64,000 bases of DNA from an uncultured Bacteroidota bacterium (GTDB lineage Bacteria; Bacteroidota; Ignavibacteria; Kryptoniales; JAKASW01). Where the stretch lies: positions 2,888,577-2,952,576 of the forward strand of contig OY969815.1 in the NCBI GenBank assembly GCA_963703365.1, in the 5' to 3' direction. Below are positions 1 through 64,000 of this stretch, in pieces. A program made the translations under genes and the position numbers. The notes beneath the pieces were generated by a model that was given only the letters and a program-made list of their open reading frames with translations, was not told where the DNA came from and made no database searches. Numbering within the stretch: the stretch's first letter is position 1; every line of letters begins with the position of its first letter.

Positions 1-2
1 GC

Positions 3-2078
3 AAATCGCTCGAAAGAATTTTGCCGACGGGAGACTCAAACGATCCACAAAACTTCGAGACCTGTACAGATTCCAATAAAAGCACGCCTACAAAAATCAA
101 CAGCGTAACTCCGCGAAACTTTGACCTGGCAATAGGGACAATAAGCTATTCGCCGTGCCCGATTCAGTCGGGCGAGAGCATAACGATTTCCGCATCCATC
201 ATAAATCGCGGATTGAGACCATCCGGGATTGCGACAATTATTTTTTTCTACGACAAAAATGGAGATGGAACCTGCGACGCGGGCGAGGCGATAGATTCGA
301 CTCAAATATCACCGATGGCTCCGGGCGACTCGACCATGGTGAGCTTCATGGCACGCAATTTATTATTTGGCTCATATCGGTTTGGCATATACATAAACTA
401 TTACGACGACGAACAAATGTCGAACAACATGAAAGTTATTTCGGTGAGCGTCGGGCTTTCTCCTGCTTCGATAGTTATAAATGAAATTATGTACGCGCCG
501 AAATCGCCAGAACAAGAATGGATCGAACTTTATAACACCAGCGACACGGTAGTTGACTTGTCAAATTTTAAGATCGAAACACACGGCGGCTTGAAGAAAA
601 TAGCAGCGGGTTCTGTGATTGCTCCCGAAGGCTTCGCTGTAATTTGCAATGATTCGTCGGTTTCGCAGCTTCATTATCCTGTCAAGAATCTCATCGTTCA
701 GTCAACTCCTTCGCTGAGCAATGACGGTGATTGGTTAGTCCTTTATGACAATCTCGGGAATCTTCTAGACTCGATGAATTATGTGCCATCTTATGGCGGC
801 GCAAATGGGAAATCACTTGAGCGCGTCGATTGCTTTTCTGGAAATGATTCAACCAATTGGCATGAATCAGTTGACTCGACTGGCGCCACTCCTGGAATGA
901 TAAATAGCACTGCGAAGCTTACCTATGATATCTGTTTAAAAAGATTGAGCTGCACGAAGACACTCGATATGAACGAGCATGGAAACATAAGTCTTGTTGT
1001 TCAAAACGTCGGAAGAAATGCGTTGAGTGACATGCAAGCGGCTGTAAAAATTTTTAGCGACATCGATGGAAAAATAACTTTTTCCGATGAACAATTGATG
1101 AATATAACTCTGATACCAGGTGACAGCGTAATCGAAAATTTCAGTTTTATGCCGTCACAACCGGGAGCTTATAAAATAGTTGCAAAGATTTCTGAGCAAC
1201 AGGATCAGCGTCAGTGGAATGACACTCTTTCGACATGGATCAACGTTTGCTACCAACCTCAGAACATCGTGGTTAATGAAATCATGTATAGCAGTGGATC
1301 GATGGGAGAGTATTTCGAAATTTACAACTTATCGCAAAATCCTATTGACATCAGTGGTTGGACATTTTGCACATCTTCAACTCGATCGAAACCAAGTCGC
1401 CTGTCAACGATTCCCAAAATTCTTCTTCCGAAAAATTACTTCGTGGTTGCCGCCGACTCTTCGATACTCAATTTCGTGTCCGACACGAGTATTGTTCAGA
1501 TTGCAAAGTCGCTGACCCTTCCCGATGCTGGGGGATGTGTCGCGCTGACAGATCCGGCAGGGGTCACCGTTGACAGCGTCGATTACTTGCCATCATGGCA
1601 CAACAGCGACATTTCCAACACGTCCGGCCGCTCACTGGAAAAAATAAATCCGACGCTTCCTTCAAATGATAAGACAAGCTGGTCAACATGCGTTTCGCAA
1701 AATGGCGGAACACCGGGCAAAAGGAACAGCCTGTTTGTTGATGCAGGAAATGCGATCGGCTCAATATCAGTCGCGCCGAATCCGTTCTCGCCCGACGGGG
1801 ACGGCATCGACGACTTCACTTTCATCAATTATTCATTTCCGGTATCATCCGTGAAAGCTCGAGTACGAATCTTCGATTCAATCGGAAGACTCATCGCGAC
1901 ACCGGTGGACGATGTGATTCTTCCGTCAAGCGGGAAAGTAGTTTGGGACGGCAGGGACGGTTCTGGCAAGATTGTTAAGTTCGGATTGTATATTTTGTTG
2001 GTTGAAATGAACGGACCAGACGGAAAATCTATATCGACATACAAGCAGCCGCTTGTCGTGGCAAAGAAAATGAAATGA
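3..2078 (+). CDS. Secreted multi-domain protein with two lamin-tail-domain (LTD)-like modules, Ig/CARDB-like repeats and a FlgD-Ig/T9SS-like C-terminal beta-sandwich; 5' end cut by the window edge
   Basis: The frame stays open from nt 3, with no stop upstream of the TTG at 21. The LTD-like signature occurs twice (VINEIMYAP...EWIELYN and VVNEIMYSS...EYFEIYN). The C-terminus reads SVAPNPFSPDGDGIDD...LYILLVEM. Confidence 0.7.
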   Translation, partial: KSLERILPTGDSNDPQNFETCTDSNKSTPTKINSVTPRNFDLAIGTISYSPCPIQSGESITISASIINRGLRPSGIATIIFFYDKNGDGTCDAGEAIDSTQISPMAPGDSTMVSFMARNLLFGSYRFGIYINYYDDEQMSNNMKVISVSVGLSPASIVINEIMYAPKSPEQEWIELYNTSDTVVDLSNFKIETHGGLKKIAAGSVIAPEGFAVICNDSSVSQLHYPVKNLIVQSTPSLSNDGDWLVLYDNLGNLLDSMNYVPSYGGANGKSLERVDCFSGNDSTNWHESVDSTGATPGMINSTAKLTYDICLKRLSCTKTLDMNEHGNISLVVQNVGRNALSDMQAAVKIFSDIDGKITFSDEQLMNITLIPGDSVIENFSFMPSQPGAYKIVAKISEQQDQRQWNDTLSTWINVCYQPQNIVVNEIMYSSGSMGEYFEIYNLSQNPIDISGWTFCTSSTRSKPSRLSTIPKILLPKNYFVVAADSSILNFVSDTSIVQIAKSLTLPDAGGCVALTDPAGVTVDSVDYLPSWHNSDISNTSGRSLEKINPTLPSNDKTSWSTCVSQNGGTPGKRNSLFVDAGNAIGSISVAPNPFSPDGDGIDDFTFINYSFPVSSVKARVRIFDSIGRLIATPVDDVILPSSGKVVWDGRDGSGKIVKFGLYILLVEMNGPDGKSISTYKQPLVVAKKMK

Positions 2079-4648
2079 GCCTTTCTGAAAATCACTCGGA
2101 GCTTCAAAAACGCATTTCACTATACATCACCGCGCTCCATAACGAGATTGAGGCTCTCAGAAATTATTCCTCTCGAAACTACTCTCTTTCAGCCGGAAAA
2201 TTTCTCGGTAATGCCGACGCAGAATTTCTTTACGAGTTCAAGTTAGATGACGATGCGAGAATAAGCGATGATGTGCCGGTGGAGATCGATGTTGAAAGCG
2301 AAATTACCCGTGGAAGTGTCGTTGCCGTTGAAGGAGACAGGATCGTCTTTCTGCTTCAGACACACATCGGGGATAATGTGGAACATGCGATTCTCCGAAC
2401 TGCGCCGTTCTTCCTTATTGAACAGCTTATCGAACGTCTGGAATCTATCGAAGACAAAGACGCGGAGTGCATCGAAGCGCTGTTCGACGAAGACAAAGAT
2501 GGTGAGCAAGACCAAAATCTTTCCATCGACCCGAAGGAATTAAACGAGTTTCAGGTTAATGCGGCGCGCGCGGTCGTGCAAAAACAAATTTCATTTATAT
2601 GGGGGCCGCCGGGAACGGGAAAAACGCGAACTCTCGCATTTGCAGCGGCAAATTTAGTTTCTATCGGAGAAAAAGTTTTAATCGTCTCAAACACGAATAT
2701 CGCTGTCGATGTCGCTCTTCAGAAAACGCTGGAATATCTGAAAGAAGATAACGAATATTTAGACGGGAAGTTCGTACGCCTCGGCATTCCACGGCTCGCG
2801 GAACTTGAGGATTTCCCTTGGTCAATTCCACAATATGTCGCACGCGACAAAAGTCCGGCACTCTACGCGACCATCGAAAAGATCGAGAAAGACATCCGTG
2901 ATATCATGGCACGACTTCGAACTCCGGGATCAAAACGAGGAGCCAACCATGAAAAGCTTTCCAACCTTCGCGAAAAACTTTCAGCATTTCGCGAGGAAGC
3001 TTACGGCAAAGAAAGCAGGATAGTTCAACATGCGAATCTCGTCGCTTGCACTGCGGCGAAAGCGGCAATCGCATCTCAGGTTTTCTCAAGACGGTTCGAT
3101 GCAGTTCTTATCGACGAAGCAAGCATGTTGTATCTTCCTTATGTTGTCTATGCGGCATCTCTTGCGAAGAAACGCTTAGCAATATTCGGCGACTTCATGC
3201 AAATTCCACCAATTACGCAATCTTCAACGAGAGTTTTGAACGTTCTATCGAAAGACATTTTCCGTGAGACAAAGATGCATCGCTACATGACAAAGTCTCA
3301 TCCACGATTGAATATCTTAGAAGTTCAGTATCGCATGCAGCTCCCGATAATGGAACTCGTCAACGACAAAATTTACGCTGGGAGATTAAAAGCGAGTGAG
3401 AAAATAAAAAATGCAGAGCCAAAGGAAGAACCGGTTGTCTTTTATGATACATCAAAATTAAACTCAAAGTCTTTTCGCGAAGCAACTACGAACAGCAGAG
3501 CAAACATTTTATCCGGCATAACTGCAATCGACCTTGCTGTTGCATCGTTAAAGCACGGCGCAAAGTCGGTCGGCATCATTACTCCTTACAGGTCGCAAGC
3601 AAAATTTTTACGCGCCGTCTTGAACAGCATGAGCTTAGACAGCACAGTGATTTCCGCCGCTACCGTCCACACATTTCAAGGCAACGAGCGCGACGTGATC
3701 GTTTTCGATTTCGTCGATGATAAGCCGCTCCCACTTGGCGTTTTGCTCTCGGCATACGAGCGAGAAGATGATGAAGATGTTTCGGAGGGCGAACGCTTGT
3801 TGAATGTGGCGATGACCCGCGCAAGGAAGCGACTTCTATTCGTCGGCAATTTTGAATATCTCTCTTCGAAGGCAAGTGAAGGTTCGTTGCTGCGTTTCGT
3901 GCTTGAGAAGTTAAAACGTGACAAAGTTGTAACGCCGGTTCAGATTGAAAATAAAACCGAAAAAAATTATATCGGCAAGAATTTTCCCGGGCTTTCCATC
4001 CACCATGGATTCATTGACTGCACGATTCCGCTCTTGAGAGATATCCAGGGGTCGACTGAAGAGCTGAAATTGGTTCAGCCAATCAAAGCGAAGTTGCAAT
4101 TTTTCAAATATGTTTTAAACAAAGAAGTAGAATCGGCGAAAGAGTTTCATTCTCTTGAAATGAGCGTCCTTCAGCAAAAGCTCAAAAACACAAATCTCAT
4201 CACTTCCGATAAGTCCGACTTTTTTTTCTGGATTATCGACGGGAAGATTTTGCATCTCTTCGACATTTTAAACCGGGATAATATTTTCAGTCTGCGAATC
4301 GGCATACCGGAGATCGCAAGAGTTTTCAATTACATCTTGCCGAGAAAGAGTTCCAGGCTCACAGGGACCGGCACCAAAGAAATCGATGTGCGTTGTTCCG
4401 TCTGCGGCGGGAAGATGGAGTTGAAGGATATGAAAGGAATGATTGTGGCACAGTGCGCCGATAATCAGTGCGTGACTGTTGCTGCCGATGGGAAAATCAT
4501 TGAAGCGGTACTCGAAGAAAACGGAGAAAGCTGCCCGGTTGACGCAGGGAAAATAAAAGTGAAACGCGGAAGGCGTGGATTCTTTGCTGGCTGCGCGAAT
4601 TATCCCGGATGCAATTGGACGGCGGAGCTGGAAGAGATATTGAAATGA
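2075..4648 (+). CDS. SF1 (Upf1/DNA2-like) helicase with C-terminal topoisomerase-type zinc ribbons
   Basis: Helicase motifs present: Walker A GPPGTGKT, Walker B VLIDEASM, GDFMQIPP, QYRM, TVHTFQGNERDVIVFD, NVAMTRARKRL. The C-terminus carries the Cys clusters CSVCGG...C..C and CP...GCANYPGCNW. Its start overlaps the upstream stop as ATGA. Confidence 0.85.
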   Translation: MSLSENHSELQKRISLYITALHNEIEALRNYSSRNYSLSAGKFLGNADAEFLYEFKLDDDARISDDVPVEIDVESEITRGSVVAVEGDRIVFLLQTHIGDNVEHAILRTAPFFLIEQLIERLESIEDKDAECIEALFDEDKDGEQDQNLSIDPKELNEFQVNAARAVVQKQISFIWGPPGTGKTRTLAFAAANLVSIGEKVLIVSNTNIAVDVALQKTLEYLKEDNEYLDGKFVRLGIPRLAELEDFPWSIPQYVARDKSPALYATIEKIEKDIRDIMARLRTPGSKRGANHEKLSNLREKLSAFREEAYGKESRIVQHANLVACTAAKAAIASQVFSRRFDAVLIDEASMLYLPYVVYAASLAKKRLAIFGDFMQIPPITQSSTRVLNVLSKDIFRETKMHRYMTKSHPRLNILEVQYRMQLPIMELVNDKIYAGRLKASEKIKNAEPKEEPVVFYDTSKLNSKSFREATTNSRANILSGITAIDLAVASLKHGAKSVGIITPYRSQAKFLRAVLNSMSLDSTVISAATVHTFQGNERDVIVFDFVDDKPLPLGVLLSAYEREDDEDVSEGERLLNVAMTRARKRLLFVGNFEYLSSKASEGSLLRFVLEKLKRDKVVTPVQIENKTEKNYIGKNFPGLSIHHGFIDCTIPLLRDIQGSTEELKLVQPIKAKLQFFKYVLNKEVESAKEFHSLEMSVLQQKLKNTNLITSDKSDFFFWIIDGKILHLFDILNRDNIFSLRIGIPEIARVFNYILPRKSSRLTGTGTKEIDVRCSVCGGKMELKDMKGMIVAQCADNQCVTVAADGKIIEAVLEENGESCPVDAGKIKVKRGRRGFFAGCANYPGCNWTAELEEILK

Positions 4649-4734
4649 TTTTTGATATTGTTGCGCCGAAAAGAAACCGAGAATTCTTTGCTGCAAGTCA
4701 TCATGCCTAATTGTTGTATTGAGGTTATTCAATA

Positions 4735-5883
4735 ATGCGTACCATGATCGTCATCTTGATTGTCACAGCCATATTAGCAATATATGGTTTAGCTAACTAT
4801 TACATCTGTGTTCGTGGCATTCATGCACTTCGACCAATCGGATCCCTGCGTGTAGTGTACGTGGTTGCATTTATCTTTCTAGCAATCTCGTACGTTGCCT
4901 CGGTTTTTTTAGAACGCGCAGATATAATTGTGCTGGGCAAACCGCTCAGCTGGATCGGCTCATTTTGGCTCGGGGCGTTTGTCTATTTTCTTCTTATTGT
5001 CGCTGCGATTGATCTGCTCCGGTTCATCAACCGTTTCCTTCCGTTCTTTCCTTCTTTTATTATTTCGAATTCTGCGCGCTCCGCATTCGTGGCAGCAATC
5101 GGCACGTTTTCACTCGTAGCAATTATAGTTGTTTATGGTTTTGTTAATGCACACATCATCCGCGTGCGAACGTTCGATATCGCGATTCCGAAGGAAGCCG
5201 GCAAACGCAAAACATTAAACATCGTCATGGCGTCCGATATTCATCTCAGCTCCATCATAGGCCGGAGCCGCATTAGATCCATTGTCGAAAAAATAAATTC
5301 ACTTTCACCCGATCTTGTGCTTCTGCCGGGTGACATCGTGGATGGCGATCTTAACCCTGTTATTCATCAAAATCTCGGCGAATCGCTGCGTCAAATCTGT
5401 GCTCCGCTTGGAGTCTATGCAATCACAGGCAACCACGAATATATCGGTGGAGTGGAGAAGGCTTGCAAGTATATAACGGACCATGGTGTCAAGATGCTGC
5501 GGGACACGAGCGTCTTTGTAGATGAAAGTTTCTACATCGTGGGCCGTGAGGATCTTTCTGCAAGGAAGCGCCGTTCACTCAAAGGGGTCATGGAAGATGT
5601 TAATACAAAATATCCGGTTATCCTCATGGATCACCAACCTTTTCACCTTGAGGAAGCAGAAGCAAATGGGATTGATCTCCAGCTTTCCGGACATACGCAT
5701 CATGGACAGCTATGGCCATTCAATTATATCACAGATATGGTCTATGAGCTGGCGTACGGCTATTTGGTGAAAGGGACGACGCGCATTTACGTTTCGTCGG
5801 GCGTCGGCACATGGGGTCCTCCGTTACGAATCGCCGCGGATCCGGAGATTGTGAACGTGCGGATAAGCATAGACTCAAATTAG
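4735..5883 (+). CDS. Membrane-anchored calcineurin-like metallophosphoesterase
   Basis: The N-terminus has hydrophobic TM segments. Phosphoesterase motifs follow: SDIHL, PGDIVDG, GNHE, GHTHHGQ. Confidence 0.85.
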   Translation: MRTMIVILIVTAILAIYGLANYYICVRGIHALRPIGSLRVVYVVAFIFLAISYVASVFLERADIIVLGKPLSWIGSFWLGAFVYFLLIVAAIDLLRFINRFLPFFPSFIISNSARSAFVAAIGTFSLVAIIVVYGFVNAHIIRVRTFDIAIPKEAGKRKTLNIVMASDIHLSSIIGRSRIRSIVEKINSLSPDLVLLPGDIVDGDLNPVIHQNLGESLRQICAPLGVYAITGNHEYIGGVEKACKYITDHGVKMLRDTSVFVDESFYIVGREDLSARKRRSLKGVMEDVNTKYPVILMDHQPFHLEEAEANGIDLQLSGHTHHGQLWPFNYITDMVYELAYGYLVKGTTRIYVSSGVGTWGPPLRIAADPEIVNVRISIDSN

Positions 5884-5915
5884 TTCATAGCTCATGGTTT
5901 TTAGCTGACAGCTTT
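5881..5915. repeat. Degenerate tandem heptamer array (TAGCTNN)n
   Basis: TAGTTCA TAGCTCA TGGTTTT TAGCTGA CAGCTTT. The first TAG is the stop codon of the metallophosphoesterase gene. Confidence 0.7.
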
Positions 5916-5934
5916 CTGAGTCCGGCTTTTGACC

Positions 5935-6633
5935 CTATTTCAACATCAACATCTTCTTCACCTTGCTCCAATTGTCGGCGCTTATTCTGTAGAAATAAAC
6001 ACCGGATGAGACAATGGTGCTATTTTTATTTATGCCGTTCCACGTTAGCTCAGTATAACCTGCAGGATAATCTGCATCCGCAACTTGTGCCACCTCTCGA
6101 CCCACGATATCGTAGATACTGAGTTTCACATGAGATGCTTTCGGAAGATCAAATGCTATCTTCGTTGATGGATTAAACGGATTAGGAAAGTTATTGTAAA
6201 GCTTATAATCTGTTGGTGCTGCAACTTCGACCGTTATATCTTTTGTCCATTTTTGACCATCTGATGTGCTTATCGTCGCCGTTAATGTCGTATCCTTTCC
6301 AATCGGTGCCTTCTTGTCTACGGAAAATGTGAACTCTGCGTCTCCTGTAGCGTTGGCTGCAATGCTTTTAATGAGCACAGTGTTTTGCGCCAGAGGCGCA
6401 TCCGCCTCTGGCGGAGATTTGAAGTCGAGCCATGTCGGAAGGTGATTGAATGTTACAGAGACATTCTTTGCTTCGAGGCTGGAAGTATTTTGAATATTCA
6501 GGGAAATCGTGTTGCCAGTCGACGCGAACGGTATTTCCCAAACTTGTCCGGTAACGTTCGTCGAAGCGACCTTCGCAGGTTGACCAAATGTGCTAACGGA
6601 AATTGCTAACAATAGGATGACAACGTATTTCAT
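5935..6633 (-). CDS. Secreted protein with T9SS (Por-type) C-terminal sorting domain
   Basis: It has a signal peptide (MKYVVILLLAISVSTFGQ). The C-terminus FPNPFNPSTKIAFDLP...SGVYFYRI is typical of Por_Secre_tail domains. The ORF contains copy 1 of the 26-nt palindrome, read as ADAPLAQ. Confidence 0.7.
   Translation of the reverse strand: MKYVVILLLAISVSTFGQPAKVASTNVTGQVWEIPFASTGNTISLNIQNTSSLEAKNVSVTFNHLPTWLDFKSPPEADAPLAQNTVLIKSIAANATGDAEFTFSVDKKAPIGKDTTLTATISTSDGQKWTKDITVEVAAPTDYKLYNNFPNPFNPSTKIAFDLPKASHVKLSIYDIVGREVAQVADADYPAGYTELTWNGINKNSTIVSSGVYFYRISADNWSKVKKMLMLK
6387..6412 (+). repeat. 26-nt palindromic element, copy 1 (inside ORF 5935-6633)
   Basis: GCGCCAGAGGCGCATCCGCCTCTGGC. The stem GCCAGAGGC/GCCTCTGGC is 9 bp with a 6-nt loop. 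Confidence 0.8.
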
Positions 6634-6689
6634 TTTTTAATTTGTCCTTCCTCTCTTCTTAATTTCTTGATTCAGTGCCTCTGTCTTCC

Positions 6690-8276
6690 TTACGGTAATC
6701 TATCTATAAAATACTCAGCATTGTACTTCAAGAGTGCATAAGCCTCGCTTGTCATAATCGGATTCTGATTTCCTGCTTCTATCTTCTTGTCCACGATGCT
6801 CAACATCTCCACTTCGATCACAAATATCTCCAAATCCTTTCTTGCATCCACAGAGTCTTTCTTAGAAAGTTCAGCTTGTGCTTTATTTAATCTTCCGTCC
6901 AATACTTCAACTATTCCGTTATTCCAGTCCGTGTCAAAGCCCCAGGTAACATCAGGATTCCATTTGGCATACTGTTCAAAGTCGCCATTCTTGCACCAGA
7001 CTTTTTGACTCATTATGTTGTCACAATCCTGCTTGCAGGTCTTGTTGTCAGTGAGCCAGCCCTGCGCCACGCATTGGTGCTTATAGGAAATGAGGGTGTC
7101 GAGAAAAGCAAGTGCAATGAACGGAGACGGAGGATCACCCGCACCAATAGTCAAGCCATGTGCAGAATTAGTTAAAACATCGTTGTACCACGCTGGTCCT
7201 CCAGGTCCCATCGGAGGACCGTTATGACCACGCACATAATAATTGGTAATTACTGGTAACGCTCGTGTTCTATACGCAAATCTTGAATCAGTCTCGCCAG
7301 GTTTAATATAATCTGTAGAATTGTCTCCTATCACCCAATCGATAATTCCGTTACCTGGGTAGAATCCCCAACCCGGTCTATTACTCACCCCCTGCAGAGA
7401 ATCGGAAACTGGAGCGAGCACTATCTGATCGATATCTTGTTGACTGGTTGGTTTGCTGTGAATCACATATCTATAATCGAATCCGGACGCCGTTTCTATG
7501 ACCGAAGCATGTACGTCTACCTCAACCTTGTTCCTCGGTACTATTCCATTTACAGGGTATGGCGGCGTGCTCGGCCACTTGCCGTAAAGCTGCCCGTTGG
7601 AACTGTACACGATATACTTCTTCTCGATTATGTTCATGACCGTCTGGGTAATACCATTGTCAGTCTCATCGACAAATTGCACTGAATCTTGCTCTCCAAT
7701 TATTTCCATGATCCCATCGCCATTCACATCTTCGAGTTCAAATCCTCCCTGTTCCGCGGCGATTACAGATTGATTCTGATCGTCGAAAGCGTTCTCTAGA
7801 AACCCTGTATGCCCATCCCAGCCGAAAATCCATAGATACTCCTCTCCAAAACGATCTCCGACATCCCATGATGTTATGATATCCACTTTTCCGTCATGGT
7901 TTATGTCTTTGATAGCATAGAGATTCACGCCGCTCACATTGTCCTCATCAATCAAAGTATCTGAATGCCAAATAATTTGCCCCTCCTTGTAAATCCCTAT
8001 AGCCCCTCTTTCGCCATTTCCAGCAAAAAAGACAAAGCAATGCCTTAATGTTCCATACGGGTCTTCTATTTCACCAGCGGTGAGCGAACTATCAACACTT
8101 ATCACCAAGCCAGGGCCATAATCGGAGCCATAAACTTGTCTTATCTGAACGTTAATAGCCTGATAAACTTGGACGCTTACACCGGGTTCCTCTAACCATC
8201 CAGGCTGTGCGTGCACCACCCCTGTTAAATAGAAAAAGAAGGAAAAAATCAGGCAGAAAATATACTTGGTTTTCAT
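6690..8276 (-). CDS. Secreted protein with FG-GAP/VCBS-like Ca-binding repeats; function unknown
   Basis: It has a signal peptide ending VVHAQ. DxNxDGxxD-like loops are present (DINHDGKVDII, DVNGDGIMEII). Confidence 0.5.
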   Translation of the reverse strand: MKTKYIFCLIFSFFFYLTGVVHAQPGWLEEPGVSVQVYQAINVQIRQVYGSDYGPGLVISVDSSLTAGEIEDPYGTLRHCFVFFAGNGERGAIGIYKEGQIIWHSDTLIDEDNVSGVNLYAIKDINHDGKVDIITSWDVGDRFGEEYLWIFGWDGHTGFLENAFDDQNQSVIAAEQGGFELEDVNGDGIMEIIGEQDSVQFVDETDNGITQTVMNIIEKKYIVYSSNGQLYGKWPSTPPYPVNGIVPRNKVEVDVHASVIETASGFDYRYVIHSKPTSQQDIDQIVLAPVSDSLQGVSNRPGWGFYPGNGIIDWVIGDNSTDYIKPGETDSRFAYRTRALPVITNYYVRGHNGPPMGPGGPAWYNDVLTNSAHGLTIGAGDPPSPFIALAFLDTLISYKHQCVAQGWLTDNKTCKQDCDNIMSQKVWCKNGDFEQYAKWNPDVTWGFDTDWNNGIVEVLDGRLNKAQAELSKKDSVDARKDLEIFVIEVEMLSIVDKKIEAGNQNPIMTSEAYALLKYNAEYFIDRLP

Positions 8277-8291
8277 AAGTTCATCTCCTCA

Positions 8292-11288
8292 CTATGGCTG
8301 TGGTTGATATGTTTGGGAATTCTGAATAACGCCTGCAGCATAACCTGTTTTCGAGTTCCATCCATTGTACATCTGCAAAAATGCGTTATCATATCCGACG
8401 CTCCAGTTGGTTGTGCCATCAGGGTTTTCGTTCAGTATTTTCTGAAGCAAGAAAAGCTGATGCTTCATGGCAAATGGAAAGAAAACACTGTCCACATTAA
8501 GGTTTTCAGGCACGTGGTGATTGTCTTCTACATATCCACGATCAAGTGTTGTGGGATACATCATCTGCATCAACCCGTAGGAGCTGGCAATCCTTGTCTG
8601 AGCTACGATATTTTCAAGCCCCTTGGTTCCATTTTTTACCCCGCCATTCCACTGGTCGCGAAGATACGTGGTAATCGAATTAAGTGCGTTTGCGATATCA
8701 TCAGAGCTTGGTGATGGCTTATCCCCTTGGAAATGGTTCAAGATGGAATTATAAATTCTCTGAACTGTAACATACCCATACCTTGCAAAGTCCATTGTGC
8801 CATCCGGATTTCTCTTCCCGTATAATATAACCCCGCCCGGCTCAGATGGGCTTGTAAGCTGCGAATACTGGCTAACCATATACCAAACTTTCTCAGGGGA
8901 ACTGGGGTAAGGAATATATTGAGTATGCTGATGGTATGGAACAGGATCACCCGATCCCATATTTGTCGTCACATAGAATGGGCTGTTAGACCACGAGTCT
9001 GGTAATTGTTTGGGCGTTCGACCATTAAATTGCGTGGTAAAAGGTTCATACCTATACTGCGGCGGGTAGCCCAGCCCCGTGACTGGCTTGGATTCACTCG
9101 CGATTTGTCCTCTGATGTCCTGAGGCGGGATGCCATAAAGTCCTCCATTCACGATGCAGATAGAGTCAATGTCAGGGCGATTGTTAAAAACATCGATGGA
9201 ATAGCGCCATGGGTCGCTTGTGCCGAGGCTACTCGGTTTCTTCACCTCTATATCGATGCTCCCTGTTGCCGAGCCGGAAGACGCCGTCAGCAGAACTTTA
9301 TATGTGGTGCCTTGTTGCCAATATCTTCCAACAAGTCGAATCAACCCTGCAGGTAGAGGATTTCCATCCTCATCTTTGTATTCCCAATAAGCTCCCAACC
9401 TATCTCCTGACTCGGCTTGCACTGAAAACTGTGCATTCACCCTATCACTACTTGCTTGGCCCGGATCGGTGAGCTCTTTGATATCCAGCTTCGATGGATC
9501 GTTCGCGTCTGCCATCGCCTCATAATACTTTGTTTCACCGAGAAGAATTGTATGCCCCTCTATCACCACTTCACCGATGCCAAAATTACTCCACGAAAAG
9601 CTGTTCACATCAGAGACCGATTTAGTATTCCCCTTTCCCACGGACGAGACTACTGACATTGTGGGTGACTTAACGCCAGGGCTTTGAGCACGAGGAGTCG
9701 TTACCGTTGATTTCATCCCGCCTTGCAGAGAAGTCTTTGATATCGTATTGGTTGTCAAAGACTTCTGAAGCACCGTAGTCGCACTCTTCTCACCTGTTCC
9801 TTTTCCGCCCGGCTCAGTTGAACTTAACATTGGCGGCCGCGTTCCTACCCTTACCATTGCAACTACTGAATCAGCATCGACGCTATCTGCGGCTATAAAT
9901 CTGAATGGCTGTGAGACATTAGAAAAATACCCCCCAACGCGGCCATCCGATAACAGTATTGCTCCGTAATTCTCTCCACTCGATATCCCAATCTCAAACT
10001 TTTGGCCGGACGAAAAATCGGTCAAGCTGGCGTCTGCATTTCTCTGCTTTACAATAATTGCCACAGTGTCGCCGGGGGAAGCTACCGATGGAGTATCTGT
10101 CACAATCACAGGTGCCGGCAAGACCTGATCTACACCATAGAGGGGTTTGACGTTCTGCCCAGGCACTGCAATCTCTATCTGTATGTTTGTCGGTTGCTGC
10201 GGATCTTCACCATCCGCAATGTATTCGAATTCCCCGTAAGAAAGTGAGCCCCATTCAATGTCCGTCAGTACTTTTCCCTTCATGATTCCAGCTTGCAAAG
10301 TGCCATATTTCATTCCGGCACTGTCAAGCGTTATATCGATGAGGGTAGAATCCGGAATCGTTACGGGAAGATCATAAATATTCCCGGGTTCCAATCCAAT
10401 CCCTTCCTCATCCAGATGTTGGAGAGAACCCGAAGGAACTGATAGGAAATGATCAAAGTACGGCGGTTCAAGGAAGATCGAATTTTCGCTTGTCAAAGTC
10501 CCACTTTGTGCTTGAACTACTATCGAATCACCCAGTGAATCCACCGCTCCTAACCCATCGGCATCGAGCCAAAAGTCGCCTATGCTATCACCAACAGTCG
10601 TAACCGTAGCTCCCAACCCGACATCAACTCCCGTTTGTGAATCCAACCTGTGGAACGATACGTACTGACTACCGGAAACAATAGTCAACGTAACAGGGTC
10701 GGTGTGAGATGACCATGCTGTCGTGCTGCTATCGTCGTAACCCTGTAAGGCGACACTCGCACTCGTGGAGTATCCCTGCATAAGATAACCATAGTTATTA
10801 CTAAGGAGAAGATTAAACTTCGAGAAATAAGGAGTTGCAAAAGCCGCCTCCAAACCAACCATCGAGATCCATGTGCTATCCTCACCCGACTGACCCGAGC
10901 CGCACAAACTCCCCCACGGGTCAGTACCATCGTAATAATAGCTGAAACAGTTGCCCAGGTCAAACGAATGATACAGAGCCAAATACCCCTCATTAATACA
11001 CGGCGTAAAATAATACACACCAGCAACAGGAGACTGGATCTCGCCACTAACAGAGCCGACCGATGAAAAGACCTTGAAATAATTAGGCCCGCTGACTACA
11101 ACTATCGCATCATACGTCGAGTCCTGTAAAGAGAGAGTAAAGCTCAGCACGTGATTATTAGTTCCTCCCACCTCCACTTTTTTCGCCCGACCAGGCGCTA
11201 TCGTTGCGCTCTCCTTGATATGCACCTGCGCTAAAACTGCACTCGTCATTAGAAAGGTAATCGCAAAAACCGCTCCAGCCCTTTTCAT
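8292..11288 (-). CDS. 998-aa secreted protein with a Ser/Thr-rich linker and C-terminal lytic-transglycosylase-like motifs
   Basis: It has a signal peptide. The C-terminal third carries QIASES ... SYGLMQMMYP ... MYNGWN, matching the SLT motif order ES / GLMQ / YNxG. The ES-to-GLMQ spacing is unusually long. Confidence 0.55.
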   Translation of the reverse strand: MKRAGAVFAITFLMTSAVLAQVHIKESATIAPGRAKKVEVGGTNNHVLSFTLSLQDSTYDAIVVVSGPNYFKVFSSVGSVSGEIQSPVAGVYYFTPCINEGYLALYHSFDLGNCFSYYYDGTDPWGSLCGSGQSGEDSTWISMVGLEAAFATPYFSKFNLLLSNNYGYLMQGYSTSASVALQGYDDSSTTAWSSHTDPVTLTIVSGSQYVSFHRLDSQTGVDVGLGATVTTVGDSIGDFWLDADGLGAVDSLGDSIVVQAQSGTLTSENSIFLEPPYFDHFLSVPSGSLQHLDEEGIGLEPGNIYDLPVTIPDSTLIDITLDSAGMKYGTLQAGIMKGKVLTDIEWGSLSYGEFEYIADGEDPQQPTNIQIEIAVPGQNVKPLYGVDQVLPAPVIVTDTPSVASPGDTVAIIVKQRNADASLTDFSSGQKFEIGISSGENYGAILLSDGRVGGYFSNVSQPFRFIAADSVDADSVVAMVRVGTRPPMLSSTEPGGKGTGEKSATTVLQKSLTTNTISKTSLQGGMKSTVTTPRAQSPGVKSPTMSVVSSVGKGNTKSVSDVNSFSWSNFGIGEVVIEGHTILLGETKYYEAMADANDPSKLDIKELTDPGQASSDRVNAQFSVQAESGDRLGAYWEYKDEDGNPLPAGLIRLVGRYWQQGTTYKVLLTASSGSATGSIDIEVKKPSSLGTSDPWRYSIDVFNNRPDIDSICIVNGGLYGIPPQDIRGQIASESKPVTGLGYPPQYRYEPFTTQFNGRTPKQLPDSWSNSPFYVTTNMGSGDPVPYHQHTQYIPYPSSPEKVWYMVSQYSQLTSPSEPGGVILYGKRNPDGTMDFARYGYVTVQRIYNSILNHFQGDKPSPSSDDIANALNSITTYLRDQWNGGVKNGTKGLENIVAQTRIASSYGLMQMMYPTTLDRGYVEDNHHVPENLNVDSVFFPFAMKHQLFLLQKILNENPDGTTNWSVGYDNAFLQMYNGWNSKTGYAAGVIQNSQTYQPQP

Positions 11289-11353
11289 CGCACAACCCTC
11301 TTTTATGTTGATTTATCTTGTTAAACTAAGTCAACTGAACCATAGGCTCATCT

Positions 11354-11379
11354 GCGCTGAAGGCGCATCAGCCTCTGGC
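11354..11379 (+). repeat. 26-nt palindromic element, copy 2 (intergenic, degenerate left arm)
   Basis: GCGCTGAAGGCGCATCAGCCTCTGGC, upstream of the minus-strand 998-aa gene. Confidence 0.7.
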
Positions 11380-11626
11380 CGAAGCCTAAGGCTGAAAAAA
11401 CCACCTTAATATTGGTGCTTGGGAAGCTCTCTTTTTACAATAACATAAGAAGGAATGAATGTCAATAGGAACACACAAAAATGTTTGTCCACGTGAACTC
11501 CATCACACAGGGAACTTTTTGCTCGAAAGTCGGAAACACATTAAAAGATTCGTTGCATGTAGTCGGCATAAAATCTAAAAAAGGGAAAAGCGGAAGGACA
11601 ACCCTAAACAACCCAGCGCTCACAAT

Positions 11627-11668
11627 TAGCTATGATCTGATTACTTATTCAGCTTCCAGCTTCAGATT
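11627..11668. repeat. Weak heptamer-periodic array
   Basis: TAGCTAT GATCTGA TTACTTA TTCAGCT TCCAGCT TCAGATT. Only some units match the family. Confidence 0.35.
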
Positions 11669-11724
11669 TTCGTTGTTATATTATTACGATACAAAATCAT
11701 TCGCCAATAAAATCGGGATTTTAA

Positions 11725-12213
11725 ATGCTTATGTTTCAACAGACCATCGACGCATCTAAGGTAATACAGCTCATGGTCGCGCCGGCAGTGATGATTAGCG
11801 CGTGCGGGCTTCTAATCCTAGGTGCGAACAATAAATATTCAAATGTCCTGAACAGGATACGTCTCATCAACGACGAGAAGCGCCGCCTTGTCATAAGAAC
11901 GGCGGATCATAAAGCTACACCGGAGGAAGACCTTCGTCTCGAGAGCACCGTGCGACAATTGAATCATCTCCGCATTCGCGCAAAAATGGTGAGAAATTCA
12001 GTTATGAGCTACACAATCGGTGCAGCACTTTTCGTGATCAGTTCGCTTCTGATAGGGCTCGCGCTGTTTCAAGGATTTGTCGAGATACATTACGTCTCGA
12101 CTGCAGTATTTCTACTCGGGATGATAATGGTATTTGTCGGTGTCATATTCGGGTTACTCGAATCGAAAAAAGGCTATGAGATTGTTCAGCTTGAAATAAG
12201 TGCGGAAGAATAA
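11725..12213 (+). CDS. DUF2721-like small membrane protein
   Basis: The N-terminal segment QLMVAPAVMISACGLLILGANNKYSNVLNRIRLIN and two C-terminal TM helices match my recollection of the DUF2721 architecture. Confidence 0.55.
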   Translation: MLMFQQTIDASKVIQLMVAPAVMISACGLLILGANNKYSNVLNRIRLINDEKRRLVIRTADHKATPEEDLRLESTVRQLNHLRIRAKMVRNSVMSYTIGAALFVISSLLIGLALFQGFVEIHYVSTAVFLLGMIMVFVGVIFGLLESKKGYEIVQLEISAEE

Positions 12214-12290
12214 GCCGAATAAATTCTCGAAGATAGCCAGCAATTCATTTCGTTTTTTTGTAAATATAGATTAAAACTTAGGAGGCTCTA

Positions 12291-13004
12291 ATGGCAGCGG
12301 TAGTATTTGATATCGAGACCTCCGGTTTCTCGCCGGAAGTTTTCGACAGCGTGCAAATTGATTATTTGTTAAAAGGGGCTGAGAAGGAAGAAAACGAGGA
12401 GAAACGGCAGCATGTGAGAGATGAGCTGATAAAGCAATTGAATCTCTGGCCGCTGACCGCACAAGTCGTAGCGATTGCACTCCTTAATGTGGAATCGGGG
12501 AACGGCATTTCGCTTTACATCTCAGATAAAGAATCCGAAACGGAAAAAAAGGACGGTGAGAGAATTTTCACTTACATAAGTGGAGACGAAAAGAAGGTAC
12601 TAGAAAAATTCTGGGAATATATAACTCGGTTCGATGATTTTGTTACGTTTAACGGCAGAAGCTTCGATTGTCCATTCCTAATGCTTCGCTCGGCCCTGTT
12701 AGGTATTAGGCCGTCGCGTGATCTTATGATCGGAACGCGATATCAAACGCCGCATCACACCGACCTGTTGGAGGAACTGACTTATCATGGCACGACGCGG
12801 AAGTTCAATTTAGATTTCTATTGCAAAAGTTTCGGAATCGAAAGCCCCAAGTCTCACGGCATCACCGGCTATGACATCAACGATTATTTCAGGACGAAAC
12901 GATATACCGAAATTGCCGATTACTGCCTGGGCGATGTCATGGCAACCGCACAGCTATACAAAAAATGGAAGGATTTATTGTCCGGAATAAAATGGCAGGG
13001 TTGA
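12291..13004 (+). CDS. DEDDy-type 3'-5' exonuclease (PolB-exonuclease-like / RNase H fold)
   Basis: Exo I motif VVFDIETSG, Exo II FNGRSFDCPFL, Exo III YCLGDVMAT. The ORF overlaps the downstream helicase-nuclease gene. Confidence 0.65.
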   Translation: MAAVVFDIETSGFSPEVFDSVQIDYLLKGAEKEENEEKRQHVRDELIKQLNLWPLTAQVVAIALLNVESGNGISLYISDKESETEKKDGERIFTYISGDEKKVLEKFWEYITRFDDFVTFNGRSFDCPFLMLRSALLGIRPSRDLMIGTRYQTPHHTDLLEELTYHGTTRKFNLDFYCKSFGIESPKSHGITGYDINDYFRTKRYTEIADYCLGDVMATAQLYKKWKDLLSGIKWQG

Positions 13005-16000
13005 CGGATCAGCAAAAGAAAGCACTCACACTCGACAAGCATATTTCAGTCACGGCAAATGCCGGCTCAGGTAAAACGCGGGTACTCGTCGAAAGATATG
13101 TCGAGGCAATAAAAAGCGGCAGTACAGTCGAAGAAATACTCTGTCTGACGTTCACCGAAAAAGCCGCTCTTGAGCTTCGGCAAAAAATAATCGAACGGAT
13201 CAATACCGAATTTTTTCTCGCAAAGAGAACTGGTGGTGATTTGAACCATCTCTCTTTATTGCGAAACGCAAAAGCCAATATGCTGGAAGCAAACATCAGC
13301 ACTATTCATTCATTCTGCTCGCAGGTGCTGCGAGAGTTTCCGATTGAGGCGGGCGTCGATGCGAACTTCAAAGTGCTTGAAGATTTCGACGCGGCCATTC
13401 TGAAGGAAGAAGCTTGCGACAAAGCAGTGAGGGAAGCGCTTGCTGAAGAACGTGCCCGCCATGGTAAATTTTACAACTTTCTCGTGCGAGTCGGATACAA
13501 ACGAACGCTTCAGCTATTGAGTGATCTTTTGGATAGCAGGGAAAAAATCGAGCATATAAATATTACGGGCCATACTCTTCTGATGAATGAGAATGTCGTT
13601 CGAGAACATTGGAAAAATCTGTCGGAGGCTGTGCTAAAAGCTGCGCAAGAAAATGTCAGGATGAGAAAAGAGAATCTCGACTTAAATAAATTGAGAGATT
13701 TGCTAAAATCAAATGATACTGATCTCAAAGATGTTTTGGGCCAATTAGGCATTTTTCTTCGCGGAATACTAACAAATGATGGTACACCTCGCAAGAAAGA
13801 AGTGGAGAAGATAGTCGATGGGGAAACCTTTTCATCGGAGACTGTTGTCACTATTCTTGGGACGGCATTCGAGTCTTTAAAATATTTTTCTCCAAACTCT
13901 CTTTCTTCAGCCAAATATTTTTCTCTTCTCGGGGTTCTCATTTCTTTGTATGAGAAAACCGCCGCCGATTACTCGCGCAAAAAATTTTCAATGAGCGCAT
14001 TGGACTTTGACGATCTGCAAATCCGGACGATGAGGCTTATACGTGAAAATGAAAACGTGCGTATAGCGCTGACCTCACGCTTCAAACATATCATGGTCGA
14101 TGAATTTCAAGACACTAACTTTCTTCAATACGACATATTCCTGAGCCTGCTCAATAATTTCGGAGGCGATGCGCGGCTGTTTGTCGTCGGCGATCCAAAA
14201 CAATCCATTTACAGATTTCGGAACGCGCAGGTCGAAGTCTCCCGCAAAACAGAAAAGGATTTGTCGGAACGTTCCGATGCGGTCGCACTGCCGCTTGTCG
14301 AGAGTTTCCGCATGAACCCAGAGCTTGCTTCATTTGTCAATGAGATTTTCTCCAAAGTTATGACACGAGACCATGTCTTAGATATTGTTGGCTTTTCATC
14401 GATCAATAGAACCGAATACAAAGCTCTTGTGCCGCGGCGGCAAAATGGAATTGATCCCGCGATTGAGATTTTTGTTGCGCAAAAGTCGAAGATCCAGCAC
14501 GCGGGGGAAACCCATGATGAAAACTCCGGCGATTCCAGCGACAACGAAGTGAGCACCGGTGAGTTGCAGGCATTGTTCACCGCTTCACGGATCCGCAAAA
14601 TGGTCGACGACAGCGAAACAATAAACGATGTCAAAAAGAGCGAGCAGCCGAGAGAAATAAAATACGGCGACGTAGCTATTCTCTTGAGAAGCCGCGCGAA
14701 ACTAACTTTGCTCGAAGAAGCGCTCAGCGAGATGGGTGTTCCTTACGTCGTGACGTCGGGAATTGGATTTTATTCCGCGCAGGAAATTTTTGATCTTACG
14801 AATTATCTGACTTTTCTTCTCGACAATAATTCAGACATTGCCTTGCTGACTGTTCTCCGGGCTCCGTTCTTCGGAATTTCCGAGAATGAATTATACCAGA
14901 GTTCGATGTACAAGGGAGAGACTCTCTTTGAGAAATTTCGGAGTCTCGCTCAATCGGAAAAAGCTTCCGATGAAGTCAAGTATGCTATTTCGGTTCTCGA
15001 CGATGAGATCCAGCTTGCACACAGGCTTACGATTCCGCAGCTTGTGAATCGCATTCTTGATCGAACCGGATGGCTCGGTGCTTACAGGCTGTCGCCAACC
15101 GGAGGTCAACGGATCGCGAACATGAGAAAGCTTCTAAACATTGCGCGCGAATTTGAAAATCGCGGTTTCAGTCACCTTTATGATTTTGTGGAGCGGATAA
15201 AAAATCTAAAAGATGCTCGCGAGGGCCAAGCGCCTACCGAGGATACAGTCGATGCGGTGAAAATCATGACGGTTCACGCAGCGAAAGGGCTCGAATTCCC
15301 GGTCGTCGTCGTACCGTTCTGCGACGCAACGACCAATAGGCGGCAAAGCATGATAATTAATGATCAAGTCGGAGTTCTTCCCTTCATCCCAAACGAAGTG
15401 CCTGCGGAGCTTTCGCTCTATCAAAAATTTGAGAGCGAAAATGATCAAGCCGAGATTGCACGCCTGTTTTATGTCGCCTGCACTCGCGCGATGGATAAAT
15501 TAATCCTGACGACTTCGGCAAAGAAATCGAAATCTATAAACTCGTTCGGTGAAATATTGAATAAAACTTTTGATCTCTCCACTGTACCGTCATCCGGCTA
15601 TTATGAATATCCCGATGGAAAAATTAGGGCATTCACTGAAATTCCTGCGGTGCACGGTGAAGTCGAAGAACCAACACTCGGGAAAGCGGAGTCGATCGCG
15701 ATGCCCAAGACAAAAGTTCAGATCGGCAAAATTTTTCTCGACCCGATTCCAGCGGACATAGATGGTGAAATCTATTCGGCGACACTATTGCAAACTTTCA
15801 AACTGTGTCCGACGAAATATTTCCTCAGATACCGTCTCGGGATGCCATCGCCGGATTCTGCGGAGAGAATCGTGTTCAACGAGTTTGCGGAATATGACGA
15901 CTCCATTCTTTCGACGGTCCGGGGCAAATTGATTCATTCGGTCCTGCAGAGTCTGATTTCGGAAGGAAGAACCGATGATGCATTTATAAATGAAATTGGG

Positions 16001-16666
16001 GAGCGAACGGTAAGCTCCCGCTTCGGCAAAATTATCACCGATGAACAAACCGAGAAACTGCTGGCGCAGATCGTGGAGAATGCCGGGAACGCCGTTGCCA
16101 CATTACACAAAATTATCCCGGGCATTGCCGGCAGTAGAATTTATACTGAACAAACCATAACGAGAAAGTTCGGATATGATTTTTTGACGGGCACTCTCGA
16201 TCTATTGGTCAAAAATGAAAATGGTTTTCATGTTTTCGATTACAAGACCAACCGACTCGACAAAGGGATCGACAAGATTTACTCCGACTATGAAATCCAG
16301 ATGAAACTTTACGCCTCACTCTGCAGCAAGCTTGCCCTGAGCCAAAACCCGGAGCAAGACGAAGGGTCAGTCGAAGGGCTTCTCATGGGCGGAGTTGGCG
16401 GATTAAATCAAGACGCATTTGATGTTACGATCATTTTCACGCGCGAAGCCGGAAAGCATTTGATGAGAAGCTATTCGAGAAAAGAGCTTGAAGACTTTGA
16501 GAGTGAACTTGAGACGACGCTTCGGAAAATAAAGTCAATAGAACCTGTCGGTGGCCTTTATCCTCCGGCGGGCGGCGATAATTTGCCGACATCGACGCCA
16601 CACTGTCCAGAGTGCGAATACTTTGTCGGCGAATCTGGAAAAGAATGCCTGATGAAGAGGAAATAA
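12992..16666 (+). CDS. AddA/UvrD-like helicase fused to a PD-(D/E)XK nuclease with Cas4/AddB-type four-Cys cluster
   Basis: Walker A NAGSGKTRVL; MVDEFQDTN; helicase motif VI region YVACTRAMDKL. Nuclease motifs LDLLV...FDYKT and QMKLYA. The cysteines are arranged as C (LCPTKY) plus C-terminal HCPECEYFVGESGKEC. I took the ATG at 12992 as the start; the track ORF starts at 12965. Confidence 0.8.
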   Translation: MAGLTDQQKKALTLDKHISVTANAGSGKTRVLVERYVEAIKSGSTVEEILCLTFTEKAALELRQKIIERINTEFFLAKRTGGDLNHLSLLRNAKANMLEANISTIHSFCSQVLREFPIEAGVDANFKVLEDFDAAILKEEACDKAVREALAEERARHGKFYNFLVRVGYKRTLQLLSDLLDSREKIEHINITGHTLLMNENVVREHWKNLSEAVLKAAQENVRMRKENLDLNKLRDLLKSNDTDLKDVLGQLGIFLRGILTNDGTPRKKEVEKIVDGETFSSETVVTILGTAFESLKYFSPNSLSSAKYFSLLGVLISLYEKTAADYSRKKFSMSALDFDDLQIRTMRLIRENENVRIALTSRFKHIMVDEFQDTNFLQYDIFLSLLNNFGGDARLFVVGDPKQSIYRFRNAQVEVSRKTEKDLSERSDAVALPLVESFRMNPELASFVNEIFSKVMTRDHVLDIVGFSSINRTEYKALVPRRQNGIDPAIEIFVAQKSKIQHAGETHDENSGDSSDNEVSTGELQALFTASRIRKMVDDSETINDVKKSEQPREIKYGDVAILLRSRAKLTLLEEALSEMGVPYVVTSGIGFYSAQEIFDLTNYLTFLLDNNSDIALLTVLRAPFFGISENELYQSSMYKGETLFEKFRSLAQSEKASDEVKYAISVLDDEIQLAHRLTIPQLVNRILDRTGWLGAYRLSPTGGQRIANMRKLLNIAREFENRGFSHLYDFVERIKNLKDAREGQAPTEDTVDAVKIMTVHAAKGLEFPVVVVPFCDATTNRRQSMIINDQVGVLPFIPNEVPAELSLYQKFESENDQAEIARLFYVACTRAMDKLILTTSAKKSKSINSFGEILNKTFDLSTVPSSGYYEYPDGKIRAFTEIPAVHGEVEEPTLGKAESIAMPKTKVQIGKIFLDPIPADIDGEIYSATLLQTFKLCPTKYFLRYRLGMPSPDSAERIVFNEFAEYDDSILSTVRGKLIHSVLQSLISEGRTDDAFINEIGERTVSSRFGKIITDEQTEKLLAQIVENAGNAVATLHKIIPGIAGSRIYTEQTITRKFGYDFLTGTLDLLVKNENGFHVFDYKTNRLDKGIDKIYSDYEIQMKLYASLCSKLALSQNPEQDEGSVEGLLMGGVGGLNQDAFDVTIIFTREAGKHLMRSYSRKELEDFESELETTLRKIKSIEPVGGLYPPAGGDNLPTSTPHCPECEYFVGESGKECLMKRK

Positions 16667-16818
16667 GTTCAGCGGCTTGTTCCATCCATCCATCCATGAT
16701 GCATCAGGTGCTCTGTTTAGCTGCTCATAAATGATCGCCGGTGAATTGCATGCGGCTAATGGAAGCATTCAATCGACGACTTGGCAATAACCGTATATCG
16801 AATTAGAAAAGGAAAACG

Positions 16819-17631
16819 ATGTCACAGTACATACACGGAACCAGCTCCGAAGAGCAGCAACGCCTTACTCTCCTAAATACTGTTCTTCTCAACGAAGCAT
16901 GCCTGAAAGAGCTGTCGCTTCTCGGCGGAGAAAGAATTCTCGATGTAGGAAGCGGATTAGGTCAATTCTCACGGGCGATGGCGAGAAAGTCGAAGACGAC
17001 CGTCCTCGGCATAGAAAGAAGCGAAGAGCAAATCGCCGAGGCGTTGCGTCAGGCGAAGAAAGATCGGGAGGAAGAGCTGGTGGAGTTTCGCAAAGGCGAC
17101 GCAAGGCAGCTTCCGCTGCGGGAGGAGGAGTGGGGAAGATTTGACGTTGCATACGCGCGATTTGTTCTCGAACATGTTCCTGATCCATTGAACGTGGTGA
17201 AGCAGATGGTACGGGCAGTCAAGAAAGGAGGACGAGTCGTTCTCGCAGATGACGATCATGACGTCCTTCGCCTGTACCCTGAAATACCGGAGTTTGCGGA
17301 TTTGTGGAGCGCATATATGCAAACTTACTCTGCACTCGGCAACGATCCGGTTGTCGGAAGAAAGCTCGTTTCCCTTCTGCACGAATCCGACGCGGTGCCG
17401 GTCCGCAACACATGGATCTTTTTCGGAAGCTGCTCCGGTGGTAAGCATTTCGATATCTACGTCGATAACTTGATCGGAGTCGTTGAAGGAGCAAAAGAGC
17501 AGATAGTGCGGCAAGGGCTGGTCGAAGAGAAAAGATTTGATCGGGTAATAGCGTCCTTTCGGAGTTGGCATAAACAACCCGACGCAACATTATGGTACGC
17601 CGTCTCCTGGGCGGAAGGGATAAAACGCTGA
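16819..17631 (+). CDS. Class I SAM-dependent methyltransferase
   Basis: Motif I ILDVGSGLGQF, followed by the acidic loop and the FDVAYARFVLEHV region. Confidence 0.8.
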   Translation: MSQYIHGTSSEEQQRLTLLNTVLLNEACLKELSLLGGERILDVGSGLGQFSRAMARKSKTTVLGIERSEEQIAEALRQAKKDREEELVEFRKGDARQLPLREEEWGRFDVAYARFVLEHVPDPLNVVKQMVRAVKKGGRVVLADDDHDVLRLYPEIPEFADLWSAYMQTYSALGNDPVVGRKLVSLLHESDAVPVRNTWIFFGSCSGGKHFDIYVDNLIGVVEGAKEQIVRQGLVEEKRFDRVIASFRSWHKQPDATLWYAVSWAEGIKR

Positions 17632-17688
17632 GTGGGGGATTAGAACCGGAGCTTTTTCGTGAAACAGCGGCTGAGATTGCATCCCAAA

Positions 17689-17723
17689 AGCTATTAGTCA
17701 TTACCTATGAGCTATCAGCTAAA
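17689..17723. repeat. Tandem heptamer array, five units
   Basis: AGCTATT AGTCATT ACCTATG AGCTATC AGCTAAA. The complement reads TAGCTGA TAGCTCA TAGGTAA TGACTAA TAGCT. Confidence 0.7.
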
Positions 17724-17727
17724 TCCG

Positions 17728-17756
17728 TTGACATTATAACATGGGACGGCTATATT
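17728..17756 (+). promoter_or_regulatory. Sigma-70-type promoter candidate for the S41 peptidase gene
   Basis: TTGACA, a 17-nt spacer, then TATATT. It lies 65 nt upstream of the ATG at 17821 and directly follows a heptamer array. Confidence 0.55.
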
Positions 17757-17820
17757 TTTTCAAGATGATAAAGGGCTGTTTGGAATTATCGAAGACAGGA
17801 ATAATTGCAGATCGGAAAAC

Positions 17821-18873
17821 ATGAGGCAGAAAAAACTCCTCGTTAAACTTTTATTCCTTTCTCTTTTGATTTTGTCTTCTTGTAAAAAGGAAGACAATCC
17901 GGGTGGGATCACACCGCCAGACAATGAGAATACACCGCAAAACAATTTCAATGTCCTCTGGAATGATTTCGATCAAAATTATCCGGTATTTGAATTGAAT
18001 GATATTAATTGGGACTCTGTCTATTACGTTTATTATCCGAAGATAACTTTAAATACCACCGATGCCGATCTTTTTAATATTTTAAAGTCATGCATCTTGA
18101 CATTGAAGGATGCTCACTCGGACATAATTTCAAATCAATTCGGAAGCTGTGATTATTACGATTTATTTGTTCAACAAAAACCGACTAATTTTATAAGCTG
18201 GAATCTGATCAGCTCAAAATATGTCCAGGTACTAAAATCTAATAACCAGCATTTGGCTTACGGGAAAGTGCTCAACGAGGACATAGGGTATTTCTTTATC
18301 GGGAGCTTTGACGACAGCGCAAGTAATTATTATCTGATAGATTCTCTTCTTACAGTATTTCAAAATTCAAAGGGGATAATAATAGATGTAAGACAAAATG
18401 GCGGCGGCAATGAGACGTACGCCCAGATTGTGGCAAGCAGGTTGACAAATACATCTGTGATTTATCGATATTACAGAGAAAGAAATGGCCCGAAGCATTC
18501 CGACCTAACCGGTTACTTTCCGGTAGTTTTGGTTCCTGGCGGGCCGATCAAGTACACAAAGACGGTCGTATTGCTCACCAGCCGGCGAACATTCAGTGCT
18601 GCCGAGGATTTTACTTTAATGTTGAAGAGCTTGCCGAACGTAATTCATATCGGCGATACGACATTCGGAGGTGTCGCAACAAATCCGATCACTAAAACCC
18701 TGCCGAATGGTTGGACATACCGTATGGCAAGAGCAATTGAATGTGACAACAATGAAGTTCCGATAAAGAACGGAATTGTCCCGCAGATTCCGGTTCAGAT
18801 TAGTAAAGCCGATTCAATTCAGGGCGTCGATAGGATTCTTGAAGAAGCCATAAATAAAATAAATGGAAACTGA
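17821..18873 (+). CDS. S41-family (tail-specific/tricorn-core-like) peptidase lipoprotein
   Basis: Lipobox LILSSC; IIDVRQNGGGN; TSRRTFSAAEDF, which is the S41 catalytic Ser context. Confidence 0.75.
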   Translation: MRQKKLLVKLLFLSLLILSSCKKEDNPGGITPPDNENTPQNNFNVLWNDFDQNYPVFELNDINWDSVYYVYYPKITLNTTDADLFNILKSCILTLKDAHSDIISNQFGSCDYYDLFVQQKPTNFISWNLISSKYVQVLKSNNQHLAYGKVLNEDIGYFFIGSFDDSASNYYLIDSLLTVFQNSKGIIIDVRQNGGGNETYAQIVASRLTNTSVIYRYYRERNGPKHSDLTGYFPVVLVPGGPIKYTKTVVLLTSRRTFSAAEDFTLMLKSLPNVIHIGDTTFGGVATNPITKTLPNGWTYRMARAIECDNNEVPIKNGIVPQIPVQISKADSIQGVDRILEEAINKINGN

Positions 18874-18958
18874 ATTTCTCATTGCGACATTCTCAAACCG
18901 TGAGGGCAGGGAAAAGTTTTCATACAACCGATGGAATTCAGAAAAGATAAGCCACGAA

Positions 18959-18986
18959 AGCTATCAGCCATGAGCTAATAGCTAAC
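18959..18986. repeat. Tandem heptamer array, four units
   Basis: AGCTATC AGCCATG AGCTAAT AGCTAAC. Confidence 0.7.
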
Positions 18987-18991
18987 TCTTC

Positions 18992-19020
18992 TTGATATTA
19001 CAAGATGGAGCGGCTATATT
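18992..19020 (+). promoter_or_regulatory. Sigma-70-type promoter candidate for the ImmA-XRE/DUF4411 operon (paralogue of 17728-17756)
   Basis: TTGATA, a 17-nt spacer, then TATATT. The spacer is 13/17 identical to the copy at 17734-17750. Confidence 0.55.
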
Positions 19021-19201
19021 CATGTGAGATGACTAACCGCCCACGGCTTAGGCAGGACGGGATCCTCCGGAAGGGCGATCGGAGATCATCGAAAGGAAAG
19101 GTACGATTGCAAGATCAGGAGATGTTGCGGCAGGAAGTAGTTTACACAATTACCATAGACCAACAAAACAAACTTAATTCTTATTATCTTTAAGACACAA
19201 A

Positions 19202-20380
19202 ATGGCGGACAAAGCAAACATAACACCAAACGTGCTTAAATGGGCGAGAGAGTCAGCAAGAATAAGCGAAGAAATTGCGGCCTCTAAGGTTTCTGTATCT
19301 GTTGATAAACTTAAAGAATGGGAAAGGGGTACAAGCCAGCCAACAATAAGGCAGGCTCAAACACTTGCAAAGGCTTATAAGCGTCCATTCGCATTATTCT
19401 TCCTTCCTGAAATCCCAAGAGACTTTCAACCACTTCAAGACTTCAGAAAGAAGGATTCAAAGGCATTAGGGACGGGTTCTATTTTTATCATTCGTGAAAT
19501 CCAACAGAAACAAGCTTGGATAAGTGAAGTAGACGAAGAAAACGGCGAAGAAAAAATACCTTTTGTTGGCCAATTCTCAATTAGGGATAATCCATTAGCA
19601 GTAGCGAACGATATATTGAATGCACTCGGTGTTGTCCCTTCACATTACACGACTGATAATCCAATAAGAGAATGGATTGATAAGGCAGAATCAAAAGGAG
19701 TCTTTATTTCACGAACAAGTTTTATTCATCCAAAATTAAAACTGGATAGCGGAGAGCTACAGGGTTTCGCTATTGCAGATCTCTATGCTCCGTTTGTATT
19801 TGTTAACTCGGAAGATTGGGATGCTCCACAACTATTTACTCTCGTTCATGAGCTTGCACATATCTGGATAGCTGAAACCGGTATTTCAAATGAAATTGAA
19901 CCTGAAATAAAAAACAGGGACAAGTTTCATCCTGTAGAATTGTTCTGTAATGAAGTAGCGGCTAATGCTCTTATACCCTCCGACATTATTAATGATCTGG
20001 AACGTGACATTTTCAAATCAGCTAAGGAAGTTTTTAAGGTATCTAAAAGTCTAGGAGTAAGTTCTTTTGCTTTTTTGGTAAGAGCCCTAAATCTCAACTT
20101 GATCTCCCATGATATTTACAAAAAACTGAAGCATGAAGCAGATATGGAGTACAGGGCATTTTTGAAAAGAGCAGAAGAAAAAGAAGCAAAGGGTAAAGAC
20201 AAAGAAAAGAAAGGTGGACCTAGTTACTATTTATTGCAACTAAACAAGAATAGCCGGCTATTTACTCGGACTGTTTTGGACGCCTTTCATGGCGGTTTCA
20301 TTGAACCGACACAAGCAAGTAGCCTGCTAAACGTTAAAGTAAATAAATTTTCGCTGTTGGAAGCGCAACTGCATAAATGA
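19202..20380 (+). CDS. XRE-type HTH fused to ImmA/IrrE (M78, DUF955) zinc metallopeptidase
   Basis: The N-terminal HTH is LKWARESARISEEIAASKVSVSVDKLKEWERGTSQPTIRQ. The HEXXH motif is VHELAHIW. A Lys/Glu-rich C-terminal helix follows. Confidence 0.8.
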   Translation: MADKANITPNVLKWARESARISEEIAASKVSVSVDKLKEWERGTSQPTIRQAQTLAKAYKRPFALFFLPEIPRDFQPLQDFRKKDSKALGTGSIFIIREIQQKQAWISEVDEENGEEKIPFVGQFSIRDNPLAVANDILNALGVVPSHYTTDNPIREWIDKAESKGVFISRTSFIHPKLKLDSGELQGFAIADLYAPFVFVNSEDWDAPQLFTLVHELAHIWIAETGISNEIEPEIKNRDKFHPVELFCNEVAANALIPSDIINDLERDIFKSAKEVFKVSKSLGVSSFAFLVRALNLNLISHDIYKKLKHEADMEYRAFLKRAEEKEAKGKDKEKKGGPSYYLLQLNKNSRLFTRTVLDAFHGGFIEPTQASSLLNVKVNKFSLLEAQLHK

Positions 20381-20883
20381 GTCCAACAGCAGACATCTAT
20401 TGCTTAGATGCCAATGTACTAATTCAAGCCTGGCAGAAATACTATTCACCTAAATTTTGTCCCGACTATTGGCAAGTTTTGGATGAGCTTGGAAACCGAG
20501 GAACCATATTCGTGCCTGAGATGGTACATGAAGAAATTGTCAGAACGGATGACGACTTGTCGAAATGGTTAATGAAAAGTAAGATTCCCGTTCGCAAAAT
20601 TGATGAGGCGGTTACCAAATGCTTACAAAGTATTTATTCTAAAAATTCAACACATGAACTCCTTGTTGATAACACAAAGTATAGATCGTTAGCGGATCCC
20701 TGGGTGATTGCCCATGCGATCAATGAGAGAGCAATTGTCGTGACAAAGGAAGAAAAAATAACAGCTTTAAATTCGAGCAAAATAAAAATACCGAATGTGT
20801 GTGACAACATGGGTGTACCCTGGATTAACGACTTTCAATTAATTGAGAAACTTGGCATTCGATTTAATTGTAAGCTGACATGA
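20377..20883 (+). CDS. DUF4411 (PIN-like nuclease fold) protein, putative toxin/effector partner of the ImmA-XRE protein
   Basis: YCLDANVLIQAW...YYSPKFCPDYW...LADPWVIAHA...VVTKEE...KIPNVCDNMGV matches the DUF4411 pattern as I remember it. It overlaps the upstream gene by 4 bp (ATGA). Confidence 0.7.
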   Translation: MSPTADIYCLDANVLIQAWQKYYSPKFCPDYWQVLDELGNRGTIFVPEMVHEEIVRTDDDLSKWLMKSKIPVRKIDEAVTKCLQSIYSKNSTHELLVDNTKYRSLADPWVIAHAINERAIVVTKEEKITALNSSKIKIPNVCDNMGVPWINDFQLIEKLGIRFNCKLT

Positions 20884-21036
20884 TTCATCTCGTTACTATG
20901 GTCTCCACGGTAACTAAAAGATTGGCGCTCCGCGCCAGCACAAATTAATGTGACACTATGATACATCTCCGACATGGTACACGACAGGTCAGGGATTGAC
21001 ACATGAACCGGAGACTCTTTAGTTTACTTCTTTTAG

Positions 21037-21813
21037 CTAAACGCCTAAGAGTTCATACGAGTAACCGACAGAAATTATCAAGTTGCCCGTGTGGCTCGTT
21101 CCATCCTGTGGATCTTTCTGGACATTTGTAAAGCCGTACAATCCGCGAACGTCTAAGGAGACACTCGCCCTGCTTGTGACAGAAACGGTGGCGCCGACCC
21201 CACCTGCAACGCCGAAATTCACTTTATTAATGCTGCTTGTCACATCGGTGCTTGCGTTGAAAGGTTGAGGAGGCACTGGTACTAATTCTCCACTGCTGTC
21301 GGGCATTTCGAGTACAGTTCCGTTCTTGTCAATGTAAATTGAACTCGTGCCGCTTGTATTCTCGGTTGCATTGAGGAGAAAACCGATGTAAGGCCCGGCA
21401 TTCACGTCAAACTTCAAGCAGCTCACGCCAAAAGTGTACTTCGCAAGCACAGGTATTTCGAGGTAGTTAAGAATAGACATATTTTTGAAATTTGCGTAAT
21501 AATACCCGCTAGGCGGCGACGGAAGGTCTGGCGGAAGGTTTGTTACAGGCTGGAGACCGTTTCGTTGCCCGCCTTGTCCGTCGAAATTAATTTCAGGTTC
21601 GATTGAAAAGTTATCTGTGATTGCGAACTCTGCTGTGATTCCGAAATTTGGCGCGAGCCGCGATGTGTAACCTTCGCTGACCTCGTTGTTCCCGCCGCTG
21701 AGATTCGGTACGCTTAGACCGCCTTGAATTCCGAGTCGTACTTGTGCGTGCGATGTTTGCAACATTAACAAGAATAACGATATAAGTACAAAGATTGGAA
21801 TCACTTTCTTCAC
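21037..21813 (-). CDS. Outer-membrane beta-barrel (porin/OmpA-like barrel family) protein
   Basis: It has a signal peptide ending SHAQ and alternating amphipathic beta-strands. The terminal aromatic residue is missing but the barrel end looks typical (VGYSYELLGV). Confidence 0.65.
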   Translation of the reverse strand: MKKVIPIFVLISLFLLMLQTSHAQVRLGIQGGLSVPNLSGGNNEVSEGYTSRLAPNFGITAEFAITDNFSIEPEINFDGQGGQRNGLQPVTNLPPDLPSPPSGYYYANFKNMSILNYLEIPVLAKYTFGVSCLKFDVNAGPYIGFLLNATENTSGTSSIYIDKNGTVLEMPDSSGELVPVPPQPFNASTDVTSSINKVNFGVAGGVGATVSVTSRASVSLDVRGLYGFTNVQKDPQDGTSHTGNLIISVGYSYELLGV

Positions 21814-22023
21814 TGGTTTCTCCTTAGATTTGGTTTTGTGACAATTTTGTGATACAGATTAAATTACTTTTTGTATTGACGATTTGCAACAGGATAAGTT
21901 TTGTCTTTGTGCCAGCCCCCAAAACTTATTTGCAGCAGTGCCCTTTACTTCTCGATTTTACCGATCGGCGAATAATTATACTTGCCACAGCTATTAAGCC
22001 TGCAAGAAAAATAATTTCGCCTA

Positions 22024-24096
22024 TCATATCAAAGTTCCGACATTATACACGACAAACGCGACAAGCCATGCTATCGCAAAACTATACCCGAGGAATAGAA
22101 AGCCGAACATTTTTCCGCCTTCCCTTGCCATCACGGCAACCGTCGCGAGACATGAAGTGTACAAGAGGAGAAAGATCATGAACGACATAGCGGATGCCGC
22201 TGTGAAGCTCGACCTTATCATGGCACGCAAGCTCTCATTGCCGCTGTCGGTCTGAAGCGTTTGAATCGTCGGCGTGAGTAGCGATGTGAAGCTCTCTTTC
22301 AATGCGGTTGCAAGAGATTTTGCCTGTCCGCCGAGAGCAGAGTAGAATTGGAACTTCGTTGTACTCGTCGGAATGTTTTCGGAGTAAATCGTGCCCATTG
22401 AACTTAAGACAATTTCCCGCGCGAGAAATGCTGGAATGAGTGACGTTGAAATTCTCCAATCGTTTATGCCGATCGGCTTGAATATCGGAGTGATTGCTTT
22501 GCCGATGTATGCTGCAGCGCTATCCGACGGATTCTTTAACCCCGGCGGCGTATTCAACAAAACCCAAATAGCTACTGAAGCTGCGAAAATTAATGTCCCG
22601 GCTCTGTAAAGAAAACTTTTCACCTGCACCCAGGTGATTCTCATTACAGTCTTCAACGCGGGAAGCCGATACGGCGGGAGCTCCATGACAAAGTGCGAAA
22701 GGTTTCCTTTGAACGCCGTCTTACGCAGGAAGAACGCCGTCAGAAGCCCGATCAGAATTCCGAGCACGTAAAGAGAAAATATCACGATGGCCGGGTGATT
22801 GAAAAATAGAATCGCGAAGAAAGAGAATATGACGAGTCTTGCCGGACAGCTCATAAATGGAATCATTGCCATGACGAGAAGTTTATCGCGCTTGTTTTCC
22901 AAAGTCCTGGTTGCGATGATGGCCGGCACATTACAGCCGAAGCCTAAGAGAAGCGGAATCATTCCCTTGCCGTGGAGTCCAAGCTTGTGCATGAACCTGT
23001 CCATCATGAAAGCGATCCGTGGCATGTACCCCGACATTTCGAGGAGCGCGAGGAGAAAATATATCACGCCGATCAGTGGAACGAAAGTAATTACAAAACC
23101 GACGCCGCCTATAATTGCTCCGGAAAAGAAACTGAGAATCCATTCACTCGCGCCGGCCTTCGCAAGCATCGACGAGACTAACGGCGAGAGAAAATTGTTT
23201 ATCAAATTCGTCGTCCAGTTCATAAGCGGGTTGGAAAAATCGAACGAGATTTTGAAAATCAAAAACATTACAAGCAGGAAAATTGCGAAACCGAGGAACG
23301 GGTGAAGAACAATCCTGTCTATCCTGTCGGTCATGTCTCTTGCTGCCGATTTTTTTCTCTTGAAGACCTCGCTGTAAAATCCATTTGCGAACGCGTACCG
23401 CTCTTCTTTGACGATTGTGGAAATATTTTTCTTGAAGAATTTTTCTAGTTTAACTTTTTCTTTGTTCTCTCCGTCGCCGTTTGAAAGAAGATTAATGAGA
23501 GTGTGCTTGTCGATTTTTCCATTTTTATTGCTGTGTTCGACCCTCGCGAGTGATTCTTCGAGTGCGTCGTTGTACTTCAACGGGTTTGGGGCTGACTTTT
23601 CCTCGACTGTCTTGATGATCGCATCGAGAAGTTCCTGCACGCCGTCGCCGTTTCTGCCGTTCGTTTTTATTACGGGAATGTTTAAAAGCTCCCTTGAGTG
23701 TCCGCTGTCGATTTCTATCCCGCGGCGCTGTGCCTCGTCGATCATGTTAAACGCGAGAACCATCGGTCTCTCGAATTCAAGAAGCTCAGTCGTCAGCAGA
23801 AGATCGCGCTCGGCGTTAGTAGTTTCTATGACATCGACGATGACGTCCGGATTTTCTTCGACTAAGAAATTATATGCCACCCACTCATCTTCGGAAAGAG
23901 GCTCGAGCGTGTAAATGCCGGGAAGATCGATGAAGTGGATGTCGTACCCTTTATAACTCATGGACCCTTCGCGCTTCTCAACCGTAACGCCGGACCAGTT
24001 GCCGACTTTCAAATCCGTTTTTGCGGCGCAATTGAGAAGCGACGTCTTGCCAACGTTTGGGTTCCCTGCAAAGGCTACTTTGATTACCTTCTTCAT
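22024..24096 (-). CDS. feoB: Ferrous iron transporter FeoB
   Basis: N-terminal G domain with GNPNVGKTSLLN and DLPG, followed by a polytopic membrane domain. Confidence 0.95.
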   Translation of the reverse strand: MKKVIKVAFAGNPNVGKTSLLNCAAKTDLKVGNWSGVTVEKREGSMSYKGYDIHFIDLPGIYTLEPLSEDEWVAYNFLVEENPDVIVDVIETTNAERDLLLTTELLEFERPMVLAFNMIDEAQRRGIEIDSGHSRELLNIPVIKTNGRNGDGVQELLDAIIKTVEEKSAPNPLKYNDALEESLARVEHSNKNGKIDKHTLINLLSNGDGENKEKVKLEKFFKKNISTIVKEERYAFANGFYSEVFKRKKSAARDMTDRIDRIVLHPFLGFAIFLLVMFLIFKISFDFSNPLMNWTTNLINNFLSPLVSSMLAKAGASEWILSFFSGAIIGGVGFVITFVPLIGVIYFLLALLEMSGYMPRIAFMMDRFMHKLGLHGKGMIPLLLGFGCNVPAIIATRTLENKRDKLLVMAMIPFMSCPARLVIFSFFAILFFNHPAIVIFSLYVLGILIGLLTAFFLRKTAFKGNLSHFVMELPPYRLPALKTVMRITWVQVKSFLYRAGTLIFAASVAIWVLLNTPPGLKNPSDSAAAYIGKAITPIFKPIGINDWRISTSLIPAFLAREIVLSSMGTIYSENIPTSTTKFQFYSALGGQAKSLATALKESFTSLLTPTIQTLQTDSGNESLRAMIRSSFTAASAMSFMIFLLLYTSCLATVAVMAREGGKMFGFLFLGYSFAIAWLVAFVVYNVGTLI

Positions 24097-24428
24097 TTTA
24101 CTTCGATATTCTTTGCGACGTCGCCAGTGATTACTATCCGCGTGCCGCCGGCCTTGATTAAAATTCCTCTTCCTAATTTTTTTAGGATGGTGATGTGCTT
24201 CCCTTTCCGAAGTCCCATGGCTTCGATTTTTTTTGCTGTCTCATTGTGGTCGAAGAAATCTACAATCTGTGCCGTGTCGCCGACGTGAAGTTCCTTTAGA
24301 TTATTTTTCTTGTCGGAGATTCCATGTGCGGAACTCGCCGACTTTCTTGACTCATTAATTTCAATATTTTTCTCCCCGGAGTTCCCGTGTGCAGGAGTCG
24401 TACCGCGGAGCTTGTTTCCAAAGTTCAT
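24093..24428 (-). CDS. feoA: FeoA-family protein
   Basis: FeoA SH3-like core LHVGDTAQIV...LGRGILIKAGGTRIVI. It overlaps feoB by 4 bp. Confidence 0.8.
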   Translation of the reverse strand: MNFGNKLRGTTPAHGNSGEKNIEINESRKSASSAHGISDKKNNLKELHVGDTAQIVDFFDHNETAKKIEAMGLRKGKHITILKKLGRGILIKAGGTRIVITGDVAKNIEVK

Positions 24429-24445
24429 TGTAATTTATTTCTTTT

Positions 24446-24471
24446 GCGCCCAAGGCGCATCAGCCTCTGGC
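24446..24471 (+). repeat. 26-nt palindromic element, copy 3 (fur stop / fur-feoA spacer)
   Basis: GCGCCCAAGGCGCATCAGCCTCTGGC. The fur stop codon (complement of 24460-24462) lies in the loop. Confidence 0.8.
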
Positions 24472-24975
24472 TGAATCACGTGCATCGTTCTTTTGACATT
24501 CCGAACACAATCCGAATATCTGGTGCGAATGACTTAGTAATCGAAACTTGAATCTCTTCGCAATGCTTTGCTGAGCGGCTTCAATATTTTTGTCGACGAA
24601 CTCGGTGATCTTTCCGCAATTGATGCACACAAGATGATCATGATGTGTGCGGCCGAATGCCTTTTCGTAACGTGAGCCATGATCTTTAAGTCTGGTTTTG
24701 AATACAAGCTTGCACTTTTCGAGAACGTCGAGCGTGTTATAAACTGTGGCCCTTGACACTTTGCTGCCGTCTTCTTTCAGCTTGAGGAACAATTCGTCTG
24801 CATCGAAATGACCGGTTGCCGTATTCACGGCATTAAGGACTTCAAAGCGTTCGGAAGTTACTCGGTAGCCTTCTTTTCGCAGAAATTCTTCTAACTTTTG
24901 TTTTGCTGTTTCCATCCCGCGGTCATATTTTAAATTAAGTCTAAGTAAGTTATCTGTATCAGGCATAGAGTTCAA
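24460..24975 (-). CDS. fur: Fur-family metalloregulator (start uncertain: TTG 24975, ATG 24966 or ATG 24915)
   Basis: Winged-helix segment RVTSERFEVL...SRATVYNTL; metal sites HHDHLVCINCG and CSEC. The stop codon lies in the loop of 26-nt palindrome copy 3. Confidence 0.85.
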   Translation of the reverse strand: MNSMPDTDNLLRLNLKYDRGMETAKQKLEEFLRKEGYRVTSERFEVLNAVNTATGHFDADELFLKLKEDGSKVSRATVYNTLDVLEKCKLVFKTRLKDHGSRYEKAFGRTHHDHLVCINCGKITEFVDKNIEAAQQSIAKRFKFRLLSHSHQIFGLCSECQKNDARDSARG

Positions 24976-25026
24976 GCCCTCCCGAACTACTTCCGAAGCG
25001 TAACGATTCTTTATCTCTATTCGTAC

Positions 25027-27285
25027 CTAGAATGTTTCTGAAATTCCTGCATAAATCATTCGTCCGATTGAGGGAATGATCCCGGGACCGGGATATTCAT
25101 CTGTCCGCATTGTGAAGTACATTGCATTTGTCAGGTTGTTGATTCCTAATCTGAATTCGTATTTTGAGATTTTGTACTCAGCAGACAAATCGATAACACC
25201 GTATGCTGGAATAATTCCTACTAAACCCTCAGAAGAAAACTTCGTATCGGCAGGATCGCTGTAGCATGAAGAGGTGTAAGAGTACTGCGCGTTTATCGAG
25301 AAACCATTGAAGCTATAGTCAAAGCCGAAGCGATCTGTATGCTTTGAAGCATAGGGAACATAATTGCCGTCGTATTCGCCTGAGACGTACCGTGCATCCG
25401 TATAAGCAAACGAATTATAGACGCCTAGTTTCCCGAATTCATCATCAGGAATGAGACCGCCTATAACGTTCAATTCTACATATGCTTCCATTCCCTTGTG
25501 ATCATCGGCTCCGGTATTCGTCTCGAATTGGTAAGTTGATGTATCCTCCGTTTGCTCTATGATTCCGATATCGTTCTTCACATGCATGTAGAAGAGACTC
25601 ATGTCAAAGTTCAGAAAGTCACCGACCATTCCTCTGAATCCAAAATCGACATTGTTTGTCGAAGCATCTTTCAAATTCTGGTCGATCTTCGCAATCGTAC
25701 CGAATGGCGTCAAGTCGTCATACGTGACAGGACGGTATGACTGGCTGAAATTGGCATAAGCGTTGGTCGCGTCGGAAGTTTTAAATTCTACGCTGACCGC
25801 ACCTAACAAAAATGTCCGCGTGTGCTGTTCATTGTTTGCATAGACGTATGACGAACTTCCGTCATTTTCTTCATTCTCCGCGTAACCATTTGCAGTCGTG
25901 CTCAAATATTCAAAGCGCAAGCCTGGCGTTATGCTCAGTGCGTTGCTGATCCGGAATATGTTTTGAAAATAAGGAGCGATATTGGTGGTGTAAAAATTCA
26001 TATCCTGTCCCCACGGAGAAAGCGTGGTCAAATCGAAATCTGTTCCTGTCGTACCTTCCGCACCGTCCTCTCTCACAAGATGTGAATAAGCGTATCGCAA
26101 GCCGAGCGAAAAAGTCTGGCTTTGTCCAAAGAGATTGTAGCTAGATAAAAATCTGAGTTCGTTGGTAAGTGTATTGAAAAATTCTCGCTCCACTTCGCGG
26201 GGGGTGTAAGTCAGGCTTGCGGTGATGGTATCTGGCACGTAAGGTGGTACATCTTCATTCCTCCAGACCAAATTGCGTTGACTGAGGAGATAAGACGACA
26301 CCAGGTTCAGGGAAGAGTTGTCATTTATTCTGTAATCTATATGTGCGGCTCCGATGTTCCATGGACTATCGAGCCAGTTCCGAGCACGAAGCGACCCCTG
26401 GGGATTTGCGTAAAACATTGAATCGTTTTCCCCGCCTGGCATTTGAATTAGATTGCGTAGGATTGTGTACTCTAATCCGAAATGTAGTTTCTCATTAGGA
26501 TCGTATTTAAGGCTCGCATATCCCGACCATTGTGTCTGTTGAGAGTTGGCCCTCCAACCCTCCACACGCCTGTACTGAAGGAAACCATAATACTTGAAAA
26601 CTCCGTCAGTGCCGCCTATGGAATTAAAGCTATTGAAGAGTCCGTAACTACCGGCGGTTTGAGAAGAGTTGATTTGAAGGGCACTGGATGCACCATCTTT
26701 CAGATCGTAGTTCACAATGCCGCCTATTTGCGGTCCGAACGCCAGTGCTGAGCCGTCTTGCAGGATGGTTATGCTTTTCACAGCTTCCATTGGAGGGAGG
26801 TAGTAAGCCTCATTATACCCGTACAAATCGGCAGAAATATTGTATCCGTTTTGCCGTGTATTTGTCTCAATGCTCTGATAAGGGCTAAATCCCCGAAATC
26901 CGATTCCGTTTGCCGTGAACCCGCCCATTTCGTTCTCGGTAATGTCTATCCCCGGTATCCGTCCTAAAATCTGTCTCGTATTGTTTATGGCTTTATTGGC
27001 ATCCAAGCTGTCTATTTCAAGCAACTCATTCTTCATGCCGGAGTAGATGACTCCGTCGGAATAGTCTTTCATACGTCCGATGCCGTCCATGACCCTATTA
27101 CTCATCACGGTGACACCTTTAATAATGAATGTTGAATCAAGTGTCTGAGCGGATAATTCCGAAGCAAGAATGAGCAGGACAATTGCTGATACTTTGATCA
27201 GACGACTGAAGATAAATGTAATTTGTTTTCTGGTTTTCGATATTATTTCGACTGCGTTTTCTTGAAGAACTCTTAGCGGCACCAT
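25027..27285 (-). CDS. TonB-dependent outer-membrane receptor (iron/siderophore type by context)
   Basis: Plug-domain region (VTVMSNR...GIDITEN), a long beta-barrel, and C-terminal YAGISETF ending in F. Confidence 0.85.
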   Translation of the reverse strand: MVPLRVLQENAVEIISKTRKQITFIFSRLIKVSAIVLLILASELSAQTLDSTFIIKGVTVMSNRVMDGIGRMKDYSDGVIYSGMKNELLEIDSLDANKAINNTRQILGRIPGIDITENEMGGFTANGIGFRGFSPYQSIETNTRQNGYNISADLYGYNEAYYLPPMEAVKSITILQDGSALAFGPQIGGIVNYDLKDGASSALQINSSQTAGSYGLFNSFNSIGGTDGVFKYYGFLQYRRVEGWRANSQQTQWSGYASLKYDPNEKLHFGLEYTILRNLIQMPGGENDSMFYANPQGSLRARNWLDSPWNIGAAHIDYRINDNSSLNLVSSYLLSQRNLVWRNEDVPPYVPDTITASLTYTPREVEREFFNTLTNELRFLSSYNLFGQSQTFSLGLRYAYSHLVREDGAEGTTGTDFDLTTLSPWGQDMNFYTTNIAPYFQNIFRISNALSITPGLRFEYLSTTANGYAENEENDGSSSYVYANNEQHTRTFLLGAVSVEFKTSDATNAYANFSQSYRPVTYDDLTPFGTIAKIDQNLKDASTNNVDFGFRGMVGDFLNFDMSLFYMHVKNDIGIIEQTEDTSTYQFETNTGADDHKGMEAYVELNVIGGLIPDDEFGKLGVYNSFAYTDARYVSGEYDGNYVPYASKHTDRFGFDYSFNGFSINAQYSYTSSCYSDPADTKFSSEGLVGIIPAYGVIDLSAEYKISKYEFRLGINNLTNAMYFTMRTDEYPGPGIIPSIGRMIYAGISETF

Positions 27286-27443
27286 CTATTCCTTACGCGT
27301 CCTTTCAAGTTGTTATTTGTTAAGACTTAATCTAAGTAAAGATAGAGTTGCCGGGTGCTATTGTCAAGGGAAAGGTGGTCCTCTTTGGTCACCGTCGTGG
27401 CGAGTCGCCTCGTTCGTTGCAACGATATTTATTACACAACGTA

Positions 27444-27480
27444 GAGTAACCAAATTGACAGATGAGCGATTTGGTTACTC
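27444..27480. other. Perfect 12-bp inverted repeat (hairpin or operator) between the TonB receptor gene and bfr
   Basis: GAGTAACCAAAT - 13 nt - ATTTGGTTACTC. Confidence 0.5.
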
Positions 27481-27567
27481 TGATAAATCGCGATTCAAGA
27501 CGGCGGGGTGTACCACCCTGGAACAAGATGACAGATCACCCCGTCGAACCCAGATAAAAACTATTCT

Positions 27568-28032
27568 TTACTTCTGCTGAGATAAATAGTTTTGTATTCC
27601 CATCTGTTTGATTTGATCCATTTGGGCTTCGAGCCAATCAACATCGTCCTCTTCGTCGAGCAGGTTAGATTTGAAAAGTTCGCGCGTGCCGTTATCTCCG
27701 GCCTCCGTGCACACCCGCATACTCTCATTGTAAGATTTCACTGCGGACTTCTCTGCCTCGTAATCTGATTTCAACTGGGCTTCAACGTCCTTGCCTATGT
27801 TGATCGGATTGAGCGTACTAACGTTGGGTTTGCCTTCAAGATAAAGAATACGTTCGATGATTTTTTCTGCGTGCTTCATCTCATGGATAGCTCTCTTCTC
27901 GATCGCTTCGTGAAGTCTGGCATATCCCCAATTCGCGCACATCTCAGCGTGGACAATGTATTGGTTGATAGCTGTGAGTTCCTCTGCCAGACGGAGGTTA
28001 AGTATTCGGATAATCTGTTTGTTGCCTTCCAT
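27568..28032 (-). CDS. bfr: Bacterioferritin
   Basis: Ferroxidase ligand pattern in LNLRLAEELTAINQYIVHAEMC...HEMKHAEKIIERILYLEG; 154 aa. Confidence 0.9.
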   Translation of the reverse strand: MEGNKQIIRILNLRLAEELTAINQYIVHAEMCANWGYARLHEAIEKRAIHEMKHAEKIIERILYLEGKPNVSTLNPINIGKDVEAQLKSDYEAEKSAVKSYNESMRVCTEAGDNGTRELFKSNLLDEEDDVDWLEAQMDQIKQMGIQNYLSQQK

Positions 28033-28224
28033 GATCTTCTCCTTTTTTGGGGTTACGGTTGCTATTTAAAATTATGTGGTCTCCGCTAAAATCGCAAGAT
28101 ATTCTAAATATGGTTGACGCCGACGCAGTTGTCATATTCGAAGGAAGGAACCCGCCAACCCCGGAATTACCGGGGCTCACGATTTCTTCAAACATGATAT
28201 ATTTCGATCTGGCCGCGGCCGCGA

Positions 28225-28286
28225 GTCAGCTAACTCCGGCGCCGATATGCCGCCCGGTGGAACTGGTTGTTAGCTGACCTTTTTTT
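28225..28286 (+). other. 10-bp perfect inverted repeat with T7 tail in the bfr-katG spacer
   Basis: GTCAGCTAAC ... (34 nt, GC-rich) ... GTTAGCTGAC C TTTTTTT. The T-tract is on the plus strand although both flanking genes are on the minus strand. Confidence 0.5.
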
Positions 28287-28323
28287 GCCGCCCTTTCAGA
28301 AGCCCTGAAAGACATCTATGCTA

Positions 28324-30528
<2,205 letters not shown>

Positions 30529-30697
30529 TCATGTCAATCTCCCTTCGATGTTAATCTGGGTTATTCAAAAAAAGTTGGCCATCAATACGCGAGTGCACCG
30601 CTGCGAAAAAACCTGCGCGTCACTCTCTGCATTTCCGTTTCATTGGTCAGCGTTCCATTGCCATTTGAATTTTCTTCTTTTTTGTCTAACAGTTGAC

Positions 30698-30719
30698 AGT
30701 AATAATAAGAATCATTACT
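30698..30719. promoter_or_regulatory. AT-rich palindromic box, candidate Fur/PerR-family operator upstream of katG
   Basis: AGTAAT-aataagaatc-ATTACT. The stretch AATAATAAGAATCATTACT matches 14/19 positions of the classical Fur box GATAATGATAATCATTATC by my alignment. It lies about 195-215 nt upstream of the katG ATG. Confidence 0.3.
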
Positions 30720-30950
30720 AATATATGTTGATGGTGACTGAATGTCAAGGCGAAAATTTGGCCAATATTCCGATAAGCGAAGCCTTCAGATGCACCACTA
30801 ATCCTATCCTTCGAGATTTTATCCAGCACAGCAGACAAACTTCTCGAACCGATCTGCACAATCTATCCCCTTTCGGCGAATCACCCAAACGTAACTCTAT
30901 AATGTAAGCCATTTGTAGTTTCAGAGAAAATAACGAGATGGTTTTGGCTT

Positions 30951-31874
30951 GTGAGTTTAGTAAATTATTCACAGGTGAGCGAGAACGCACTCAAAATATT
31001 GACGCCGAAATTTATTTCTCAACTGTCGGGCATGGAGATGCGGGCGAGGCTGATAGTTGAGGGATTTCTCGTCGGAATGCACAGGAGCCCGTACCATGGC
31101 TTCAGCGTCGAATTCGCTGAACATAGGCAGTATTTTGCAGGCGACGATATAAGCAACATCGACTGGAAAGCATTCGGGAGAAGCGATAGACTTTATATAA
31201 AACAGTACGAAGAAGAAACAAATCTCAAGGCATACGTCCTTATTGACGGGAGCGGCTCGATGGGATTCAAGCGTGACGGTGAAATCACTAAACTTGAATA
31301 CGCTTCTTATCTTGCGGCCGGTTTGATTTATTTAATGATGAAACAACAGGATGCAACGGGACTGGCAATCTATGACGAAACGATCAGACGTTTTTTTGAG
31401 CCGCATCTCACTTACTCGTACATGAAGCTTCTTTTAACCGAGTTGTCCGGTCTCGAAGCGAATTCAAAAACATCGACCGCAACTGCGCTTTCGTCTCTCG
31501 CCGAAAGAATAAAACGCCGCGGACTCATCATCGTTATAAGCGATTTTCTCGATGAGACAAAAAGCGTTATTACTGCGCTGAAACATTTTCGTCATCGGAA
31601 AAACGAAGTCATAGCGTTCCATGTTCTCGACGACGCCGAGATCAATTTAGATTTTCCGGGTGATGCCATGTTTACGGACCTTGAAACAGGAGAACAAATT
31701 GCGACGCAGGTTTCCGCGTTGAAGTCGGCATACAAAAAAAGTGTGAACAGTTTTATTCGTAATTTGAAGAGCAAATGTTTTGAGAACGACATTGACTATG
31801 TGCTTCTAAGCACCTCGACACCGTTCGATAAGGCGTTGACGGCGTATCTTACAAGAAGAAAGAAAATATTTTAA
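30951..31874 (+). CDS. DUF58 (vWA-like, MoxR-associated family) protein; start uncertain
   Basis: SPYHGFSVEFAEHRQYFAGDDISNIDWKAF...RLYIKQYEEE is the DUF58 signature. Confidence 0.8.
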   Translation: MSLVNYSQVSENALKILTPKFISQLSGMEMRARLIVEGFLVGMHRSPYHGFSVEFAEHRQYFAGDDISNIDWKAFGRSDRLYIKQYEEETNLKAYVLIDGSGSMGFKRDGEITKLEYASYLAAGLIYLMMKQQDATGLAIYDETIRRFFEPHLTYSYMKLLLTELSGLEANSKTSTATALSSLAERIKRRGLIIVISDFLDETKSVITALKHFRHRKNEVIAFHVLDDAEINLDFPGDAMFTDLETGEQIATQVSALKSAYKKSVNSFIRNLKSKCFENDIDYVLLSTSTPFDKALTAYLTRRKKIF

Positions 31875-33077
31875 ATGGAGACCGTGATATTAGCAGTCAT
31901 TGCGATAATTCTCGTCGTCATAATTTTTATCTTTATCCAATTCAAAAGTTTATCGACGAAGCAGCAGTCATCCTCAGAACAGGCTGTTCAGCTTTTCACG
32001 ATTTTCAAATCTGATGTTGAGTCTGCGGTCAAATCGGCTGCCGAGACAACTCGTTCCAACAACGAAAATATGGCAAGCACGCTGAGGCTTGTCAGCGATT
32101 CACTGTCGAAGAGTTTGGATGACAACCGCGCCGGCACAAATGCTCAGGTTGAGCAGCTCGCAAATCAAGTGTCCCAGCTTGCTGGCTTAGTCGGCAAGCA
32201 AGTTGAGAATCTGCGCGGGTCAGTGGAAGAGCGGCTCACAAACTTCAGTTCTCAACTTGGCGGCCAGCTTTCCGAGGCGAACAAACTTTTTTCGTCATTG
32301 AAGCAAGATTTCGGTGAGCTGAAGGAATCGAGCAGCAACATGCTCGAGATCGGGAAGCAGATAAACCAACTGCAGAACATTTTAAGTTCGCCAAAGCTTC
32401 GAGGCAATCTTGGCGAGACGCTTCTTGAAGAATTGATCAAGCAAGTCATACCACAAGGCTTCTACGAATTTCAATACACGTTTCGCGACGGCTCAAAAGT
32501 GGATGCGATCATAAAAACTTCCGAAAGAATAATTCCCATAGACTCGAAATTTCCGAAGGATGAGTTCGAACGTTACGTTAATGCGGAAAATGAGTCTGAA
32601 AAAAATAGCGCCATGACGAAATTTTCGAAAGTGATGAAGGATCAGATCGACGACATTGCGGAGAAGTATATTAAGCCGACCGAAAACACGTTCGACTTTG
32701 CAATCATGTTCATACCTTCAGAGAGCATGTACTACGAGATTTTGATGCAGGATGGAGATGAGAACGGCGCGTATCGTTACGCCATGAAGAAGCATGTGAT
32801 CCCCGCATCGCCGAACAGTTTTTACGCATACATTCAGGCGATTGCAATCGGGCTCAAGGGGATGCAGATCGAAAAGAACGCTCAATTAGTCCGCGACCAG
32901 CTTGCCCAGCTGGAAAATTCTCTTGTAAAGTTTGACGATCATTTCGAGACGCTCGGCACACATCTAAAGAATGCGGCGAATAAGTACAACGATTCACACG
33001 AAGCGCTCGGAAGATTCAGAGAAAGGCTTCAGGCAATTGCGAAGTTAGAAGATAAAGAGCCGCCGAAGATTGTGTGA
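31875..33077 (+). CDS. rmuC: DNA recombination protein RmuC
   Basis: N-terminal TM segment plus coiled coil. RGNLGETLLEELI and the C-terminal RmuC nuclease-like region (MFIPSESMYYE). Confidence 0.85.
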   Translation: METVILAVIAIILVVIIFIFIQFKSLSTKQQSSSEQAVQLFTIFKSDVESAVKSAAETTRSNNENMASTLRLVSDSLSKSLDDNRAGTNAQVEQLANQVSQLAGLVGKQVENLRGSVEERLTNFSSQLGGQLSEANKLFSSLKQDFGELKESSSNMLEIGKQINQLQNILSSPKLRGNLGETLLEELIKQVIPQGFYEFQYTFRDGSKVDAIIKTSERIIPIDSKFPKDEFERYVNAENESEKNSAMTKFSKVMKDQIDDIAEKYIKPTENTFDFAIMFIPSESMYYEILMQDGDENGAYRYAMKKHVIPASPNSFYAYIQAIAIGLKGMQIEKNAQLVRDQLAQLENSLVKFDDHFETLGTHLKNAANKYNDSHEALGRFRERLQAIAKLEDKEPPKIV

Positions 33078-33121
33078 ATTAAAATGTTGTGTAGAAAATG
33101 TTTTGAGGACGCGCTGTTTCA

Positions 33122-33146
33122 CGTCAGCTTGAGCCACTGGTTAGGC
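33122..33146 (-). repeat. attC-like half site (R''-L'' arm only) at the distal end of the cassette array
   Basis: The minus strand reads GCCTAAC-CAGTG-GCTCAAGC-TGACG, starting 7 nt after the stop of ORF 33154-33651. It is 24/25 identical to 33797-33821. I found no matching L'-R' arm towards rmuC. Confidence 0.55.
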
Positions 33147-33153
33147 GGTGCGT

Positions 33154-33651
33154 TTATTTTTCTTTATGAATTAAAGTTGATAATCTAATACCGAACTTCA
33201 TCTCATTTTTTATATTTTTTGTGAAACCAGTTGCTTCAAGTGAATCTGGCGGAATCAATTTGAAATTAGAAGTCACGGGTTCAACAGTTTTATTGATGCT
33301 AATAAGTTCATTAGTGCTTACAGAATAAATAAATGTGAATGCTTGCCATGGTTGATGCCCACCAGAGCTTAGCATACCAAAAACAAAAAACTGCGAATTG
33401 GCTGTCCATTCCGCTTGAACCACACCATACCCATGCTCGTGATCTTTTGATGCATAATTTGTATCTAATATAACTTTCCCTTTATGGTTAAATATTTGAA
33501 TCCTACTTTCAAGTAAAACTCCCCTCTCGGCAATATTATAAACAATAGCACGCATGTTCTTATCAGGAGAAATGAATTCGCGCATATTCCGCGCCGCAAC
33601 GAATGAAATAAAAATAAATAGACTGAGCAATATTTTTATTTGTATTGACAT
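33154..33651 (-). CDS. Cassette ORF 1: small secreted protein of unknown function
   Basis: It has an N-terminal signal/anchor (ILLSLFIFISFVAA). attC-like sites flank it at 33122-33146 and 33672-33821. Confidence 0.6.
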   Translation of the reverse strand: MSIQIKILLSLFIFISFVAARNMREFISPDKNMRAIVYNIAERGVLLESRIQIFNHKGKVILDTNYASKDHEHGYGVVQAEWTANSQFFVFGMLSSGGHQPWQAFTFIYSVSTNELISINKTVEPVTSNFKLIPPDSLEATGFTKNIKNEMKFGIRLSTLIHKEK

Positions 33652-33671
33652 AAAGTATCTCTTTTAGTATC

Positions 33672-33821
33672 GCCTAATGGACTGGAGCTAAGCTGCGGCG
33701 ACGTGCAGCCAGTTCCACGTAGAATACACGCGCGAGAGACATTGCCAATTCCCTAAATTTTCTTTTGCGCGCGGCCAAATCATCGACGGCTGGTTCCGTC
33801 AGCTTGAGCGACTGGTTAGGC
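33672..33821 (-). repeat. attC-like site, about 150 nt (long class)
   Basis: Minus strand: GCCTAAC-CAGTC-GCTCAAGCTGACGG ... CCGCAGCTTAGCTCCAGTCC-ATTAGGC. The arms pair with two single-base bulges (G33806, T33799) on one arm. Confidence 0.6.
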
Positions 33822-33834
33822 AGTTTTTGCATAA

Positions 33835-34431
33835 TTATGGCAACACTTCAACAGTCGTTTTAAATAATGTATTTTGATTTACCCACGCTGGAATTTCCGA
33901 GTTTGTTTGTTCCATAAAGTGGAGCAATATTTTACTGGCAACATCGGATGCAAACTTCCAATCTCTTTTTGTAAAAACGTGACCGAAAATCTTGTTCACC
34001 TTATCAGGTTCGGAAGATGGATGAGCTACGAAATCTCGAGTCACCTTGACAACTTGTAGAAAATCATTCCAGAGAGTTTGATCTTTTAAATGAATTGCCT
34101 GAATGCCAAGAATCTCAGCTAGCACCTTTAGTTGTTCTTTGACTTCTTTTAAATCTGAATTCATTAAATGTTCAAAGCCCTGCGCCTTCGGATATTTCAA
34201 TTGGAGAAGCTTATCACTCGCGTTCCATATATCCCACAATTGCTCTGAAGCAAATGCTTGGATTGTCATGTATGCAAAAAAATATGCCTGAGATACAAAG
34301 GCGAATATAAATGTACCTGGCAAATAAGATTCTTCATTGCTGATGGTTTTGGGAATACCTTTTATGGGATCATATATGAACGCGCGAGATTGTTCCAAAT
34401 AAGATTGAACCGGCAGAATTTCAGTTTTCAT
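33835..34431 (-). CDS. Cassette ORF 2: helical protein with an Rx4H (RDFVAH) HEPN-like motif
   Basis: 198 aa, no signal peptide. The motif VKVTRDFVAHPS sits in the C-terminal half. The ORF is bracketed by a perfect 15-bp inverted repeat (33815-33829 / 34450-34464). Confidence 0.6.
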   Translation of the reverse strand: MKTEILPVQSYLEQSRAFIYDPIKGIPKTISNEESYLPGTFIFAFVSQAYFFAYMTIQAFASEQLWDIWNASDKLLQLKYPKAQGFEHLMNSDLKEVKEQLKVLAEILGIQAIHLKDQTLWNDFLQVVKVTRDFVAHPSSEPDKVNKIFGHVFTKRDWKFASDVASKILLHFMEQTNSEIPAWVNQNTLFKTTVEVLP

Positions 34432-34457
34432 TAGATTGATTTTCCTTCACAAAAACT

Positions 34458-34522
34458 GCCTAACTATATATAGTTATCCTGCCGTATATCCACATAGCAT
34501 TCCGGCAGTGAGAATGTTATGT
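34458..34522 (-). repeat. attC-like site, 65 nt (short class)
   Basis: Minus strand: ACATAAC-ATTCTCA-CTGCCGG...loop...CGGCAGG-ATAACTATATATA-GTTAGGC. The R box pairs 5-6 bp and the inner stem CTGCCG/CGGCAG pairs 6 bp. Confidence 0.5.
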
Positions 34523-34543
34523 TCCAATAAGATTTTACTACCC

Positions 34544-34966
34544 TCATTTATTCCTGTGTTCCCCTTTCATGAATGGAATATATTTCTGATCCATACCTAT
34601 GATATGGCTAATCCACCAGGTCTTCAAAAATTGAAACACATCCAGTGAAATATCGCCAACAAATGTCCGTTGGTGCCGCATGATCAGCTCGGTTGTTTTT
34701 TGCGTGAAAGCTTTATGGCTGGCTCGATGAGCTTCGAAGTCCGGATAATGGCGCTCTTGCATCAAGGCTTCTTCATCTTTCAGATGCGTATACACATATC
34801 TCTCCATCTCCGCCAAAATGGAGCCCACGATCTGAACTTGTTGTTTTTCCTGTATTGCCCAATACAATCTATTAATCACCTCGAAAATCTCACGATGTTG
34901 CGAGTCGAGTCTTTCTATCCCTACACTATACTCGGGCTTCCAAATCATAAATTCAGGGTTTGACAT
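34544..34966 (-). CDS. Cassette ORF 3: bacteriohemerythrin-like protein
   Basis: W.PEYSVGIERLDSQHREIFEVIN...H...E pattern of hemerythrin cation-binding domains. Confidence 0.8.
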   Translation of the reverse strand: MSNPEFMIWKPEYSVGIERLDSQHREIFEVINRLYWAIQEKQQVQIVGSILAEMERYVYTHLKDEEALMQERHYPDFEAHRASHKAFTQKTTELIMRHQRTFVGDISLDVFQFLKTWWISHIIGMDQKYIPFMKGEHRNK

Positions 34967-35008
34967 GGCTCCTCAAAAAGATAAATGTGATTTTTCCTAG
35001 ACATTAAT

Positions 35009-35207
35009 CACCCAAAGAACCGGAGCTAAACTGCGTGCGGTAGAATATTGAATAACAATCTGCGGCGCCCCGTTACTCCGATATTATTTATTTGTTGAAT
35101 GGAAATTTACTTGGTGAAACTCGTAAATACAACTAAACTTTTGTGGCTCGTGAGGCTGTGAATTTTCGTACACCGCAATTTCAGTTAGCTCGAGCGATTA
35201 GTCAGGC
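35009..35207 (-). repeat. Decayed attC-like site, about 200 nt (long class)
   Basis: Minus strand: GCCTGAC-TAATC-GCTCGAGC... and a far arm ...CAGTTTAGCTCCGG... homologous to 33672-33700. The inner stem is retained (GAGCTAA(A)CTG / CAGTTAGCTC) and the R box is degraded. Confidence 0.45.
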
Positions 35208-35222
35208 ATTTACATGGCGAAC

Positions 35223-35663
35223 TCATAGCAAGCGTAGAGCATAGATCAGCGCTATCAATGATGCTGCGATAAGAATGGGCGATGAATAGACTCCAGGCAG
35301 AAAATGTCTCTTATAGAGGGAACTTCCAACATGTCCGAGGCCGTTGCCGATCATCATTATGGAAAACGGCACCGCCGCTATGATGATCCATCTCGTACCG
35401 CGAAAGGCAAATGGGCTTAACACGAGCAAAAATCCTACCAGGGCGGACAAACCGGCGATCCAAACTCGAAAGGAAAACGTCGGCAGCGGAATCCACGGAA
35501 ACCTTTGACGAAGCGCCCGCACCGTTGGATTGTAAACCGCCAGAAAGTCCGTGATAGCCTCGTCGGCCACATGAAGAGCCAAGGCTCCCGCCAGTCCGAG
35601 CCAAGACCAGCCAAAATGGACTGTCTCAACTGACCACCATCTTGGGTTATATAGAGGGTTCAT
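35223..35663 (-). CDS. Cassette ORF 4: small polytopic membrane protein, HXXEE-domain-like (HVADE)
   Basis: Four hydrophobic segments and the LHVADEAITDF motif. It is GC-richer than its neighbours and spawns shadow ORFs. Its ATG lies 1 nt after the GTTAGAC core. Confidence 0.55.
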   Translation of the reverse strand: MNPLYNPRWWSVETVHFGWSWLGLAGALALHVADEAITDFLAVYNPTVRALRQRFPWIPLPTFSFRVWIAGLSALVGFLLVLSPFAFRGTRWIIIAAVPFSIMMIGNGLGHVGSSLYKRHFLPGVYSSPILIAASLIALIYALRLL

Positions 35664-35664
35664 C

Positions 35665-35711
35665 GTCTAACTACAATTAGCCTGTCATGGGTCCGCATAA
35701 CCTTCCGGCAG
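35665..35711 (-). repeat. Partial short-class attC-like site abutting the panB stop
   Basis: It is homologous to 34458-34508 (ACTGCCGGAA.G.TATG.GGA....CAGG.TAA...TAGTTAG.C) and ends in GTTAGAC 1 nt before the ATG at 35663. I saw no convincing R'' partner. Confidence 0.4.
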
Positions 35712-35725
35712 TAAAAGCGCTCTTC

Positions 35726-36541
35726 TTAGTAGCTCTCTTCCTTCGACGGAAATTTTCCCTTCTTAACATCATCTATATATCTGATAAAAGCATTGTGCAT
35801 CTCTTCGGCAATGTTTGCATAGTGGCGCACGAAGCGCGGCTTGAATTCCTGAGTCAGCCCGACCATGTCCGCATAAACAAGTATCTGTCCGTCACAATGC
35901 ACGCCTGCTCCGATTCCGATCGTCGGGATCTTGATGCTCTTTGTAACCTTCGCGGCCAACTGCGCGGGAATTTTTTCGAGCACGATCGAGAACGCCCCGG
36001 CGGCTTCGAGAAGTTTTGCATCGGCTAAAATTCCTGTCGCCTCGGCCTTGTCTTCTCCACGAGGTTTGTACCCGCCGAATTTATTTATCGACTGCGGAGT
36101 CAATCCGAGGTGTCCCATGACAGGGATCCCAATTTCCGTCATCCTTCGAACCGATTCGGCGATTGCTTTACCGCCTTCCACTTTCACGGCACTTGCACCG
36201 GTTTCTTTTAAAATTCTCCCCGCATTCCTGAGTGTTTCCTCCGCATCGACCTGATAACTCATGAACGGCATGTCAACAACGACAAGCGCACGCTTCACTG
36301 CCCGAGTTACAATCTTGGAGTGGTAAATCATTTCGTCCAGCGTCACCGGGATTGTCGTATCGTTTCCTTGAAATACATTCGAGAGCGAGTCGCCGACAAG
36401 TATTATATCGATGCCGGATTCGTCGAGTATGCGCGCGACAATTGCATCGTACGCCGTCAGCGCACTTATCTTCACGCCGTTTTTCTTCGACAGGACTATC
36501 GTCCGCGTCGTTACCACTTTTGGCTTTTCTGTCTCGATCAT
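35726..36541 (-). CDS. panB: 3-methyl-2-oxobutanoate hydroxymethyltransferase
   Basis: [10 protein letters not shown]...ILVGDSL...PFMSYQ...VKVEGG...GHLGLTPQS. Confidence 0.95.
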
Positions 36542-36578
36542 GGTATTCTCCTTTCAGTAAACTGTCGGCTGTCAGAAA

Positions 36579-37406
36579 TCAGCCAACAACCGGGTTCATA
36601 TTGCGGCTACGATTCATATAAATGTCATCAAGAATTTCGCCGGCATCATTTGAAAAATTCGCGTCAAGCATGTCTTCAAAGCCGTTTTTAACAGCTTCTT
36701 TTATTTCAGTGAACTCTATCTTTTGCGCCAGAGGCGCATCAGCCTTTGGCTGACTTTTCAGAATTTCTGTCAACGTCGTGGTGTGCGAATCAAGATCACT
36801 CAACGTTTTCTGTTTGAGTTTGTCATCGACGTTAAGATATTTGACGATTTGCTTGTGAAAGTTTCCGATCAGGATCGAGCCATGCTGAAGTAAGACATCG
36901 CCGAATCTGTGTTGTGCACTGCCGACAAGTTTTTTGCCATGCCATTCGACTTCGTAAACAGCGGAAGTCGAGAAACACGGTATCGTAGAAGGATCATGGA
37001 ACAGCTTGCGGAAATCGGTCGAGCTTTGGGATAATTCCAAATCCGCAACAAGAGTTCGAAGGCCTTCGGCGAGAGCGTTACTGATTAAATTATAGCTATC
37101 GCGAATCGGCAATCCACCTGTGCTCATTACGACGGAATAAGTCAACTCATCCGCATGGAGAACAGCCTTTCCGCCGGTAGGCCGCTTCACGACTTCGATG
37201 CCATCTTGTCCGGCAAGCTCAACGATTATATCTGAGTCGTTTTGATTCTTGCCGAGCGAAATGCAGAAGGGTTTCCAGCGGTAAAACCTGAGAATGGGTG
37301 TGTGATCAATTTTGAATTCATCCACAAGCCGGAGGTCGAAGTCCATGTTAAACCTCCCGTCGTGCTCTCCCGTGTCGATGCAATTCCACAGCACAACATC
37401 GCTCAC
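36579..37406 (-). CDS. Biotin/lipoate A/B protein ligase family protein (LplA/LipM-like)
   Basis: RRPTGGKAVLHADELTYSVV and GKKLVGSAQHRFGDVLLQHGSILI. The ORF contains 26-nt palindrome copy 4, read as ADAPLAQ. Confidence 0.7.
   Translation of the reverse strand: MSDVVLWNCIDTGEHDGRFNMDFDLRLVDEFKIDHTPILRFYRWKPFCISLGKNQNDSDIIVELAGQDGIEVVKRPTGGKAVLHADELTYSVVMSTGGLPIRDSYNLISNALAEGLRTLVADLELSQSSTDFRKLFHDPSTIPCFSTSAVYEVEWHGKKLVGSAQHRFGDVLLQHGSILIGNFHKQIVKYLNVDDKLKQKTLSDLDSHTTTLTEILKSQPKADAPLAQKIEFTEIKEAVKNGFEDMLDANFSNDAGEILDDIYMNRSRNMNPVVG
36725..36750 (+). repeat. 26-nt palindromic element, copy 4 (inside lipoate-ligase-family ORF)
   Basis: GCGCCAGAGGCGCATCAGCCTTTGGC, preceded by TTTT as in copies 1 and 3. 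Confidence 0.8.
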
Positions 37407-37408
37407 GA

Positions 37409-38188
37409 TTAAGGTCGAATAATGCCGCGTGAAGAAGACTTCAGGAACTCTAAGATGGTACAGACTTCTACTGAATGCGGAAACTCGTTTTCGATTTTCT
37501 TAATTCCTTCGCTAAACATCAAACCGGAAAAGTAAAGGACGTGATAGGCATTCTCAATTAATTCAATTTGTTGCTGCGTGAAACTGCGCCTTCGAAGGCC
37601 GGTTTTGTTCACGCCTTCATATCGCAGCGGCTCACGGCCTGCAAGCACGTAAGGTGGAACATCCTGCACAGTTCTAAATCCGCCGCCAATCATAGCGTGC
37701 GAGCCGATATGCCCAAATTGGTGAACCGTCACCAAGCCGCCAAGGATGACCCAGTCGCCGAGCGTAACATGTCCGCCGAGTGTAGCGACGTTCGCCAAGA
37801 TACAATTGTTGCCGACTATGCAATCGTGGGCAACGTGAACATAAGCCATAAGAAGACAATCGCTGCCGACAACTGTTTTTCCGGTTTCCGCTGTACCACG
37901 ATGCACGGTTACAAACTCGCGGATCATTGTGTTGTCGCCGATTTCAGTGATTGTTTCTTCGCCCGCATACTTTAAGTCCTGAGGTGCATTGGACACGACC
38001 GCACCATGATGAATGACGCAATTCTTTCCTATGCGGGCGCCGTTTGCGATAAGCGCGTTCGCGGCTATCTTGCAACCATCGCCGATTACGACATCATCTT
38101 CGATAACTGTGAAAGGTCCGACGGTTACATCGTTTCCAAGCTGCGCCTTCGTGCTGATGACAGCTCTCGGATCAATGGAAGTTGGCAT
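37409..38188 (-). CDS. lpxA: Acyl-ACP--UDP-N-acetylglucosamine O-acyltransferase
   Basis: Left-handed beta-helix hexapeptide repeats plus the C-terminal LpxA helical domain (YEGVNKTGLRRR). Confidence 0.9.
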   Translation of the reverse strand: MPTSIDPRAVISTKAQLGNDVTVGPFTVIEDDVVIGDGCKIAANALIANGARIGKNCVIHHGAVVSNAPQDLKYAGEETITEIGDNTMIREFVTVHRGTAETGKTVVGSDCLLMAYVHVAHDCIVGNNCILANVATLGGHVTLGDWVILGGLVTVHQFGHIGSHAMIGGGFRTVQDVPPYVLAGREPLRYEGVNKTGLRRRSFTQQQIELIENAYHVLYFSGLMFSEGIKKIENEFPHSVEVCTILEFLKSSSRGIIRP

Positions 38189-38220
38189 TTGTAAATTTTT
38201 CTCCCTCTAGGTTCTCCAAT

Positions 38221-39633
38221 TTAGTTAGGGGATTCGTTGTTCGTGTCGACGATAGCGACGGTCATTTCGGCCTCTGCCACAAGAGTCCCATCCACGAAAG
38301 CTTTCCCTGCCAATATTGTCATCTTGCTCCTTCTTGAAGTCATTTCGACCTGCATCACCAATTGGTCTCCCGGTACAACTGGTCTTCTAAATTTTACATT
38401 ATTCAGCGCCATGAAATAAACCAATCTACCGTCGAGATTCTCCATGCCGTTCAGAAGAAGTATTCCGCCGGTCTGTGCCATGGCCTCGACGATCAGGACG
38501 CCCGGCATAACCGGTTTCGATGGAAAGTGTCCCTGAAAGAACGGCTCGTTCGTAGAAACGTTTTTTATTCCGACAACTTTTTCGTCCAATTTGAAGTCGA
38601 CGATTTTATCGACTAACAAGAACGGATAGCGATGCGGAAGAATTCTTTTTATCGCTTCGATGTCGAATATGACGCCGGCAGTTTTCGTGAATTGATATTT
38701 CTTTACGATTTTTTTTTGCTGGTAGAGTTTCCGGATTTTTTTTGCAAACTCGACGTTATGCGGATGCCCCGGCCTCGCAGCAAGTATCTGAGCTTTCATC
38801 GGTGCACCAACGAGCGCAAGATCGCCGATGAGATCGAGAAGTTTATGACGCGCCGGCTCGTTTTTATAACGAAGAGTTTTATCGTTGAGAATTCCCGTTG
38901 AGCCGAGCATTATCGAGCCATTGATTCCTAATTTGTTTCCTAACTTCTTCAATTCTTCATGGGTCATCTCGTCATCCACGATGACGATTGCATTGTCTAA
39001 GTTTCCACCTTTGATAAGTCCTTTTTCCCGCAGCATCTCGACTTCTTTCAAGAAACAAAATGTTCGTGCCGAAGAAAATTCCGTGACGAATTCTTCCTCG
39101 AGAGAAAAAAGTCCGGTATGCTGGCTTCCTAGGGCAGGATTCTTATAATCGATCATGATGGTCGCCCTGAAGTCATCTAAAGGCAGAGCTACCATATCGA
39201 CATCTTTTTTTTCGTTTTTATATTCTACCGTCTGATCGATTATGAGATAGTCTTTTGGCGCATCCTGCTGTGTAAATCCTGCATTCATCAAAACATCGAC
39301 GAACGGCTTTGCGCTGCCATCCCCGACCGGCGGCTCGGGAGCATCAACCTCGATCGTTATGTTGTCTATTTCCAAGCCGGCTACAGCCGCTAATACATGT
39401 TCCACTGTGTGCATTTTGACATCGCCGATACCGAGAGTTGTGCCGCGTGATACATCGACAACAAAGTCGGCGAGTGCTGGAATCTCGGGTTTTCCTCCAA
39501 CATCGGCGCGGCGGAAAATTATTCCGTGATTTTCGGGCGCGGGAAGAAATGTGATTGTGGATTCGCATCCGGTATGAAGTCCGATGCCGGAAATCGAAAC
39601 TCTATTTGAAATTGTGCGTTGCTGAACAAGCAT
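38221..39633 (-). CDS. lpxC/fabZ: Bifunctional UDP-3-O-acyl-GlcNAc deacetylase / 3-hydroxyacyl-ACP dehydratase (LpxC-FabZ fusion)
   Basis: N-terminal LpxC (TVEHVLAA, RHKLLDLIGDL) and C-terminal FabZ hot-dog (LPHRYPFLLVD...FQGHFP...PGVL). Confidence 0.95.
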   Translation of the reverse strand: MLVQQRTISNRVSISGIGLHTGCESTITFLPAPENHGIIFRRADVGGKPEIPALADFVVDVSRGTTLGIGDVKMHTVEHVLAAVAGLEIDNITIEVDAPEPPVGDGSAKPFVDVLMNAGFTQQDAPKDYLIIDQTVEYKNEKKDVDMVALPLDDFRATIMIDYKNPALGSQHTGLFSLEEEFVTEFSSARTFCFLKEVEMLREKGLIKGGNLDNAIVIVDDEMTHEELKKLGNKLGINGSIMLGSTGILNDKTLRYKNEPARHKLLDLIGDLALVGAPMKAQILAARPGHPHNVEFAKKIRKLYQQKKIVKKYQFTKTAGVIFDIEAIKRILPHRYPFLLVDKIVDFKLDEKVVGIKNVSTNEPFFQGHFPSKPVMPGVLIVEAMAQTGGILLLNGMENLDGRLVYFMALNNVKFRRPVVPGDQLVMQVEMTSRRSKMTILAGKAFVDGTLVAEAEMTVAIVDTNNESPN

Positions 39634-39660
39634 TTATAAGATTACTCCTTTAAGTTGGCT

Positions 39661-39716
39661 CATAGCTATGGCTGAGGACGAAGAATAATATGCAATGAGC
39701 TACGATCTATGAACTA
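39661..39716. repeat. Tandem heptamer array at the lpxD 3' end
   Basis: The minus strand reads TAGTTCA TAGATCG TAGCTCA TTGCATA ... CAGCCAT AGCTATG. The third TAG is the lpxD stop. Confidence 0.65.
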
Positions 39717-40776
39717 CTTCTCCCTTGTTTATTAATTCTTTGACTTTGTGCTGAAGGTCGGTGAACTCGCGGATAAGTTGCGGGAGCATTTCCAATGCTC
39801 CCCAAATCCGCAAAGTCTCGTGAATTTCTTTTGCGGGATAACCGAAATATGTTTTGCCTGGCTCCTTGATAGACCTAGCGATTCCGGATTGTGCGCCGAA
39901 ATTTGTGTTGTCGGCAATCTCGAGGTGACCGGCAAAACCGACTTGTCCGCCTATCATACAATGTTTGCCGATCTTGGTGCTGCCGGATATTCCGGTCTGT
40001 GCAGCGATGACTGTGTTCTCGCCGATGACAACATTGTGTGCCACCTGGACGAGGTTATCGATCTTGACACCTTTGCAAATCTTAGTCTCTCCTAAAGTGG
40101 CACGGTCAATCGAGCAATTCGAGCCGATCTCAACATCATCTTCAATTGCAACTACGCCTAACTGTGGAATTTTCTCGTAACTCCCGTCGGCTTTCGGCAC
40201 GAAACCGAACCCGTCGCTCCCGATCACTGTACCGCTATGTATCGTGACCCTATTCCCGATTTTGCATCCTTGATAAACGGTTACATTTGAATGTATTACT
40301 GAGCCTTCACCGATTTCGGCTTCTTCTCCGATCACACTGCCGGGTAAAATCATAACTCTGTCGCCGACTTTCGCGTTGTCGAGAATGATGGCACAAGCAC
40401 CAACGCGTACGTCTTTTCCGAGTTTTGCATTCGGTGAAATATATGCTGAAGTATGAATTCCCGTCCCGCTTAAGGGATCCATGACTGGAAGAAGTTCGCG
40501 GCGAGGCATCATATTCTCCAGTGCAAAAACAAATGCGATGTATGGGTCCTTTGCGCGCAAAAGAACTATGTCTGTCCGTTCGGTTTTGAAGTCTTCCGAA
40601 ACGATTACGGCGGAAGCTCTTGTGTCCGCGACGTACTTCTCATACTTGGGATTCGCGAGAAAAGTTATCTCGCCGGCTTTTGCATCTTCGATTTTTCCGA
40701 TCCCGCCTATCTCGACATCAGCATCTCCATCGACCCTCGCTCCGATCACACGGGCAATCTCGGAGACTTTCATCAA
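39700..40776 (-). CDS. lpxD: UDP-3-O-acylglucosamine N-acyltransferase
   Basis: The LpxD N-terminal domain is followed by hexapeptide repeats. The last five codons and the stop lie inside a heptamer repeat array. Confidence 0.9.
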
Positions 40777-41438
40777 CGTCCGGGAGATGAAGATGGTGGA
40801 GTTGTCTGAGTCGGCGGAGCCGGAGAAGTTGTTCCTGGAGCAGTCGTTCCTGGAGAAATCGTCCCAGGCTTATTGGTTGTAATCTTCAGCTTGTCAAGTA
40901 TTTGCTGAGTAAGGTCATACTTCGGATTAGTGTACATTAAAAGCGCCTCTCCACTTTTGTCGAAGATGTAATCGTAGTTACCATCCTTGGCGACATCCTG
41001 AATTGCCTGCATGATCTTCTCTTGCACCGGTCGCATGATTGTGTTTTGCTGTTGGTAAAGATCTCCATTCTGCCCGAATCTTTGGTTTCTCAGGTCAACG
41101 ATTTTCTTTTGCATGTCGCTCAATTTGTTTTCTTCTTGCACTTGAGCTTGTTCGGGAAGTACCAGTCGTCTTTTTTGATAATCATCAGCTTCTTGCTGGA
41201 ACTGAGTCTGGAGTTTGTTGATTTCACCCTGCCATTGTGCAACAAGAGCGTCTAGCTTACCTTGTGCTTCGACCGCATCGGGGAACTGTTTCATGATTTC
41301 CTGTGAATCGATCCAGCCGATCTTCTGCTGTGCGAACGCCATGGTGCTCGACATGAGCACCAACGGGACAATGAACGAGGCAATTTCCCGAGGCATCATG
41401 GTGCTGATAAAATGTCCTCTTTTCATAAAGAGCCTCAT
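40773..41438 (-). CDS. OmpH/Skp-family periplasmic chaperone with Pro/Thr-rich tail
   Basis: Signal peptide, a coiled-coil Q/K/E-rich body and the [12 protein letters not shown] end typical of OmpH. It is located between lpxD and bamA. Confidence 0.75.
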
Positions 41439-42034
41439 CTGTCTTGTCTGTTTAAAATGTCCAGCACCTTATAAGTAAGATCGAAACTTGGTTCTGCATA
41501 GAGAATGACCGCCAGGTCTTCACGCCTGTCGATAACATATTGCATCTTCTGCTCCTTCGCGACTTGGCCAATTATACTAACGACTCTATCACGGATCGGT
41601 TTCATCAATCTCTCTCGCGCCTGATCGTACTCCCCGCCTTGGGCGACCTTTCCCTGTCGATAGGCAAGGATCTGTTGTTGAAGGCTCGAGAGGTCCTGCT
41701 GTGCTTGCTGTTTTGCTTGGTCGGTCATCATGGTTGACTGCTTTGTATAATCGTCAACTTTCTTTTGGTAATCCTGCGACATCTGGTCAACTGTATCGCT
41801 CCATGATTTCATCAGCGCATCGAGTTTTCTTTGTGCTGCCTGTGCTTCGGGAAGTTGATTAAGAATAATGACGGAGTTCACGTAGCCGATTTTCAGTGGA
41901 GCATTATTCGGCGATGCAGCAAACATAAATCCGAGTGCCGACAAGATTACTGCCACAGAAACTAAAACAACAGATTTTTCTTTCACTTCTAACCTCATTT
42001 TTTTGTTTGATATAAAATTAACATTCCTAAACAT
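41435..42034 (-). CDS. OmpH/Skp-family periplasmic chaperone
   Basis: Same architecture as the neighbouring skp. It overlaps both neighbouring genes. Confidence 0.75.
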   Translation of the reverse strand: MFRNVNFISNKKMRLEVKEKSVVLVSVAVILSALGFMFAASPNNAPLKIGYVNSVIILNQLPEAQAAQRKLDALMKSWSDTVDQMSQDYQKKVDDYTKQSTMMTDQAKQQAQQDLSSLQQQILAYRQGKVAQGGEYDQARERLMKPIRDRVVSIIGQVAKEQKMQYVIDRREDLAVILYAEPSFDLTYKVLDILNRQDR

Positions 42035-44532
42035 TAGAAACCTTTTCCGAATTGGAAATCGAAATGCCAGCCGGACGGAGGATAATTCGGTGCGACGGAA
42101 TCGAAACCGTAACCGTAATCGAAGCCTACCATGCCGATCGGGTTGATCATAACGCGCGCGCCAAATCCCGCCGCGCGCGCGAGCTGAAATATATCTGTAT
42201 GATGAAAATCTTGATAAACATTTCCACCTTCAGCAAACAGTAGAAGGTAAAGCGGGATCGGGTCTGTCAACACCGAGAAGCGCATCTCAAAAGTTTGCTT
42301 GAACATAACTTTTCCGCCAAGAGGGTTTCCTGTCGGAGTATCCGGAGATTTTGGACCCACAACTCTGTCGTCGTAACCGCGCAGAGGTGTTGTTGCAATG
42401 TAACCGAGTCCGGTGCCGCCCATAAAAAATTCATCTAACGGGAGAGGCGGAAGATGGTTATTTGTGATCGTTCCTACAACGCCAAAAACAGTGCCGCTGT
42501 AAAGAACAACTTTATTTGTCCCGAACATCTGCGTGTACCAGTCGGCAGAGAAAACATGCTTATGAAAATTTATTTGTCCGGGCAGAACCGGTGGTCCCGC
42601 TATTTCATCGGTCAGCGAAACGCTCGATCCAATCGTCGGAAAAATCGGGTTGTCGGTGCTGTTTCTGGAAATCACCTGGGCCAAACTGATTTTGCTGTAA
42701 TTACCATCCAAATATCCGTAGACAGTTCCGTTAGAGATGGCGTCCTGTTCACCTGTAAAAATCCAATCGATGCGGAAATAATCATCGGGCCATCTCAACC
42801 TGCGGCCTACACTCATCGAGCCGCCCTCCATGCTTAAATCATACCCGTACACCTGACGGGTGTCAAATAAGTTTACGCCGAGAGATGTCGGCGTGTTCAT
42901 AAACCATGGCTCAGCAAAACCGATCTGAAAAGTCCTGTAATACGTGCTCACTCCGAATTGCCATGTAAAGTTCAGTGCTTGTCCTGCTCCTCCCTCAAGC
43001 GGGTGGCTTATATCGAAGTTGTTGAAGCTAAGTCCTAAAGAACCTGTGAAACCGAAAGTCGCACTGTAGCCCACCGACGCGTTGAAGGTATCACTCGATT
43101 TTTCCTTAACGTCGTACGTCACGTTTACCGTCGAATCGTTTACGACATAATAATCGGGCTTGATTTTGTCCGGGTCGAAATAGTTCATCTGCGAAAGCTG
43201 CCTAACGCTTCTGATAATCAGCGCGCGGGAGAAATAATCTCCAGGAACTGTAAATAGCTCACGCCGGATGACCCTGTCCTGCGTTTTTGTGTTTCCGCTG
43301 ATTAAAACTTCTTCAATTCGGAATTGATTCCGTTCATAGATTTTTATTTTCAAATCGATTGAATCCGGTGGAACGCGAGTCTCCTCCGGCTCGACGTTGA
43401 ATGTCAGGTAGCCGGTATCTAAATAAAGCGATGCAACGTCGGTCTGGTCCTTGTTGCCGCGCAGGTTCTCGTCAAACTTCTCTTTGTTATAGACTTCGCC
43501 CTGCTTTAATCCAAGCCGCTCGTTCAAAACACTGGCAGGATATTTTGTGTTGCCTTCCCACGCAATATTTCTTATAAAATATTGTTTTCCTTCATAGACA
43601 TTTATATGAATGAACATGTCTTTCTTGTCGGAGCTGTACCATATTGAATCGGACACAATGGACGCATCTATATAGCCGTGCTGCCTGTAGAAGTCAACAA
43701 TTTTTTCTTTGTCATCTTCGTATTTCTTCGGATCAAATTTTACGCTTTGCCAGAACATCCACCATACATTTTGGTGGGTGTCATCCATCGCGCCGCGGAG
43801 ATCGCCATCTGAAAATTCTTTGTTCCCGTTGAAAGTTATCGACTTAATTTTTACTTCCTTGCCCTCGTCAATCTTCACAACAAGATTTACCGACGCGCCG
43901 GAGCTGTCTGCGACAGGCACAAGCTCAGGATCGATTGTTGCCAGAAGGTAACCTTTGTCTTCGTATTTTTTCTTGATGTTGTAGGCGAGTGTGCTTAGCG
44001 CCTCCGGATTGACTATCTGTCCCTTCACAAGACTTATCTGCTCCTTGATGTCCTTGTCGCTCAACTCATCGTTCCCCTTTAATACAATATCGTTCAGCCG
44101 AGGGTACTCGGCTACCTTTATGAGCAGATAGACACCGTCGGCGACTTGATTGTCGATTAAAATTTGGATGTCCGAAAAAATTCCGAGCGACCAAAGCTGC
44201 TTTATCGCTTGGCGTACTTCATCTCCACCGGGTGTAAACTCGCCGCCGATTTTCAAACCGGAGTATCTAATGATCGCGCCAGCTTCAGTAAGTTTGTTGC
44301 CCTCCACTGATATTCCTAAAATTTTCAGCGGCGGTGCTTTCTCAGGAGTTCCGGGTTGTTGTTGTGACTGAACATTTTGAGCTTGTGCCTGGCTTAGTGG
44401 AACAGAGAGACAAATCAGAAGACAAGCAATAAGTAAATGGTGAAAAGTGAAAGGCGTACTTTTAACTCTTAACCTTCTAATATTCACACTTCTCCGCTCA
44501 CTTTTTTGCGGCATTCTCTTCGCGTTTTTCAC
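42034..44532 (-). CDS. bamA: Outer membrane protein assembly factor BamA
   Basis: POTRA repeats are followed by an Omp85 barrel. The C-terminus ends GWHFDFQFGKGF. Confidence 0.9.
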   Translation of the reverse strand: MKNAKRMPQKSERRSVNIRRLRVKSTPFTFHHLLIACLLICLSVPLSQAQAQNVQSQQQPGTPEKAPPLKILGISVEGNKLTEAGAIIRYSGLKIGGEFTPGGDEVRQAIKQLWSLGIFSDIQILIDNQVADGVYLLIKVAEYPRLNDIVLKGNDELSDKDIKEQISLVKGQIVNPEALSTLAYNIKKKYEDKGYLLATIDPELVPVADSSGASVNLVVKIDEGKEVKIKSITFNGNKEFSDGDLRGAMDDTHQNVWWMFWQSVKFDPKKYEDDKEKIVDFYRQHGYIDASIVSDSIWYSSDKKDMFIHINVYEGKQYFIRNIAWEGNTKYPASVLNERLGLKQGEVYNKEKFDENLRGNKDQTDVASLYLDTGYLTFNVEPEETRVPPDSIDLKIKIYERNQFRIEEVLISGNTKTQDRVIRRELFTVPGDYFSRALIIRSVRQLSQMNYFDPDKIKPDYYVVNDSTVNVTYDVKEKSSDTFNASVGYSATFGFTGSLGLSFNNFDISHPLEGGAGQALNFTWQFGVSTYYRTFQIGFAEPWFMNTPTSLGVNLFDTRQVYGYDLSMEGGSMSVGRRLRWPDDYFRIDWIFTGEQDAISNGTVYGYLDGNYSKISLAQVISRNSTDNPIFPTIGSSVSLTDEIAGPPVLPGQINFHKHVFSADWYTQMFGTNKVVLYSGTVFGVVGTITNNHLPPLPLDEFFMGGTGLGYIATTPLRGYDDRVVGPKSPDTPTGNPLGGKVMFKQTFEMRFSVLTDPIPLYLLLFAEGGNVYQDFHHTDIFQLARAAGFGARVMINPIGMVGFDYGYGFDSVAPNYPPSGWHFDFQFGKGF

Positions 44533-44624
44533 TTTTAACTTTTCTTTGTTCAGTCTTATTGGATTTTGATGATTATAATTTGGAATTTTTTATTTATAGA
44601 GTTTGCTTACGATTTCCAAAGGGA

Positions 44625-45401
44625 CTATGACGTCTCGAGATGTTTTACTTGCTCGCTGACGAGCCCAAATCTGCGTTCGCGCTTCTGAAAATCGCTTATC
44701 GCCTCGTAAAGATGTTTGCGTCGAAAATCGGGCCAATAAACTTTTGAAATATAGATTTCCGTATAAGCAAGCTGGTACAGCAAGAAATTGCTGATGCGAA
44801 ATTCTCCGCTCGTTCGGATAAGCAGGTCCGGGTCAGGCATAGCGCTTAGGTAGTTAGCTATCGTAGATTCATTTATATTATCGACGGAAATTTTTCGGCT
44901 GACGGCATCGGCGGCTATTTTCTTTACTGCTTCGGTGATTTCCCACCTTCCTGAATAGCTGAGAGCGAGATTTAAATTCAAGCCCGTGTTATGTTTAGTT
45001 CGTTCAAACGATTCAAAAAGTTCGCGCTGCACACCGGACGGCAGTGAATCGAGATTGCCTATTGCAGTTAGACGTACGTTATTCTCGTTAAGTTTATCGG
45101 TCTCATCACGAAGGGCTTTGACTAAGAGTCGCATCAATGTTGATACTTCCTGCTGCGGTCTTTTCCAATTCTCAGTTGAGAAAGCGTAGAGAGTCAAACA
45201 TTTCGCTCCCAATTGCCCGCAGGCTTCGACTATGTCGCGAACCGAACTTACGCCTTCACGGTGTCCGGCGACGCGCGGGAGTGTACGCTGCTTTGCCCAG
45301 CGGCCGTTGCCATCCATAATGATAGCAATGTGCTCCGGGATGCTGCCGCCGCTTTTCAATTCCTCCTGTAAATTTTTGTCGTCAACGCTTTGCGTGATCA
45401 A
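44625..45401 (-). CDS. uppS: Isoprenyl transferase (undecaprenyl-diphosphate synthase)
   Basis: HIAIIMDGNGRWA, FSTENWKRP, RTSGEFRISNFLLYQLAYTE. Confidence 0.95.
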   Translation of the reverse strand: MITQSVDDKNLQEELKSGGSIPEHIAIIMDGNGRWAKQRTLPRVAGHREGVSSVRDIVEACGQLGAKCLTLYAFSTENWKRPQQEVSTLMRLLVKALRDETDKLNENNVRLTAIGNLDSLPSGVQRELFESFERTKHNTGLNLNLALSYSGRWEITEAVKKIAADAVSRKISVDNINESTIANYLSAMPDPDLLIRTSGEFRISNFLLYQLAYTEIYISKVYWPDFRRKHLYEAISDFQKRERRFGLVSEQVKHLETS

Positions 45402-45516
45402 ACTTTCCGCCTAAATTTCATGCCGTAAAATTTAAACCCGCATACAGTTAAAATCAAGGATTTGAACGGCTCGCCTTTGGCTTAACACACAAATTTTCCG
45501 TAAGTTACATAGGCAA

Positions 45517-45551
45517 TAGCTATTAGCGTTCAGCTTATGGCTGATAGGGAC
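45517..45551. repeat. Tandem heptamer array
   Basis: TAGCTAT TAGCGTT CAGCTTA TGGCTGA TAGGGAC, located between the uppS start and the stop of the SRPBCC gene. Confidence 0.65.
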
Positions 45552-45564
45552 AGTTAAAGCTAAT

Positions 45565-45966
45565 TTACTTCTTCTTTTTCTCTGCGAAATATTTCTTCAT
45601 CGGTAAAAAGTAAAACTCCTTCCAGCCATCTTTGTAGCGGGTACCGTGTCCCTCCGGTATATTGGAATGCTTGAGCGTCAACTTCGTACCGCCCGCGACT
45701 TCTTCGAGAGTCAGTTCAAGCTTTGAGTCTTCGCTGTCGTCGGGAAACTCGTTAGTGCGCCACGCTTGGACAATTAATTTGCCCGGTTTAAGCTCGAGAT
45801 TTTTGCCTTCTATATAATCGCCGAACACGTTGAAACGTCCTCCAACTTTCGGATCTATTACTGCTTTATCGCCTGTAAACCCCGTATGTTCTTTACTGCT
45901 CAGCCATGCTTTGTAAACTTCTTTTGGCTTCGCGGGCAGCGTGGTAGAGATTTTGAATGAGTCCAT
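45565..45966 (-). CDS. SRPBCC / AHSA1-like small protein
   Basis: I placed the start at the ATG at 45966, preceded by GAGGAGGG. The pattern PKEVYKAWL...GGRF...W is typical of Aha1/SRPBCC domains. Confidence 0.6.
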   Translation of the reverse strand: MDSFKISTTLPAKPKEVYKAWLSSKEHTGFTGDKAVIDPKVGGRFNVFGDYIEGKNLELKPGKLIVQAWRTNEFPDDSEDSKLELTLEEVAGGTKLTLKHSNIPEGHGTRYKDGWKEFYFLPMKKYFAEKKKK

Positions 45967-46025
45967 TATTTCCCTCCTCTTTTTTGGTAATATTATGCTC
46001 ATTGGTGAATGATGGTACAAAACAC

Positions 46026-47426
46026 TTATAAATGTGTTATCGCTTCGAGTATTTTATCAACCTTCTCTTTCGACTCCGCTTCGCAGTAGTAACGGATGAG
46101 CGGCTCTGTTCCGGACGCGCGGACAAGCATCCAGCCGCCGTCGGCAAAGAAATATTTGTATCCATCGATTGTCAAAACGTAGTCGATCTTGTGTCCCGCA
46201 ACTTCTTTCAAACCTTTCTTCAGTTTGCCCAGAACTTTTCGTTTGTATTGCTCGGTCGTGCGAACATCGATTCTTGTGTAAATGTGCGGTCCGACTTGAT
46301 CGAATAATTCTTTCACGAGTTGGCCGAGAGTTTTTCCGCGCTTAACCATCATCTCGCAAATCGTTAGTCCGAGAAACAAACCATCTCGTTCGGGTATGTG
46401 CCCTTTCAATCCGATGCCGCCGCTTTCTTCGCCGCCGATTAGAACATCCCGGCTGATCATGACCGAAGCGACGTGCTTGAATCCGACCGGCAATTCCGTC
46501 AATGTTAATCCATACTGCTTGGCCAGTATGTCCGGCATATCGCCAACCGAAACTGTCTTTACAACTTCACCACGAAGTCCTTTCGTTTCATAGAGATATT
46601 TTAAGAGAAGAGCAAAGACTTCCTGCGGGCCGACGAAGTTTCCATTCTCGTCAACCGCTCCGATCCTGTCTGCATCGCCGTCTGTCGCGAGCCCGACGTT
46701 ATAATTTCCCTGAGGCACGAACTTCATCAACTCTCCAAGGTGCATCGCGATTGGCTCCGGATGTTCGCCGCCGAAGGACGGATTGAATTCGTTATGAATC
46801 ACGACGGCGTCCTCGATGAGAGAGTTGAGAATTTTTTGTCCCGCGCCATACATTGCATCATGGGCAATCCTCAATCGTGCGCTTTTGATTGCCGTAATGT
46901 CAATCTTGTTTTTCAAATCATCTATATAAATCTGCCGAAGGTTAGCTTTCTTAATCAGCCCTTTCTTAGTCAGGTCGTCGAAACTTTTTTTGATCGAGTC
47001 AACGGACTTTTGTGAAATCTTGTTTGCCTCTTTTTCAACTTTTGCGACATACTCAACTTCTTCCGGGCCGCCGAAATCGGCTTTCAATTTGAAGCCGTTG
47101 TATCTCGCCGGGTTGTGGCTCGCGGTTATTACGACTCCGCCTACCGCGTCGAACTTCGGGATCGCCAGCGAGAGAGCCGGAGTCGGGCAATAGCCGTCGG
47201 AAAGTATTACTTTCAGACCGGTGTTTGCGATTACCTGCGCGGTCCTTTCCGCGAATTCCTGCGACTCGAACCGCGTATCATACCCGATTAAAATTCCGTT
47301 CTTTGCCTTTTTATGCTTCTTGTAAAATTTTGCTGTGGCGAGTGCGACTTTCGAAACATTATCGAAAGTGTAATCCTGTGCAATAACTCCGCGCCAGCCG
47401 TCGGTGCCGAATTTTATTTTTGCCAT
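46026..47426 (-). CDS. Phosphoglucomutase/phosphomannomutase family protein
   Basis: Active-site loop ITASHNPARYNGFK, metal loop ATDGDADR, and GGEESGG. Confidence 0.85.
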   Translation of the reverse strand: MAKIKFGTDGWRGVIAQDYTFDNVSKVALATAKFYKKHKKAKNGILIGYDTRFESQEFAERTAQVIANTGLKVILSDGYCPTPALSLAIPKFDAVGGVVITASHNPARYNGFKLKADFGGPEEVEYVAKVEKEANKISQKSVDSIKKSFDDLTKKGLIKKANLRQIYIDDLKNKIDITAIKSARLRIAHDAMYGAGQKILNSLIEDAVVIHNEFNPSFGGEHPEPIAMHLGELMKFVPQGNYNVGLATDGDADRIGAVDENGNFVGPQEVFALLLKYLYETKGLRGEVVKTVSVGDMPDILAKQYGLTLTELPVGFKHVASVMISRDVLIGGEESGGIGLKGHIPERDGLFLGLTICEMMVKRGKTLGQLVKELFDQVGPHIYTRIDVRTTEQYKRKVLGKLKKGLKEVAGHKIDYVLTIDGYKYFFADGGWMLVRASGTEPLIRYYCEAESKEKVDKILEAITHL

Positions 47427-47800
47427 GTTAGTTCCTTTTGATTTCTGTGGAAATAAAGTGAGGGATACTATTCATCTCTTTCATCGTTTGCTAAGGTAAA
47501 ATAAAATCCATGACTCAAACTTCCAAAGTTGAACTATATGCTAAAAATGCCTGCCGTCCCGCATACGGGATCATTGATTGAAATTCCGAGTCATTACTTT
47601 TATATTCACGAAACAAAATGAAATCTGAATTCACCGGATTAAAGAATTGTCAGAATGAAATCGGAAGATAATAATCCGGAAAATCCTGTGATTCAGAAAA
47701 TCCTATTCGAGGGGCAAACAAATTTTCTTTTAATTAAAAAATTGCACCTGAAAGGTTCTGAAAACCTGTTAGGTCCATGCAACTAAAAAAGGAGCTACTC

Positions 47801-49819
47801 ATGGCTGAGGAAGTCCGAACAACTTCGAGCACGCAGTCTTATGTGCCTGCCGAAACCACGATGAAAGAATTTACTGTTAGAGCGCTGCTGCTTGGCTTGG
47901 TAATGTGTGTCATACTCGGCGCGGCGAACGCTTACCTGGGTCTGAAAGCCGGAATGACTATCGCCGCAACTTATCCTGCGGCTGTTATCGGAATGGCAGT
48001 GCTTAGAATAATGAAAGGCAGTCTGCTTGAAGAAAATTTTGCCAGAACCGTCGGTGCAATAGGCGAATCGATTGCAGCGGGCGCGGTGTTTACGATTCCC
48101 GCATTTTACATCGCCGGTATCTGGAAGCAATTTGACAGCACGCACTACTTAGAAGCGACTTCGATCATGTTCGTCGGAAGCGTCGTCGGAATTTTGTTTG
48201 TCACGATTCTCAGGCGTGTCATGGTCGAAGACCGTGAGCTTCCGTTTCCGGAATCTGTGGCGGCGTCAGAAATTCACAAGGCCGGTCGAAGCGGCGGCAC
48301 CGGCGCGAAGTATCTCTTCAGCGCCATGGGACTGGGTGGTGTCATTCAGGCACTTGGACAACTCAACTTCTTTGCTGCTGCATGGGAAAGGTTTATTAAG
48401 TTTACTCCGCTGTCATTGTCGCTGAAGAATGGAACAGGAACATCTGCAGTTCAATCAGGCGGCGGCGCGCTCATCACGACGCCTGGCGTCAGCCCGGCGT
48501 ATATCGGGGTTGGCTACATCATCGGACCGAGACTCTCCGCGTTGAACTTCAGCGGCGGACTCTTAAGCTGGGGACTTTTTGTTCCGCTTCTTCTTTACTT
48601 TGTCGGACCGAGCGCACTTCCCGCCGATGCCTCGCAAGACGCATGGATTGCACTCAGCTATTCGGTTTGGTTGACGCTCGTTCGTCCGATTGCAATCGGT
48701 GGAATGCTTTTCAGCGCGGCATACACGCTTTATAAAATGAGGAACAGCTTGGCAGTCGGCATCGGCCGCGCGATTTCAGATGTTAAGAAATCCGCCGCAG
48801 GTGGAAAGGTAGAGATCAGAACGGAGCGCGACATGGACTTCAGATATGTCGGCGGTGGAATTCTCCTCGCGGGAATCGCAACATTTTTCATATATAATCA
48901 TTTCGCGCACAGCGTTTCAGCCGCTCTTACCGCAACGGTTGTCATGCTCGTCGCTGGGTTTTTCTTTGCCGCGGTATCCGGCTATCTCGTCGGAATAATC
49001 GGCTCTAGCAACAACCCCGTCAGCGGACTGACGATTTCTACTTTGCTGATAGCTGCACTATTGATGGTGGTTCTCGGACAAACGGGTGTTGCCGGCGTTG
49101 CTGCAGTGCTCGGCGTAGCCGCAGTGGTGTGTGTTGCAGCTGCTGTCGCGGGCGAGATGCTGCAGGATTTGAAAGTCGGGCACATCATCGGTGGTACACC
49201 ATGGAAGATGCAGGTTGGCGATTTGATCGGCGTTCTCGTCGGGTCAGCAGTTATGTTTGTTCCGCTGATGATTTTAAATCAGGGCGACATTAACCAAGGG
49301 GGCACCGGGTTCGGCGGACGGAATCTTCCGGCGCCGCAAGCTGGTATGATGGCTGCCCTGGCGCAGGGAATCGTCGGCGGACACATGGCGTGGCCGCTCA
49401 TCATTGTCGGAATATTGATGGCTTTCGGATTCATCATCAGCGGCGTGAAAAGCCCGATGCTCGTCTTTGTCGGAATGTATTTGCCTTTCGGAACCGTAGC
49501 AGCGATATTCGTCGGCGGATTGGTTCGCGGTATCGTGGACATGGTTGCGAAGGCGCGGAAATTCAATGAAGCACAGACAGGTCGTGTCGAAAACACAGGA
49601 ATACTGATTTCTTCCGGCCTCATTGCAGGTGAAGCGTTGACGGGACTCGTCTTTGCCGCACTTGCATTCTACGACATAAAGTGGATTTCGATTTTCGCAG
49701 TTCCGAGTTTCGGGATCAGCTTGCTCGTGTTTTTGCTGCTCGCGTTAGTTTTGATTTACTATCCGATTCGCAACGCGGGTTCGCCGGATCAGCCGGCACC
49801 GCCGAAAGCGGCGATGTAA
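47801..49819 (+). CDS. OPT-family oligopeptide transporter
   Basis: About 16 TM segments. N-terminal EFTVRALLLGLVMCVILGAANAYLGLKAGMT is OPT-like. I placed the start at the ATG at 47801, preceded by AAGGAG. Confidence 0.85.
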   Translation: MAEEVRTTSSTQSYVPAETTMKEFTVRALLLGLVMCVILGAANAYLGLKAGMTIAATYPAAVIGMAVLRIMKGSLLEENFARTVGAIGESIAAGAVFTIPAFYIAGIWKQFDSTHYLEATSIMFVGSVVGILFVTILRRVMVEDRELPFPESVAASEIHKAGRSGGTGAKYLFSAMGLGGVIQALGQLNFFAAAWERFIKFTPLSLSLKNGTGTSAVQSGGGALITTPGVSPAYIGVGYIIGPRLSALNFSGGLLSWGLFVPLLLYFVGPSALPADASQDAWIALSYSVWLTLVRPIAIGGMLFSAAYTLYKMRNSLAVGIGRAISDVKKSAAGGKVEIRTERDMDFRYVGGGILLAGIATFFIYNHFAHSVSAALTATVVMLVAGFFFAAVSGYLVGIIGSSNNPVSGLTISTLLIAALLMVVLGQTGVAGVAAVLGVAAVVCVAAAVAGEMLQDLKVGHIIGGTPWKMQVGDLIGVLVGSAVMFVPLMILNQGDINQGGTGFGGRNLPAPQAGMMAALAQGIVGGHMAWPLIIVGILMAFGFIISGVKSPMLVFVGMYLPFGTVAAIFVGGLVRGIVDMVAKARKFNEAQTGRVENTGILISSGLIAGEALTGLVFAALAFYDIKWISIFAVPSFGISLLVFLLLALVLIYYPIRNAGSPDQPAPPKAAM

Positions 49820-49828
49820 GTTTTCAGA

Positions 49829-49856
49829 AGGGCGGCGTGAGCCGCCCTCTCCTTTT
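49829..49856 (+). terminator. Rho-independent terminator of the OPT transporter gene
   Basis: GGGCGGC-gtga-GCCGCCC followed by TCTCCTTTTT, 10 nt after the stop. Confidence 0.75.
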
Positions 49857-49966
49857 TGGATGGTGAGATTATTGAATTCCAAACTTGAATCTTTAATTCT
49901 TGAAGCGTAAAATTTACTAGAAAATTGAAAACCCAATCTAAGTTGAATTTTTATTAGGAGGAGAAT

Positions 49967-50179
49967 ATGCCGCGATACAAAGTTGGATTGGCTCGAACTT
50001 GTTCTGTTACGATTGAAGCAGCCAATGAAGAAGATGCGAAAGGGTTAGCGGAGTTCTTCATTGTTGAACGGGACGGCTCAACAGTCAGAGATCAAGAGCA
50101 ATTTGGATTCAAAATTGAGGAAATTGAACTGACGTATAACGATTCCTTTGAATGCGAAGAAACAGCAGAGGCAAGTTGA
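49967..50179 (+). CDS. Small acidic protein (70 aa), function unknown, first gene of the R-M island
   Basis: AGGAGG lies 5 nt upstream of the ATG. By my count it has 17 acidic versus 7 basic residues. Its stop overlaps the methyltransferase ORF. Confidence 0.5.
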   Translation: MPRYKVGLARTCSVTIEAANEEDAKGLAEFFIVERDGSTVRDQEQFGFKIEEIELTYNDSFECEETAEAS

Positions 50180-51150
50180 GCAAGTCCAAGTCGGGGGGTA
50201 GAAGGAAGTCCAAGAAGCAAATCCCGCTCAAAAAGCAAAATGTAAGATTAGTACGCACTGGAGTATCCGAGCCAGCGTCATCTTATCGCTTGGACATTTC
50301 CTCTACGACTTCTCCGTTAGCACTAGATTCTGTGATTTGCGGGGACGCATTTGAAATGTTGAAGTCTTTCCCGAATGACTGTATCGATCTCGTTGTCACA
50401 TCTCCGCCGTACGCTGATAAACGAAAAGACACATACGGCGGAATTCATCCCGACAAATATGTCCAGTGGTTCTTGCCTATTGCGGCAGAGCTTAAACGTG
50501 TTCTTAAGCCGACTGGAACTTTTATCCTAAATATCAAAGAAGGAGTTGTGGCGGGCGAGCGGCACACTTATGTGATCGAACTAATTCTCGAAATGAAAAA
50601 ACAGGAATGGCTGTGGACGGAGGAGTTTATCTGGCATAAGAAAAATAGTTTTCCTGGGAAATGGCCAAATCGATTTCGAGATGCTTGGGAGCATTGCCTC
50701 CAGTTTAACAAGGAAAAATCATTTGCGATGTACCAGGGAAATGTCATGGTGCCGATGGGCGATTGGGCGAAAGGTCGACTTAAAACATTGGGGAAGAACG
50801 ACGTGGTACGTTTTGATTCACAAGTTGGCTCCGGCTTTGGCAAGAACATAGCAAACTGGATAGGCCGCGATATGGCTTACCCTAATAATGTCCTTCATAT
50901 GGCAACCGAATCAGGCAACAAGAATCATAGCGCTGCATTTCCGGTTTCATTACCGGAATGGTTCATCAAACTATTTACAAAACAAAACGACATTGTCCTT
51001 GATCCATTTCTAGGATCAGGAACGACCGCAGTGGCAGCGAAAATTAATAACAGAAGGTATATCGGTATAGAGATTTCAAAAGAGTTCTGTAATATTTCTG
51101 AAAAAAGGATTAAACAGGTAATTGCCGAGGCAGGAGATCTTTTTCCATGA
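50152..51150 (+). CDS. Beta-class N4-cytosine/N6-adenine DNA methyltransferase
   Basis: Motif IV DLVVTSPPYADKRK lies N-terminal to motif I VLDPFLGSGTTAVAA, which is the beta-class order. The start is uncertain. Confidence 0.85.
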   Translation: MRRNSRGKLSKSKSGGRRKSKKQIPLKKQNVRLVRTGVSEPASSYRLDISSTTSPLALDSVICGDAFEMLKSFPNDCIDLVVTSPPYADKRKDTYGGIHPDKYVQWFLPIAAELKRVLKPTGTFILNIKEGVVAGERHTYVIELILEMKKQEWLWTEEFIWHKKNSFPGKWPNRFRDAWEHCLQFNKEKSFAMYQGNVMVPMGDWAKGRLKTLGKNDVVRFDSQVGSGFGKNIANWIGRDMAYPNNVLHMATESGNKNHSAAFPVSLPEWFIKLFTKQNDIVLDPFLGSGTTAVAAKINNRRYIGIEISKEFCNISEKRIKQVIAEAGDLFP

Positions 51151-51902
51151 AGAAATTAAACCTCAAAGATGTTGAAAACTATATTGAGCAGAATATTGGA
51201 ACCTTTCACCAAAAACGGATTGAAAGCCTTGACGAACTAAAGCTTAAAGAAGTTCTCAGTAAAAAAAATCCATACTTATTCAAAGCAAAATATGTGCTAA
51301 CTGCTGAACAGATCGTCAAGGGGATTACTGATGCGCATATTTCTTCAAATGAGGAAACCATTTTCGGTGATTGGCTTGAAGGCCTTGCAATTTTCATCAA
51401 TGGAAAAGTGTATGATGGAAAGAAATCCGGCATTACTGGAATTGATTTAGAGTTTGATAAAGATGGGACGAGATATATTGTTAACATCAAATCTGGTCCA
51501 AATTGGGGGAATAGTAGACAGGTACCAGGTATGATCGAGGACTTCAAAAGAGCCAAGAAGACTCTTCGAACGAGTAGTTCTAAATTAAACGTGGTTGCCG
51601 TAAACGGATGCTGTTATGGCAAAATCAAAAATCCAGATAAAGGCGACTATTTCAAATACTGTGGACAAAGATTTTGGGAATTTATCTCCAACGATCCCGA
51701 TCTGTACACGAAAATCATTGAACCGCTTGGACACAAAGCAAAAGAAAAGAATGACGACTTTATGGGATCTTATTCACAAATGATAAATAGATTCACACGT
51801 GAATTTGCGAACAACTTTTGCAAAACGGACGGTTCAATCGACTGGGAACAGCTCGTCATCTTCAACAGTGGGAATTCCAAACAGGATTCGTTTAAGTCTT
51901 AA
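51147..51902 (+). CDS. Putative type II restriction endonuclease
   Basis: It overlaps the methyltransferase by 4 bp (ATGA) and is AT-rich. The N-terminal FHQKRIESL...LSKKNPYLFKAK resembles the N-termini of several REase families as I recall them. I could not pin down a catalytic motif. Confidence 0.5.
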   Translation: MKKLNLKDVENYIEQNIGTFHQKRIESLDELKLKEVLSKKNPYLFKAKYVLTAEQIVKGITDAHISSNEETIFGDWLEGLAIFINGKVYDGKKSGITGIDLEFDKDGTRYIVNIKSGPNWGNSRQVPGMIEDFKRAKKTLRTSSSKLNVVAVNGCCYGKIKNPDKGDYFKYCGQRFWEFISNDPDLYTKIIEPLGHKAKEKNDDFMGSYSQMINRFTREFANNFCKTDGSIDWEQLVIFNSGNSKQDSFKS

Positions 51903-52018
51903 CAATTCACTTCGTTTCTAATTCTTTAACACAGAATTAATTCCTTTATAACACAGATTAAACGAAAATTGGATACCATTCCCGTGATGTGGTACAAGAA
52001 TATAAATGGAGATCGAGA

Positions 52019-54664
52019 ATGATTAAGAGAAGCTGCAATGTTATCCTTGCTTTGTGTTCGTTCATATTCTTTTTTGTCGGCATTGCTTGCGCGCAGGTCA
52101 AAGATCAAGGTCGTAGGGACAAAGACGACATGGAATTCGATGAGCCGGGAAGTGAACAAGTTCTCAATCGCCAATTGTGGGAGTTTGCAAAAGGAACTTC
52201 GTATGAATCCGTCGAGACTTATGTTGTGGATGCTCAGAAAAAATCACGTGCCATGATGTCGAACGAGGTGGAGCTTCCGACCGGATGGAAAATCGATCCT
52301 GCCGGAAAACAGGTTGAAGTCGGACGCCTGCCGTATGAAGCGATTGTTTATAACGGCAAACTCGTTGTGTTGAATAACGGCTATTACAGCGGCGAGCCTC
52401 AGGAAATTTCTGTGGTTGACCCTGAAAGCGGTGAGGTTATAAAAACCGATACGCTGCATTCGATGTTTCCAAGCGCAAAGATCGGATTGGATGGGAACTT
52501 GTACGTCAGCGGCGGATTCGATTCCAAGGTGTACATGATAAATAAAAGTTTCAATTTCGAGCGTGAGTATAAAGTCGGCGACTACGCTGCGGGACTCACG
52601 CCTGTTGATTCACAGCACATTGCGGTCGTTTATCTTGTTGCCACCGATTCAACCCGGACACGCCGAGACCCGCTCGGCACAGGCCACTACAGCAAAGGAA
52701 AGATCGCGCTTCTAAATCTAGTGAACGGGAAAGTAGAGAAGGAAGCGGTCGTAGGTTATTTTCCCTATGCCGTGGAATTTGTGAACGGGAAATATTTCGT
52801 AACGATTCTTGGTGAGAACAAAATAAATATTTACGATTCGCAGTTCAGGGAATTGAAATCTTTGAAAATCGGAAGCGCGCCAGCGAGTATGACTGTTGAC
52901 GGGAACTACATCTATGTAGTGAACACTACGTCCGACGACATTTCCGTGCTCGATACAAAGACCGACATAATATTTCGAAAAATCTTCGTCGGCAAAAAAG
53001 GATACAAGTCCGGAGTATCGCCAACCTCGTGTGCCATCAAAGACGGGAAATTGTATGTCTGCGAGGCAACGCTGAATGCTATCGGCGTTTATGAACTAAT
53101 AAGCGGCAAACTCCTTGGCTATATTCCGACAGGATGGTACACGACAAAAGTTCTCCTGGGTGATGGGAATTTATTTTTTCTCAGTGCGAAGGGAGTAATT
53201 CCGAGGCGTCCGAATCCGAATGGACCTCAGCCAATTGCCGGCAAAGGCGGACCAGATTATGTGTTGACTCTGTTGAAAGGCAGTGCAGGGATTCTTCCGC
53301 AAAATTCAATTAAGAAAAATCTATCCGGATGGACGAAGGAAGTTGGGGAAGGCTCACCGATTTACAGTCCTCAAGACGGTTTGAAGCCTCCGATAAGGCA
53401 TGTCTTTTATATCATCAAAGAAAACCGGTCTTATGATCAGGTGCTGGGTGATCTCGGCAGAGGGAACGGCGATTCGAGTCTGACAATTTTCGGAAAGAAC
53501 GTCTCCCCAAATGTTCACAAAATCGCAACAGATTTTGTGACACTTGACAACTATTACGTTGACGGCGAGGTGAGCGTACTCGGGCACAGCTTCACCACCA
53601 GTGGTTATGCGAGTCCGTTTCTTGAGTGGCTCGGAAACGCGGAGTATTCCGGCAGGTATAATGGCTACCCGTTCGGCACGGTGCCGGCAGTTTTCTCGAA
53701 GGCTTACATCTGGGAGGCGCTCGAAGCGAAAAAAGTTGACTACAAAATTTATGGCGAACCGTATTATATAATGACCGCCGCTTATAAAATAATCGAAAAG
53801 TTTTTTGGAGATAACAGCGGGATCGCGAAGAAGTTTTATGCAAACAGCATGGAGATCGCTGCCAAGGTCGACAGGGGTGAAGAATTCAGCGACTTTGTGC
53901 AGCCATATTACGGAAAGGCGAATAGCCCGAAAGGTGCGCTTAAACTCCTGGAGGACAGTGTGTTCACAAAAGGCATCTCGGAAATTCTCTCGGGCGATGA
54001 AACTTTGCATGATGCTCTCGAAAAAAACAGTCGATTCAAGAAAGCATTCTCGGAATTTCTGTACCACTATCCTTTAAATTATTACACATGGGATTTATGG
54101 TATTCCGACCTGCGCCGCGTCGAGGCGTGGAAAGCCGATTTCGATCAGCAATTAAAATCGGGGAGCGTTGTTCCGTTTGAGTATATATGGCTTCCGAACG
54201 ACCACACAGGCGGGACAAATCCGAATTATCAGAATCCATATCAGCTCGTTGCGCAGAATGATATTGCGCTCGGTTTGATGGTACAAACAATTGCCGAGAG
54301 TCCGATTTGGGAAAACAGCCTTATACTTGTTGAAGAGGACGATGCTCAAAACGGTCCAGACCATGTCGATGCAACGCGTACCGAAGCACTCGCTGCCGGT
54401 CCGTACGTGAAGCGAAACTCAGTCGTGAGCGATCGTTATGATCAGTTAAGCATGCTCCGGACAATCGAAATTATCCTCGGCCTTGATCCGCTGAATTTTG
54501 AAGATGCCATGTCGGTACCAATGCTCGGAATCTTTTCACCAAAACCGGAATTCGCGAAATATGTTGCATCACCACCTTCGGACAGTTTATCTAATTCAGA
54601 TAGATTTATCCTCGAAAGACTTTCGACTAATAAGGCTAACGCAATAGAGCTGCGCCAAAAATGA
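52019..54664 (+). CDS. Secreted fusion of a YVTN/beta-propeller region and a phosphoesterase (PlcN/AcpA family) domain
   Basis: I placed the start at the ATG at 52019, which gives a signal peptide ending IACAQ. Propeller-like repeats are present (YVVNTTSDDISVLD). Phosphoesterase motifs: HVFYIIKENRSYDQVLGDLG and EEDDAQNGPDHVDATRT. Confidence 0.7.
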   Translation: MIKRSCNVILALCSFIFFFVGIACAQVKDQGRRDKDDMEFDEPGSEQVLNRQLWEFAKGTSYESVETYVVDAQKKSRAMMSNEVELPTGWKIDPAGKQVEVGRLPYEAIVYNGKLVVLNNGYYSGEPQEISVVDPESGEVIKTDTLHSMFPSAKIGLDGNLYVSGGFDSKVYMINKSFNFEREYKVGDYAAGLTPVDSQHIAVVYLVATDSTRTRRDPLGTGHYSKGKIALLNLVNGKVEKEAVVGYFPYAVEFVNGKYFVTILGENKINIYDSQFRELKSLKIGSAPASMTVDGNYIYVVNTTSDDISVLDTKTDIIFRKIFVGKKGYKSGVSPTSCAIKDGKLYVCEATLNAIGVYELISGKLLGYIPTGWYTTKVLLGDGNLFFLSAKGVIPRRPNPNGPQPIAGKGGPDYVLTLLKGSAGILPQNSIKKNLSGWTKEVGEGSPIYSPQDGLKPPIRHVFYIIKENRSYDQVLGDLGRGNGDSSLTIFGKNVSPNVHKIATDFVTLDNYYVDGEVSVLGHSFTTSGYASPFLEWLGNAEYSGRYNGYPFGTVPAVFSKAYIWEALEAKKVDYKIYGEPYYIMTAAYKIIEKFFGDNSGIAKKFYANSMEIAAKVDRGEEFSDFVQPYYGKANSPKGALKLLEDSVFTKGISEILSGDETLHDALEKNSRFKKAFSEFLYHYPLNYYTWDLWYSDLRRVEAWKADFDQQLKSGSVVPFEYIWLPNDHTGGTNPNYQNPYQLVAQNDIALGLMVQTIAESPIWENSLILVEEDDAQNGPDHVDATRTEALAAGPYVKRNSVVSDRYDQLSMLRTIEIILGLDPLNFEDAMSVPMLGIFSPKPEFAKYVASPPSDSLSNSDRFILERLSTNKANAIELRQK

Positions 54665-54771
54665 ATAGCCGCTGAAACTATAAGGACTCGCCAAGGAAGA
54701 ATCTTTTATTGACCGTCGGGCTGTTTAGAGTCTAAAATCTATTTATTGCGGGTTTCGAGAGTTCCTTTTCC

Positions 54772-54860
54772 CTATTGAGATTCTTTTGTCTTATTTGTTA
54801 TCTTATCTGCGTACTCGATGAAATAATTGTTGCCGCGTTTGAATAGAAACAGCGCGGCTA
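54772..54860 (-). pseudogene. Possible remnant of a tyrosine-recombinase N-terminal (arm-binding) segment
   Basis: The translation ...LFLFKRGNNYFIEYADKITNKTKESQ* resembles the (F)KRGNxYYIxY.D..GK opening of many integrases. No recombinase body follows. Confidence 0.2.
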
Positions 54861-55046
54861 TTCCTTGAGAAAAGTAAGAACGACCGAGATGATCGGCTTT
54901 CACAATAATGGTACAGCGAGAGTGAACAAATCTGTGATTCTGACTCAGCCAACGGGAAAATGTTGTGTCCGTTATACGACAAGGCTCGGGTTTAAGTTTT
55001 GTCAACCCTTCAGTTTCCCACAATAAAACCAAGAGGACATTTAATA

Positions 55047-56045
55047 ATGAGCTTATCAAATTATATCCCATCCGAGAAACGATATGATCGAATGTTATAC
55101 AGGCGCTGTGGACGCAGTGGAGTTAAACTCCCTGCAATTTCTCTTGGCCTCTGGCATAACTTCGGAGGTGTTGACGTCTATGAAAATTTCCGGAATATTG
55201 TCTGGAAAGCGTTCGATTCAGGAATAACCCATTTCGATCTTGCAAATAATTATGGACCGCCGCCAGGTTCAGCCGAGGAAAACTTCGGTCGAATTTTGAA
55301 AAGTGATTTTTCCGGACTCCGTGATGAATTGATCGTTTCTACCAAAGCGGGATACATGATGTGGGATGGTCCTTACGGTGACTGGGGATCGAGAAAATAT
55401 CTTCTCGCCAGTCTTGACCAGAGTCTCAAGCGAATGCAGCTGGATTACGTCGACATTTTTTATTCTCACAGACCTGACCCCGAAACCCCACTTGAAGAAA
55501 CTATGGGAGCGTTAGCTTCCGCTGTTCACCAGGGCAAAGCTCTCTACGCTGGAATATCTAATTATCCTCCCGACTCGGCAGCGCGTGCAATCGAATTGCT
55601 CAAAGAGATGGGCACTCCGTGTTTGATCCACCAGCCAAAATATTCTATGTTCGTTCGATGGGTGGAAGATGGTTTGTTGGATGTTCTGGAGGATGGTGGT
55701 ACAGGCTGCATCGCGTTCTCGCCGTTAGCTCAAGGTATGCTCACCGACAAATACATTAACGGAATTCCAGCAGGATCCCGTGCCTCTAAACCACACGGGT
55801 TCCTCAGACCCGAAGAAATCACGGAAGAAAAGATTTCGAAGATCAAGAGACTTAACGAGATTGCAAAAGCCCGGAACCAGTCTCTCGCCCGGATGGCTCT
55901 TGCATGGCTGCTCAAAGATTCCAGGGTGACTTCCGTGCTCATAGGTGCAAGCAGCGTTGAACAGTTAGAGGATAGTCTGAAAGCGCTTGATAATTTGAAA
56001 TTCACTGGTGATGAGTTGAAGAAGATAGATCAGATACTGAAATAA
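55047..56045 (+). CDS. Aldo/keto reductase (YghZ/Tas-like)
   Basis: YRRCGRSGVKLPAISLGLWHNFG, FDLANNYG, DIFYSHRPD. I placed the start at 55047, 9 nt downstream of AAGAGGA. Confidence 0.85.
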   Translation: MSLSNYIPSEKRYDRMLYRRCGRSGVKLPAISLGLWHNFGGVDVYENFRNIVWKAFDSGITHFDLANNYGPPPGSAEENFGRILKSDFSGLRDELIVSTKAGYMMWDGPYGDWGSRKYLLASLDQSLKRMQLDYVDIFYSHRPDPETPLEETMGALASAVHQGKALYAGISNYPPDSAARAIELLKEMGTPCLIHQPKYSMFVRWVEDGLLDVLEDGGTGCIAFSPLAQGMLTDKYINGIPAGSRASKPHGFLRPEEITEEKISKIKRLNEIAKARNQSLARMALAWLLKDSRVTSVLIGASSVEQLEDSLKALDNLKFTGDELKKIDQILK

Positions 56046-56157
56046 GATTTTGCACAAAGTGATTATGGATTTCTCCATCAGTTTGATCCCTTTATTGAAC
56101 TCATAGAAGATTTTTTGCGTTGATTTAGATAACGTTCAAAAAAGCATTGGAGGAAAA

Positions 56158-56805
56158 GTGAAAATCGGTGTTCTTGGAACTGGAATAGTCGGCAGCACAA
56201 TCGGGACAAAGCTCATTCAATTGAAGCATGAGGTAAAAATGGGATCGCGAACCGCGGACAACCCAAAGGCTTTCGAGTGGGCGAAGGCAAATGGAGAGAA
56301 GGCGACACAAGGAACATTTGCCGATGCGGCGGCATTTGGTGAAATCTTATTCAACTGCACTTCCGGCGGTGGGGCGATCGCTGCATTGAAATCAGCCGGC
56401 GAGAAAAACATGAGCGGAAAAATTTTGGTCGATATTGCAAATGCGCTCGATTTTTCAAAAGGAATGCCTCCGTCTTTGAGCGTATGCAACACAGATTCTT
56501 TGGGTGAGCAAATCCAGCGGACGTTTCCGAACGTCAAGGTGGTGAAGGCTTTGAACACCGTGAACTGCAAAGTCATGGTAAATCCGTCTTTAGTTCATGG
56601 TGACCACGATATATTTATTTGTGGGAATGACACCGCGGCGAAAGAAAAGGTCATCAAAATTTTGAAGGACTGGTTCGGATGGACATCTGTTGTCGACCTC
56701 GGTGACATAACCGGGGCACGTGCCACTGAAATGCTGCTTCCTATTTGGATAAGGCTCATGGGGATTTTTAAGTCTCCAGATTTCAACTTCAAAATTGTGA
56801 GATAA
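56158..56805 (+). CDS. NADP-binding oxidoreductase (F420-dependent NADP reductase / ProC-like Rossmann family)
   Basis: N-terminal MKIGVLGTGIVGSTIG dinucleotide fold. GTG start preceded by GGAGG. Confidence 0.65.
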   Translation: MKIGVLGTGIVGSTIGTKLIQLKHEVKMGSRTADNPKAFEWAKANGEKATQGTFADAAAFGEILFNCTSGGGAIAALKSAGEKNMSGKILVDIANALDFSKGMPPSLSVCNTDSLGEQIQRTFPNVKVVKALNTVNCKVMVNPSLVHGDHDIFICGNDTAAKEKVIKILKDWFGWTSVVDLGDITGARATEMLLPIWIRLMGIFKSPDFNFKIVR

Positions 56806-56936
56806 CCCTTTTCTTTCGCGGTTCTCTTGTTCACGGCGATGAGGCAAAGGCGTCGCTGGGCAGCGTTTCTGTGCCATCAATCCATTTATTGCACATTGAA
56901 ACTCTTCGTTGTTCCGAATAAATTCTTATAATTTAA

Positions 56937-58352
<1,416 letters not shown>

Positions 58353-58353
58353 A

Positions 58354-58416
58354 TAGCTATTACCCTTAGCCCGTCCATTCATAGTTGGGACGAGCTAGTA
58401 GCTGACTACTAAAAGA
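58354..58416. repeat. Tandem heptamer-periodic array (degenerate)
   Basis: TAGCTAT TACCCTT AGCCCGT CCATTCA TAGTTGG GACGAGC TAGTAGC TGACTAC TAAAAGA. It starts 1 nt after the TGA of the lyase gene. Confidence 0.5.
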
Positions 58417-58422
58417 AATGGG

Positions 58423-60816
58423 CTATTTCCATTGTACTAGTTTGAAAGTATCCGCATCTACACGGAAATATGCCCCACCGAGTGAGTCCGTCCTCCAAAT
58501 TTTAATGTTTTCTCTTTTCATTTCAGCGATGACTTCGGGCGAAGGATGCCCGAACTTATTGTTCGCTCCGACGGAGATCACCGCATAAGTCGGGTGAACC
58601 GTTTTTAGGAATTCGGGAGTCGAGCTCGTCTTGCTTCCATGGTGTCCGGCTTTATAAATGTCGGAGGCTAAAAATGCTCCGTAAATTTTTACCAGATCAT
58701 GTTCTACGGGCTTTTCAGCATCTCCCGCAAGAAGAAAATTTTCTTTGCCGATGCACACTTTCAAAACAATCGAACCGTCATTAAATCTCGTTTTGTAAGC
58801 AAATCCGCCTTCACCGACATACTTCCGATTCGGATGAACGACGTAAACTCGGTAAGTGGAGCCTGAATCCAAAATCATTCCTGCCCTGACATTCCTCGAT
58901 GGGATCTTAAAAGCAGCGACACACGCCATGGTCTTTATCCAAGTTTCGGATTGCGATGACTGCTCCGGATAGACGAAGTTGTCAACTTTTACGTTTCTTA
59001 TTACATACGCAGCGCCTCCCATATGGTCGATGTGCAAATGCGTTACTACGAAATAGTTAATCTCATCGATGCCGTTCCGTTCCAAGAAAGGAACAACAAC
59101 GCGCTCTCCCATATCGTAGCTTCTAAACTTTATTCCTGCATCGATGAGCATATTTTTCCCGTCGGGCATTTCGACAAAGATTGCATCTCCTTGTCCGACA
59201 TCCAACACAAAAAGTTTGGCTTCAGGTTTCGCTGTGAAAAGACTTGCGTAAAGAATGATATTCGCCCCAAGCAGCACACTAAAAATAATCTTTCCCATCA
59301 GCCCCTCCTTGCCGATCGAGGATCCACTTCGCGGGAATGCAGCCACTGAGAAAAGCCAGAGGAAATATAACAAAGCGAACGACCAGCCGATATCGGGGAT
59401 CACCACATGGCTGATCTTCATTGAACCAAGAAAAAAATTTATTTGGAGAATCGCAAACCCAAAAATCTGAGCAGCCGATGCGTAAAGAGAAGCAAGCAAC
59501 GACGAGAACAATCCGAAAAATAAAAAAATAAAGATCATGGACATGAAAATTCCTGCAAGCGGCACGACAAGAAAGTTTGCAAAAACGCTCACCAGAGAAA
59601 CCCGGTGAAAATAGTAAACGGTGAGCGGAATCGTTCCTAAGGTTGCAGCGATCGTCAAAAAGGCGACAGAGAGCGCCGAATTAAGCAACGGCTTCTCTTG
59701 CAGTGCCGGATACGATCTTCGAACCATTCCGAGAATTCGTTCGTGTAAAAGCGCAATCGACAACACAGCCGCGAAAGAGAGCTGGAATCCCGCCGTAAAC
59801 AATTGCGAAGGATTGAAAGTAAGTATGATGAGAGCGGCAAAGCCAAGCGAGTTCAATATCTGACTTTTCCTTTGCAGAAAGAATCCGAACAAAACCACCA
59901 GTGCCATGATGACGGCGCGAGTGATGCTCGGAGTCATGCCAACAACGAGTGCATACAAAATCAAAATTGGCGCAATGATGAAGAACCGAAACTTGCGCGG
60001 AATTCTCAAGAGCGATGCGACAGCCATGAGTATTCCCATAAAGAATCCAATATGCAAACCCGAAACGGCAAGAATATGGATGGTACCGGTGTTGATGAAT
60101 TGCTCGCTGACTTCTTTGTTTATTCCGATCCTTTCGCCGATCACCATGGCACGCGCAAGCTCCGCTTCGTCTCCTTTCATAAAAGTTTTTATTTCATTGC
60201 GCATGAAATTTCTTACAGGTTCCACAATGCTGCGTTGGAGGCTGAAACCGCTATCATGGTACACGGAAAGGACATCTGCTTCATTCGTCAGGTAAATTCT
60301 GCCGACGATTCCACTCAACAGGTAATACGATTTGAGATCGAATTCACCGGGATTCCTTGCTTCGGAAATGGCACCGGTTCTGCCTGTAAAGATGAGTCTG
60401 TCTCCGGTACGAAATTGGGCCTTGAATTTGGGTGTTACAATTAATTCGCCAGCGATTTTGTGCCATGACTTATCGAATCCGGAACATTCACCAAGAATAA
60501 CGGATGAGATGGCGGTATCCCTCGGAGATTCTTCTATCCTTCCGGCGAAACAGACGTAATTTGACAAGGGAGTGGATGACAACGATGCTATGTTTGTACT
60601 CATACTGAATGCGAACGCGCATACCAGCGCCGCATAAAACCCGACGGATATCAGTGTGGATATTCTTTCTCTCCGGAGAATTAGCCATACGGACATCATC
60701 ACGACAAGACATAGTCCAACGCTGAGGAAGAGAAGTTGATAATGCGGGAATTCCTTTCCAATAAAAATGCCCACTGCCGCGGATATTGCTGCTTTAAGTG
60801 CCGGGAAACGTTTCAC
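58423..60816 (-). CDS. comEC: DNA internalization competence protein ComEC/Rec2
   Basis: Polytopic competence domain (LAVSGLHIG) plus a C-terminal metallo-beta-lactamase domain (VTHLHIDHMGG). Confidence 0.85.
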   Translation of the reverse strand: MKRFPALKAAISAAVGIFIGKEFPHYQLLFLSVGLCLVVMMSVWLILRRERISTLISVGFYAALVCAFAFSMSTNIASLSSTPLSNYVCFAGRIEESPRDTAISSVILGECSGFDKSWHKIAGELIVTPKFKAQFRTGDRLIFTGRTGAISEARNPGEFDLKSYYLLSGIVGRIYLTNEADVLSVYHDSGFSLQRSIVEPVRNFMRNEIKTFMKGDEAELARAMVIGERIGINKEVSEQFINTGTIHILAVSGLHIGFFMGILMAVASLLRIPRKFRFFIIAPILILYALVVGMTPSITRAVIMALVVLFGFFLQRKSQILNSLGFAALIILTFNPSQLFTAGFQLSFAAVLSIALLHERILGMVRRSYPALQEKPLLNSALSVAFLTIAATLGTIPLTVYYFHRVSLVSVFANFLVVPLAGIFMSMIFIFLFFGLFSSLLASLYASAAQIFGFAILQINFFLGSMKISHVVIPDIGWSFALLYFLWLFSVAAFPRSGSSIGKEGLMGKIIFSVLLGANIILYASLFTAKPEAKLFVLDVGQGDAIFVEMPDGKNMLIDAGIKFRSYDMGERVVVPFLERNGIDEINYFVVTHLHIDHMGGAAYVIRNVKVDNFVYPEQSSQSETWIKTMACVAAFKIPSRNVRAGMILDSGSTYRVYVVHPNRKYVGEGGFAYKTRFNDGSIVLKVCIGKENFLLAGDAEKPVEHDLVKIYGAFLASDIYKAGHHGSKTSSTPEFLKTVHPTYAVISVGANNKFGHPSPEVIAEMKRENIKIWRTDSLGGAYFRVDADTFKLVQWK

Positions 60817-60951
60817 GAAGCAAATTTTTTCTAATTAAACTATCCATGGTACAATAGTCAAGGTGTTTCCAGAGAGGTGTGGGAAAAGCTGTCTACAAAG
60901 CAAGCCAAACAATGGTCTGATAAATCCCTTAATGACTCGATAAGTGTGGGT

Positions 60952-61536
60952 TCACCGAATCTTCAAAAGCTTGTGCTCCTGCAAGGAAAGTTTCCACTGC
61001 GGATTTTCTTTCACCAATTTGATGCATTGATCGATGTTTGCTTCGTTCGAATAATCGCCGTCAAATTCAGGACTGATGAAGTAATGGTCCGCGTTGAGCT
61101 TGGGCTGCGGAATTCCCTGTGACCTGTTGCGGACATATCTCAGCTCGTTGATATGCACACCCTTAAATTTCCTTGCAAGAACATGCTCCGCTACTTTCGG
61201 GCTGACTGTAATCCAATCCAATTTTTTTGGCGGAGTAATTGTCCCATTTGTCTCGACAGCAAGATAATAATCGGCCTTCTTAAATAGTTTAATAACTTCT
61301 CCGGTCAATTGGAGAAGAGGCTCGCCGCCCGTGAACACAATGTTCTTACATAGAAATTGTCCGCACTCTTCCAGTAGATATTCAACCTTAATCTCGCGGT
61401 AACTTTCAAACTCCGTATCACAGAAACGGCATTTGAGATTGCAGTGGGCAAACCGTACGAAAATATTGGCGCTTCCCTTGCGTGCACCTTCTCCCTGAAG
61501 GCTGTAGAAAATTTCATTAACGTGCAACTTCGGCAT
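60952..61536 (-). CDS. queE: 7-carboxy-7-deazaguanine synthase (radical SAM)
   Basis: EIFYSLQGEG and CNLKCRFCDT. It overlaps queD. Confidence 0.85.
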   Translation of the reverse strand: MPKLHVNEIFYSLQGEGARKGSANIFVRFAHCNLKCRFCDTEFESYREIKVEYLLEECGQFLCKNIVFTGGEPLLQLTGEVIKLFKKADYYLAVETNGTITPPKKLDWITVSPKVAEHVLARKFKGVHINELRYVRNRSQGIPQPKLNADHYFISPEFDGDYSNEANIDQCIKLVKENPQWKLSLQEHKLLKIR

Positions 61537-61876
61537 AGCAATCCTCAGTTTCGTACAAAAGCACTTTCGACAGCCGATATGGCTTCGTTTTCAAATTTTC
61601 ATCGAGTGTTTCAAAAATATTTCTTGCGATATTCTCGACCGTTGGCACATCAAAGTAGTTGTTTAAATTCTGATGATCGAACTTTCCTATAATAATGTTC
61701 GCAATCTCATCGAGTTCTTCAAAGTCACAAATCCATCCGAACTGGTTGACTTCGCCTTCGATTTCTATTGTCAGCTCATAGCGGTGGCCGTGGAGATTTC
61801 CGCACCTGCCGTATATTTTACCGTTCAGTTGGTGCGACGATTCAAAAACGAATTGTCTTCCGATTTTTGTTTTCAA
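61517..61876 (-). CDS. queD: 6-carboxy-5,6,7,8-tetrahydropterin synthase
   Basis: FESSHQL...CGNLHGHRYEL (PTPS family). The start appears to be TTG. Confidence 0.85.
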   Translation of the reverse strand: MKTKIGRQFVFESSHQLNGKIYGRCGNLHGHRYELTIEIEGEVNQFGWICDFEELDEIANIIIGKFDHQNLNNYFDVPTVENIARNIFETLDENLKTKPYRLSKVLLYETEDCYAEVAR

Positions 61877-62042
61877 GCGTGTTCCATGATATTATTGACT
61901 TATGAACCTCAACGATGTTAAATTTACTCAAGATGGTAAAGAGAGACAAGGAAGAACAATTGTGAGTGTGTTCCTACTGCATCTAATTTGTTTTTCCATT
62001 TTTTTCATCAATTCGTTATTTTAAGGTAAATAATTTGTCGGA

Positions 62043-62531
62043 GTGACCATGATAAGACCCGTACGTTTATCGGATACTCAATCTATTTGCGATATTTACA
62101 ATGAATATATTAAAAATTCCACGATCACATTTGAGGACATTCCTGTGTTATCGGACGAGATGGTGGAACGAATTGAAACTGCGATACAGAATTATCCATG
62201 GCTCGTCTATGAGGTTGATGAAAAAGTCATCGGCTATATCTACGCGCGCAGGTGGAGAGAGCGTGCAGCGTATCGAAATTCAGTCGAGGCCGGAATATAT
62301 CTTCGTCCTGAATTTGTCGGGAAAGGAATCGGATCGGAAATGATGAAAGATATTCTCAAGACATTAAAGGAAAAATCATTTCATACAGTAATAAGCGGCA
62401 TCGCCCTCCCGAACCCGGCAAGCATCGCGCTCTGTGAAAAATTCGGATTCAAAAAGGTTGCACACTTCAAAGAAGTCGGATACAAATTCAATAAGTGGAT
62501 CGACGTTGGGTATTGGCAATTAATTCTATAA
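62043..62531 (+). CDS. GNAT N-acetyltransferase (phosphinothricin/MnaT-like)
   Basis: IRPVRLSD...ICDIYNEYI...STITFE and the acetyl-CoA loop RPEFVGKGIGSEM. Confidence 0.75.
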   Translation: MTMIRPVRLSDTQSICDIYNEYIKNSTITFEDIPVLSDEMVERIETAIQNYPWLVYEVDEKVIGYIYARRWRERAAYRNSVEAGIYLRPEFVGKGIGSEMMKDILKTLKEKSFHTVISGIALPNPASIALCEKFGFKKVAHFKEVGYKFNKWIDVGYWQLIL

Positions 62532-62571
62532 AATTGCCCCTAATTTTAGCAATAAACGGATAATTTCCTTG

Positions 62572-63123
62572 CTAGTAAGTTAGATTTTCGGAAAGAAGCT
62601 TCTTTCTACAATCTTCGCACAATTTCTCCGTTTTCACATCGATCTCTTCCACGCCGGTTGACGAGTGCATGACGCACAAATAATTATTGCAGTGTATCAG
62701 CCCGAAAGTATGACCGAGTTCGTGAATCGCTTCTTTGAGCAACCGTGCTTTGAAGACATTTTCATCGGCCTGGAGTCCGTAAAATTCTTCATGAAGTCGA
62801 TGTGAAGAAACAACTGCGGCTTTTCCTTCGAGTTGCGCTTCACCGAAAACGTAAGTGAGAACCGGCACGAAGAGGTCACCTTCGGTAACGCCGAGAACTT
62901 TTCCCTCGAAGCTGTCGAACTTTTCAAGCAAAGCCGACAAAATTGAAGTGGAGCTGTATTGGTTGCGTGAAACATTAAACGCGAATGAACCGTCTAACGG
63001 TGGCGATTGCACCACCTTAACTGATCGGAAATAAGTTTTGCCGAGTGGTTCTGCGAGAAACGATAGATATAATGGATCAGCAGGTGCAATCGCGACTAAA
63101 ATTACGGAAGACATCCGAGCCAT
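62572..63123 (-). CDS. Archaemetzincin-like zinc peptidase (M54)
   Basis: HELGHTFGLIHC...CVMHSS...CEDC: an HEXXHXXGXXH motif plus a Cys4 site. Confidence 0.8.
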   Translation of the reverse strand: MARMSSVILVAIAPADPLYLSFLAEPLGKTYFRSVKVVQSPPLDGSFAFNVSRNQYSSTSILSALLEKFDSFEGKVLGVTEGDLFVPVLTYVFGEAQLEGKAAVVSSHRLHEEFYGLQADENVFKARLLKEAIHELGHTFGLIHCNNYLCVMHSSTGVEEIDVKTEKLCEDCRKKLLSENLTY

Positions 63124-63158
63124 GGCTCATCCCGCATGACGCACCATCATGCAGGACA

Positions 63159-64000
63159 TCACGGTTTCTTTAAACCGTATTTCGAAATTTTGCTGTAAAG
63201 TGTAACCCTATCTATGCCGAGCGCATCTGCAGTGCGGGTGATATTCCATCCCATTTTATCGAGCACTTTTGCAATGTGAATTTTCTCCATGCTTGTCATC
63301 GAGTCATCGGGGACCCCATTATCCTGGTACGACTGTTGTAATTGGAACGGCAGATCTGCAGGTTTAATTGCCGGCGGATTCGCAAGGACCATGGCTCTCT
63401 CGATGACATTTTCAAGCTCACGAACGTTGCCCGGCCATCGGTTGCGAATGAGCAAGTCCATTGCTTCAGAATCAATATCGAGCACCGGCTTGCCCATCGA
63501 CGCCGCGTACTTTTTTACAAAATGATTTATCAACGGCGGAATATCCACGCGCCTTTCTCTAAGCGGTGGAACGTAAATCGTAAACACGTTCAGTCGATAA
63601 TACAAATCTTCTCTGAAACTTCCTTCGGCAATCGCTGCTTCTAAGTCGCGATTCGTCGCGCAAATTACCCTGAAGTCGCTCGATATAGCGTCGTTTCCGC
63701 CGACACGGGTGAATTGCTTCGCCTCTATCACTCGTAATAGCTGCACTTGCATTTTCTGACTAATCGTCCCGATCTCATCTAAAAAGATCGTACCACCATC
63801 CGCCATTTCGAATCTTCCCTTTCGGCGATATTGCGCACCGGTGAATGCGCCTTTCTCGTGTCCGAAGAGTTCGCTCTCCAATAAGGTCTCCGGAACTGCG
63901 CCGCAGTTGACGGTAATTATCGGAAAATATTTTCGAGAGCTGTTCGCATGAATTGTCCGCGCAACAAGCTCCTTGCCGGTTCCGCTTTCGCCGCGAATCA
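63159..64000 (-). CDS. Sigma-54-dependent Fis-family transcriptional activator (N-terminal part beyond the window)
   Basis: The ORF is open to the window end. Motifs: [23 protein letters not shown], and C-terminal [21 protein letters not shown]. Confidence 0.85.

Follow-up and report, generated by a model that had tools for sequence, protein, structure and literature searches.

The 64,000-nucleotide stretch of DNA analysed here (the window) carries short runs of heptamers in the gaps between its genes, and the question raised by these runs is whether they form a genuine family and, if so, what they are. The initial annotation had drawn seven such arrays and had put forward, as a flagged speculation, the idea that they act as translational insulators. 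The family is genuine: degenerate arrays with a TAGCT core and a period of 7 nt occur in non-coding gaps of the window, mostly near stop codons.

Lag-7 self-identity, a motif-free measure, was 0.71 for the array at 18959, 0.64 at 17689, 0.57 at 5881, 0.54 at 45517, 0.49 at 11627, 0.47 at 39661, and 0.36 at 58354-58416. Six of the seven proposed sites were in the top 0.6% of windows of the same length, but 58354-58416 as drawn reached only the 6% level, which is not significant. Tandem Repeats Finder (minimum score 30), the program recommended for checking the arrays, returned zero period-7 arrays in the window because the arrays are too degenerate to qualify as classical tandem repeats; there were never more than two identical adjacent units. 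In view of this blank result, a custom phase-aware detector was used (TAGCTA core, 4 units, ≥16/24 matches), and a core scan of this kind does detect arrays that escape Tandem Repeats Finder. At ≥16/24, six arrays were found at period 7 compared to 0 to 1 at periods 6 and 8 to 12, with shuffles yielding ∼1.6 arrays per window at 16/24, and at 17/24 there were 4 arrays versus ∼0.2 expected. AGCT-AGCT spacings of 7, 14, and 21 nt were seen 5, 3, and 5 times, respectively (∼0.5 to 0.7 in dinucleotide shuffles), and the motif CCATGAGCTANNAGCTAA with up to 3 mismatches had 6 matches at 5 loci versus 0.41 expected. When all 4,096 hexamer cores were ranked without bias, TAGCTA was top at period 7, with 7 arrays at that period and 0 at periods 6 and 8 to 11; ranks 2 to 8 were phase shifts of TAGCTA. 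Four arrays (5881, 17689, 18959, and 45517) are strong.

The arrays are not limited to the window, and related genomes of Candidatus Kryptoniota carry some of them at orthologous positions. A scan of 336 kb of Kryptoniota DNA gave 16 arrays at ∼10 independent loci. Fifteen of the 16 were non-coding, with intergenic DNA accounting for just 9.7% of the sequence (p ∼9e-15 for the non-coding bias). Gene contexts were taken from ORF calls with manual correction against tblastn and called-gene tables. Comparison with shuffled intergenic DNA, as proposed in the initial annotation, gave 12 intergenic arrays versus 0.76 in the shuffles. The rival view that AGCT words cluster by chance in AT-rich intergenic DNA and were over-interpreted visually could appeal to the blank from Tandem Repeats Finder, the shuffle arrays at 16/24, the failure of 58354-58416, and several originally listed units that do not fit TAGCTNN, but the period specificity, the unbiased core ranking, the intergenic-only shuffles, the 78 to 84% identity of unlinked arrays as inverted repeats, and the orthologous arrays in other genomes leave it next to no probability. 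It has been refuted for the family and the four strong arrays but still applies to 58354-58416 as drawn.

The unit can be written as TAGCTSA, or as AGCTAWN on the opposite strand, and combines a conserved core of 6 nt (ATAGCT) with a single free base. In a small and partly non-independent sample, position 6 was A or T in 37 of 41 units and position 7 was unconstrained; the detector core did not cover position 6, and the T that it scores at position 7 was not enriched. The arrays comprise 3 to 5 contiguous units in strict 7-bp register, in direct as well as inverted orientations. Their orientation with respect to genes is mixed, and the sense strand is usually the AGCTAT-type strand rather than the stop-rich TAGCTSA strand. 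At six of seven independent co-directional loci the array is closer to the upstream stop than to the downstream start, which is 23 to 305 nt away. Unit number was compared between relatives, as had been suggested, and precise 7-nt indels between orthologues were found at two loci (alignments A2 and A4). Thus, the arrays can be resized by whole units.

The array at 5881..5915 (+ strand; TAGTTCA TAGCTCA TGGTTTT TAGCTGA CAGCTTT; detector 17/24; top 0.17% of windows by lag-7 identity) separates two convergent genes, which encode a metallophosphoesterase (4735..5883, +) and a T9SS-tail protein (5935..6633, -). The first TAG of the array is the metallophosphoesterase stop codon. The array is an inverted copy of 18959-18985 (78% identity, inverted repeat I14), and in the 88% orthologue of this spacer in the relative L535 the length is kept and the periodicity is gone. 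The array at 45517..45551 (+ strand; TAGCTAT TAGCGTT CAGCTTA TGGCTGA TAGGGAC; detector 18/24) is 13 nt past the stop of an AHSA1-like gene (45565..46020, -). It precedes uppS, which starts at 45401, by ∼110 nt and lies ∼85 nt upstream of a conserved uppS promoter candidate, TTGATT-16-TTAAAT, that was read by eye. It is an inverted copy of 18961-18985 (84% identity, inverted repeat I17). An orthologous array is present in L006; in L002 to L005 there is no array upstream of uppS, and the AHSA1 gene is missing there too.

The other two sites of this kind are weaker. The array at 11627..11668 (strand not assigned; TAGCTAT GATCTGA TTACTTA TTCAGCT TCCAGCT TCAGATT), which was correctly described as weak, is a decayed array in a divergent spacer upstream of a DUF2721 gene (11725..12213). 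It falls below the detector threshold in the window, and its orthologues in L484 (1682-1709, 16/24) and L535 (16288-16322, 17/24) exceed it, L535 having precisely one additional 7-nt unit compared to the window and L484 (alignment A4). Most of 58354-58416 is not repetitive, and only ∼58378-58419 scores. This borderline array (58378..58419, strand not assigned; GAGCTAG TAGCTGA CTACTAA; detector 16/24) lies between the convergent genes 56961..58352 (+) and 58423..60816 (-).

The site at 39661-39716 is not the single array that had been drawn there but two inverted half-arrays, at 39656-39676 and 39693-39716, which are ∼16 nt apart between lpxD and lpxC. The left half-array (39693..39716, - strand; TAGTTCA TAGATCG TAGCTCA on the sense strand; detector 16/24) has the lpxD stop codon as its first TAG and shares the 10-mer TAGTTCATAG with the array at 5881 (alignment A5). 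The right half-array (39656..39676, + strand; TGGCTCA TAGCTAT GGCTGAG), identified by sequence and inverted relative to the left half, precedes the lpxC/fabZ start codon (39633) by ∼22 nt and is directly followed by an AAGGAG ribosome-binding site. Arrays orthologous to the lpxD half-array were found in L003, L005, and L007; in L003 it consists of two TAGCTCA units and one TAGCTTA, all three with an exact TAGCT core, whereas the units in the window are decayed. The arrangement of forward half-array, loop, and reverse half-array was found in five genomes, and the arrays are kept across genomes in which LpxD is only 72 to 86% identical. In L004 there is no lpxD/lpxC array and the genes are just 14 nt apart.

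If the arrays were translational insulators, they would offer a stop in every frame of either strand and so halt, between genes, ribosomes that read through or enter from either side. Ideal arrays of TAGCTCA or TAGCTAT do hold stops in six frames, all-frame stops have been noted for TAACTGA repeats as well, and the forward arrays at 5881, at 39693, and in L003 start exactly on the stop codon of the upstream gene. However, TAGCTCA and TAGCTAT are the only idealised units with six-frame stops, and TAGCTGA and TGGCTGA leave the reverse strand open in every frame. The claim of stops in all frames on both strands was false for the four best arrays, in which the numbers of frames with a stop on the + and - strands were 2 and 2 (5881), 2 and 3 (17689), 2 and 2 (18959), and 2 and 2 (45517); each of the four is without a stop in at least one gene-sense frame. 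Arguments from all-frame stops need to be checked on actual sequences, not on idealised units. Arrays that start at stop codons are to be expected whatever their function, because an open reading frame entering a forward array must stop there. Given the frame gaps, the mostly AGCTAT-type sense strand, and the relatives without arrays at the same junctions (L004 and L535), a function as translational insulator seems very unlikely.

The arrays might instead function at the RNA level, with transcribed arrays, singly or as inverted pairs, folding as stabilisers, processing sites, or terminators between cistrons or in 3′ UTRs. The hairpin of the lpxD/lpxC pair had z values of -2.29 in L003, -2.38 in L007, and -2.13 in L002, but only 0.52 in L005 and 0.10 in the window, and the two inverted halves together likely form an intercistronic hairpin. 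The pair may resemble the STRR hairpins, which have been reported between the co-transcribed genes hupS and hupL (PMC2670836) and for which a role of this type has been suggested. The location of arrays in convergent spacers and close to the stops of upstream genes also fits, and an idealised (TAGCTGA)6 array has a folding energy of -18.4 kcal/mol, the same value as in Table 3 of PMC4679880. However, single arrays in the window folded no better than shuffles (z, -0.15 to -1.8), and the window's own lpxD/lpxC hairpin did not stand out. There were no U-tracts after arrays, and the terminator scan was at background level, with none at arrays. Over the whole window, neither Rfam at gathering thresholds nor a tRNA scan gave a match. 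TGG-rich arrays could fold only as forward-strand RNA, and they are not forward-biased (4 forward versus 5 reverse); thus, the prediction of an RNA self-hairpin was rejected. The free position had no preference for G, which would add G-U pairs, in Kryptoniota units. It is improbable that the arrays as a family are RNA elements.

Two of the strong arrays adjoin promoter candidates. The array at 17689..17723 (- strand; AGCTATT AGTCATT ACCTATG AGCTATC AGCTAAA in the + reading; detector 19/24; top 0.01% of windows by lag-7 identity) is about 57 to 58 nt past the stop of a methyltransferase gene, with a -35 hexamer following 4 nt later. The array at 18959..18986 (- strand; AGCTATC AGCCATG AGCTAAT AGCTAAC in the + reading; detector 20/24), which has the best lag-7 identity of the window, is about 85 to 86 nt past the stop of an S41 peptidase gene, and here the -35 hexamer follows after 5 nt. 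The distances to stops and the promoter candidates agree with those in the initial annotation. Each array is the 5′ part of one copy of a promoter-leader module. Copy 1 (17728..17820, + strand; promoter match 11/12) has a sigma-70-like promoter candidate, TTGACA-17-TATATT, at 17728-17756 and a shortened leader, AGATGA...GGAATTATCGAAG, which ends at the S41 peptidase start codon (17821). Copy 2 (18992..19201, + strand; promoter match 10/12) has the candidate TTGATA-17-TATATT at 18992-19020 and a full-length, conserved leader, AGATGACTAACCGCCCACGG...GGGATCCTCCGGAAGGGCG...ATCATCGAAAGGAAAG, upstream of an HTH_3/Peptidase_M78 gene (19202..20380) and a DUF4411 gene. Copy 1 is a direct repeat (D10, 76%) of 18992-19032 (alignments A1 and A2).

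Within the leader is a small hairpin that is conserved and has one compensatory base pair, and an Rfam search of 17600-19300 at E values up to 10 gave only noise. Leader homologues were found in L484, L489, L493, L514, and L529 (two copies). A 19-mer from the leader (19059-19077) occurs only once in the window, and a metagenome scan with it gave 44 matches, of which only 4 were true modules; the other 40 had arisen by chance in high-GC coding DNA. The accessory genes behind the module copies differ from copy to copy, and the region is a variable hot spot. Integron attC sites or cassette recombination at this hot spot were considered and set aside: the arrays are too short, there is no integrase next to them, and core genes have arrays between them as well. 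Counterparts nearly identical to the 18959 array are present in L484 (7723-7750) and L489 (11492-11519), and the 17689 array differs from its L484 orthologue by one 7-nt indel (alignment A2). The arrays at 17689 and 18959, at L484 7715 and L489 11484, in L493, and a remnant at L489 10848 all end 3 to 6 nt before the -35 hexamer. The two promoter-proximal heptads (GAGCTAnnAGCTAA) are conserved like the -35 and -10 in four module copies, and neighbouring segments vary. The arrays at 17689 and 18959 form the upstream border of this duplicated promoter-leader module and have likely been co-opted there. This portable module in an accessory-gene hot spot is the more interesting by-product of the analysis and is worth a separate study.

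Protein binding is the least improbable of the alternatives. Each 7-bp unit of double-stranded DNA might be bound by a dimer of a small sequence-specific protein, cooperatively between neighbours, and the arrays adjoining the -35 of the modules might control the downstream accessory or defence-like genes. MetJ binds tandem met-boxes. The parS sites (operators) of omega, a ParB-type ribbon-helix-helix (RHH) repressor of plasmid pSM19035, consist of 7 to 10 contiguous non-palindromic heptads over promoters, in either orientation, with one dimer per heptad (PMC9499535). The strict 7-bp register, the conserved core with one free base, the 3 to 5 contiguous units in direct or inverted orientation, the placement and conservation of the promoter-proximal units of the modules, and the heterogeneous yet core-keeping arrays in viral contigs (see below) would all be expected of such operators. 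The likeness to omega is a mechanistic analogy only, omega having a WATCACW consensus, more heptads, and a cognate RHH protein, whereas most Kryptoniota arrays are off promoters: the genes on either side of 5881 and of 58378 are convergent, and 45517 is some distance from the uppS promoter candidate. Furthermore, the arrays are short and degenerate, the two module copies in L529 have zero or one unit, and no candidate binding protein was found. The shared spacing between array and promoter in the modules is not independent evidence, since the module copies are homologous. In a more elaborate form of this proposal, a putative heptad-binding protein would read ATAGCT-N heptads, the array, promoter, and structured leader would make up a portable cassette that Kryptoniota place before interchangeable accessory or defence genes of a genomic hot spot, and the other arrays, as well as the TRGCTSA arrays of phages, would be further sites; this combination is unlikely.

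The best explanation, for which we judge the case to be roughly even, is that the arrays belong to a lineage-specific, slippage-driven, dispersed heptanucleotide repeat family of Candidatus Kryptoniota. Arrays may arise and change size via replication slippage or unit-level recombination and then decay through point mutation, which might be why all copies in the window are degenerate. They would persist only in places that tolerate insertions, namely spacers between convergent genes, the vicinity of gene 3′ ends, and the DNA preceding promoters, and most copies would have no required function and would not serve as all-frame translational stops. Co-opted copies, such as the two arrays of the promoter-leader module and the inverted lpxD/lpxC pair, likely have local secondary roles. 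The losses in L004, in L002 to L005, in L535, and in the L529 modules speak for dispensability, the bias toward 3′ ends and convergent spacers is a distribution of the type expected from tolerance, and the abundance of scrambled heptamers in viral contigs speaks for the generality of heptamer repeats. However, the uneven conservation within the unit is not expected from neutral decay of a homogeneous array, and the promoter-proximal heptads, the hint of core constraint in viral contigs, and the persistence of the lpxD/lpxC arrays also count against slippage followed by decay. Slippage alone does not explain why one heptamer family is found at many loci of one lineage, a gap shared with STRR and TAACTGA repeats.

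The comparison with STRR that had been made for these arrays is apt, and TAACTGA repeats are even closer. Like the Kryptoniota arrays, STRR are tandem 7-bp units dispersed in intergenic DNA, and their function is not known (PMC2670836). Their hosts are filamentous or heterocystous cyanobacteria rather than Kryptoniota, and STRR arrays are usually cleaner and longer. The STRR1 to STRR3 units are CCCCAGT, TTGGTCA, and CAACAGT, in contrast to the TAGCT-based units described here. TAACTGA repeats are intergenic repeats of Beggiatoaceae, Cyanobacteria, and Bacteroidetes with 7-nt indels between strains, all-frame stops on the forward strand, and no known function (MacGregor 2015, PMC4679880). TAACTGA and TAGCTGA are one base apart, and both families are tandem heptamers scattered over many intergenic loci of particular lineages, with a forward strand that has stops in all frames and an open reverse strand (SVISYQL versus SAISYQL). 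Array length in TAACTGA repeats is 2 to 6 units in most species. Changes in 7-nt steps are common to both (the window at 17689 versus L484; L535 versus the window and L484), and the orientation and position of TAACTGA repeats also vary between species, with Microcystis being mixed and having many between stop codons. In contrast to the exact TAACTGA copies, the units here (TAGCTCA, TAGCTGA, TGGCTGA, and TAGCTAT) have G at position 3 and are degenerate, and the BOGUAY pattern of forward repeats a few nucleotides before starts is replaced by mixed orientation and distant starts. The host differs as well, and no direct repeats of TAGCTGA were found in the Beggiatoa genome (PMC4679880). Passages in PMC4679880 (citing Mrazek 2007) and PMC4692102 describe heptanucleotide repeats as the commonest class of long simple sequence repeats in many prokaryotes. 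The Kryptoniota arrays share with phase-variable and other long repeats of this type the period of 7, a change in unit number that would be due to slippage, and an intergenic regulatory location. However, phase-variable repeats are perfect tracts whose length allows high slippage rates, compared to lag-7 identities of 0.47 to 0.71 for the window arrays; with at most two identical adjacent units and invisibility to Tandem Repeats Finder, active phase variation is unlikely. If the family is what we propose, the candidate phylum Kryptoniota with the unit TAGCTSA would join a short list of lineages with their own heptamer family, and the old question of why certain heptamers multiply at numerous loci in certain genomes would be sharpened.

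Viral contigs were also searched. Three consecutive TRGCTSA units had more than 120 matches versus a naive estimate of ∼14, but scrambled heptamer controls had 111 to 114, and a complete 4-unit scan gave 55 TRGCTSA arrays versus ∼37 for the control. The idea of a widespread special family, drawn from the viral contigs, was dropped because matched scrambled controls were nearly as frequent; the enrichment, ∼1.5 to 2.4 times the scrambled controls, is modest. The viral TRGCTSA arrays were less often homogeneous than the controls (52% versus 76 to 88%), a heterogeneity that hints at constraint on the core. They had no forward or reverse bias (23 versus 28). No small DNA-binding family was found to recur near them, and the only recurring families were unannotated ones with sizes fitting phage morphogenesis proteins. 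Nineteen of these arrays were in convergent and 2 in divergent spacers, a trend shared by the scrambled controls (21 and 8).

It was also considered whether the arrays might be relics of coding sequence for T9SS C-terminal domains (ISYQL = ATCAGCTATCAGCT), but this accounts only for one coding match, in L537, and not for the intergenic arrays.

The period-7 heptamer arrays of the window, which belongs to a contig of 3.15 Mb in an ENA metagenome assembly and has a GC content of ~45%, are a real though modest feature. A Tandem Repeats Finder scan, suggested in the initial annotation, reported zero period-7 arrays in the window at scores down to 30, and the arrays are therefore not classical tandem repeats. 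Spacings of 7, 14, and 21 nt between AGCT tetramers were counted 5, 3, and 5 times, versus ~0.5 to 0.7 expected from dinucleotide shuffles. A detector that added up TAGCTA matches across four units (maximum, 24) found six arrays at period 7 and 0 to 1 at periods 6 and 8 to 12; at a cutoff of 17/24 there were four arrays versus ~0.2 expected. Inverted copies of 18959-18985 were found independently by a repeat finder at 5880-5906 (78% identity) and 45523-45547 (84%). Six of the seven arrays originally claimed lay within the top 0.6% of same-length windows for motif-free lag-7 self-identity; the seventh, at 58354-58416, reached only the 6% level.

As a guard against post hoc motif choice, all 4096 hexamer cores were scored at periods 6 to 11 in 160 kb of Kryptoniota DNA. 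At period 7, TAGCTA outranked every other core, with 7 arrays there and none at any other period scored; the cores ranked 2 to 8 at period 7 were phase shifts of its heptamer unit. The arrays also extend beyond the window and exceed shuffled intergenic DNA, the outcome on which the initial annotation had staked the family: 336 kb of nonredundant Kryptoniota-like DNA held 16 arrays, 15 of them noncoding with an intergenic share of 9.7% (p ~9e-15), and intergenic DNA alone held 12 versus 0.76 in shuffles. The sole coding array (L537, a locus from the wider set, 14598-14625) lies inside the T9SS C-terminal domain of a Por_Secre_tail gene, where ATC-AGC-TAT-CAG-CT codes for the motif ISYQL, making it a coding look-alike. 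Because ATCAGCTATCAGCT, which encodes this motif and amounts to a pair of open-orientation heptamer units, is part of that domain, T9SS-rich genomes hold many coding look-alikes, possibly seeds, of the repeat.

Forty-one units from ten arrays, phased as AGCTAWN, gave the consensus A (.85), G (.85), C (.98), T (.73), A (.90), and A/T (.90); the core frequencies are inflated by the array-finding procedure. Position 7 had no base preference (0.04 bits); its contrast with position 6 is less affected, as the detector core did not include position 6 and scored a T at position 7 that is not in excess there. The opposite strand reads TAGCTSA, and the conserved part is thus the nonpalindromic hexamer ATAGCT plus one free base. 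Stop codons in three frames of both strands, as initially described, are true only of idealized TAGCTCA or TAGCTAT units; TAGCTGA and TGGCTGA leave all three reverse frames open. Frames with a stop on the plus and minus strands number 2 and 2 at 5881, 2 and 3 at 17689, 2 and 2 at 18959, and 2 and 2 at 45517; each of these four best arrays has at least one frame without a stop on the strands that would need insulation.

Relatives collected via BamA are MAGs labeled Candidatus Kryptoniota or uncultured Bacteroidetes. Locus-by-locus comparison with relatives showed that, as a class, the arrays persist for a long time, whereas single arrays are resized by whole units and are dispensable. The 5881 array, between convergent genes for a metallophosphoesterase and a T9SS-tail protein, is not conserved: in the relative L535 (phosphoesterase 88% identical, same convergent neighbor) the spacer has the same length and flanks but one AGCT only. 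The array at 11627, considered weak in the window, is better preserved at the orthologous sites of L484 and L535. Unit number, which the initial annotation meant to compare between strains, differed between relatives by whole 7-nt steps: the 11627 orthologue in L535 has exactly one unit more, and 17689 is a 7-nt indel apart from its L484 orthologue.

The stretch at 39661-39716, next to lpxD and lpxC/fabZ, had been taken for one array and is actually two half-arrays, inverted to each other with a spacer of ~16 nt between them. Arrays are present between lpxD and lpxC in the window and in the relatives L003 (TAGCTCA, TAGCTCA, TAGCTTA), L005, and L007, with a remnant in L002; L004 has a 14-nt spacer without an array. 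Wherever the array is present, it is built of a forward half, a loop, and a reverse half, in this order. The array at 45517, which neighbors an AHSA1-like gene and lies upstream of uppS, is shared with the closest relative, L006, and is absent from L002 to L005, where the AHSA1 gene is likewise missing. In the interval that separates this array from the likely promoter of uppS (TTGATT-16-TTAAAT), TTGCCTnTGTAACTnACGGAAAnTTTGTGTGTTAAGCC (45440-45516, minus strand) is kept across genera, in the window and at orthologous positions in L002 to L006. The unlinked arrays at 5881 and 39693 share an identical initial 10-mer, TAGTTCATAG, the first TAG of which is in both cases the stop codon of the upstream gene.

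With moderate confidence, we read the arrays as a lineage-specific heptanucleotide repeat family, a reading that accounts for the largest share of the observations with the fewest assumptions. Slippage would generate and resize heptamer arrays, which would then decay through point mutation and be kept where insertions are least harmful. Slippage alone does not account for the presence of one heptamer at many loci of a single lineage, or for the longer survival of the core relative to the seventh base. The former gap is shared by STRR, 7-bp repeats of filamentous cyanobacteria that can form hairpins between cotranscribed genes and are without established function (PMC2670836), and by TAACTGA, one base apart from the TAGCTGA unit seen here. 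TAACTGA direct repeats form 169 sets of 2 to 6 copies in a Beggiatoa genome, which has TAGCTGA without direct repeats, and are known from Cyanobacteria and five Bacteroidetes as well (MacGregor 2015, PMC4679880). They are intergenic, with stops in all three forward-strand frames and an open reverse strand; strains are 7-nt indels apart, species vary in position and orientation, and translational regulation has been proposed, without established function (PMC4679880). The arrays described here are a new unit, in a new phylum, for an already known kind of element.

A larger conserved module is present in two copies in the window, one starting at its 5′ end with the array at 17689 and the other with the array at 18959. 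The array is followed 4 to 5 nt on by the promoter-like TTGAcATTACAAnATGGnaCGGCTATATT (agreeing with the sigma-70 consensus at 11/12 and 10/12 positions), and then by a leader, AGATGAtTaACCGCCCACG, predicted to be transcribed, a variable hairpin, and AGGaCGGGATCCTCCGGAAGGGCG...GAATCATCGAAAgGAAAG...AGGAGG-ATG. The conserved promoter can be written TTGAcATTACAAnATGGnaC..CTATATT and the ~100-nt leader ...ACCGCCCACG(hairpin)...GGGATCCTCCGGAAGGGCG...GAATCATCGAAAgGAAAG...AGGAGG-ATG; together they span 17724-17820 and 18987-19201 in the window. In L484 the module lies before a gene for a caspase-like C14 peptidase (promoter and leader, 7751-7990) and in L489 before an ORF6N gene and a restriction-modification methylase (10875-10902 and 11520-11823); further copies came from metagenomes (L493; L514; L529, 4643-4992 and 10749-11098). 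The genes behind it are unrelated accessory genes (S41 peptidase, HTH_3/M78 plus DUF4411, C14 peptidase, ORF6N, and R-M methylase). An Rfam search of the leader gave no match. A small conserved hairpin in the leader, with one compensatory pair among six sequences, is suggestive only. The promoter with its leader may represent a cis-regulatory 5′ UTR of a new type.

The window copies lie in a variable hot spot (17632-21036) downstream of a SAM methyltransferase gene (16819..17631) and bounded by an OMP gene (21037..21813). Across Kryptoniota genomes the content of this interval changes: L485/L486 have nothing there, the window has S41 peptidase and the HTH_3/Peptidase_M78-DUF4411 (PIN-like) pair, L484 has the caspase-like peptidase, and L489 has an R-M island. 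This portable promoter-leader module in an accessory-gene hot spot is a more interesting lead than the arrays. Promoter and leader are present in both L529 copies, where heptads number zero or one, and the array is therefore a frequent yet dispensable accessory of the module promoter.

An omega/ParB-RHH protein binds 7 to 10 contiguous WATCACW heptads overlapping promoters, in either orientation and with one dimer per heptad (PMC9499535). A heptad-operator role for the arrays would suit their strict 7-nt register, the free seventh base, their abutment on -35 elements, and the proximal two heptads, GAGCTAnnAGCTAA, which are conserved like the -35 and -10 elements in four module copies. Such a role is nevertheless unlikely: the module copies are homologous to one another, two lack arrays, other arrays lie away from promoters, and no candidate binding protein was found. 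More doubtful still is an RNA-hairpin role, which is plausible for the lpxD/lpxC inverted pair only (folding z, -2.29 in L003, -2.38 in L007, and -2.13 in L002; 0.10 in the window and 0.52 in L005). Single arrays fold no better than shuffles, no U-tracts follow the arrays, and TGG-rich arrays, which should be forward oriented because they fold as forward-strand RNA only, were counted 4 forward versus 5 reverse. The speculation that the arrays are translational insulators, placing all-frame stops between genes, is contradicted by the incomplete stops in the four best arrays, by array orientation, and by the dispensability of individual arrays.

Viral contigs scanned for three TRGCTSA units gave at least 120 matches; among the matches listed, the longest clean arrays had 16 units. 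Control heptamers matched as well (scrambled TRGTCSA, 114 stretches; altered TYGCTWA, 111), and a complete scan for four TRGCTSA units found 55 stretches versus 37 to 38 control arrays of at least 4 units. Heptamer tandem repeats of whatever sequence are therefore common, in agreement with the literature (PMC4679880; PMC4692102). Among the matches listed, de-duplicated arrays numbered 110 for TRGCTSA versus 45 and 71 for the controls, and 52% of TRGCTSA arrays were homogeneous versus 76 to 88% in three other sets; the viral TRGCTSA arrays mix A/G and C/G variants within arrays. Between codirectional genes, 23 of the listed arrays were forward and 28 reverse; 29 more fell within ORFs, on the strand opposite to the gene, which is the open one; and 19 were in convergent versus 2 in divergent spacers (pooled controls, 21 versus 8), a context that resembles the Kryptoniota pattern. 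The genes beside viral arrays, judged on size alone, fit ordinary phage morphogenesis proteins, and no recurrent small DNA-binding family was found near these arrays. One 47-kb viral contig with a GC content of 0.64, IMGVR_UViG_3300044798_000503 (loci L032, L049, L083, L111, and L113), has at least 8 separate TAGCTGA/TGGCTGA arrays, several paired with inverted copies, a genome-specific proliferation of a TAGCTGA-type heptamer beyond Kryptoniota.

Other features of the window include a local GC peak at 28001-30000 (0.58 versus ~0.45 elsewhere) that matches a minus-strand ORF (28324..30504). A REP-like dispersed palindromic repeat, TTTTGCGCCAGAGGCGCATCAGCCTCTGGC, is present in four copies (6381-6416, 11348-11383, 24440-24475, and 36719-36754) with 75 to 100% identity, and its arms, GCCAGAGGC and GCCTCTGGC, are able to pair. 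The 28-nt repeat CGTCAGCTTGAGCCACTGGTTAGGCGGT (33122-33149, 33797-33824, and 35183-35210; 68 to 100% identity) lies directly 3′ of the stop codon in each of three small genes on the minus strand and may be a 3′-end element common to a paralogous gene set.

Follow-up and report, generated by a model that had tools for sequence, protein, structure and literature searches.

The 64-kb window, the whole stretch of DNA that we analysed, contains four copies of a short repeat that we name EL. Copy 1 (6386..6415, plus strand; TGCGCCAGAGGCGCA followed by TCCGCCTCTGGCGGA) lies in frame inside a minus-strand gene (5935..6633) for a T9SS C-terminal-sorted secreted protein with Por_Secre_tail and FlgD_ig domains, and adds the residues PPEADAPLAQ. 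Copy 2 (11353..11382, plus strand; TGCGCTGAAGGCGCA followed by TCAGCCTCTGGCCGA) is intergenic and lies 65 nt upstream of a minus-strand ORF (8292..11288). Copy 3 (24445..24474, plus strand; TGCGCCCAAGGCGCA followed by TCAGCCTCTGGCTGA) is found between feoA (24093..24428, minus strand) and a Fur-family gene (24460..24975, minus strand) whose frame runs into the copy. Copy 4 (36724..36753, plus strand; TGCGCCAGAGGCGCA followed by TCAGCCTTTGGCTGA) lies in frame inside a minus-strand gene (36579..37406) for a protein of the LplA/LipB (lipoate-protein ligase) family, and adds SQPKADAPLA, as a protein alignment shows.

A preliminary description of this DNA had reported four dispersed copies of a 26-mer in one orientation, some inside genes and some between them. 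Both statements hold. The window has exactly four matches to the 26-mer (6387, 11354, 24446 and 36725, with 1, 3, 2 and 1 mismatches), all on the plus strand, and none is expected by chance (0 of 100 shuffles gave any). The matches at 6387 and 36725 are in ORFs and that at 11354 is intergenic. No fifth copy was found in the window with up to 7 mismatches allowed, or by a covariance model with its filters off. A weak covariance-model match at 41174-41201 (12.4 bits) looks like chance.

The flanks of the four copies are mutually unrelated. Duplication of longer gene fragments, a possibility raised at the outset, therefore does not account for the copies, with copy 2 as the exception. This copy is nested inside an older EL copy that it split: as read from the sequence, the left part (11336..11352, plus strand; T GAACC ATA GGCTC AT C) and the right part (11383..11395, plus strand; AGCC TAA GGCTG A) can be rejoined into a double hairpin of 30 nt whose stems contain a single mismatch. 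A second occurrence in this genome (L154, around 5171-5228) comprises the inner copy plus the central and right-hand parts of the older one, as the unit ATAGGCTCATC, the element, AGCCTAAGGCTGAAAAAA. Further members of the family were found in the source genome, as the preliminary description had expected, with three more copies in 41 kb of extra sequence, and also in more than 100 other genomes. The density in the source genome is about one copy per 14 kb. As a hint of strand bias, the five copies of this contig with a clear orientation share the same strand, although one of them is not independent.

Structure of the element

EL is exactly 30 nt long and is made of two abutting 15-nt hairpins (TGCGCC-AGA-GGCGCA and TCCGCC-TCT-GGCGGA); in each, a 6-bp stem (T-xy-GCC / GGC-y'x'-A) closes a loop of 3 nt. 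The consensus, T-GCGCC-NNA-GGCGC-AT-CCGCC-TNT-GGCGG-A, has a 14+2+14 layout with AT in the centre. The two halves are inverted copies that are identical at 13 of 15 positions and together make up the whole of EL, and their loops are reverse-complementary to each other (ARA and TYT). Thus, EL is a head-to-head dimer of a 15-nt monomer, which we also found singly. The repeat first described is real, but its 26-nt boundaries were wrong. Part of the (C)TTTT and GGCNGA contexts noted around it belongs to EL itself, as its initial T and its terminal NGA, and part stems from the TTY target preference described below.

The preliminary description favoured a 9-bp stem and mentioned two mini-hairpins as an alternative. 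It is the alternative that is conserved. The two-hairpin model is 98.3% paired across copies, with compensatory changes that fill 27 double-change cells, and none of 500 shuffles reached it. A single long hairpin gave 81.2% pairing versus 80.7% in shuffled controls, and on these grounds one hairpin, whether of 9 bp or of 14 bp, was rejected as the conserved form. Counted free of ascertainment, positions 17 and 27 of EL were C:G in 82 cases, A:T in 24 and otherwise in 9, and variants with other stem pairs were found. DNA folds of three copies gave z-scores of -4.4 to -6.6. In sum, covariation supports two hairpins rather than the 9-bp stem. We also considered a hammerhead or other small ribozyme core and rejected it: the CUGAUGA and GAAA cores are absent on inspection and there is no Rfam match. 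Rfam families searched at the gathering threshold matched only tRNAs at 12 EL-bearing loci.

Insertion into genes

We compared filled with empty sites in three protein families, at the T-loops of tRNAs and between two related strains. At each of the five sites for which the empty version was read as DNA, namely three tRNAs with clean filled/empty pairs (L107, L067 and L040), LplA and a helicase gene, the insert was exactly 30 nt. No target-site duplication was present at any filled/empty site compared at the DNA level. The protein that hosts copy 1 has 232 aa compared with 222 aa in most homologues, and homologues of 73-87% identity are without exactly these 10 residues. A T9SS paralogue in the same genome (P0253) has a second 10-aa insertion at another position, recognised from the peptide alone; the insert is thus 10 residues in both paralogues.

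Insertion is polymorphic between related strains. At the LplA site, where the right flank is non-RA, the window is filled, L134 is empty and L135 holds a decayed copy. Conversely, the helicase gene of the related strain L136 contains a 10-codon EL copy that the window does not have. EL copies are not maintained in place but decay after insertion, as seen in L135 and also in L136, L155 and L154. Copy 3 illustrates a further effect. In the near-identical strain L136, the same copy sits 1 nt after the native Fur stop codon. The Fur gene of the window carries a 1-nt deletion, because of which the frame enters copy 3 and the TGA of this copy is now the Fur stop codon. In the window, this copy is thus read into only through the deletion.

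An insertion into a gene adds 10 residues and can persist, given EL's length of 30 nt and the absence of stop codons from all six frames of its common C:G variant. Across loci, 23 of 80 non-T-loop copies lie within ORFs of at least 200 aa, and about 29-36% of copies are in long ORFs. Judged from their sequences, the ORF-embedded copies are evidently translated. We rejected a conserved peptide motif as the object of conservation, because the copies are spread over all six frames and are also found in non-coding DNA. Consistent with a filter by selection, 3 of the 23 ORF-embedded copies are in the Arg/Trp-rich frames. The initial suggestion that all copies are transcribed in the same sense did not survive. 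Relative to long ORFs, 17 copies are sense and 23 antisense, and the paralogue P0253 appears, from its peptide, to carry EL in the sense orientation.

Target sites and tRNA T-loops

EL is found at a palindrome-like target, TTY^RAA (tTY^RAwt; the caret marks the point of insertion), which is the sequence of the tRNA T-loop. At 79 sites outside T-loops, the preference was T(-2) 84%, Y(-1) 86%, R(+1) 81% and A(+2) 73%; for the TTY directly 5' of the insert, the values range over 84-87% for T(-2) and 86-90% for Y(-1). The best target is the T-loop itself (GGTTC^GAATCC), and T-loops make up about 25 of 105 distinct sites, or about a quarter.

The T-loop copies sit in partial tRNA copies beside an intact tRNA. 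EL was present in about 18 of 20 partial tRNA duplicates, a count in which 14 were flagged automatically and the remainder, variant or interrupted copies, were judged by eye. Just one of 111 copies lies in a complete tRNA, and an intact paralogue of that tRNA is 276 nt away. The orientation of EL relative to the tRNA was identical in all 19 T-loop copies scored. ARAGORN missed all but one of the EL-bearing tRNA-like sequences. The loops of EL's own hairpins are also hit, with nested copies at CCGCCTCT^GGCGG in L038, L053 and L074. Among non-T-loop targets, stems of at least 6 bp were found in 6.0% versus 1.5-2.3% in controls, from small numbers. Loops of other hairpins thus appear to be hit too, but we did not retain hairpin-loop targeting outside T-loops, as the enrichment is only 2-3 fold and not significant.

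Distribution and search for a mobilising enzyme

EL occurs in uncultured bacteria, archaea and phages. We found at least 116 loci in metagenome-assembled genomes labelled as at least seven phyla, Nanoarchaeota included, and genuine tailed-phage contigs carry EL variants. A scan of isolate plasmids and phages gave no EL; all true matches are in metagenome-assembled genomes. The loose pattern used first in the viral scan was abandoned, as it gave mostly chance GC-rich matches. The preliminary description had recognised no described family, and our searches agree with it: the literature, searched by sequence, encoded peptides and keywords, gave no description of EL, and Rfam held no matching family. 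Within these checks, EL is undescribed so far.

A search for a RAYT-like partner had been proposed at the outset, and none was found. The window has no transposase of any kind, and neither the window nor the 149 ORFs nearest to copies include an HUH, RAYT or Y1 transposase. These 149 ORFs gave 197 Pfam families and no recurrent neighbour gene. When 1,540 ORFs of the loci were clustered all against all, no recurrent linked transposase emerged, and Pfam scans of representatives of the ten largest clusters, the 149 nearest ORFs and 114 phage ORFs found nothing recurrent. No separated EL half-sites bounding a transposase were present in about 0.9 Mb of loci. The only insertion sequence seen was IS110 (L018, L030 and L131), which is a host of EL and not a partner. 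Genes for 23S-IVS four-helix-bundle proteins lie near four loci and GIY-YIG genes near two, too rare to matter.

A model for the movement of EL

Based on these results, we propose that EL is a miniature, non-autonomous, REP/MITE-like mobile DNA that is most likely moved in trans, as single-stranded DNA, by a putative HUH-type enzyme. We give this model a probability of roughly 0.55. Mobilisation in trans, at the DNA level, is suggested because there is no recurrent neighbour gene, no transposase in the window and a spread over many phyla. The single-stranded EL would most likely be handled by a hairpin-recognising enzyme, either IS200/IS605-RAYT-like or IS91-like, and this enzyme may cut on the 3' side of TTY where this motif is exposed, in single strands or in the loops of hairpins. 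The parallels with the IS91 family and with REPs described below also speak for such an enzyme. An essential tRNA gene hit by EL might be recovered only where a duplicate restores it, and this would account for the partial tRNA copies. Transfer across phylum boundaries may be helped by EL-bearing phages.

Several observations count against an HUH-type enzyme. No HUH or other transposase was found near any copy, and EL has no GTAG/CGTC tag as in REPs. The target is symmetric about the cut, which a purely 5'-tetranucleotide rule, like that of IS200/IS605 or IS91, does not predict. Enrichment of hairpin-loop targets outside T-loops is modest. EL is far shorter than the ends that IS608 or IS91 need. 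The same core is found in many phyla, whereas REP-RAYT pairs are lineage-specific. In addition, the close association between T-loop copies and short duplications nearby, which we put down to selection, may instead reflect the mechanism of insertion. A bolder reading, which we offer tentatively and hold to be possible rather than probable, is that EL and its 15-nt monomer are the smallest mobile DNA yet seen. They would form an undescribed cross-domain class of double hairpins whose homing site is position 3 in the loop of a hairpin, with the universal tRNA T-loop foremost. Their mechanism would be unlike that of known transposase families and would generate partial tRNA-gene duplications next to tRNA genes along the way. 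Candidates would be a widespread single-strand nuclease/ligase specific for hairpin loops, or a template switch driven by structure.

Of the other explanations, the one that we take most seriously, while judging it unlikely, needs no enzyme. A nascent strand stalled at a hairpin or T-loop would switch to an EL copy through 2-3 nt of TTY / RA microhomology, copy 30 nt and switch back. The target preference would then be mere microhomology with the donor flanks and would perpetuate itself. Such templated insertion would fit the lack of a linked enzyme gene among the loci, the symmetry of the flank preference, the presence of EL in phages and many phyla without a common gene, and the T-loop and hairpin contexts with short local tandem duplications, which are typical products of slippage. 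However, extra donor flank should then often come along, and the boundaries are instead sharp at the five DNA-level sites and in the two T9SS paralogues. The non-RA right flank at LplA also argues against it, and it leaves unexplained why this sequence rather than any hairpin spreads across phyla and why the orientation in T-loops is uniform.

We consider it clearly improbable that EL is a double-stranded MITE, in which the 15-nt halves are the terminal inverted repeats of a cut-and-paste transposon and a DDE-type or other dimeric transposase cuts bluntly at the palindromic target. EL does have dyad symmetry, so that a covariance model scores both strands, its target logo is symmetric, and at one locus (L130) two copies lie in 97-nt inverted repeats around 4.9 kb. 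Yet the compared sites have no target-site duplication, no parent element or DDE transposase was found among the loci, where IS110 is a host only, and covariation preserves intra-strand hairpins that a duplex binding site does not need.

The strong conservation of these hairpins could also be ascribed to selection for a function in RNA or in regulation. EL might then be a hairpin for stabilisation or termination, an RNA motif bound by a protein, or a small tRNA or mRNA intron. Copies just after genes, like that 1 nt past the Fur stop codon, would suit this idea, and archaeal tRNA introns can occupy T-loops. We regard it as very improbable, because copies lie in both orientations relative to genes, inside ORFs and in phages, decay in place, have no T-run for termination and match no Rfam family. 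A tRNA intron in particular was rejected: the T-loop copies are in dead gene fragments beside an intact tRNA, and by inspection its two junctions, TTC^TG and GA^GAA, lie opposite one another in a 2x2 internal loop and do not make the staggered 3-nt bulges of a bulge-helix-bulge motif.

Equally remote in our view is a site-specific recombination site of the att or dif kind, with inverted half-sites around the central AT recognised by a serine or tyrosine recombinase, the copies being scars or secondary sites. The 14+2+14 layout fits such a site, T-loops are classic crossover sites of integrases, and the flanks of two copies around a tRNA-Asn (L032) are swapped, which suggests recombination between copies. 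However, conservative recombination cannot make a new 30-nt insert at the empty LplA, T9SS and helicase sites, and the insertions already point to de novo arising at sites without prior similarity. No recombinase recurs near the copies, and on inspection the junctions share no crossover dinucleotide.

Finally, an origin in mere chance, in an artefact of assembly or adapters, or in plain gene-fragment duplication is effectively refuted, even though all true matches are in metagenome-assembled genomes and none in isolate plasmids or phages, because no matches are expected by chance, the flanks are unrelated, copies vary with compensatory changes, reading frames run uninterrupted through them, and the matches come from the records of many separate studies, with contig names that hint at more than one assembler and at short-read as well as long-read data.

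Implications

If confirmed, trans-mobilised EL would be a very small and sharply defined mobile sequence common to distant uncultured lineages and phages. It would offer a clean system for studying how hairpin repeats such as REPs, mitochondrial double-hairpin elements and GC clusters move, a question that is unanswered for most of them. EL makes in-frame insertions of 10 residues in ordinary proteins, can supply or shift stop codons, and marks fragments of tRNA genes, which it perhaps also generates. Programs that call genes or find tRNAs will mis-handle it. As its core is constant, EL could mark DNA exchange in groundwater, sediment and soil communities.

Comparison with known systems

Archaeal tRNA introns at non-canonical positions, of the bulge-helix-bulge type, are short inserts that can occupy the T-loop of a tRNA gene, and it has been proposed that they transpose. 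EL differs from them in that its junctions form no bulge-helix-bulge, its hosts are nearly all bacteria, without the splicing endonuclease of these introns, and the tRNA sequences that bear it are fragments adjoining an intact gene.

Rickettsia palindromic elements (RPEs) are mobile palindromic repeats of roughly 100-150 bp that lie in frame in protein genes and are translated as an extra peptide. EL is likewise a palindromic mobile repeat that inserts in frame into protein genes. RPEs are confined to Rickettsia, whereas EL is 30 nt long and crosses phyla. RPEs also end in the CGTC tag (PMC3733652).

Like IS91/ISCR and IS200/IS605, EL makes no target-site duplication and inserts 3' of a short specific motif. 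The IS91 family carries palindromes near its ends, inserts at GTTC/CTTG and transduces the DNA beside it (bioRxiv 10.1101/2025.01.24.634351); the motif of EL is (G/C)TTY, and its preference, unlike theirs, extends 3' of the cut. In these families, subterminal hairpins are essential and flanking DNA can be co-mobilised, but they need ends of tens of nucleotides and a transposase gene, whereas EL is two 15-nt hairpins. Compared with MITEs derived from DDE transposons, the halves of EL are terminal inverted repeats, but the target-site duplication is absent.

REPs and REPINs are 20-40 bp palindromic repeats, often head-to-head dimers, that form one long or two short hairpins with stems down to 5 bp; some units lie within genes or supply stop codons, and some families insert inside small palindromes (PMC3733652). 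EL, at 30 nt with two inverted 15-nt hairpin monomers, has the size and dimeric form of a REPIN. REPs are defined by an unpaired terminal GTAG or CGTC tag, the CGTC family having no known transposase (PMC3733652). The EL consensus contains neither tag, and there is no spacer between its monomers. The family is thus dispersed and REP/MITE-like, as the preliminary description had it, but not a member of the classical REPs. In addition, REPs are predominantly extragenic and lineage-specific, whereas EL is often inside long ORFs and keeps the same core in its many labelled phyla, and, unlike in REP-RAYT systems, no RAYT flanked by copies was seen in the window or among the nearest ORFs.

By description, EL is most easily likened to the mitochondrial double-hairpin elements (DHEs) of chytrid fungi and fission yeasts, which are tiny, GC-rich and made of two adjacent hairpins (PMC10085805, PMC2800124). 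DHEs, with the related repetitive hairpin-forming elements and the GC clusters of yeast mitochondria, are dispersed between genes or inside rRNA and protein genes; they have no flanking duplications, are retained in transcripts and occur as identical copies across species, which suggests horizontal spread, by a mechanism that is unknown (PMC10085805, PMC2800124). A T-loop target, which EL has, is not reported for DHEs in these two papers. EL thus shares with DHEs its adjacent GC-rich hairpins, its dispersal and its lack of flanking duplications, but whereas DHEs are confined to the mitochondrial genomes of eukaryotes, EL is found in bacteria, archaea and phages.

Results

Copies in the source contig

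The preliminary description reported a 26-mer in four copies, and we found these matches at 6387, 11354, 24446 and 36725, all on the + strand, with 1, 3, 2 and 1 mismatches; 0 of 100 dinucleotide-preserving shuffles gave such a match. A fifth window copy was found neither at up to 7 mismatches nor with a covariance model run unfiltered. The window belongs to a 3.15-Mb contig (ENA ERZ25039519 contig_57257) from a Kryptoniota-like organism. Three more copies occur in two additional 20-kb pieces of this source contig, a density of about one copy per 14 kb across the window and these pieces. When 80-nt flanks were aligned, similarity ended at the element. Thus, the copies are not pieces of larger duplicated segments. 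All five source-contig copies of clear orientation, one of which is not independent, lie on one strand, which is only suggestive as a strand signal. The copy at 11353 is nested in an older element that is split into 11336-11352 and 11383-11395, and this inner copy with the adjoining older parts occurs a second time 130 kb away in the same genome.

Exact boundaries and target sites

A species scan with a degenerate pattern, using one genome per species, yielded at least 116 loci (L-numbers denote individual contig loci from other genomes or strains). Many copies are flanked by GGTTCT...GAGAATCC, a tRNA T-arm broken in its loop, and the element's boundaries could be fixed by comparing interrupted copies with an intact neighbouring tRNA. 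In L107, the intact tRNA-Ser reads GTGGGTTC/GAATCCCAC, uninterrupted at the junction (slash), and the adjoining fragment reads GTGGGTTC, then the insert TGCGCCAGAGGCGCATCAGCCTCTGGCGGA, then GAATCCCAC. L067 (tRNA-Thr and tRNA-Gly) and L040 (tRNA-Asn) gave the same result. At the compared tRNA sites the insert is exactly 30 nt long and no target bases are duplicated.

The flanks of 79 sites outside T-loops follow t-T-Y/R-A-w-t (T at -2, 84%; Y at -1, 86%; R at +1, 81%; A at +2, 73%). This target is nearly palindromic and is best represented by the T-loop TTC/GAAT; T-loops make up about one quarter of the distinct sites. This target preference accounts for part of the contexts (C)TTTT and GGCNGA previously described around the window copies; the rest is the element's own first T and its terminal NGA. 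Three insertions, independent of one another, are nested at CCGCCTCT/GGCGG, within the second hairpin of another copy, and loops of unrelated hairpins are further sites (L025/L122, L060, L082, L083 and L117); outside T-loops, the enrichment of hairpin loops is only 2-3 fold and not significant. The element's own hairpin loops also appear to be insertion hot spots: in L052 (254-338), L056 (7326-7398) and L079 (4477-4516), the loop of the first hairpin is split by 6 to about 50 nt of other DNA.

The element is an inverted dimer of a hairpin

The preliminary description favoured a single long hairpin and gave two mini-hairpins as the alternative. The comparative data support the alternative. Two 5-bp hairpins were 98.3% paired across 52 distinct sequences, with 27 cells changed on both sides, a level reached by 0 of 500 shuffles; 9 of the 52 sequences came from a scan in which pairing was a requirement. 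For the single long hairpin, pairing was 81.2%, compared with 80.7% in shuffles. Positions 17 and 27 covary among 115 copies (C:G 82, A:T 24, other 9), whose search pattern set no constraint on position 17 and excluded position 27. When folded as single-stranded DNA, two window copies formed two hairpins, the best-preserved copy formed a single long hairpin, and the most degenerate one showed hardly any folding.

With the terminal T:A pair counted, the stem in each half of the element is 6 bp and the hairpin 15 nt long. GCC-NNN-GGC is invariant in each half, and the outer two pairs change together (GC, CC, CA, GA, CG). The loops are ARA in hairpin 1 and TYT in hairpin 2; thus, the element is an inverted dimer of one monomer. 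Lone monomers also exist as a 15-nt hairpin, TCCGCC-TNA-GGCGGA, and a Brocadiales MAG (L127) has eight within 8 kb, a high density. At L040 1522-1536, a pseudo-tRNA-Asn has a lone monomer in place of part of its anticodon arm.

Insertions in tRNA genes

All 19 scored T-loop copies are oriented as the tRNA sense strand. They do not lie in working genes: of 111 cases, only one becomes a complete tRNA when the 30 nt are taken out, and there an intact paralogue lies 276 nt away. T-loop copies instead sit in partial tRNA copies adjoining an intact tRNA of the same identity, in two arrangements. In the first, the intact gene is 10-718 nt upstream (nearest copy within 335 nt), and the fragment keeps 5-14 nt on its 5' side and mostly the full 17-18-nt 3' end. 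In the second, the intact gene is 41-276 nt downstream, and in the three clearest cases 22-55 nt of 5' sequence remain in the fragment, along with only 6-7 nt past the loop. Near 54 examined tRNAs, about 18 of 20 partial duplicates carry the element at the T-loop (14 flagged automatically, the remainder being variant or interrupted copies judged by eye).

Our interpretation of this pattern is survivorship, in which insertion into an essential tRNA would be visible only if a duplicate restores the gene. Alternatively, the insertion process itself may create or transduce flanking DNA, which fits the regularity of the two arrangements.

In a Patescibacteria MAG (L032 4305-4755), an intact tRNA-Asn lies between two copies whose T-arm flanks are swapped between two different tRNA identities, as recombination between elements or integration of a small circle would produce. 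A Nanoarchaeota MAG (L028 3000-3200) has three tandem tRNA 3'-half-like sequences, possibly halves of split tRNAs or else repeated fragments, and the T-loop of the last one holds the element. In the Ignavibacteriota MAG contig CAVSHI010000002.1 (L122 2147-4219), at least 16 tandem 118-nt units, each containing GCGCCGCAGGCGCC, lie beside a tRNA-Pro and about 300 nt from a copy.

Insertions in protein genes

The LplA-family ORF 36579..37406(-) and a 97%-identical relative both carry SQPKADAPLA, exactly the 10 residues missing from 13 aligned homologues (45-80% identical); one 76%-identical homologue has a degenerate insert at the same position. At the DNA level, the empty site in the syntenic contig L134 is AAGAGACAA/ATAGAG and the filled site in the window is AAAAG(30 nt)AAAGATAGAG, and L135 has a decayed copy with its hairpins destroyed. 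On the L134 contig (5460-7586), OmpH and LpxD are each broken into two or three short ORFs, probably by long-read assembly frameshift errors. The T9SS-sorted protein 5935..6633(-) has 232 aa, against 222 aa in most homologues, the extra residues being PPEADAPLAQ. In the same genome, a paralogue carries a different 10-residue insert at a separate position, LGAHQPLADS; this peptide, known only as protein sequence, matches the element read in the opposite orientation.

A related strain (L136), with a Fur 98% identical to that of the window, carries SAGDGSASGR from a decayed copy in its UvrD/PD-(D/E)XK helicase. The window orthologue lacks this insert, and the DNA around the site is about 85% identical. 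The copy at Fur is common to both; in L136 it lies 1 nt beyond the stop codon of Fur. The window has lost this native stop through a 1-nt deletion (CACAGTGAT to CACGTGAT; 24476-24480 versus L136 5490-5500), so that the ORF enters the element and ends at its TGA. A genuine mutation or an error of long-read assembly could each account for this deletion. All six reading frames of the common C:G variant are free of stop codons; in the A:T variant each strand contains one TGA, such as the one that now ends Fur.

The uniformly antisense arrangement described in the window is not a rule of the family, as 17 copies are sense and 23 antisense to ORFs of at least 150 aa across the loci. For the 23 copies outside T-loops that lie in ORFs of at least 200 aa, the predominant frames are PPEADAPLA, CARGASASG and APEAHPPLA, with only 3 copies in Arg/Trp-rich frames. 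Such a skew is what selection acting on translated inserts would produce. One Ignavibacteriota MAG has three copies of an IS110-family transposase gene (L018 6-1163, L030 6097-7224, L131 2141-3223), each with an in-frame element (SQPKADAPQAQK); the IS has thus multiplied since it was hit.

Distribution

By MAG label, true copies occur in Ignavibacteriota, Bacteroidota, Kryptoniota, many Patescibacteria lineages, Omnitrophota/PVC, Chloroflexota/Dehalococcoidia, uncultured Gammaproteobacteria, Brocadiales and Nanoarchaeota. Variants with CAGCC/CCGCC stems, found with a generalised pattern, occur in about 10 IMG/VR contigs, some with two copies; these contigs jointly encode portal, terminase, capsid and tail proteins. 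PLSDB plasmids and INPHARED phages gave zero matches. The few matches in isolates and GC-rich genomes were without hairpins and look like chance. In a Patescibacteria MAG (L130), 97-nt inverted repeats (2849-2945 and 7857-7953, 93% complementary), each with a copy, bracket 4.9 kb of genes, and the repeats themselves (…GACTCCGCTCGGAATGACA) look like a further widespread family.

Other features of the window

Between DUF58 and Fur, the window has a segment of about 6 kb (25027-30900; GC 52% versus about 45%) with genes for a TonB-dependent receptor, a ferritin-like protein and a catalase-peroxidase; it is absent from L136, where DUF58 directly adjoins Fur. A small variable island between an OMP beta-barrel gene and a methyltransferase holds Peptidase_S41, Peptidase_M78 (IrrE-like) and DUF4411 genes in the window (16819-21813) and a caspase-like Peptidase_C14 gene instead in L136 (8161-12031). 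A type II restriction-modification pair (50152-51902), an N6/N4 DNA methylase and an EcoO109I-family endonuclease, has no evident link to the element in the window.

Discussion

In sum, the element is mobile and is built of two abutting hairpins. The observation of a dispersed palindromic repeat was confirmed, and the earlier interpretation of it was supported in part only. Four properties make the element more interesting than first stated: its anatomy is exactly 30 nt, it targets T-loops, it persists in frame within proteins, and it has spread across domains and phages.

The element appears to be non-autonomous. The window has no transposase of any kind, including the RAYT/TnpA(REP)-like enzyme that had been suggested as a check, and no Rfam family matches the element. 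Clustering 1,540 ORFs by blastp, with Pfam searches of the top clusters, revealed no recurrent gene family near copies; the 149 nearest ORFs had matches to 197 Pfam families with at most three members, the three being the IS110 genes that are themselves hosts. Four loci (L022, L044, L085 and L129) have a gene for a 23S rRNA-intervening-sequence (four-helix-bundle) protein no more than a few kb from a copy, too few for an association.

We infer that the element is moved by HUH-type single-strand transposition, the mechanism that fits its features best: the lack of target duplication, a short motif directly 5' of the insert, reliance on intra-strand hairpins, a possible preference for single-stranded loops, strand-specific tRNA insertion and co-duplicated flanks. 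Against this, the element is far shorter than known functional ends and has no REP tag, its target preference is two-sided, and no enzyme was found near copies. The main rival is templated insertion by strand switching.

We found no published description of the element by sequence, encoded peptide or keyword within the literature covered. The IS91 family makes no duplications, uses GTTC/CTTG targets, and has subterminal palindromes and one-ended transposition (bioRxiv 10.1101/2025.01.24.634351). REPs and their RAYTs have a dimeric hairpin design, which the element shares, and some REPs are inserted in small palindromes and genes (PMC3733652). However, the element differs from REPs in the defining tag, in location and in lineage-specificity, and from MITEs in lacking a target duplication; it is thus placed in neither family, but as a miniature hairpin repeat. 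It is closest to the mitochondrial double-hairpin elements and related hairpin repeats, with bacterial REP/REPIN sequences also close. The mitochondrial elements are GC-rich double hairpins without flanking duplications, of unknown mechanism, that insert in genes and are retained in transcripts (PMC10085805, PMC2800124).

Follow-up and report, generated by a model that had tools for sequence, protein, structure and literature searches.

A probable decaying, integrase-less cassette array (CALIN) in the panB-rmuC interval of a Candidatus Kryptoniota chromosome

We analyzed a 64-kb stretch of DNA (64,000 nucleotides, hereafter the window) from the 3.15-Mb genome of an uncultured bacterium, and found that the interval between panB and rmuC is very probably a small, decaying cassette array that has no integrase, i.e., a CALIN (cluster of attC sites lacking integron-integrase; Cury et al. 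2016, PMC4889954; IntegronFinder 2.0, PMC9024848). A preliminary description, made from this DNA alone, had proposed either a CALIN or the decayed distal part of a sedentary chromosomal integron, in an FCB-group genome. The host was found to belong to Candidatus Kryptoniota, a lineage of the FCB group, and the proposal itself was borne out by a covariance model, a search for dispersed copies of the repeats and a comparison of synteny.

Organization of the panB-rmuC interval

Four minus-strand ORFs of 165, 198, 140 and 146 aa lie between the rmuC stop (33077) and the panB stop (35726), as described previously, and each of the motifs quoted in that description was present at its minus-strand coordinate. 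The features of the locus are as follows.

31875..33077, plus strand: rmuC (Pfam PF02646, E = 1e-61), convergent downstream flank
33078 (approximate)..33146, minus strand: truncated terminal attC abutting the rmuC stop, 25/25 nt match to the 5' half of the attC family
33154..33651, minus strand: cassette 1 ORF, 165 aa (143 aa by gene finders), hydrophobic N-terminus
33672..33821, minus strand: attC2, 150 nt ("152-nt class"), near-canonical, full-length hit of model R2 (110.6 bits, E = 4e-28)
33835..34431, minus strand: cassette 2 ORF, 198 aa, all-helical, invariant TRDFxxH motif
34458..34522, minus strand: attC3, short-class (65-nt) attC-like site, from sequence, DNA fold and alignment of five homologous copies
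34544..34966, minus strand: cassette 3 ORF, bacteriohemerythrin, 140 aa (NCBIfam NF033749, 124.9 bits against a cut-off of 84; Pfam hemerythrin)
35010..35207, minus strand: attC4, decayed long-class attC (model R2 hit at 35197-35017, 16.4 bits, E = 0.005, model positions 11-152)
35223..35663, minus strand: cassette 4 ORF, HXXEE-motif membrane protein, 146 aa, GC about 0.52 (Pfam PF13787, E = 3e-7)
35665..35712, minus strand: S0, short-class attC-like remnant marking the array's head boundary, with 72% identity to the short site at 34509-34464 (repeat D2)
35726..36541, minus strand: panB (ketopantoate hydroxymethyltransferase; Pfam PF02548, E = 3e-113), upstream flank, co-oriented with the cassettes

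The contrast in base composition noticed earlier was also observed, with a GC content of about 0.36-0.38 in ORF1 and ORF2, 0.42-0.45 in ORF3 and 0.51-0.53 in ORF4, while the flanks range from 0.44 to 0.51. The rmuC-ORF1 junction is present in an independent Logan assembly as well. In more distant relatives, rmuC overlaps at its stop with the start of an 818-aa gene, and therefore the array is located at a lineage-specific synteny break.

attC sites of the long class

A gene cassette consists of a promoterless ORF followed by an attC site, and is mobilized by the integron integrase (IntI). IntI folds the attC bottom strand so that the R and L boxes pair in a hairpin while a G remains extrahelical, and strand exchange takes place at the conserved AAC/GTT triplet. 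We searched the window with the covariance model R2, which was built from 88 independent metagenomic sites, none of them from the lineage of the window, and is specific to one attC family, as distinct from the generic IntegronFinder model. Two hits 1.2 kb apart on one strand, attC2 and attC4, were obtained, with no other significant hit over the 64 kb; a truncated site and two attC-like sites of the short class accompany them.

In attC2, R'' GCCTAAC (33821-33815), the spacer CAGTC and L'' GCTCAAGC are followed on the 3' side by L' GCTTAGC, the spacer TCCAGTCC and R' ATTAGGC (33678-33672). The L''/L' pair GCTCAAGC/GCTTAGC leaves a single unpaired C on the top strand, corresponding to an extrahelical G on the bottom strand, and the two spacers are 5 and 8 nt long. 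The aadA7 attC has the same L''/L' layout, with one unpaired C on the top strand. The crossover G of attC2 is changed to A (GTT to ATT), giving one non-standard pair at R' position 1 in the model R2 alignment. In attC4, with R'' GCCTGAC (35207-35201), L'' GCTCGAGC, L' GTTTAGC and R' TTTGGGT, both conserved triplets are mutated (GAC and TTT), and L''/L' pairing is retained via G-T pairs.

The terminal attC runs from R'' (GCCTAAC, 33146-33140) through the spacer and L'' into the variable region, of which about 45 nt are left, and has neither L' nor R'; scored as a full site by model R2, it reaches only 4.8 bits. It is conserved in the two close relatives L003 and L004. The 25-nt R''-L'' half, GCCTAACCAGT[GC]GCTCAAGCTGACG, occurs in two copies in the window vs. 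no match in 100 shuffles, while the bare 7-mers RYYYAAC and GTTRRRY are expected by chance about once per kb per strand. A third, degraded copy of this half is found at 35207-35183 (direct repeat D1), and the 3' half of the long site recurs at 35035-35007 (direct repeat D3). Outside the orthologous locus of L003 and L004, the long-site half-sites had no further copies in the window or across 14 related Kryptoniota loci (252 kb).

The bottom strand of attC2 pairs its R and L boxes in the minimum-energy fold. The folding energies were no better than those of shuffled sequences for the long sites (z near 0), the short site being the exception. The R-box pairing probability of attC4 was 4e-5 vs. 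a median of 0.45 in control sites, a measure that fails to separate real from interior-shuffled sequences. As for the earlier picture of four attC-bounded cassettes, attC2 and attC4 stood, but the intactness of the array had been overstated: both ends are truncated, the rmuC-side site keeping only its 5' part and the panB-side site having no R''. Weighing against our reading, only one site is near intact, with its crossover base mutated, and the end sites are incomplete.

The attC family beyond the window

The family pattern GCCTAACN5GCTCRAGCTGAC was matched in at least 120 metagenome contigs, 41 of which hold 2 to 6 copies, spaced 362-4107 bp apart and in mixed orientation in none. Across 102 independent family sites, both-side changes occurred in 12/22 proposed pairs, and 91.7% of the pair-by-sequence cells were paired. 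The covariation score was 0.121 vs. 0.057 in shuffles, none of 500 shuffles reached the observed value, and sliding the register gave far lower scores (0.016-0.057).

Members of the family were found to adjoin a divergent IntI in L114 (TIGR02249, 342 bits vs. a cut-off of 265) and in the complete integrons L141 and L142 (453 and 454 bits). In L119 a member follows IntI1 itself, and the 75.8-kb contig L140 carries at least 24 same-strand family sites in 20 kb. These results show that the attC family of the long sites is one whose arrays occur elsewhere beside real integron integrases.

Short attC-like elements

The preliminary description distinguished two size classes of site. The long class is supported as attC, whereas for the 65-nt class this status was overstated. 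In attC3, R'' ACATAAC (34522-34516) and R' GTTAGGC (34464-34458), with AAC and GTT intact, enclose a CTGCCG/CGGCAG stem that appears in the centroid structure (DNA fold z = -2.4). However, the stem has no bulge, the L box has no extrahelical base, and the 3' spacer is 13 nt long. S0 reads ACTGCCGG...ACAGGC...GTTAGAC, with R' (GTTAGAC, 35671-35665) present, R'' absent, and one base separating it from the ATG at 35663; it could be aligned with four further short elements, drawn from the window, L003 and L004. Model R2 run on the window did not detect the short sites, and no member of the short-element family was found in about 770 kb of other loci, so that it is known from this locus only. Since the extrahelical base is absent and the elements are confined to one locus, they are at best putative attC sites, and may not be attC sites at all.

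Gene cassettes

ORF2 has no Pfam family, and its AlphaFold2 model (pLDDT 64) gave no PDB fold match. Its homologues P0002 (80%) and P0004 likewise form cassettes with the same ends in other arrays; in L139 (80% identity) and L140, two unrelated arrays, the homologues are flanked by complete family attCs. The cassette ends common to ORF2, L139 and L140 are GTTAGGCAGTTTT...AAAACTGCCTAAC. By this comparison, the ORF2 cassette is shown to be the same mobile unit as in other arrays.

Cassette 2 opens with 15 nt (34464-34450) whose reverse complement is present without mismatch at its own end (33829-33815; repeat I5), a match for which the chance expectation in 3 kb is estimated at about 0.004. Such complementarity is a prediction of a circular intermediate, and was seen in all control arrays; in the 242-aa cassette of L004, it amounts to 10/12 as read from the sequence. 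It had been claimed for the ORF1 and ORF2 cassettes alike, but of the two was shown only for cassette 2 (15/15 nt).

ORF1 matched no family in Pfam, NCBIfam or PADLOC. The nearest homologues of ORF4 (72%) are Verrucomicrobiota/Opitutaceae genes in an ordinary chromosomal context, without the family attC. The suggestion that the cassettes might include toxin or defence genes found no support, as PADLOC gave no hit on any of the four window ORFs.

Comparison with relatives

The set of four ORFs in the panB-rmuC interval is not conserved in relatives. At this position, L003 (97% RmuC identity) has a single unrelated ORF, and L004 (92% RmuC identity) has a hemerythrin gene, whose product is 85% identical in amino acids to that of the window, and an unrelated 242-aa ORF. 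ORF1 and the HXXEE ORF4 are absent from both, and in more distant relatives the panB-rmuC junction is absent altogether. The same conserved end sites enclose different ORFs in L003, L004 and the window, where the DNA of the flanks is 81-95% identical.

Homology among these genomes was found to break at attC boundaries. A 542-nt block shared by the window and L004 (35011-34470) begins at most 4 nt from the predicted cassette boundary, and the rmuC-side blocks shared with L004 (33149-32928) and L003 (33140-32928) begin at R''. As judged from these alignments, it is shown that the cassette content of the locus differs among close relatives, with breakpoints at attC boundaries. Differences in content of this kind could also stem from homologous replacement of the whole interval instead of IntI activity.

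Search for an integrase

As the preliminary description had it, no tyrosine recombinase was found in the window: tblastn of the whole 64 kb with IntI1 and four other integron integrases gave chance hits only (E > 1), and Pfam found no recombinase among 10 window ORFs of 270-470 aa. No integrase or integrase pseudogene is thus present in the remainder of the window, which extends about 30 kb beyond the array in each direction. Furthermore, no IntI was assigned to the genome of the window among the best 120 of 7755 IntI homologues.

Discussion

With no intI in the window, four cassettes, and heterogeneous, decayed sites, the array does not correspond to a complete or sedentary chromosomal integron. 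As in a CALIN, at least two same-strand attC sites lie within 4 kb, each after a short co-oriented ORF, with no integrase within 4 kb and no integrase pseudogene within 10 kb; the array is small, and its cassettes are of unassigned or non-resistance function. CALINs have a mean size of 5-6 sites (PMC4889954; PMC9024848) and are common, with 2961 in RefSeq (PMC9024848). Unlike CALIN calls, this array was found with a family-specific model, and its terminal sites are truncated and its internal ones damaged. Because CALINs are already well known, the panB-rmuC array is real but ordinary, a small addition to an established class and of modest interest. A full-text literature search for "Kryptonia" together with "integron" returned no paper.

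We considered that the array might be a live satellite, active and no fossil, on which an IntI from a complete integron elsewhere in the genome acts in trans. Three cassette sets within the same end sites in three close relatives, with breakpoints at attC boundaries, would suit such activity, as would the position of HXXEE+attC4, just where attC x attC recombination with the head site would insert it. The attC family is also found in complete integrons on MAG contigs of the ENA series ERZ250395xx, to which the contig of the window belongs, and half of CALINs are in IntI-encoding replicons and their cassettes may be mobilized (Cury et al., PMC4889954). But the crossover positions are damaged (ATT in attC2; GAC and TTT in attC4), none of the best 120 IntI homologues was assigned to this genome, and the hemerythrin unit has been in place since the split from L004. 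We therefore regard a live satellite as possible but doubtful. Somewhat less probable still is that the long sites are true attC relics and that the relatives differ by homologous recombination in the panB and rmuC flanks, no integrase having acted since the array was stranded. The high identity of the flanks, the conservation of the end sites in all three genomes and the non-functional look of the sites are consistent with this, yet the window and L004 have the hemerythrin block in common and differ on either side of it; the breakpoints therefore lie inside the array at cassette boundaries, and not in the flanks alone.

That the repeats are a lineage-specific REP/MITE-like or terminator hairpin family with fortuitous AAC/GTT cores is highly improbable. 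The 65-nt elements, confined to this locus and lacking an extrahelical base, would fit such a family, as would the folding z-scores of the long sites near 0. However, the family to which the long sites align along their whole length occurs in same-strand arrays adjoining TIGR02249 integron integrases, neither the rest of the window nor 250 kb of related loci holds further copies of the repeats, and end complementarity is cassette-specific; as regards the long sites, a hairpin family is already close to refuted.

Similar to the sedentary chromosomal integrons (L141, L142 and the L140 array), the decaying array has the cassette architecture, content mostly of unknown function, the ORF2 cassette, and an attC family of 150-200 nt with R'' GCCTAAC, L'' GCTCAAGC, L' GCTTAGC and R' GTTAGGC. 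Unlike these and the Vibrio and Xanthomonas superintegrons, it has no intI, attI or Pc and only four cassettes; its sites are decayed and fall into two size classes, whereas sedentary arrays have many near-identical sites. With class 1 attC sites (aadA-type 59-base elements), the long site shares R'' RYYYAAC, a 5-nt spacer and an 8-nt L'' with one unpaired base, followed by a variable region, a 7-nt L', an 8-nt spacer and R' GTTRRRY. It differs in its much longer variable region (150 nt vs. 60 nt), its chromosomal location as opposed to a mobile element, and the lack of resistance genes.

The array may be the distal piece of a former complete integron, severed by a rearrangement that joined panB to rmuC, and its location at a junction fits one of the origins proposed for CALINs, origin (iv), the splitting of an integron by rearrangement. 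Alternatively, it may have been built on a secondary site. Like cassettes inserted at attG secondary sites (Loot et al., bioRxiv 10.1101/2022.09.11.507474), the array lies outside attI, beside housekeeping genes and co-oriented with a host operon. A complete distal attC is expected after attG insertion, whereas the distal site here has no L' or R', which indicates truncation rather than secondary-site insertion. IntI in trans could account for the changes made later, both gains (HXXEE+attC4, at the head) and swaps (ORF2+ORF1 vs. the 242-aa ORF). Given the present decay of its sites, the array is probably fixed for the most part.

On the minus strand, no terminator-like site was found 3' of the panB stop, and the cassettes may be transcribed by read-through from panB. 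Their expression, if any, would then depend on the co-oriented panB operon and not on an integron Pc promoter.

Four co-oriented ORFs separate panB from rmuC

The window derives from a 3.15-Mb metagenome-assembled contig (ENA ERZ25039519 contig_57257). On its minus strand, in panB to rmuC order, ORFs of 146, 140, 198 and 165 aa lie between the stops at 35726 and 33077, as reported in the preliminary description, each of whose sequence motifs was also found at its coordinate. The interval contains the following features, with ORFs numbered from the rmuC side:

35726, stop of panB (PanB confirmed by Pfam)
Minus strand, ORF4, 146 aa, HXXEE protein (Pfam)
35207-35010, minus strand, attC4
Minus strand, ORF3, 140 aa, hemerythrin (Pfam), bacteriohemerythrin (NCBIfam)
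34522-34458, minus strand, short 65-nt element
Minus strand, ORF2, 198 aa, no Pfam match
33821-33672, minus strand, attC2
Minus strand, ORF1, 165 aa, no Pfam match
33146-33078, minus strand, terminal site abutting rmuC
33077, stop of rmuC (RmuC confirmed by Pfam)

The GC content changes stepwise from about 0.37 in ORF1 and ORF2 to about 0.44 in ORF3 and about 0.52 in ORF4, so the differing base composition noticed earlier is real. Short reads of run ERR11748453, assembled separately (Logan), yield a contig that reproduces the rmuC-ORF1 junction exactly. The cassettes have the orientation of panB, and a promoter and terminator scan, in which counts equaled the shuffle expectation, placed no terminator-like site between panB and the cassettes. 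Therefore, they could be expressed by read-through from panB.

The long sites belong to an attC family

The bare heptamers RYYYAAC and GTTRRRY are expected about once per kb and are thus no proof by themselves. The longer repeats go far beyond chance expectation. The 25-nt half GCCTAACCAGT[G/C]GCTCAAGCTGACG was found in two copies, compared with none in 100 shuffles; there is also a third, degraded copy, and the 3' half likewise has a second copy (repeat families D1 and D3). Further, cassette 2 opens with a perfect 15-nt reverse complement of the sequence that ends at its own R''.

The attC2 site reads R'' GCCTAAC, a 5-nt spacer, L'' GCTCAAGC, a variable region, L' GCTTAGC, an 8-nt spacer and R' ATTAGGC. 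Pairing of L'' with L' leaves a single unpaired C on the top strand, that is, a G on the bottom strand, and both boxes are paired in the minimum-energy DNA fold of the bottom strand. The aadA-type attC has the same layout, with one unpaired base in L''/L'. A 52-aa ORF at 33674-33832, wholly within attC2, is almost certainly spurious, a product of the GC-rich variable region.

As a non-circular test, we scanned metagenomes for GCCTAACN5GCTCRAGCTGAC and matched at least 120 contigs, 41 of which carry 2 to 6 copies each, spaced 362-4107 bp apart and never in mixed orientation. In 122 of 189 matches, L' GCYYAGC and GTTRRRY follow downstream at a discrete distance of 129, 152, 158 or 196 nt. Among 102 non-redundant sites from metagenome contigs, 12 of the 22 proposed pairs have changed on both sides, a level of covariation reached by none of 500 shuffles, while slid registers remained at background.

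The attC assignment in the preliminary description was borne out for two of the sites by R2, a full-length covariance model built from 88 sites, none of them from the window's lineage. R2 matched 33821-33672 end to end (110.6 bits, E = 4e-28), with standard pairing everywhere except at the first base of R', which is mutated, and matched attC4 at 35197-35017 (16.4 bits, E = 0.005); the rmuC-side site was matched as a 5' part only, and no further significant match was found across the 64-kb window. R2 replaced an earlier model, R1, with trimmed arms and the variable region removed, which did not bridge the 150-nt sites and returned only noise (best E = 1.4). At gathering thresholds, Rfam identified no family in the window, and the DNA folding of the long sites was indistinguishable from that of shuffles (z = -0.10 and 0.08). 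These matches tie the array to a large attC family, widespread in metagenomes from the environment, whose sites fall into classes of the same four lengths.

A near-perfect palindrome at 27438-27486, GAGTAACCA-(21 nt)-GTTACTC, lies in the intergenic space flanked by genes for a TonB-dependent receptor and a ferritin, in a neighbourhood with Fur, FeoAB and catalase. It matched both attC models at chance level (E about 1) and is probably an operator or terminator, not an attC.

The same attC family adjoins integron integrases

On metagenome contig L119, the cassette that comes after IntI1 has a family site. Contig L114 encodes a divergent integron integrase (TIGR02249, 342 bits versus a cut-off of 265), and its homologues P0018 and P0020 (453 and 454 bits) adjoin divergent arrays of family sites on contigs of 3.64 Mb and 72 kb. 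The family is integron-borne. The contigs of its cognate integrases also encode T9SS-tail (Por_Secre_tail) proteins, like those of the FCB group. The L027 recombinase, an IntI look-alike by BLAST, scored 170 bits against the same cut-off and was not counted.

The first 20342 nt of L140 (ENA ERZ25039473 contig_17822) form a very large array in which at least 24 family attC sites lie on the same strand within 20 kb; its contents include ParE/Phd toxin-antitoxin pairs, a HEPN_AbiV protein, methyltransferases, IS elements and a Por_Secre_tail protein. This array probably represents an FCB-group organism's sedentary chromosomal integron; the region examined stops short of any integrase.

Several sites of the array are damaged or only attC-like

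The attC2 crossover carries ATT instead of GTT, and attC4 has GAC and TTT where the triplets belong. The pairing probability of the R boxes, which does not separate real from interior-shuffled sites and is informative for attC4 only, was 4e-5 at attC4 versus a control median of 0.45. At the ends of the array, L' and R' are missing from the rmuC-side site and R'' from the panB-side element. The terminal site of L004, one of the two closest relatives, was rejected as a complete site, as its 23.6 bits are due solely to a chance CTTAGGC within rmuC that mimics R'.

Of the five 65-nt elements, the window and L004 each have two, and L003, the other closest relative, has one; they are mutually homologous and absent from all other loci and arrays examined. 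Their layout is like that of a short attC, yet the stem is bulge-less and the 3' spacer is long, and we treat them as attC-like only. At the orthologous short site after hemerythrin (L004 12017-12086, window 34458-34522), R'' is GCATAGC in L004 versus ACATAAC, and R' is GCTAGGC versus GTTAGGC. A paired A-T has become G-C, so that the R boxes are still complementary and the AAC/GTT triplets are lost; being a single case, this may be chance.

Evidence for cassette mobility and for turnover among close relatives

An ORF2 homologue with 80% identity lies between two complete family sites in contig L139, and another, frameshifted, is found in L140 (75.8-kb contig). The cassette ends are identical in all three, starting with GTTAGGCAGTTTT and ending with AAAACTGCCTAAC. 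Across these arrays (window 33835-34431, L139 256-852, L140 9738-10342), the attC of this cassette falls into size classes of 150, 158 and 196 nt, which suggests that cassettes of one array can have the variable regions of their attC sites exchanged or homogenised.

All GTDB genomes with RmuC relatives are Candidatus Kryptoniota or 'Bacteroidetes' MAGs, and the rmuC-panB junction is common to the window and its two closest relatives only. The four ORFs, taken for gene cassettes in the preliminary description, are not conserved there: the interval of L003 (JBAPNE010000192.1, RmuC 97%) holds one unrelated 206-aa ORF, and that of L004 (CAWBQQ010000001.1, RmuC 92%) holds hemerythrin (85% aa identity) and then a 242-aa ORF that is likewise unrelated. 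Homology between the window and the relatives breaks at site boundaries. The hemerythrin block (35011-34470) begins no more than 4 nt from the predicted crossover and stops within the short site, and the terminal blocks begin at R'' (33149 versus L004, 33140 versus L003). Compared with L004, the window has an additional HXXEE and attC4 unit at the array head, and ORF2, attC2 and ORF1 replace the 242-aa ORF. This three-genome comparison provides a clean, small case of cassettes being gained and replaced in an array without an integrase.

Origin and fate of the array

As noted in the preliminary description, the window contains no integrase. It has no integrase remnant either, and neither a gene nor a remnant was found in the relatives' loci. 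In the 12 more distant relatives (L005-L016, near position 11200), rmuC is followed by a large gene (818 aa in L016), whose start overlaps the rmuC stop as TAATG or TGATG in 11 of the 12 and lies about 100 nt downstream in L013; panB is not nearby. The array therefore lies at a lineage-specific synteny break. In the window's clade, this linkage of rmuC to the large gene is lost, and the breakpoint is taken up by the cassette array. An integron may have been split by a rearrangement that left a piece of its array between panB and rmuC. Cassette insertion at a secondary site could also have placed an array here; it fits less well, since it should leave a complete distal site, and the rmuC-side site has no L' or R'. 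The synteny break and the truncated sites at both array ends favor the rearrangement.

The locus falls under the published definition of a CALIN (attC cluster lacking an integron-integrase). The reading of it as a CALIN or decayed array is supported by attC identity, cassette mobility and turnover, and is qualified by the damage to attC2 and attC4, the truncated end sites and the attC-like status of the 65-nt elements. We also considered an array that is still being edited, with IntI adding and removing cassettes in trans and the 65-nt elements serving as a usable, undescribed class of bulge-less attC. Three cassette sets in three sister species, with the same truncated ends and changes at attC boundaries, would be natural evidence for such editing; we regard this as rather unlikely on the whole.

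CALINs are common, with 279 in a 2016 survey and 2961 in RefSeq in 2022 (PMC9024848). Integrons were previously known from the Bacteroidetes/Chlorobi group, and a full-text literature search for 'Kryptonia' with 'integron' returned no paper. The locus reveals no new mechanism; it documents a cassette array for Candidatus Kryptoniota and bears on the origin and fate of CALINs, a modest question in integron biology.

Cassette gene content and neighbouring gene pairs

A toxin or defence function is supported for none of the four cassette genes, and PADLOC had zero matches among them. For ORF2, Pfam, NCBIfam and PADLOC gave nothing significant. The protein is all-helical with an invariant TRDFxxH motif, from which one might speculate that it is a HEPN protein; its AlphaFold2 model (pLDDT 64) had no PDB match (best E = 0.75). 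ORF4 is closest (72%) to ordinary Verrucomicrobiota chromosomal genes that lack the family attC, which, together with its higher GC, fits a foreign origin.

Elsewhere in the window, an ORF of 392 aa with HTH_3 and Peptidase_M78 (ImmA/IrrE) domains overlaps the start of a 168-aa ORF (19202-20883), a two-gene layout typical of toxin-antitoxin or defence-regulator pairs. At 50152-51902, an N6/N4 DNA methylase of 332 aa overlaps the start of a 251-aa ORF, and the two may be a restriction-modification pair.

Follow-up and report, generated by a model that had tools for sequence, protein, structure and literature searches.

The recombinogenic form of an attC site is its bottom strand, in which one arm bears the AAC triplet and the other an unpaired G and an unpaired T (Nivina et al. 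2016, PMC5027507). The extrahelical G is at position 16 and the T at position 23 or 24, and the 6-bp stem between them is required (PMC5027507). The integrase cleaves the bottom-strand AAC at the point where A meets C (PMC2811028). When G1/C3' was changed in one partner, recombination of attC_aadA7 with attI1 by IntI1 went down 10^3–10^4-fold, and the same change in both partners fully restored activity (PMC2811028). When the cleavage site was non-complementary, recombination dropped about 370-fold, from 2.2e-3 to 6e-6, and substrates changed from G1 to A1 were still cleaved in vitro (PMC2811028). The VCRs and the other homogeneous families in sedentary chromosomal integrons of Vibrio and Xanthomonas consist of attC sites longer than 120 nt that are highly similar across hundreds of cassettes. 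CALINs hold several attC sites together with small ORFs that look promoterless, and neither intI nor a pseudogene of it is nearby; degraded or split integrons have been proposed as what they are, and integrase loss, rearrangement and secondary-site insertion as their origins (Cury et al. 2016, PMC4889954; PMC9024848).

We analyzed a candidate attC, called site B, in a 64-kb stretch of DNA (the window). Its parts are as follows.

33672–33821, plus strand: site B, written as the bottom (recombinogenic) strand; attC of cassette c3
33672–33678, plus strand: bottom-strand R' box, GCCTAAT where the family has GCCTAAC, predicted cut between A33677 and T33678; GCCTAA (33672–33677) is part of the next cassette, c4, and T33678 is part of the body of site B
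33679–33686, plus strand: central spacer, 5' half; reads GGACTGGA, in the family GGACCGGA; 8 nt against the usual 5–6
33687–33698, plus strand: L' arm, GCT / AAGCTG / CGG, from hand pairing and the minimum free energy (MFE) fold
33796–33809, plus strand: L'' arm, CCG-T-CAGCTT-G-AGC, with extrahelical T33799 and G33806, positions and spacing canonical by PMC5027507
33810–33814, plus strand: 3' half of the central spacer, GACTG, 5 nt
33815–33821, plus strand: R'' box GTTAGGC, intact, fitting GTTRRRY

For a comparison of layouts, we used attC_aadA7, an attC of class 1 mobile integrons and the usual substrate in experiments. That site is about 60 nt long, whereas site B has 150 nt, a long conserved central region, an 8-nt 5' spacer and AAT in place of AAC. 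Both sites have an R box of 7 nt, a 3'-arm spacer of 5 nt, 3 bp, an extrahelical G (16), a 6-bp stem and an extrahelical T (23), and in both the R boxes follow RYYYAAC and GTTRRRY (PMC5027507), a pattern that GCCTAAT at 33672–33678 fits at 6 of 7 positions. The exception is the conserved C, which is T. Because of this base, we classed site B as an attC derivative that carries a mutation rather than as a canonical, functional attC.

An earlier note on this DNA, made from its letters, had paired the plus strand by hand and proposed an attC bottom strand with a mutated recombination point. Checked against the sequence, each helix that it described is there. GCCTAA at 33672–33677 pairs with TTAGGC at 33816–33821 to form the R box, and GCT (33687–33689) pairs with AGC (33807–33809), leaving G33806 bulged. 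AAGCTG (33690–33695) pairs with CAGCTT (33800–33805), leaving T33799 bulged, and CGG (33696–33698) pairs with CCG (33796–33798). The note could not verify the canonical positions of the two bulges; they are at the attC extrahelical positions, G33806 at 16 and T33799 at 23 from the 3' end, where the numbering is counted from 33821, an inferred origin, and the 6-bp spacing and the identities of the G and the T are read directly. T33678 stands opposite G33815 as a T.G mismatch, where the attC family described below has a C-G pair.

The central spacer was less simple than the note had it. GGACTGGA and GACTG form no Watson-Crick pairs with each other, but the MFE fold joins ACTGG to CTGGT with two G.T pairs. 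When 33660–33830 of the plus strand was folded with DNA parameters, as the note had advised, the L-box helices, both bulges and 5 bp of the R box were recovered, but the spacer was partly paired. The same competing register appears in the family. The RNAalifold consensus favoured a spacer helix with G.U over the R box, and in the family consensus the 8-nt 5' spacer can pair with the 3' spacer and the first bases of R'', unlike the textbook unpaired spacer. Both bulges lie on the L'' arm. The fold energies of the two strands are about alike, at −23.6 kcal/mol on the plus strand and −22.6 kcal/mol on the minus strand. The MFE z-scores for 33660–33830 are 0.03 and 0.55, respectively. Folding energy is uninformative for site B, and thermodynamics alone is no evidence. 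An Rfam scan of the whole 64-kb window gave zero matches at the gathering score.

The identity of site B was established by comparison with related sites. Its 3' arm is repeated in the window at 33122–33149 and, in degenerate form, at 35183–35210. An exact scan for AGCTTGAGCNACTGGTTAGGC, which covered one genome per species, found at least 119 stretches, all in metagenome-assembled genomes (MAGs). The listed matches are mostly labelled Bacteroidota, Bacteroidetes, Ignavibacteriota or Chitinophagaceae, and some contigs carry dozens of copies. Extending the matches upstream gave a unit of about 152 nt, RCCTAAC GGACCGGA GCT AAGCTG CGG ... CCG T CAGCTT G AGC GACTG GTTAGGC, with 634 unique full-length copies in the integron arrays of MAGs from Bacteroidota, Ignavibacteriota and Kryptoniota. 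The hosts of the family are uncultured members of these three groups, and it is common in uncultured soil bacteria. We also noted several phylum-level labels among its carriers, including single matches in MAGs labelled alpha-, beta- and deltaproteobacteria. Very large arrays are present in long-read MAGs labelled Bacteroidetes, with many loci on CAWGZY010000005.1 (L008, L015, L020, L025, L026, L029, L030, L034, L040, L071, L076 and L081) and on OY970334.1 (L011, L018, L019, L022, L036, L042, L046, L053, L054, L058, L059, L063 and L066).

A covariance model was based on 94 diverse sites taken from other genomes; the window was excluded. Because RNAalifold preferred the spacer helix containing G.U, the canonical R-box and L-box pairs were imposed on the model. 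Site B matched it over its full length (model positions 1–153) on the plus strand only, with 140.6 bits and an E value of 1.7e-31; the rest of the window gave nothing below E 0.1. In 706 kb of fetched loci the model had 667 matches with a median spacer of 539 nt. With an HMM of the same alignment, nhmmer scored site B at 121.9 bits (E 1.5e-35), rank 482 among the 634 full-length sites, and found three matches in the window: site B, a degenerate site (site D) and a fragment at 33113–33146. The bulged G is kept in 680 of 681 family sites and the bulged T in 681 of 683. Compensatory changes occur at model pairs 16-141, 21-135, 26-129 and 27-128, with G-C replaced by C-G 14 times at 21-135. R'' starts with GTTA in 631 of the 634 sites.

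Genes for integrases adjoin the family in seven fetched loci. Their proteins are 47–54% identical to IntI1, and the three that were scanned with TIGR02249, the NCBIfam integron integrase model, score 434–457 bits against a cutoff of 265. The model score, the adjoining integrases and the canonical bulges bear out the earlier assignment of 33672–33821 to attC. By descent, site B is a genuine attC, one of a homogeneous family of about 152 nt in large chromosomal cassette arrays. The family resembles the VCR and Xanthomonas families in its length and uniformity. It differs from VCR-type sites in being another sequence family, hosted by FCB-group MAGs under several phylum labels, with intI in both orientations. 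As for that orientation, intI is co-directional with the cassettes in two loci (L007 and L060) and divergent in five (L004, L035, L069, L079 and L091).

The cassettes between these sites behave as units. We compared the outer triplets of the R boxes across 530 pairs of neighbouring sites. The triplet at the 3' end of the left site and the one at the 5' end of its right neighbour, which bound a single cassette, are complementary in 500 pairs; the outer triplets of one and the same site are complementary in only 167 of 530. Exchange at the conserved triplet leaves this signature, and the cassettes are real recombination units. The triplet comparison is silent on polarity.

Polarity matters here, since the plus strand reads GCCTAAT...GTTAGGC and would also fit R''...R' with an intact GTT. 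If the plus strand were the top strand, R' would be the intact GTTAGGC at 33815–33821 and the change would fall in the less critical R''; the similar fold energies of both strands would allow this. However, the longest ORF between sites runs opposite to the bottom-strand orientation of the site in 447 of 493 scorable intervals and on the same strand in 46, so that 91% of these ORFs would become antisense to the array. The integron integrase gene, which is upstream of the array in all seven loci (7 of 7), would move to the far end in each of them, and the c3 ORF would come after its attC instead of before it. The two bulged bases, G and T, are on the other arm from the AAC triplet. We rejected the reversed polarity, which we consider scarcely credible, on the strength of ORF orientation, integrase position and the arm that bears the bulges. 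These same three features fix the polarity as the note had it, with the plus strand as the bottom strand.

The top-strand R' of site B reads ATTAGGC instead of GTTAGGC, as had been pointed out. The 5' end of the family is TAAC in 624 of the 634 unique sites and TAAT in only 4, and the pair at the cleavage point is C-G in 624 of 631 sites and T.G in 5, including site B. A homologous c3 cassette on the JGI contig L123 has GCCTAAC in an attC of the same family. The ancestral state at 33678 is therefore C. The only other difference of site B from the arm consensus is a C to T change at 33683, which about 6% of the family sites share. When the canonical fold was imposed, site B was about 1.9 kcal/mol weaker than its C revertant. 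Both substitutions, at 33678 and 33683, are C to T changes at CpG (AACGG and CCGG contexts). One may speculate that both arose by deamination of methylated cytosine.

It is very improbable that T33678 is an assembly or sequencing error in a canonical site. The source is a metagenome assembly, and the window differs from an ENA contig at one other base (31038), which speaks for such an error. However, T33678 is found both in the ENA contig and in a separate Logan assembly of run ERR11748453, the latter 100% identical over 31092–33710, and these agree across the site, though they may come from the same sample. At 31038 the window has A and the ENA contig (ERZ25039519 contig_57257) has C; no other base differs across 13.2 kb, and this position falls within the DUF58 gene.

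Site B is part of an array between rmuC and panB. From panB to rmuC on the minus strand, the order is site E, c1, site D, c2, site C, c3, site B, c4 and site A. The other features of the array and its flanking genes, by coordinate, are the following.

31875–33077, plus strand: rmuC
33093–33146, plus strand: site A, a half attC with R''-L'' only, R' half gone, abutting the rmuC stop codon
33154–33651, minus strand: ORF of cassette c4, 165 aa (143 aa in the public annotation)
33835–34431, minus strand: ORF of cassette c3, 198 aa, in no Pfam family; on the minus strand c3 extends from 34463 to 33678
34464–34522, plus strand: site C, attI-type, after the hemerythrin ORF; GCCTAA at 34458–34463 is the start of c3
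34544–34966, minus strand: c2, hemerythrin ORF (PF01814, E 2.8e-14)
35011–35207, plus strand: site D, a degenerate member of the attC family, with R' CCCAAAG and R'' GTCAGGC
35223–35663, minus strand: ORF of cassette c1, HXXEE family, 146 aa (PF13787, E 3.1e-7)
35665–35717, plus strand: site E, attI-type, first in the array, 14 nt away from the stop codon of panB, GTCTAA/C TACAATTAG... (the slash marks the crossover)
35726–36541, minus strand: panB

The stop codon of c3 (33835–33837) is 14 nt from site B, so an ORF is followed by its attC, as in a cassette. GCCTAA at 33672–33677, which starts c4, is complementary to R'' of half-site A. Site A matches model positions 121–153 only (22.7 bits, E 4.8e-5), and site D matches positions 2–153 (23.5 bits, E 2.7e-5), both by nhmmer. 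With one degenerate and one half attC, the four-cassette array is partly decayed. Its GC content is 0.37–0.41, against 0.45–0.5 in the flanks, and the c1–c4 ORFs have no homologs in the roughly 700 kb of fetched arrays.

No IntI-like gene or remnant was found in the 64-kb window by tblastn with IntI1 and two integrases of the family (nothing below E 0.5). At least two clustered attC sites (B full, D degenerate, A half) and no integron integrase nearby make the array a CALIN. It also has the promoterless-looking small ORFs of a CALIN. It differs from one in that two attI-type sites are kept and that at least three related species have an array at this position, each with other cassettes.

The two attI-type sites resemble the attI of integrase-bearing loci. 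In L060 an element separates the first cassette from the intI stop codon; site C matches it at 92% identity over 52 nt, and site E is 84% identical over 49 nt to the same attI. Homologous elements occupy the interval between intI and the first cassette in L060 (5747–5817) and L035 (5601–5680). When the crossover was mapped by complementarity of cassette ends, it fell in a TAA/C TAYRATTAG-like core in L060 and L035 and in a looser version in L069 and L007. Site E carries this core and site C a variant of it. Sites C and E thus appear to be attI-type sites, not attCs of the 152-nt family, with the reservation that no intI lies beside either and that C, like an attC, comes after an ORF. In this integrase-less array, then, one attI-type site is at the head beside the panB stop codon and one is mid-array after the hemerythrin ORF. 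The hemerythrin ORF has no family attC, and in a sister locus (L131) attI-type elements flank the hemerythrin gene.

Homologs of the c3 protein were found at 80%, 60% and 68% identity. The 80% homolog is on L123, a contig of 1.3 kb, where the neighbours on both sides differ from those in the window. DNA homology between c3 and L123 spans 33796–34464 and stops at the crossover C, and on both sides the homology ends at the crossover. Because the homolog has different neighbours and the homology stops at the crossover, c3 is taken to be mobile as a cassette. A truncated 113-aa relative of c3 is found on another contig (ERZ25039473 contig_17822, 75.8 kb; L124) in a long array of small co-oriented ORFs. 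That array includes toxin-antitoxin pairs, two transposase genes and diverged copies of the 152-nt attC family (20–50 bits).

The closest homologs of PanB, at 94% and 93% identity, are labelled Candidatus Kryptoniota and have the same panB...rmuC frame. In one of these sister loci (L131) the interval holds a hemerythrin gene (85% amino acid identity to c2) and an unrelated ORF of 239 aa, and in the other (L134) a single unrelated ORF of 206 aa. Beside panB, both retain an element of attI type, and beside rmuC a similar truncated half attC. In L131 this half site scores 22.7 bits (reverse complement of 8790–10340, positions 64–97), and in L134 it is degenerate. More distant relatives, with RmuC at 80–84% identity, have a 1103-aa gene after rmuC, no array and no panB beside rmuC. 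A further site with the 3' arm of the family is found at another locus on the same 2.98-Mb contig as L131 (L065, 5264–5423), with no integrase gene within the 8 kb fetched.

The note had proposed a comparison with sister strains. The homologous cassette on L123 has the normal C, and the cassette of site B is absent at the locus of the sister species. The elements c1, c3, site B and c4 are thus specific to the lineage of the window, and the locus has turned over after the split of the sister species.

In three lineages a half attC preceded by GAAAATGTTTTRAGG abuts rmuC, and the adjacent ORF is unrelated in each (165, 239 and 206 aa). We considered secondary-site insertion of a cassette as the source of half-site A and rejected it; such an insertion would leave a complete attC body. 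Because an integrase cannot excise a cassette whose attC is without R', the terminal cassette may be replaced by recombination within the conserved attC arm.

The behaviour of site B in recombination can be predicted from these comparisons. When single-stranded, the plus strand would fold into the bottom-strand hairpin, with the R box, an unpaired spacer and an L box carrying extrahelical G33806 and T33799. The expected cut by an integron integrase falls after A33677 and before T33678. In strand exchange the base on the 3' side of that cut must pair with the partner site, and it is this base that has changed from C to T at a CpG; its hairpin partner G33815 is unchanged. Site B is therefore predicted to recombine very poorly with GTT partners, among them both attI-type sites in the same array, which are TAA/C. 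Poor recombination at site B would lock c3 and c4 together.

The closest experimental counterparts are the engineered mutants of Frumerie et al. 2010 (PMC2811028), which have, like site B, G1 changed to A1 on the top strand and C3' changed to T3' on the bottom strand, but on both arms, so that the hairpin stayed paired, whereas site B is changed on one arm only and has a T.G mismatch. Site B is probably crippled, though expected to fold and to be cut, and "disabled" is a reasonable word for it; this effect is extrapolated from the IntI1/attC_aadA7 mutants, and with a one-sided T.G it could be milder.

Taken together, the most likely reading is that site B is a genuine attC with a CpG C to T change at its cut, still foldable and cleavable but poor with GTT partners, in a partly decayed array with no integrase gene in the 64-kb window. 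We observed its family membership, its polarity, the rarity of T, the ancestral C and the array context; the size of the recombination defect is a prediction, and an integrase encoded elsewhere in the genome may or may not be able to act on the site.

Site B could instead be a working site, if the cognate integrase tolerates T.G or if ATT partners are used; T33678 would then be a neutral or specificity-shifting polymorphism. The experiments cited above give this some room, because G1 to A1 substrates still undergo cleavage and a change shared by both partners brings recombination back in full (PMC2811028). With only one arm changed, the C of an incoming partner would pair normally with G33815. 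The remainder of both arms is intact, and the locus exchanged cassettes not long ago, as its content differs among the sister species. Four other TAAT members of the family lie within large arrays that otherwise look active. Against this, T is found in less than 1% of the 634 sites, so the family does not maintain it; the array's two attI-type sites are TAA/C, so no matching ATT partner is nearby; and a change in one partner cost 10^3–10^4-fold in the sole system tested (PMC2811028). On balance, we regard a working site as unlikely.

We return to the reading of site B as an attC with a lesion at its cut. The earlier note had suggested that it is fossilised. This holds in so far as T33678 is predicted to cripple the site, but cutting is still expected, and c3 is absent in the sister species, so the site is no ancient relic. 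Since its cassette is missing from the same locus of the sister species, site B arrived recently and its lesion is recent.

A broader interpretation would make the panB-rmuC locus an integrase-less yet active exchange locus. It would be served by an integrase in trans, with attI-type sites (one of them internal) and, at the terminal cassette, recombination in the conserved attC arm in place of R', and ATT would be a specificity change that couples c3 and c4 rather than mere decay. We consider this a long shot.

Site B is a clean natural case in which the nucleotide found by experiment to be the only strict homology requirement of integron recombination is mutated on one arm. It leaves the current understanding of integrons unchanged; the internal attI-type site and the conserved half attC are less expected. 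The wider context is more useful, as a single attC family of about 152 nt links hundreds of cassettes across soil MAGs of Bacteroidota, Ignavibacteriota and Kryptoniota. With its fixed position and its varying content among sisters, the panB-rmuC locus is tractable for studying the turnover of integrase-less arrays.

Two other features of the window were noted. The katG gene (28324–30504) has a GC content of about 0.6, against about 0.45 in its flanks. Its protein is 96% identical to that of a relative (L126), where the neighbours are 92% (DUF58) and 83% (RmuC) identical. The contrast in GC and identity hints at horizontal transfer of katG. A 36-nt GC-rich palindromic repeat, TGCGCCAGAGGCGCATCAGCCTCTGGC-like, is present in four copies (6381–6416, 11348–11383, 24440–24475 and 36719–36754). 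The last copy lies inside the lipB ORF (36579–37406), and the repeat is unrelated to the attC family.
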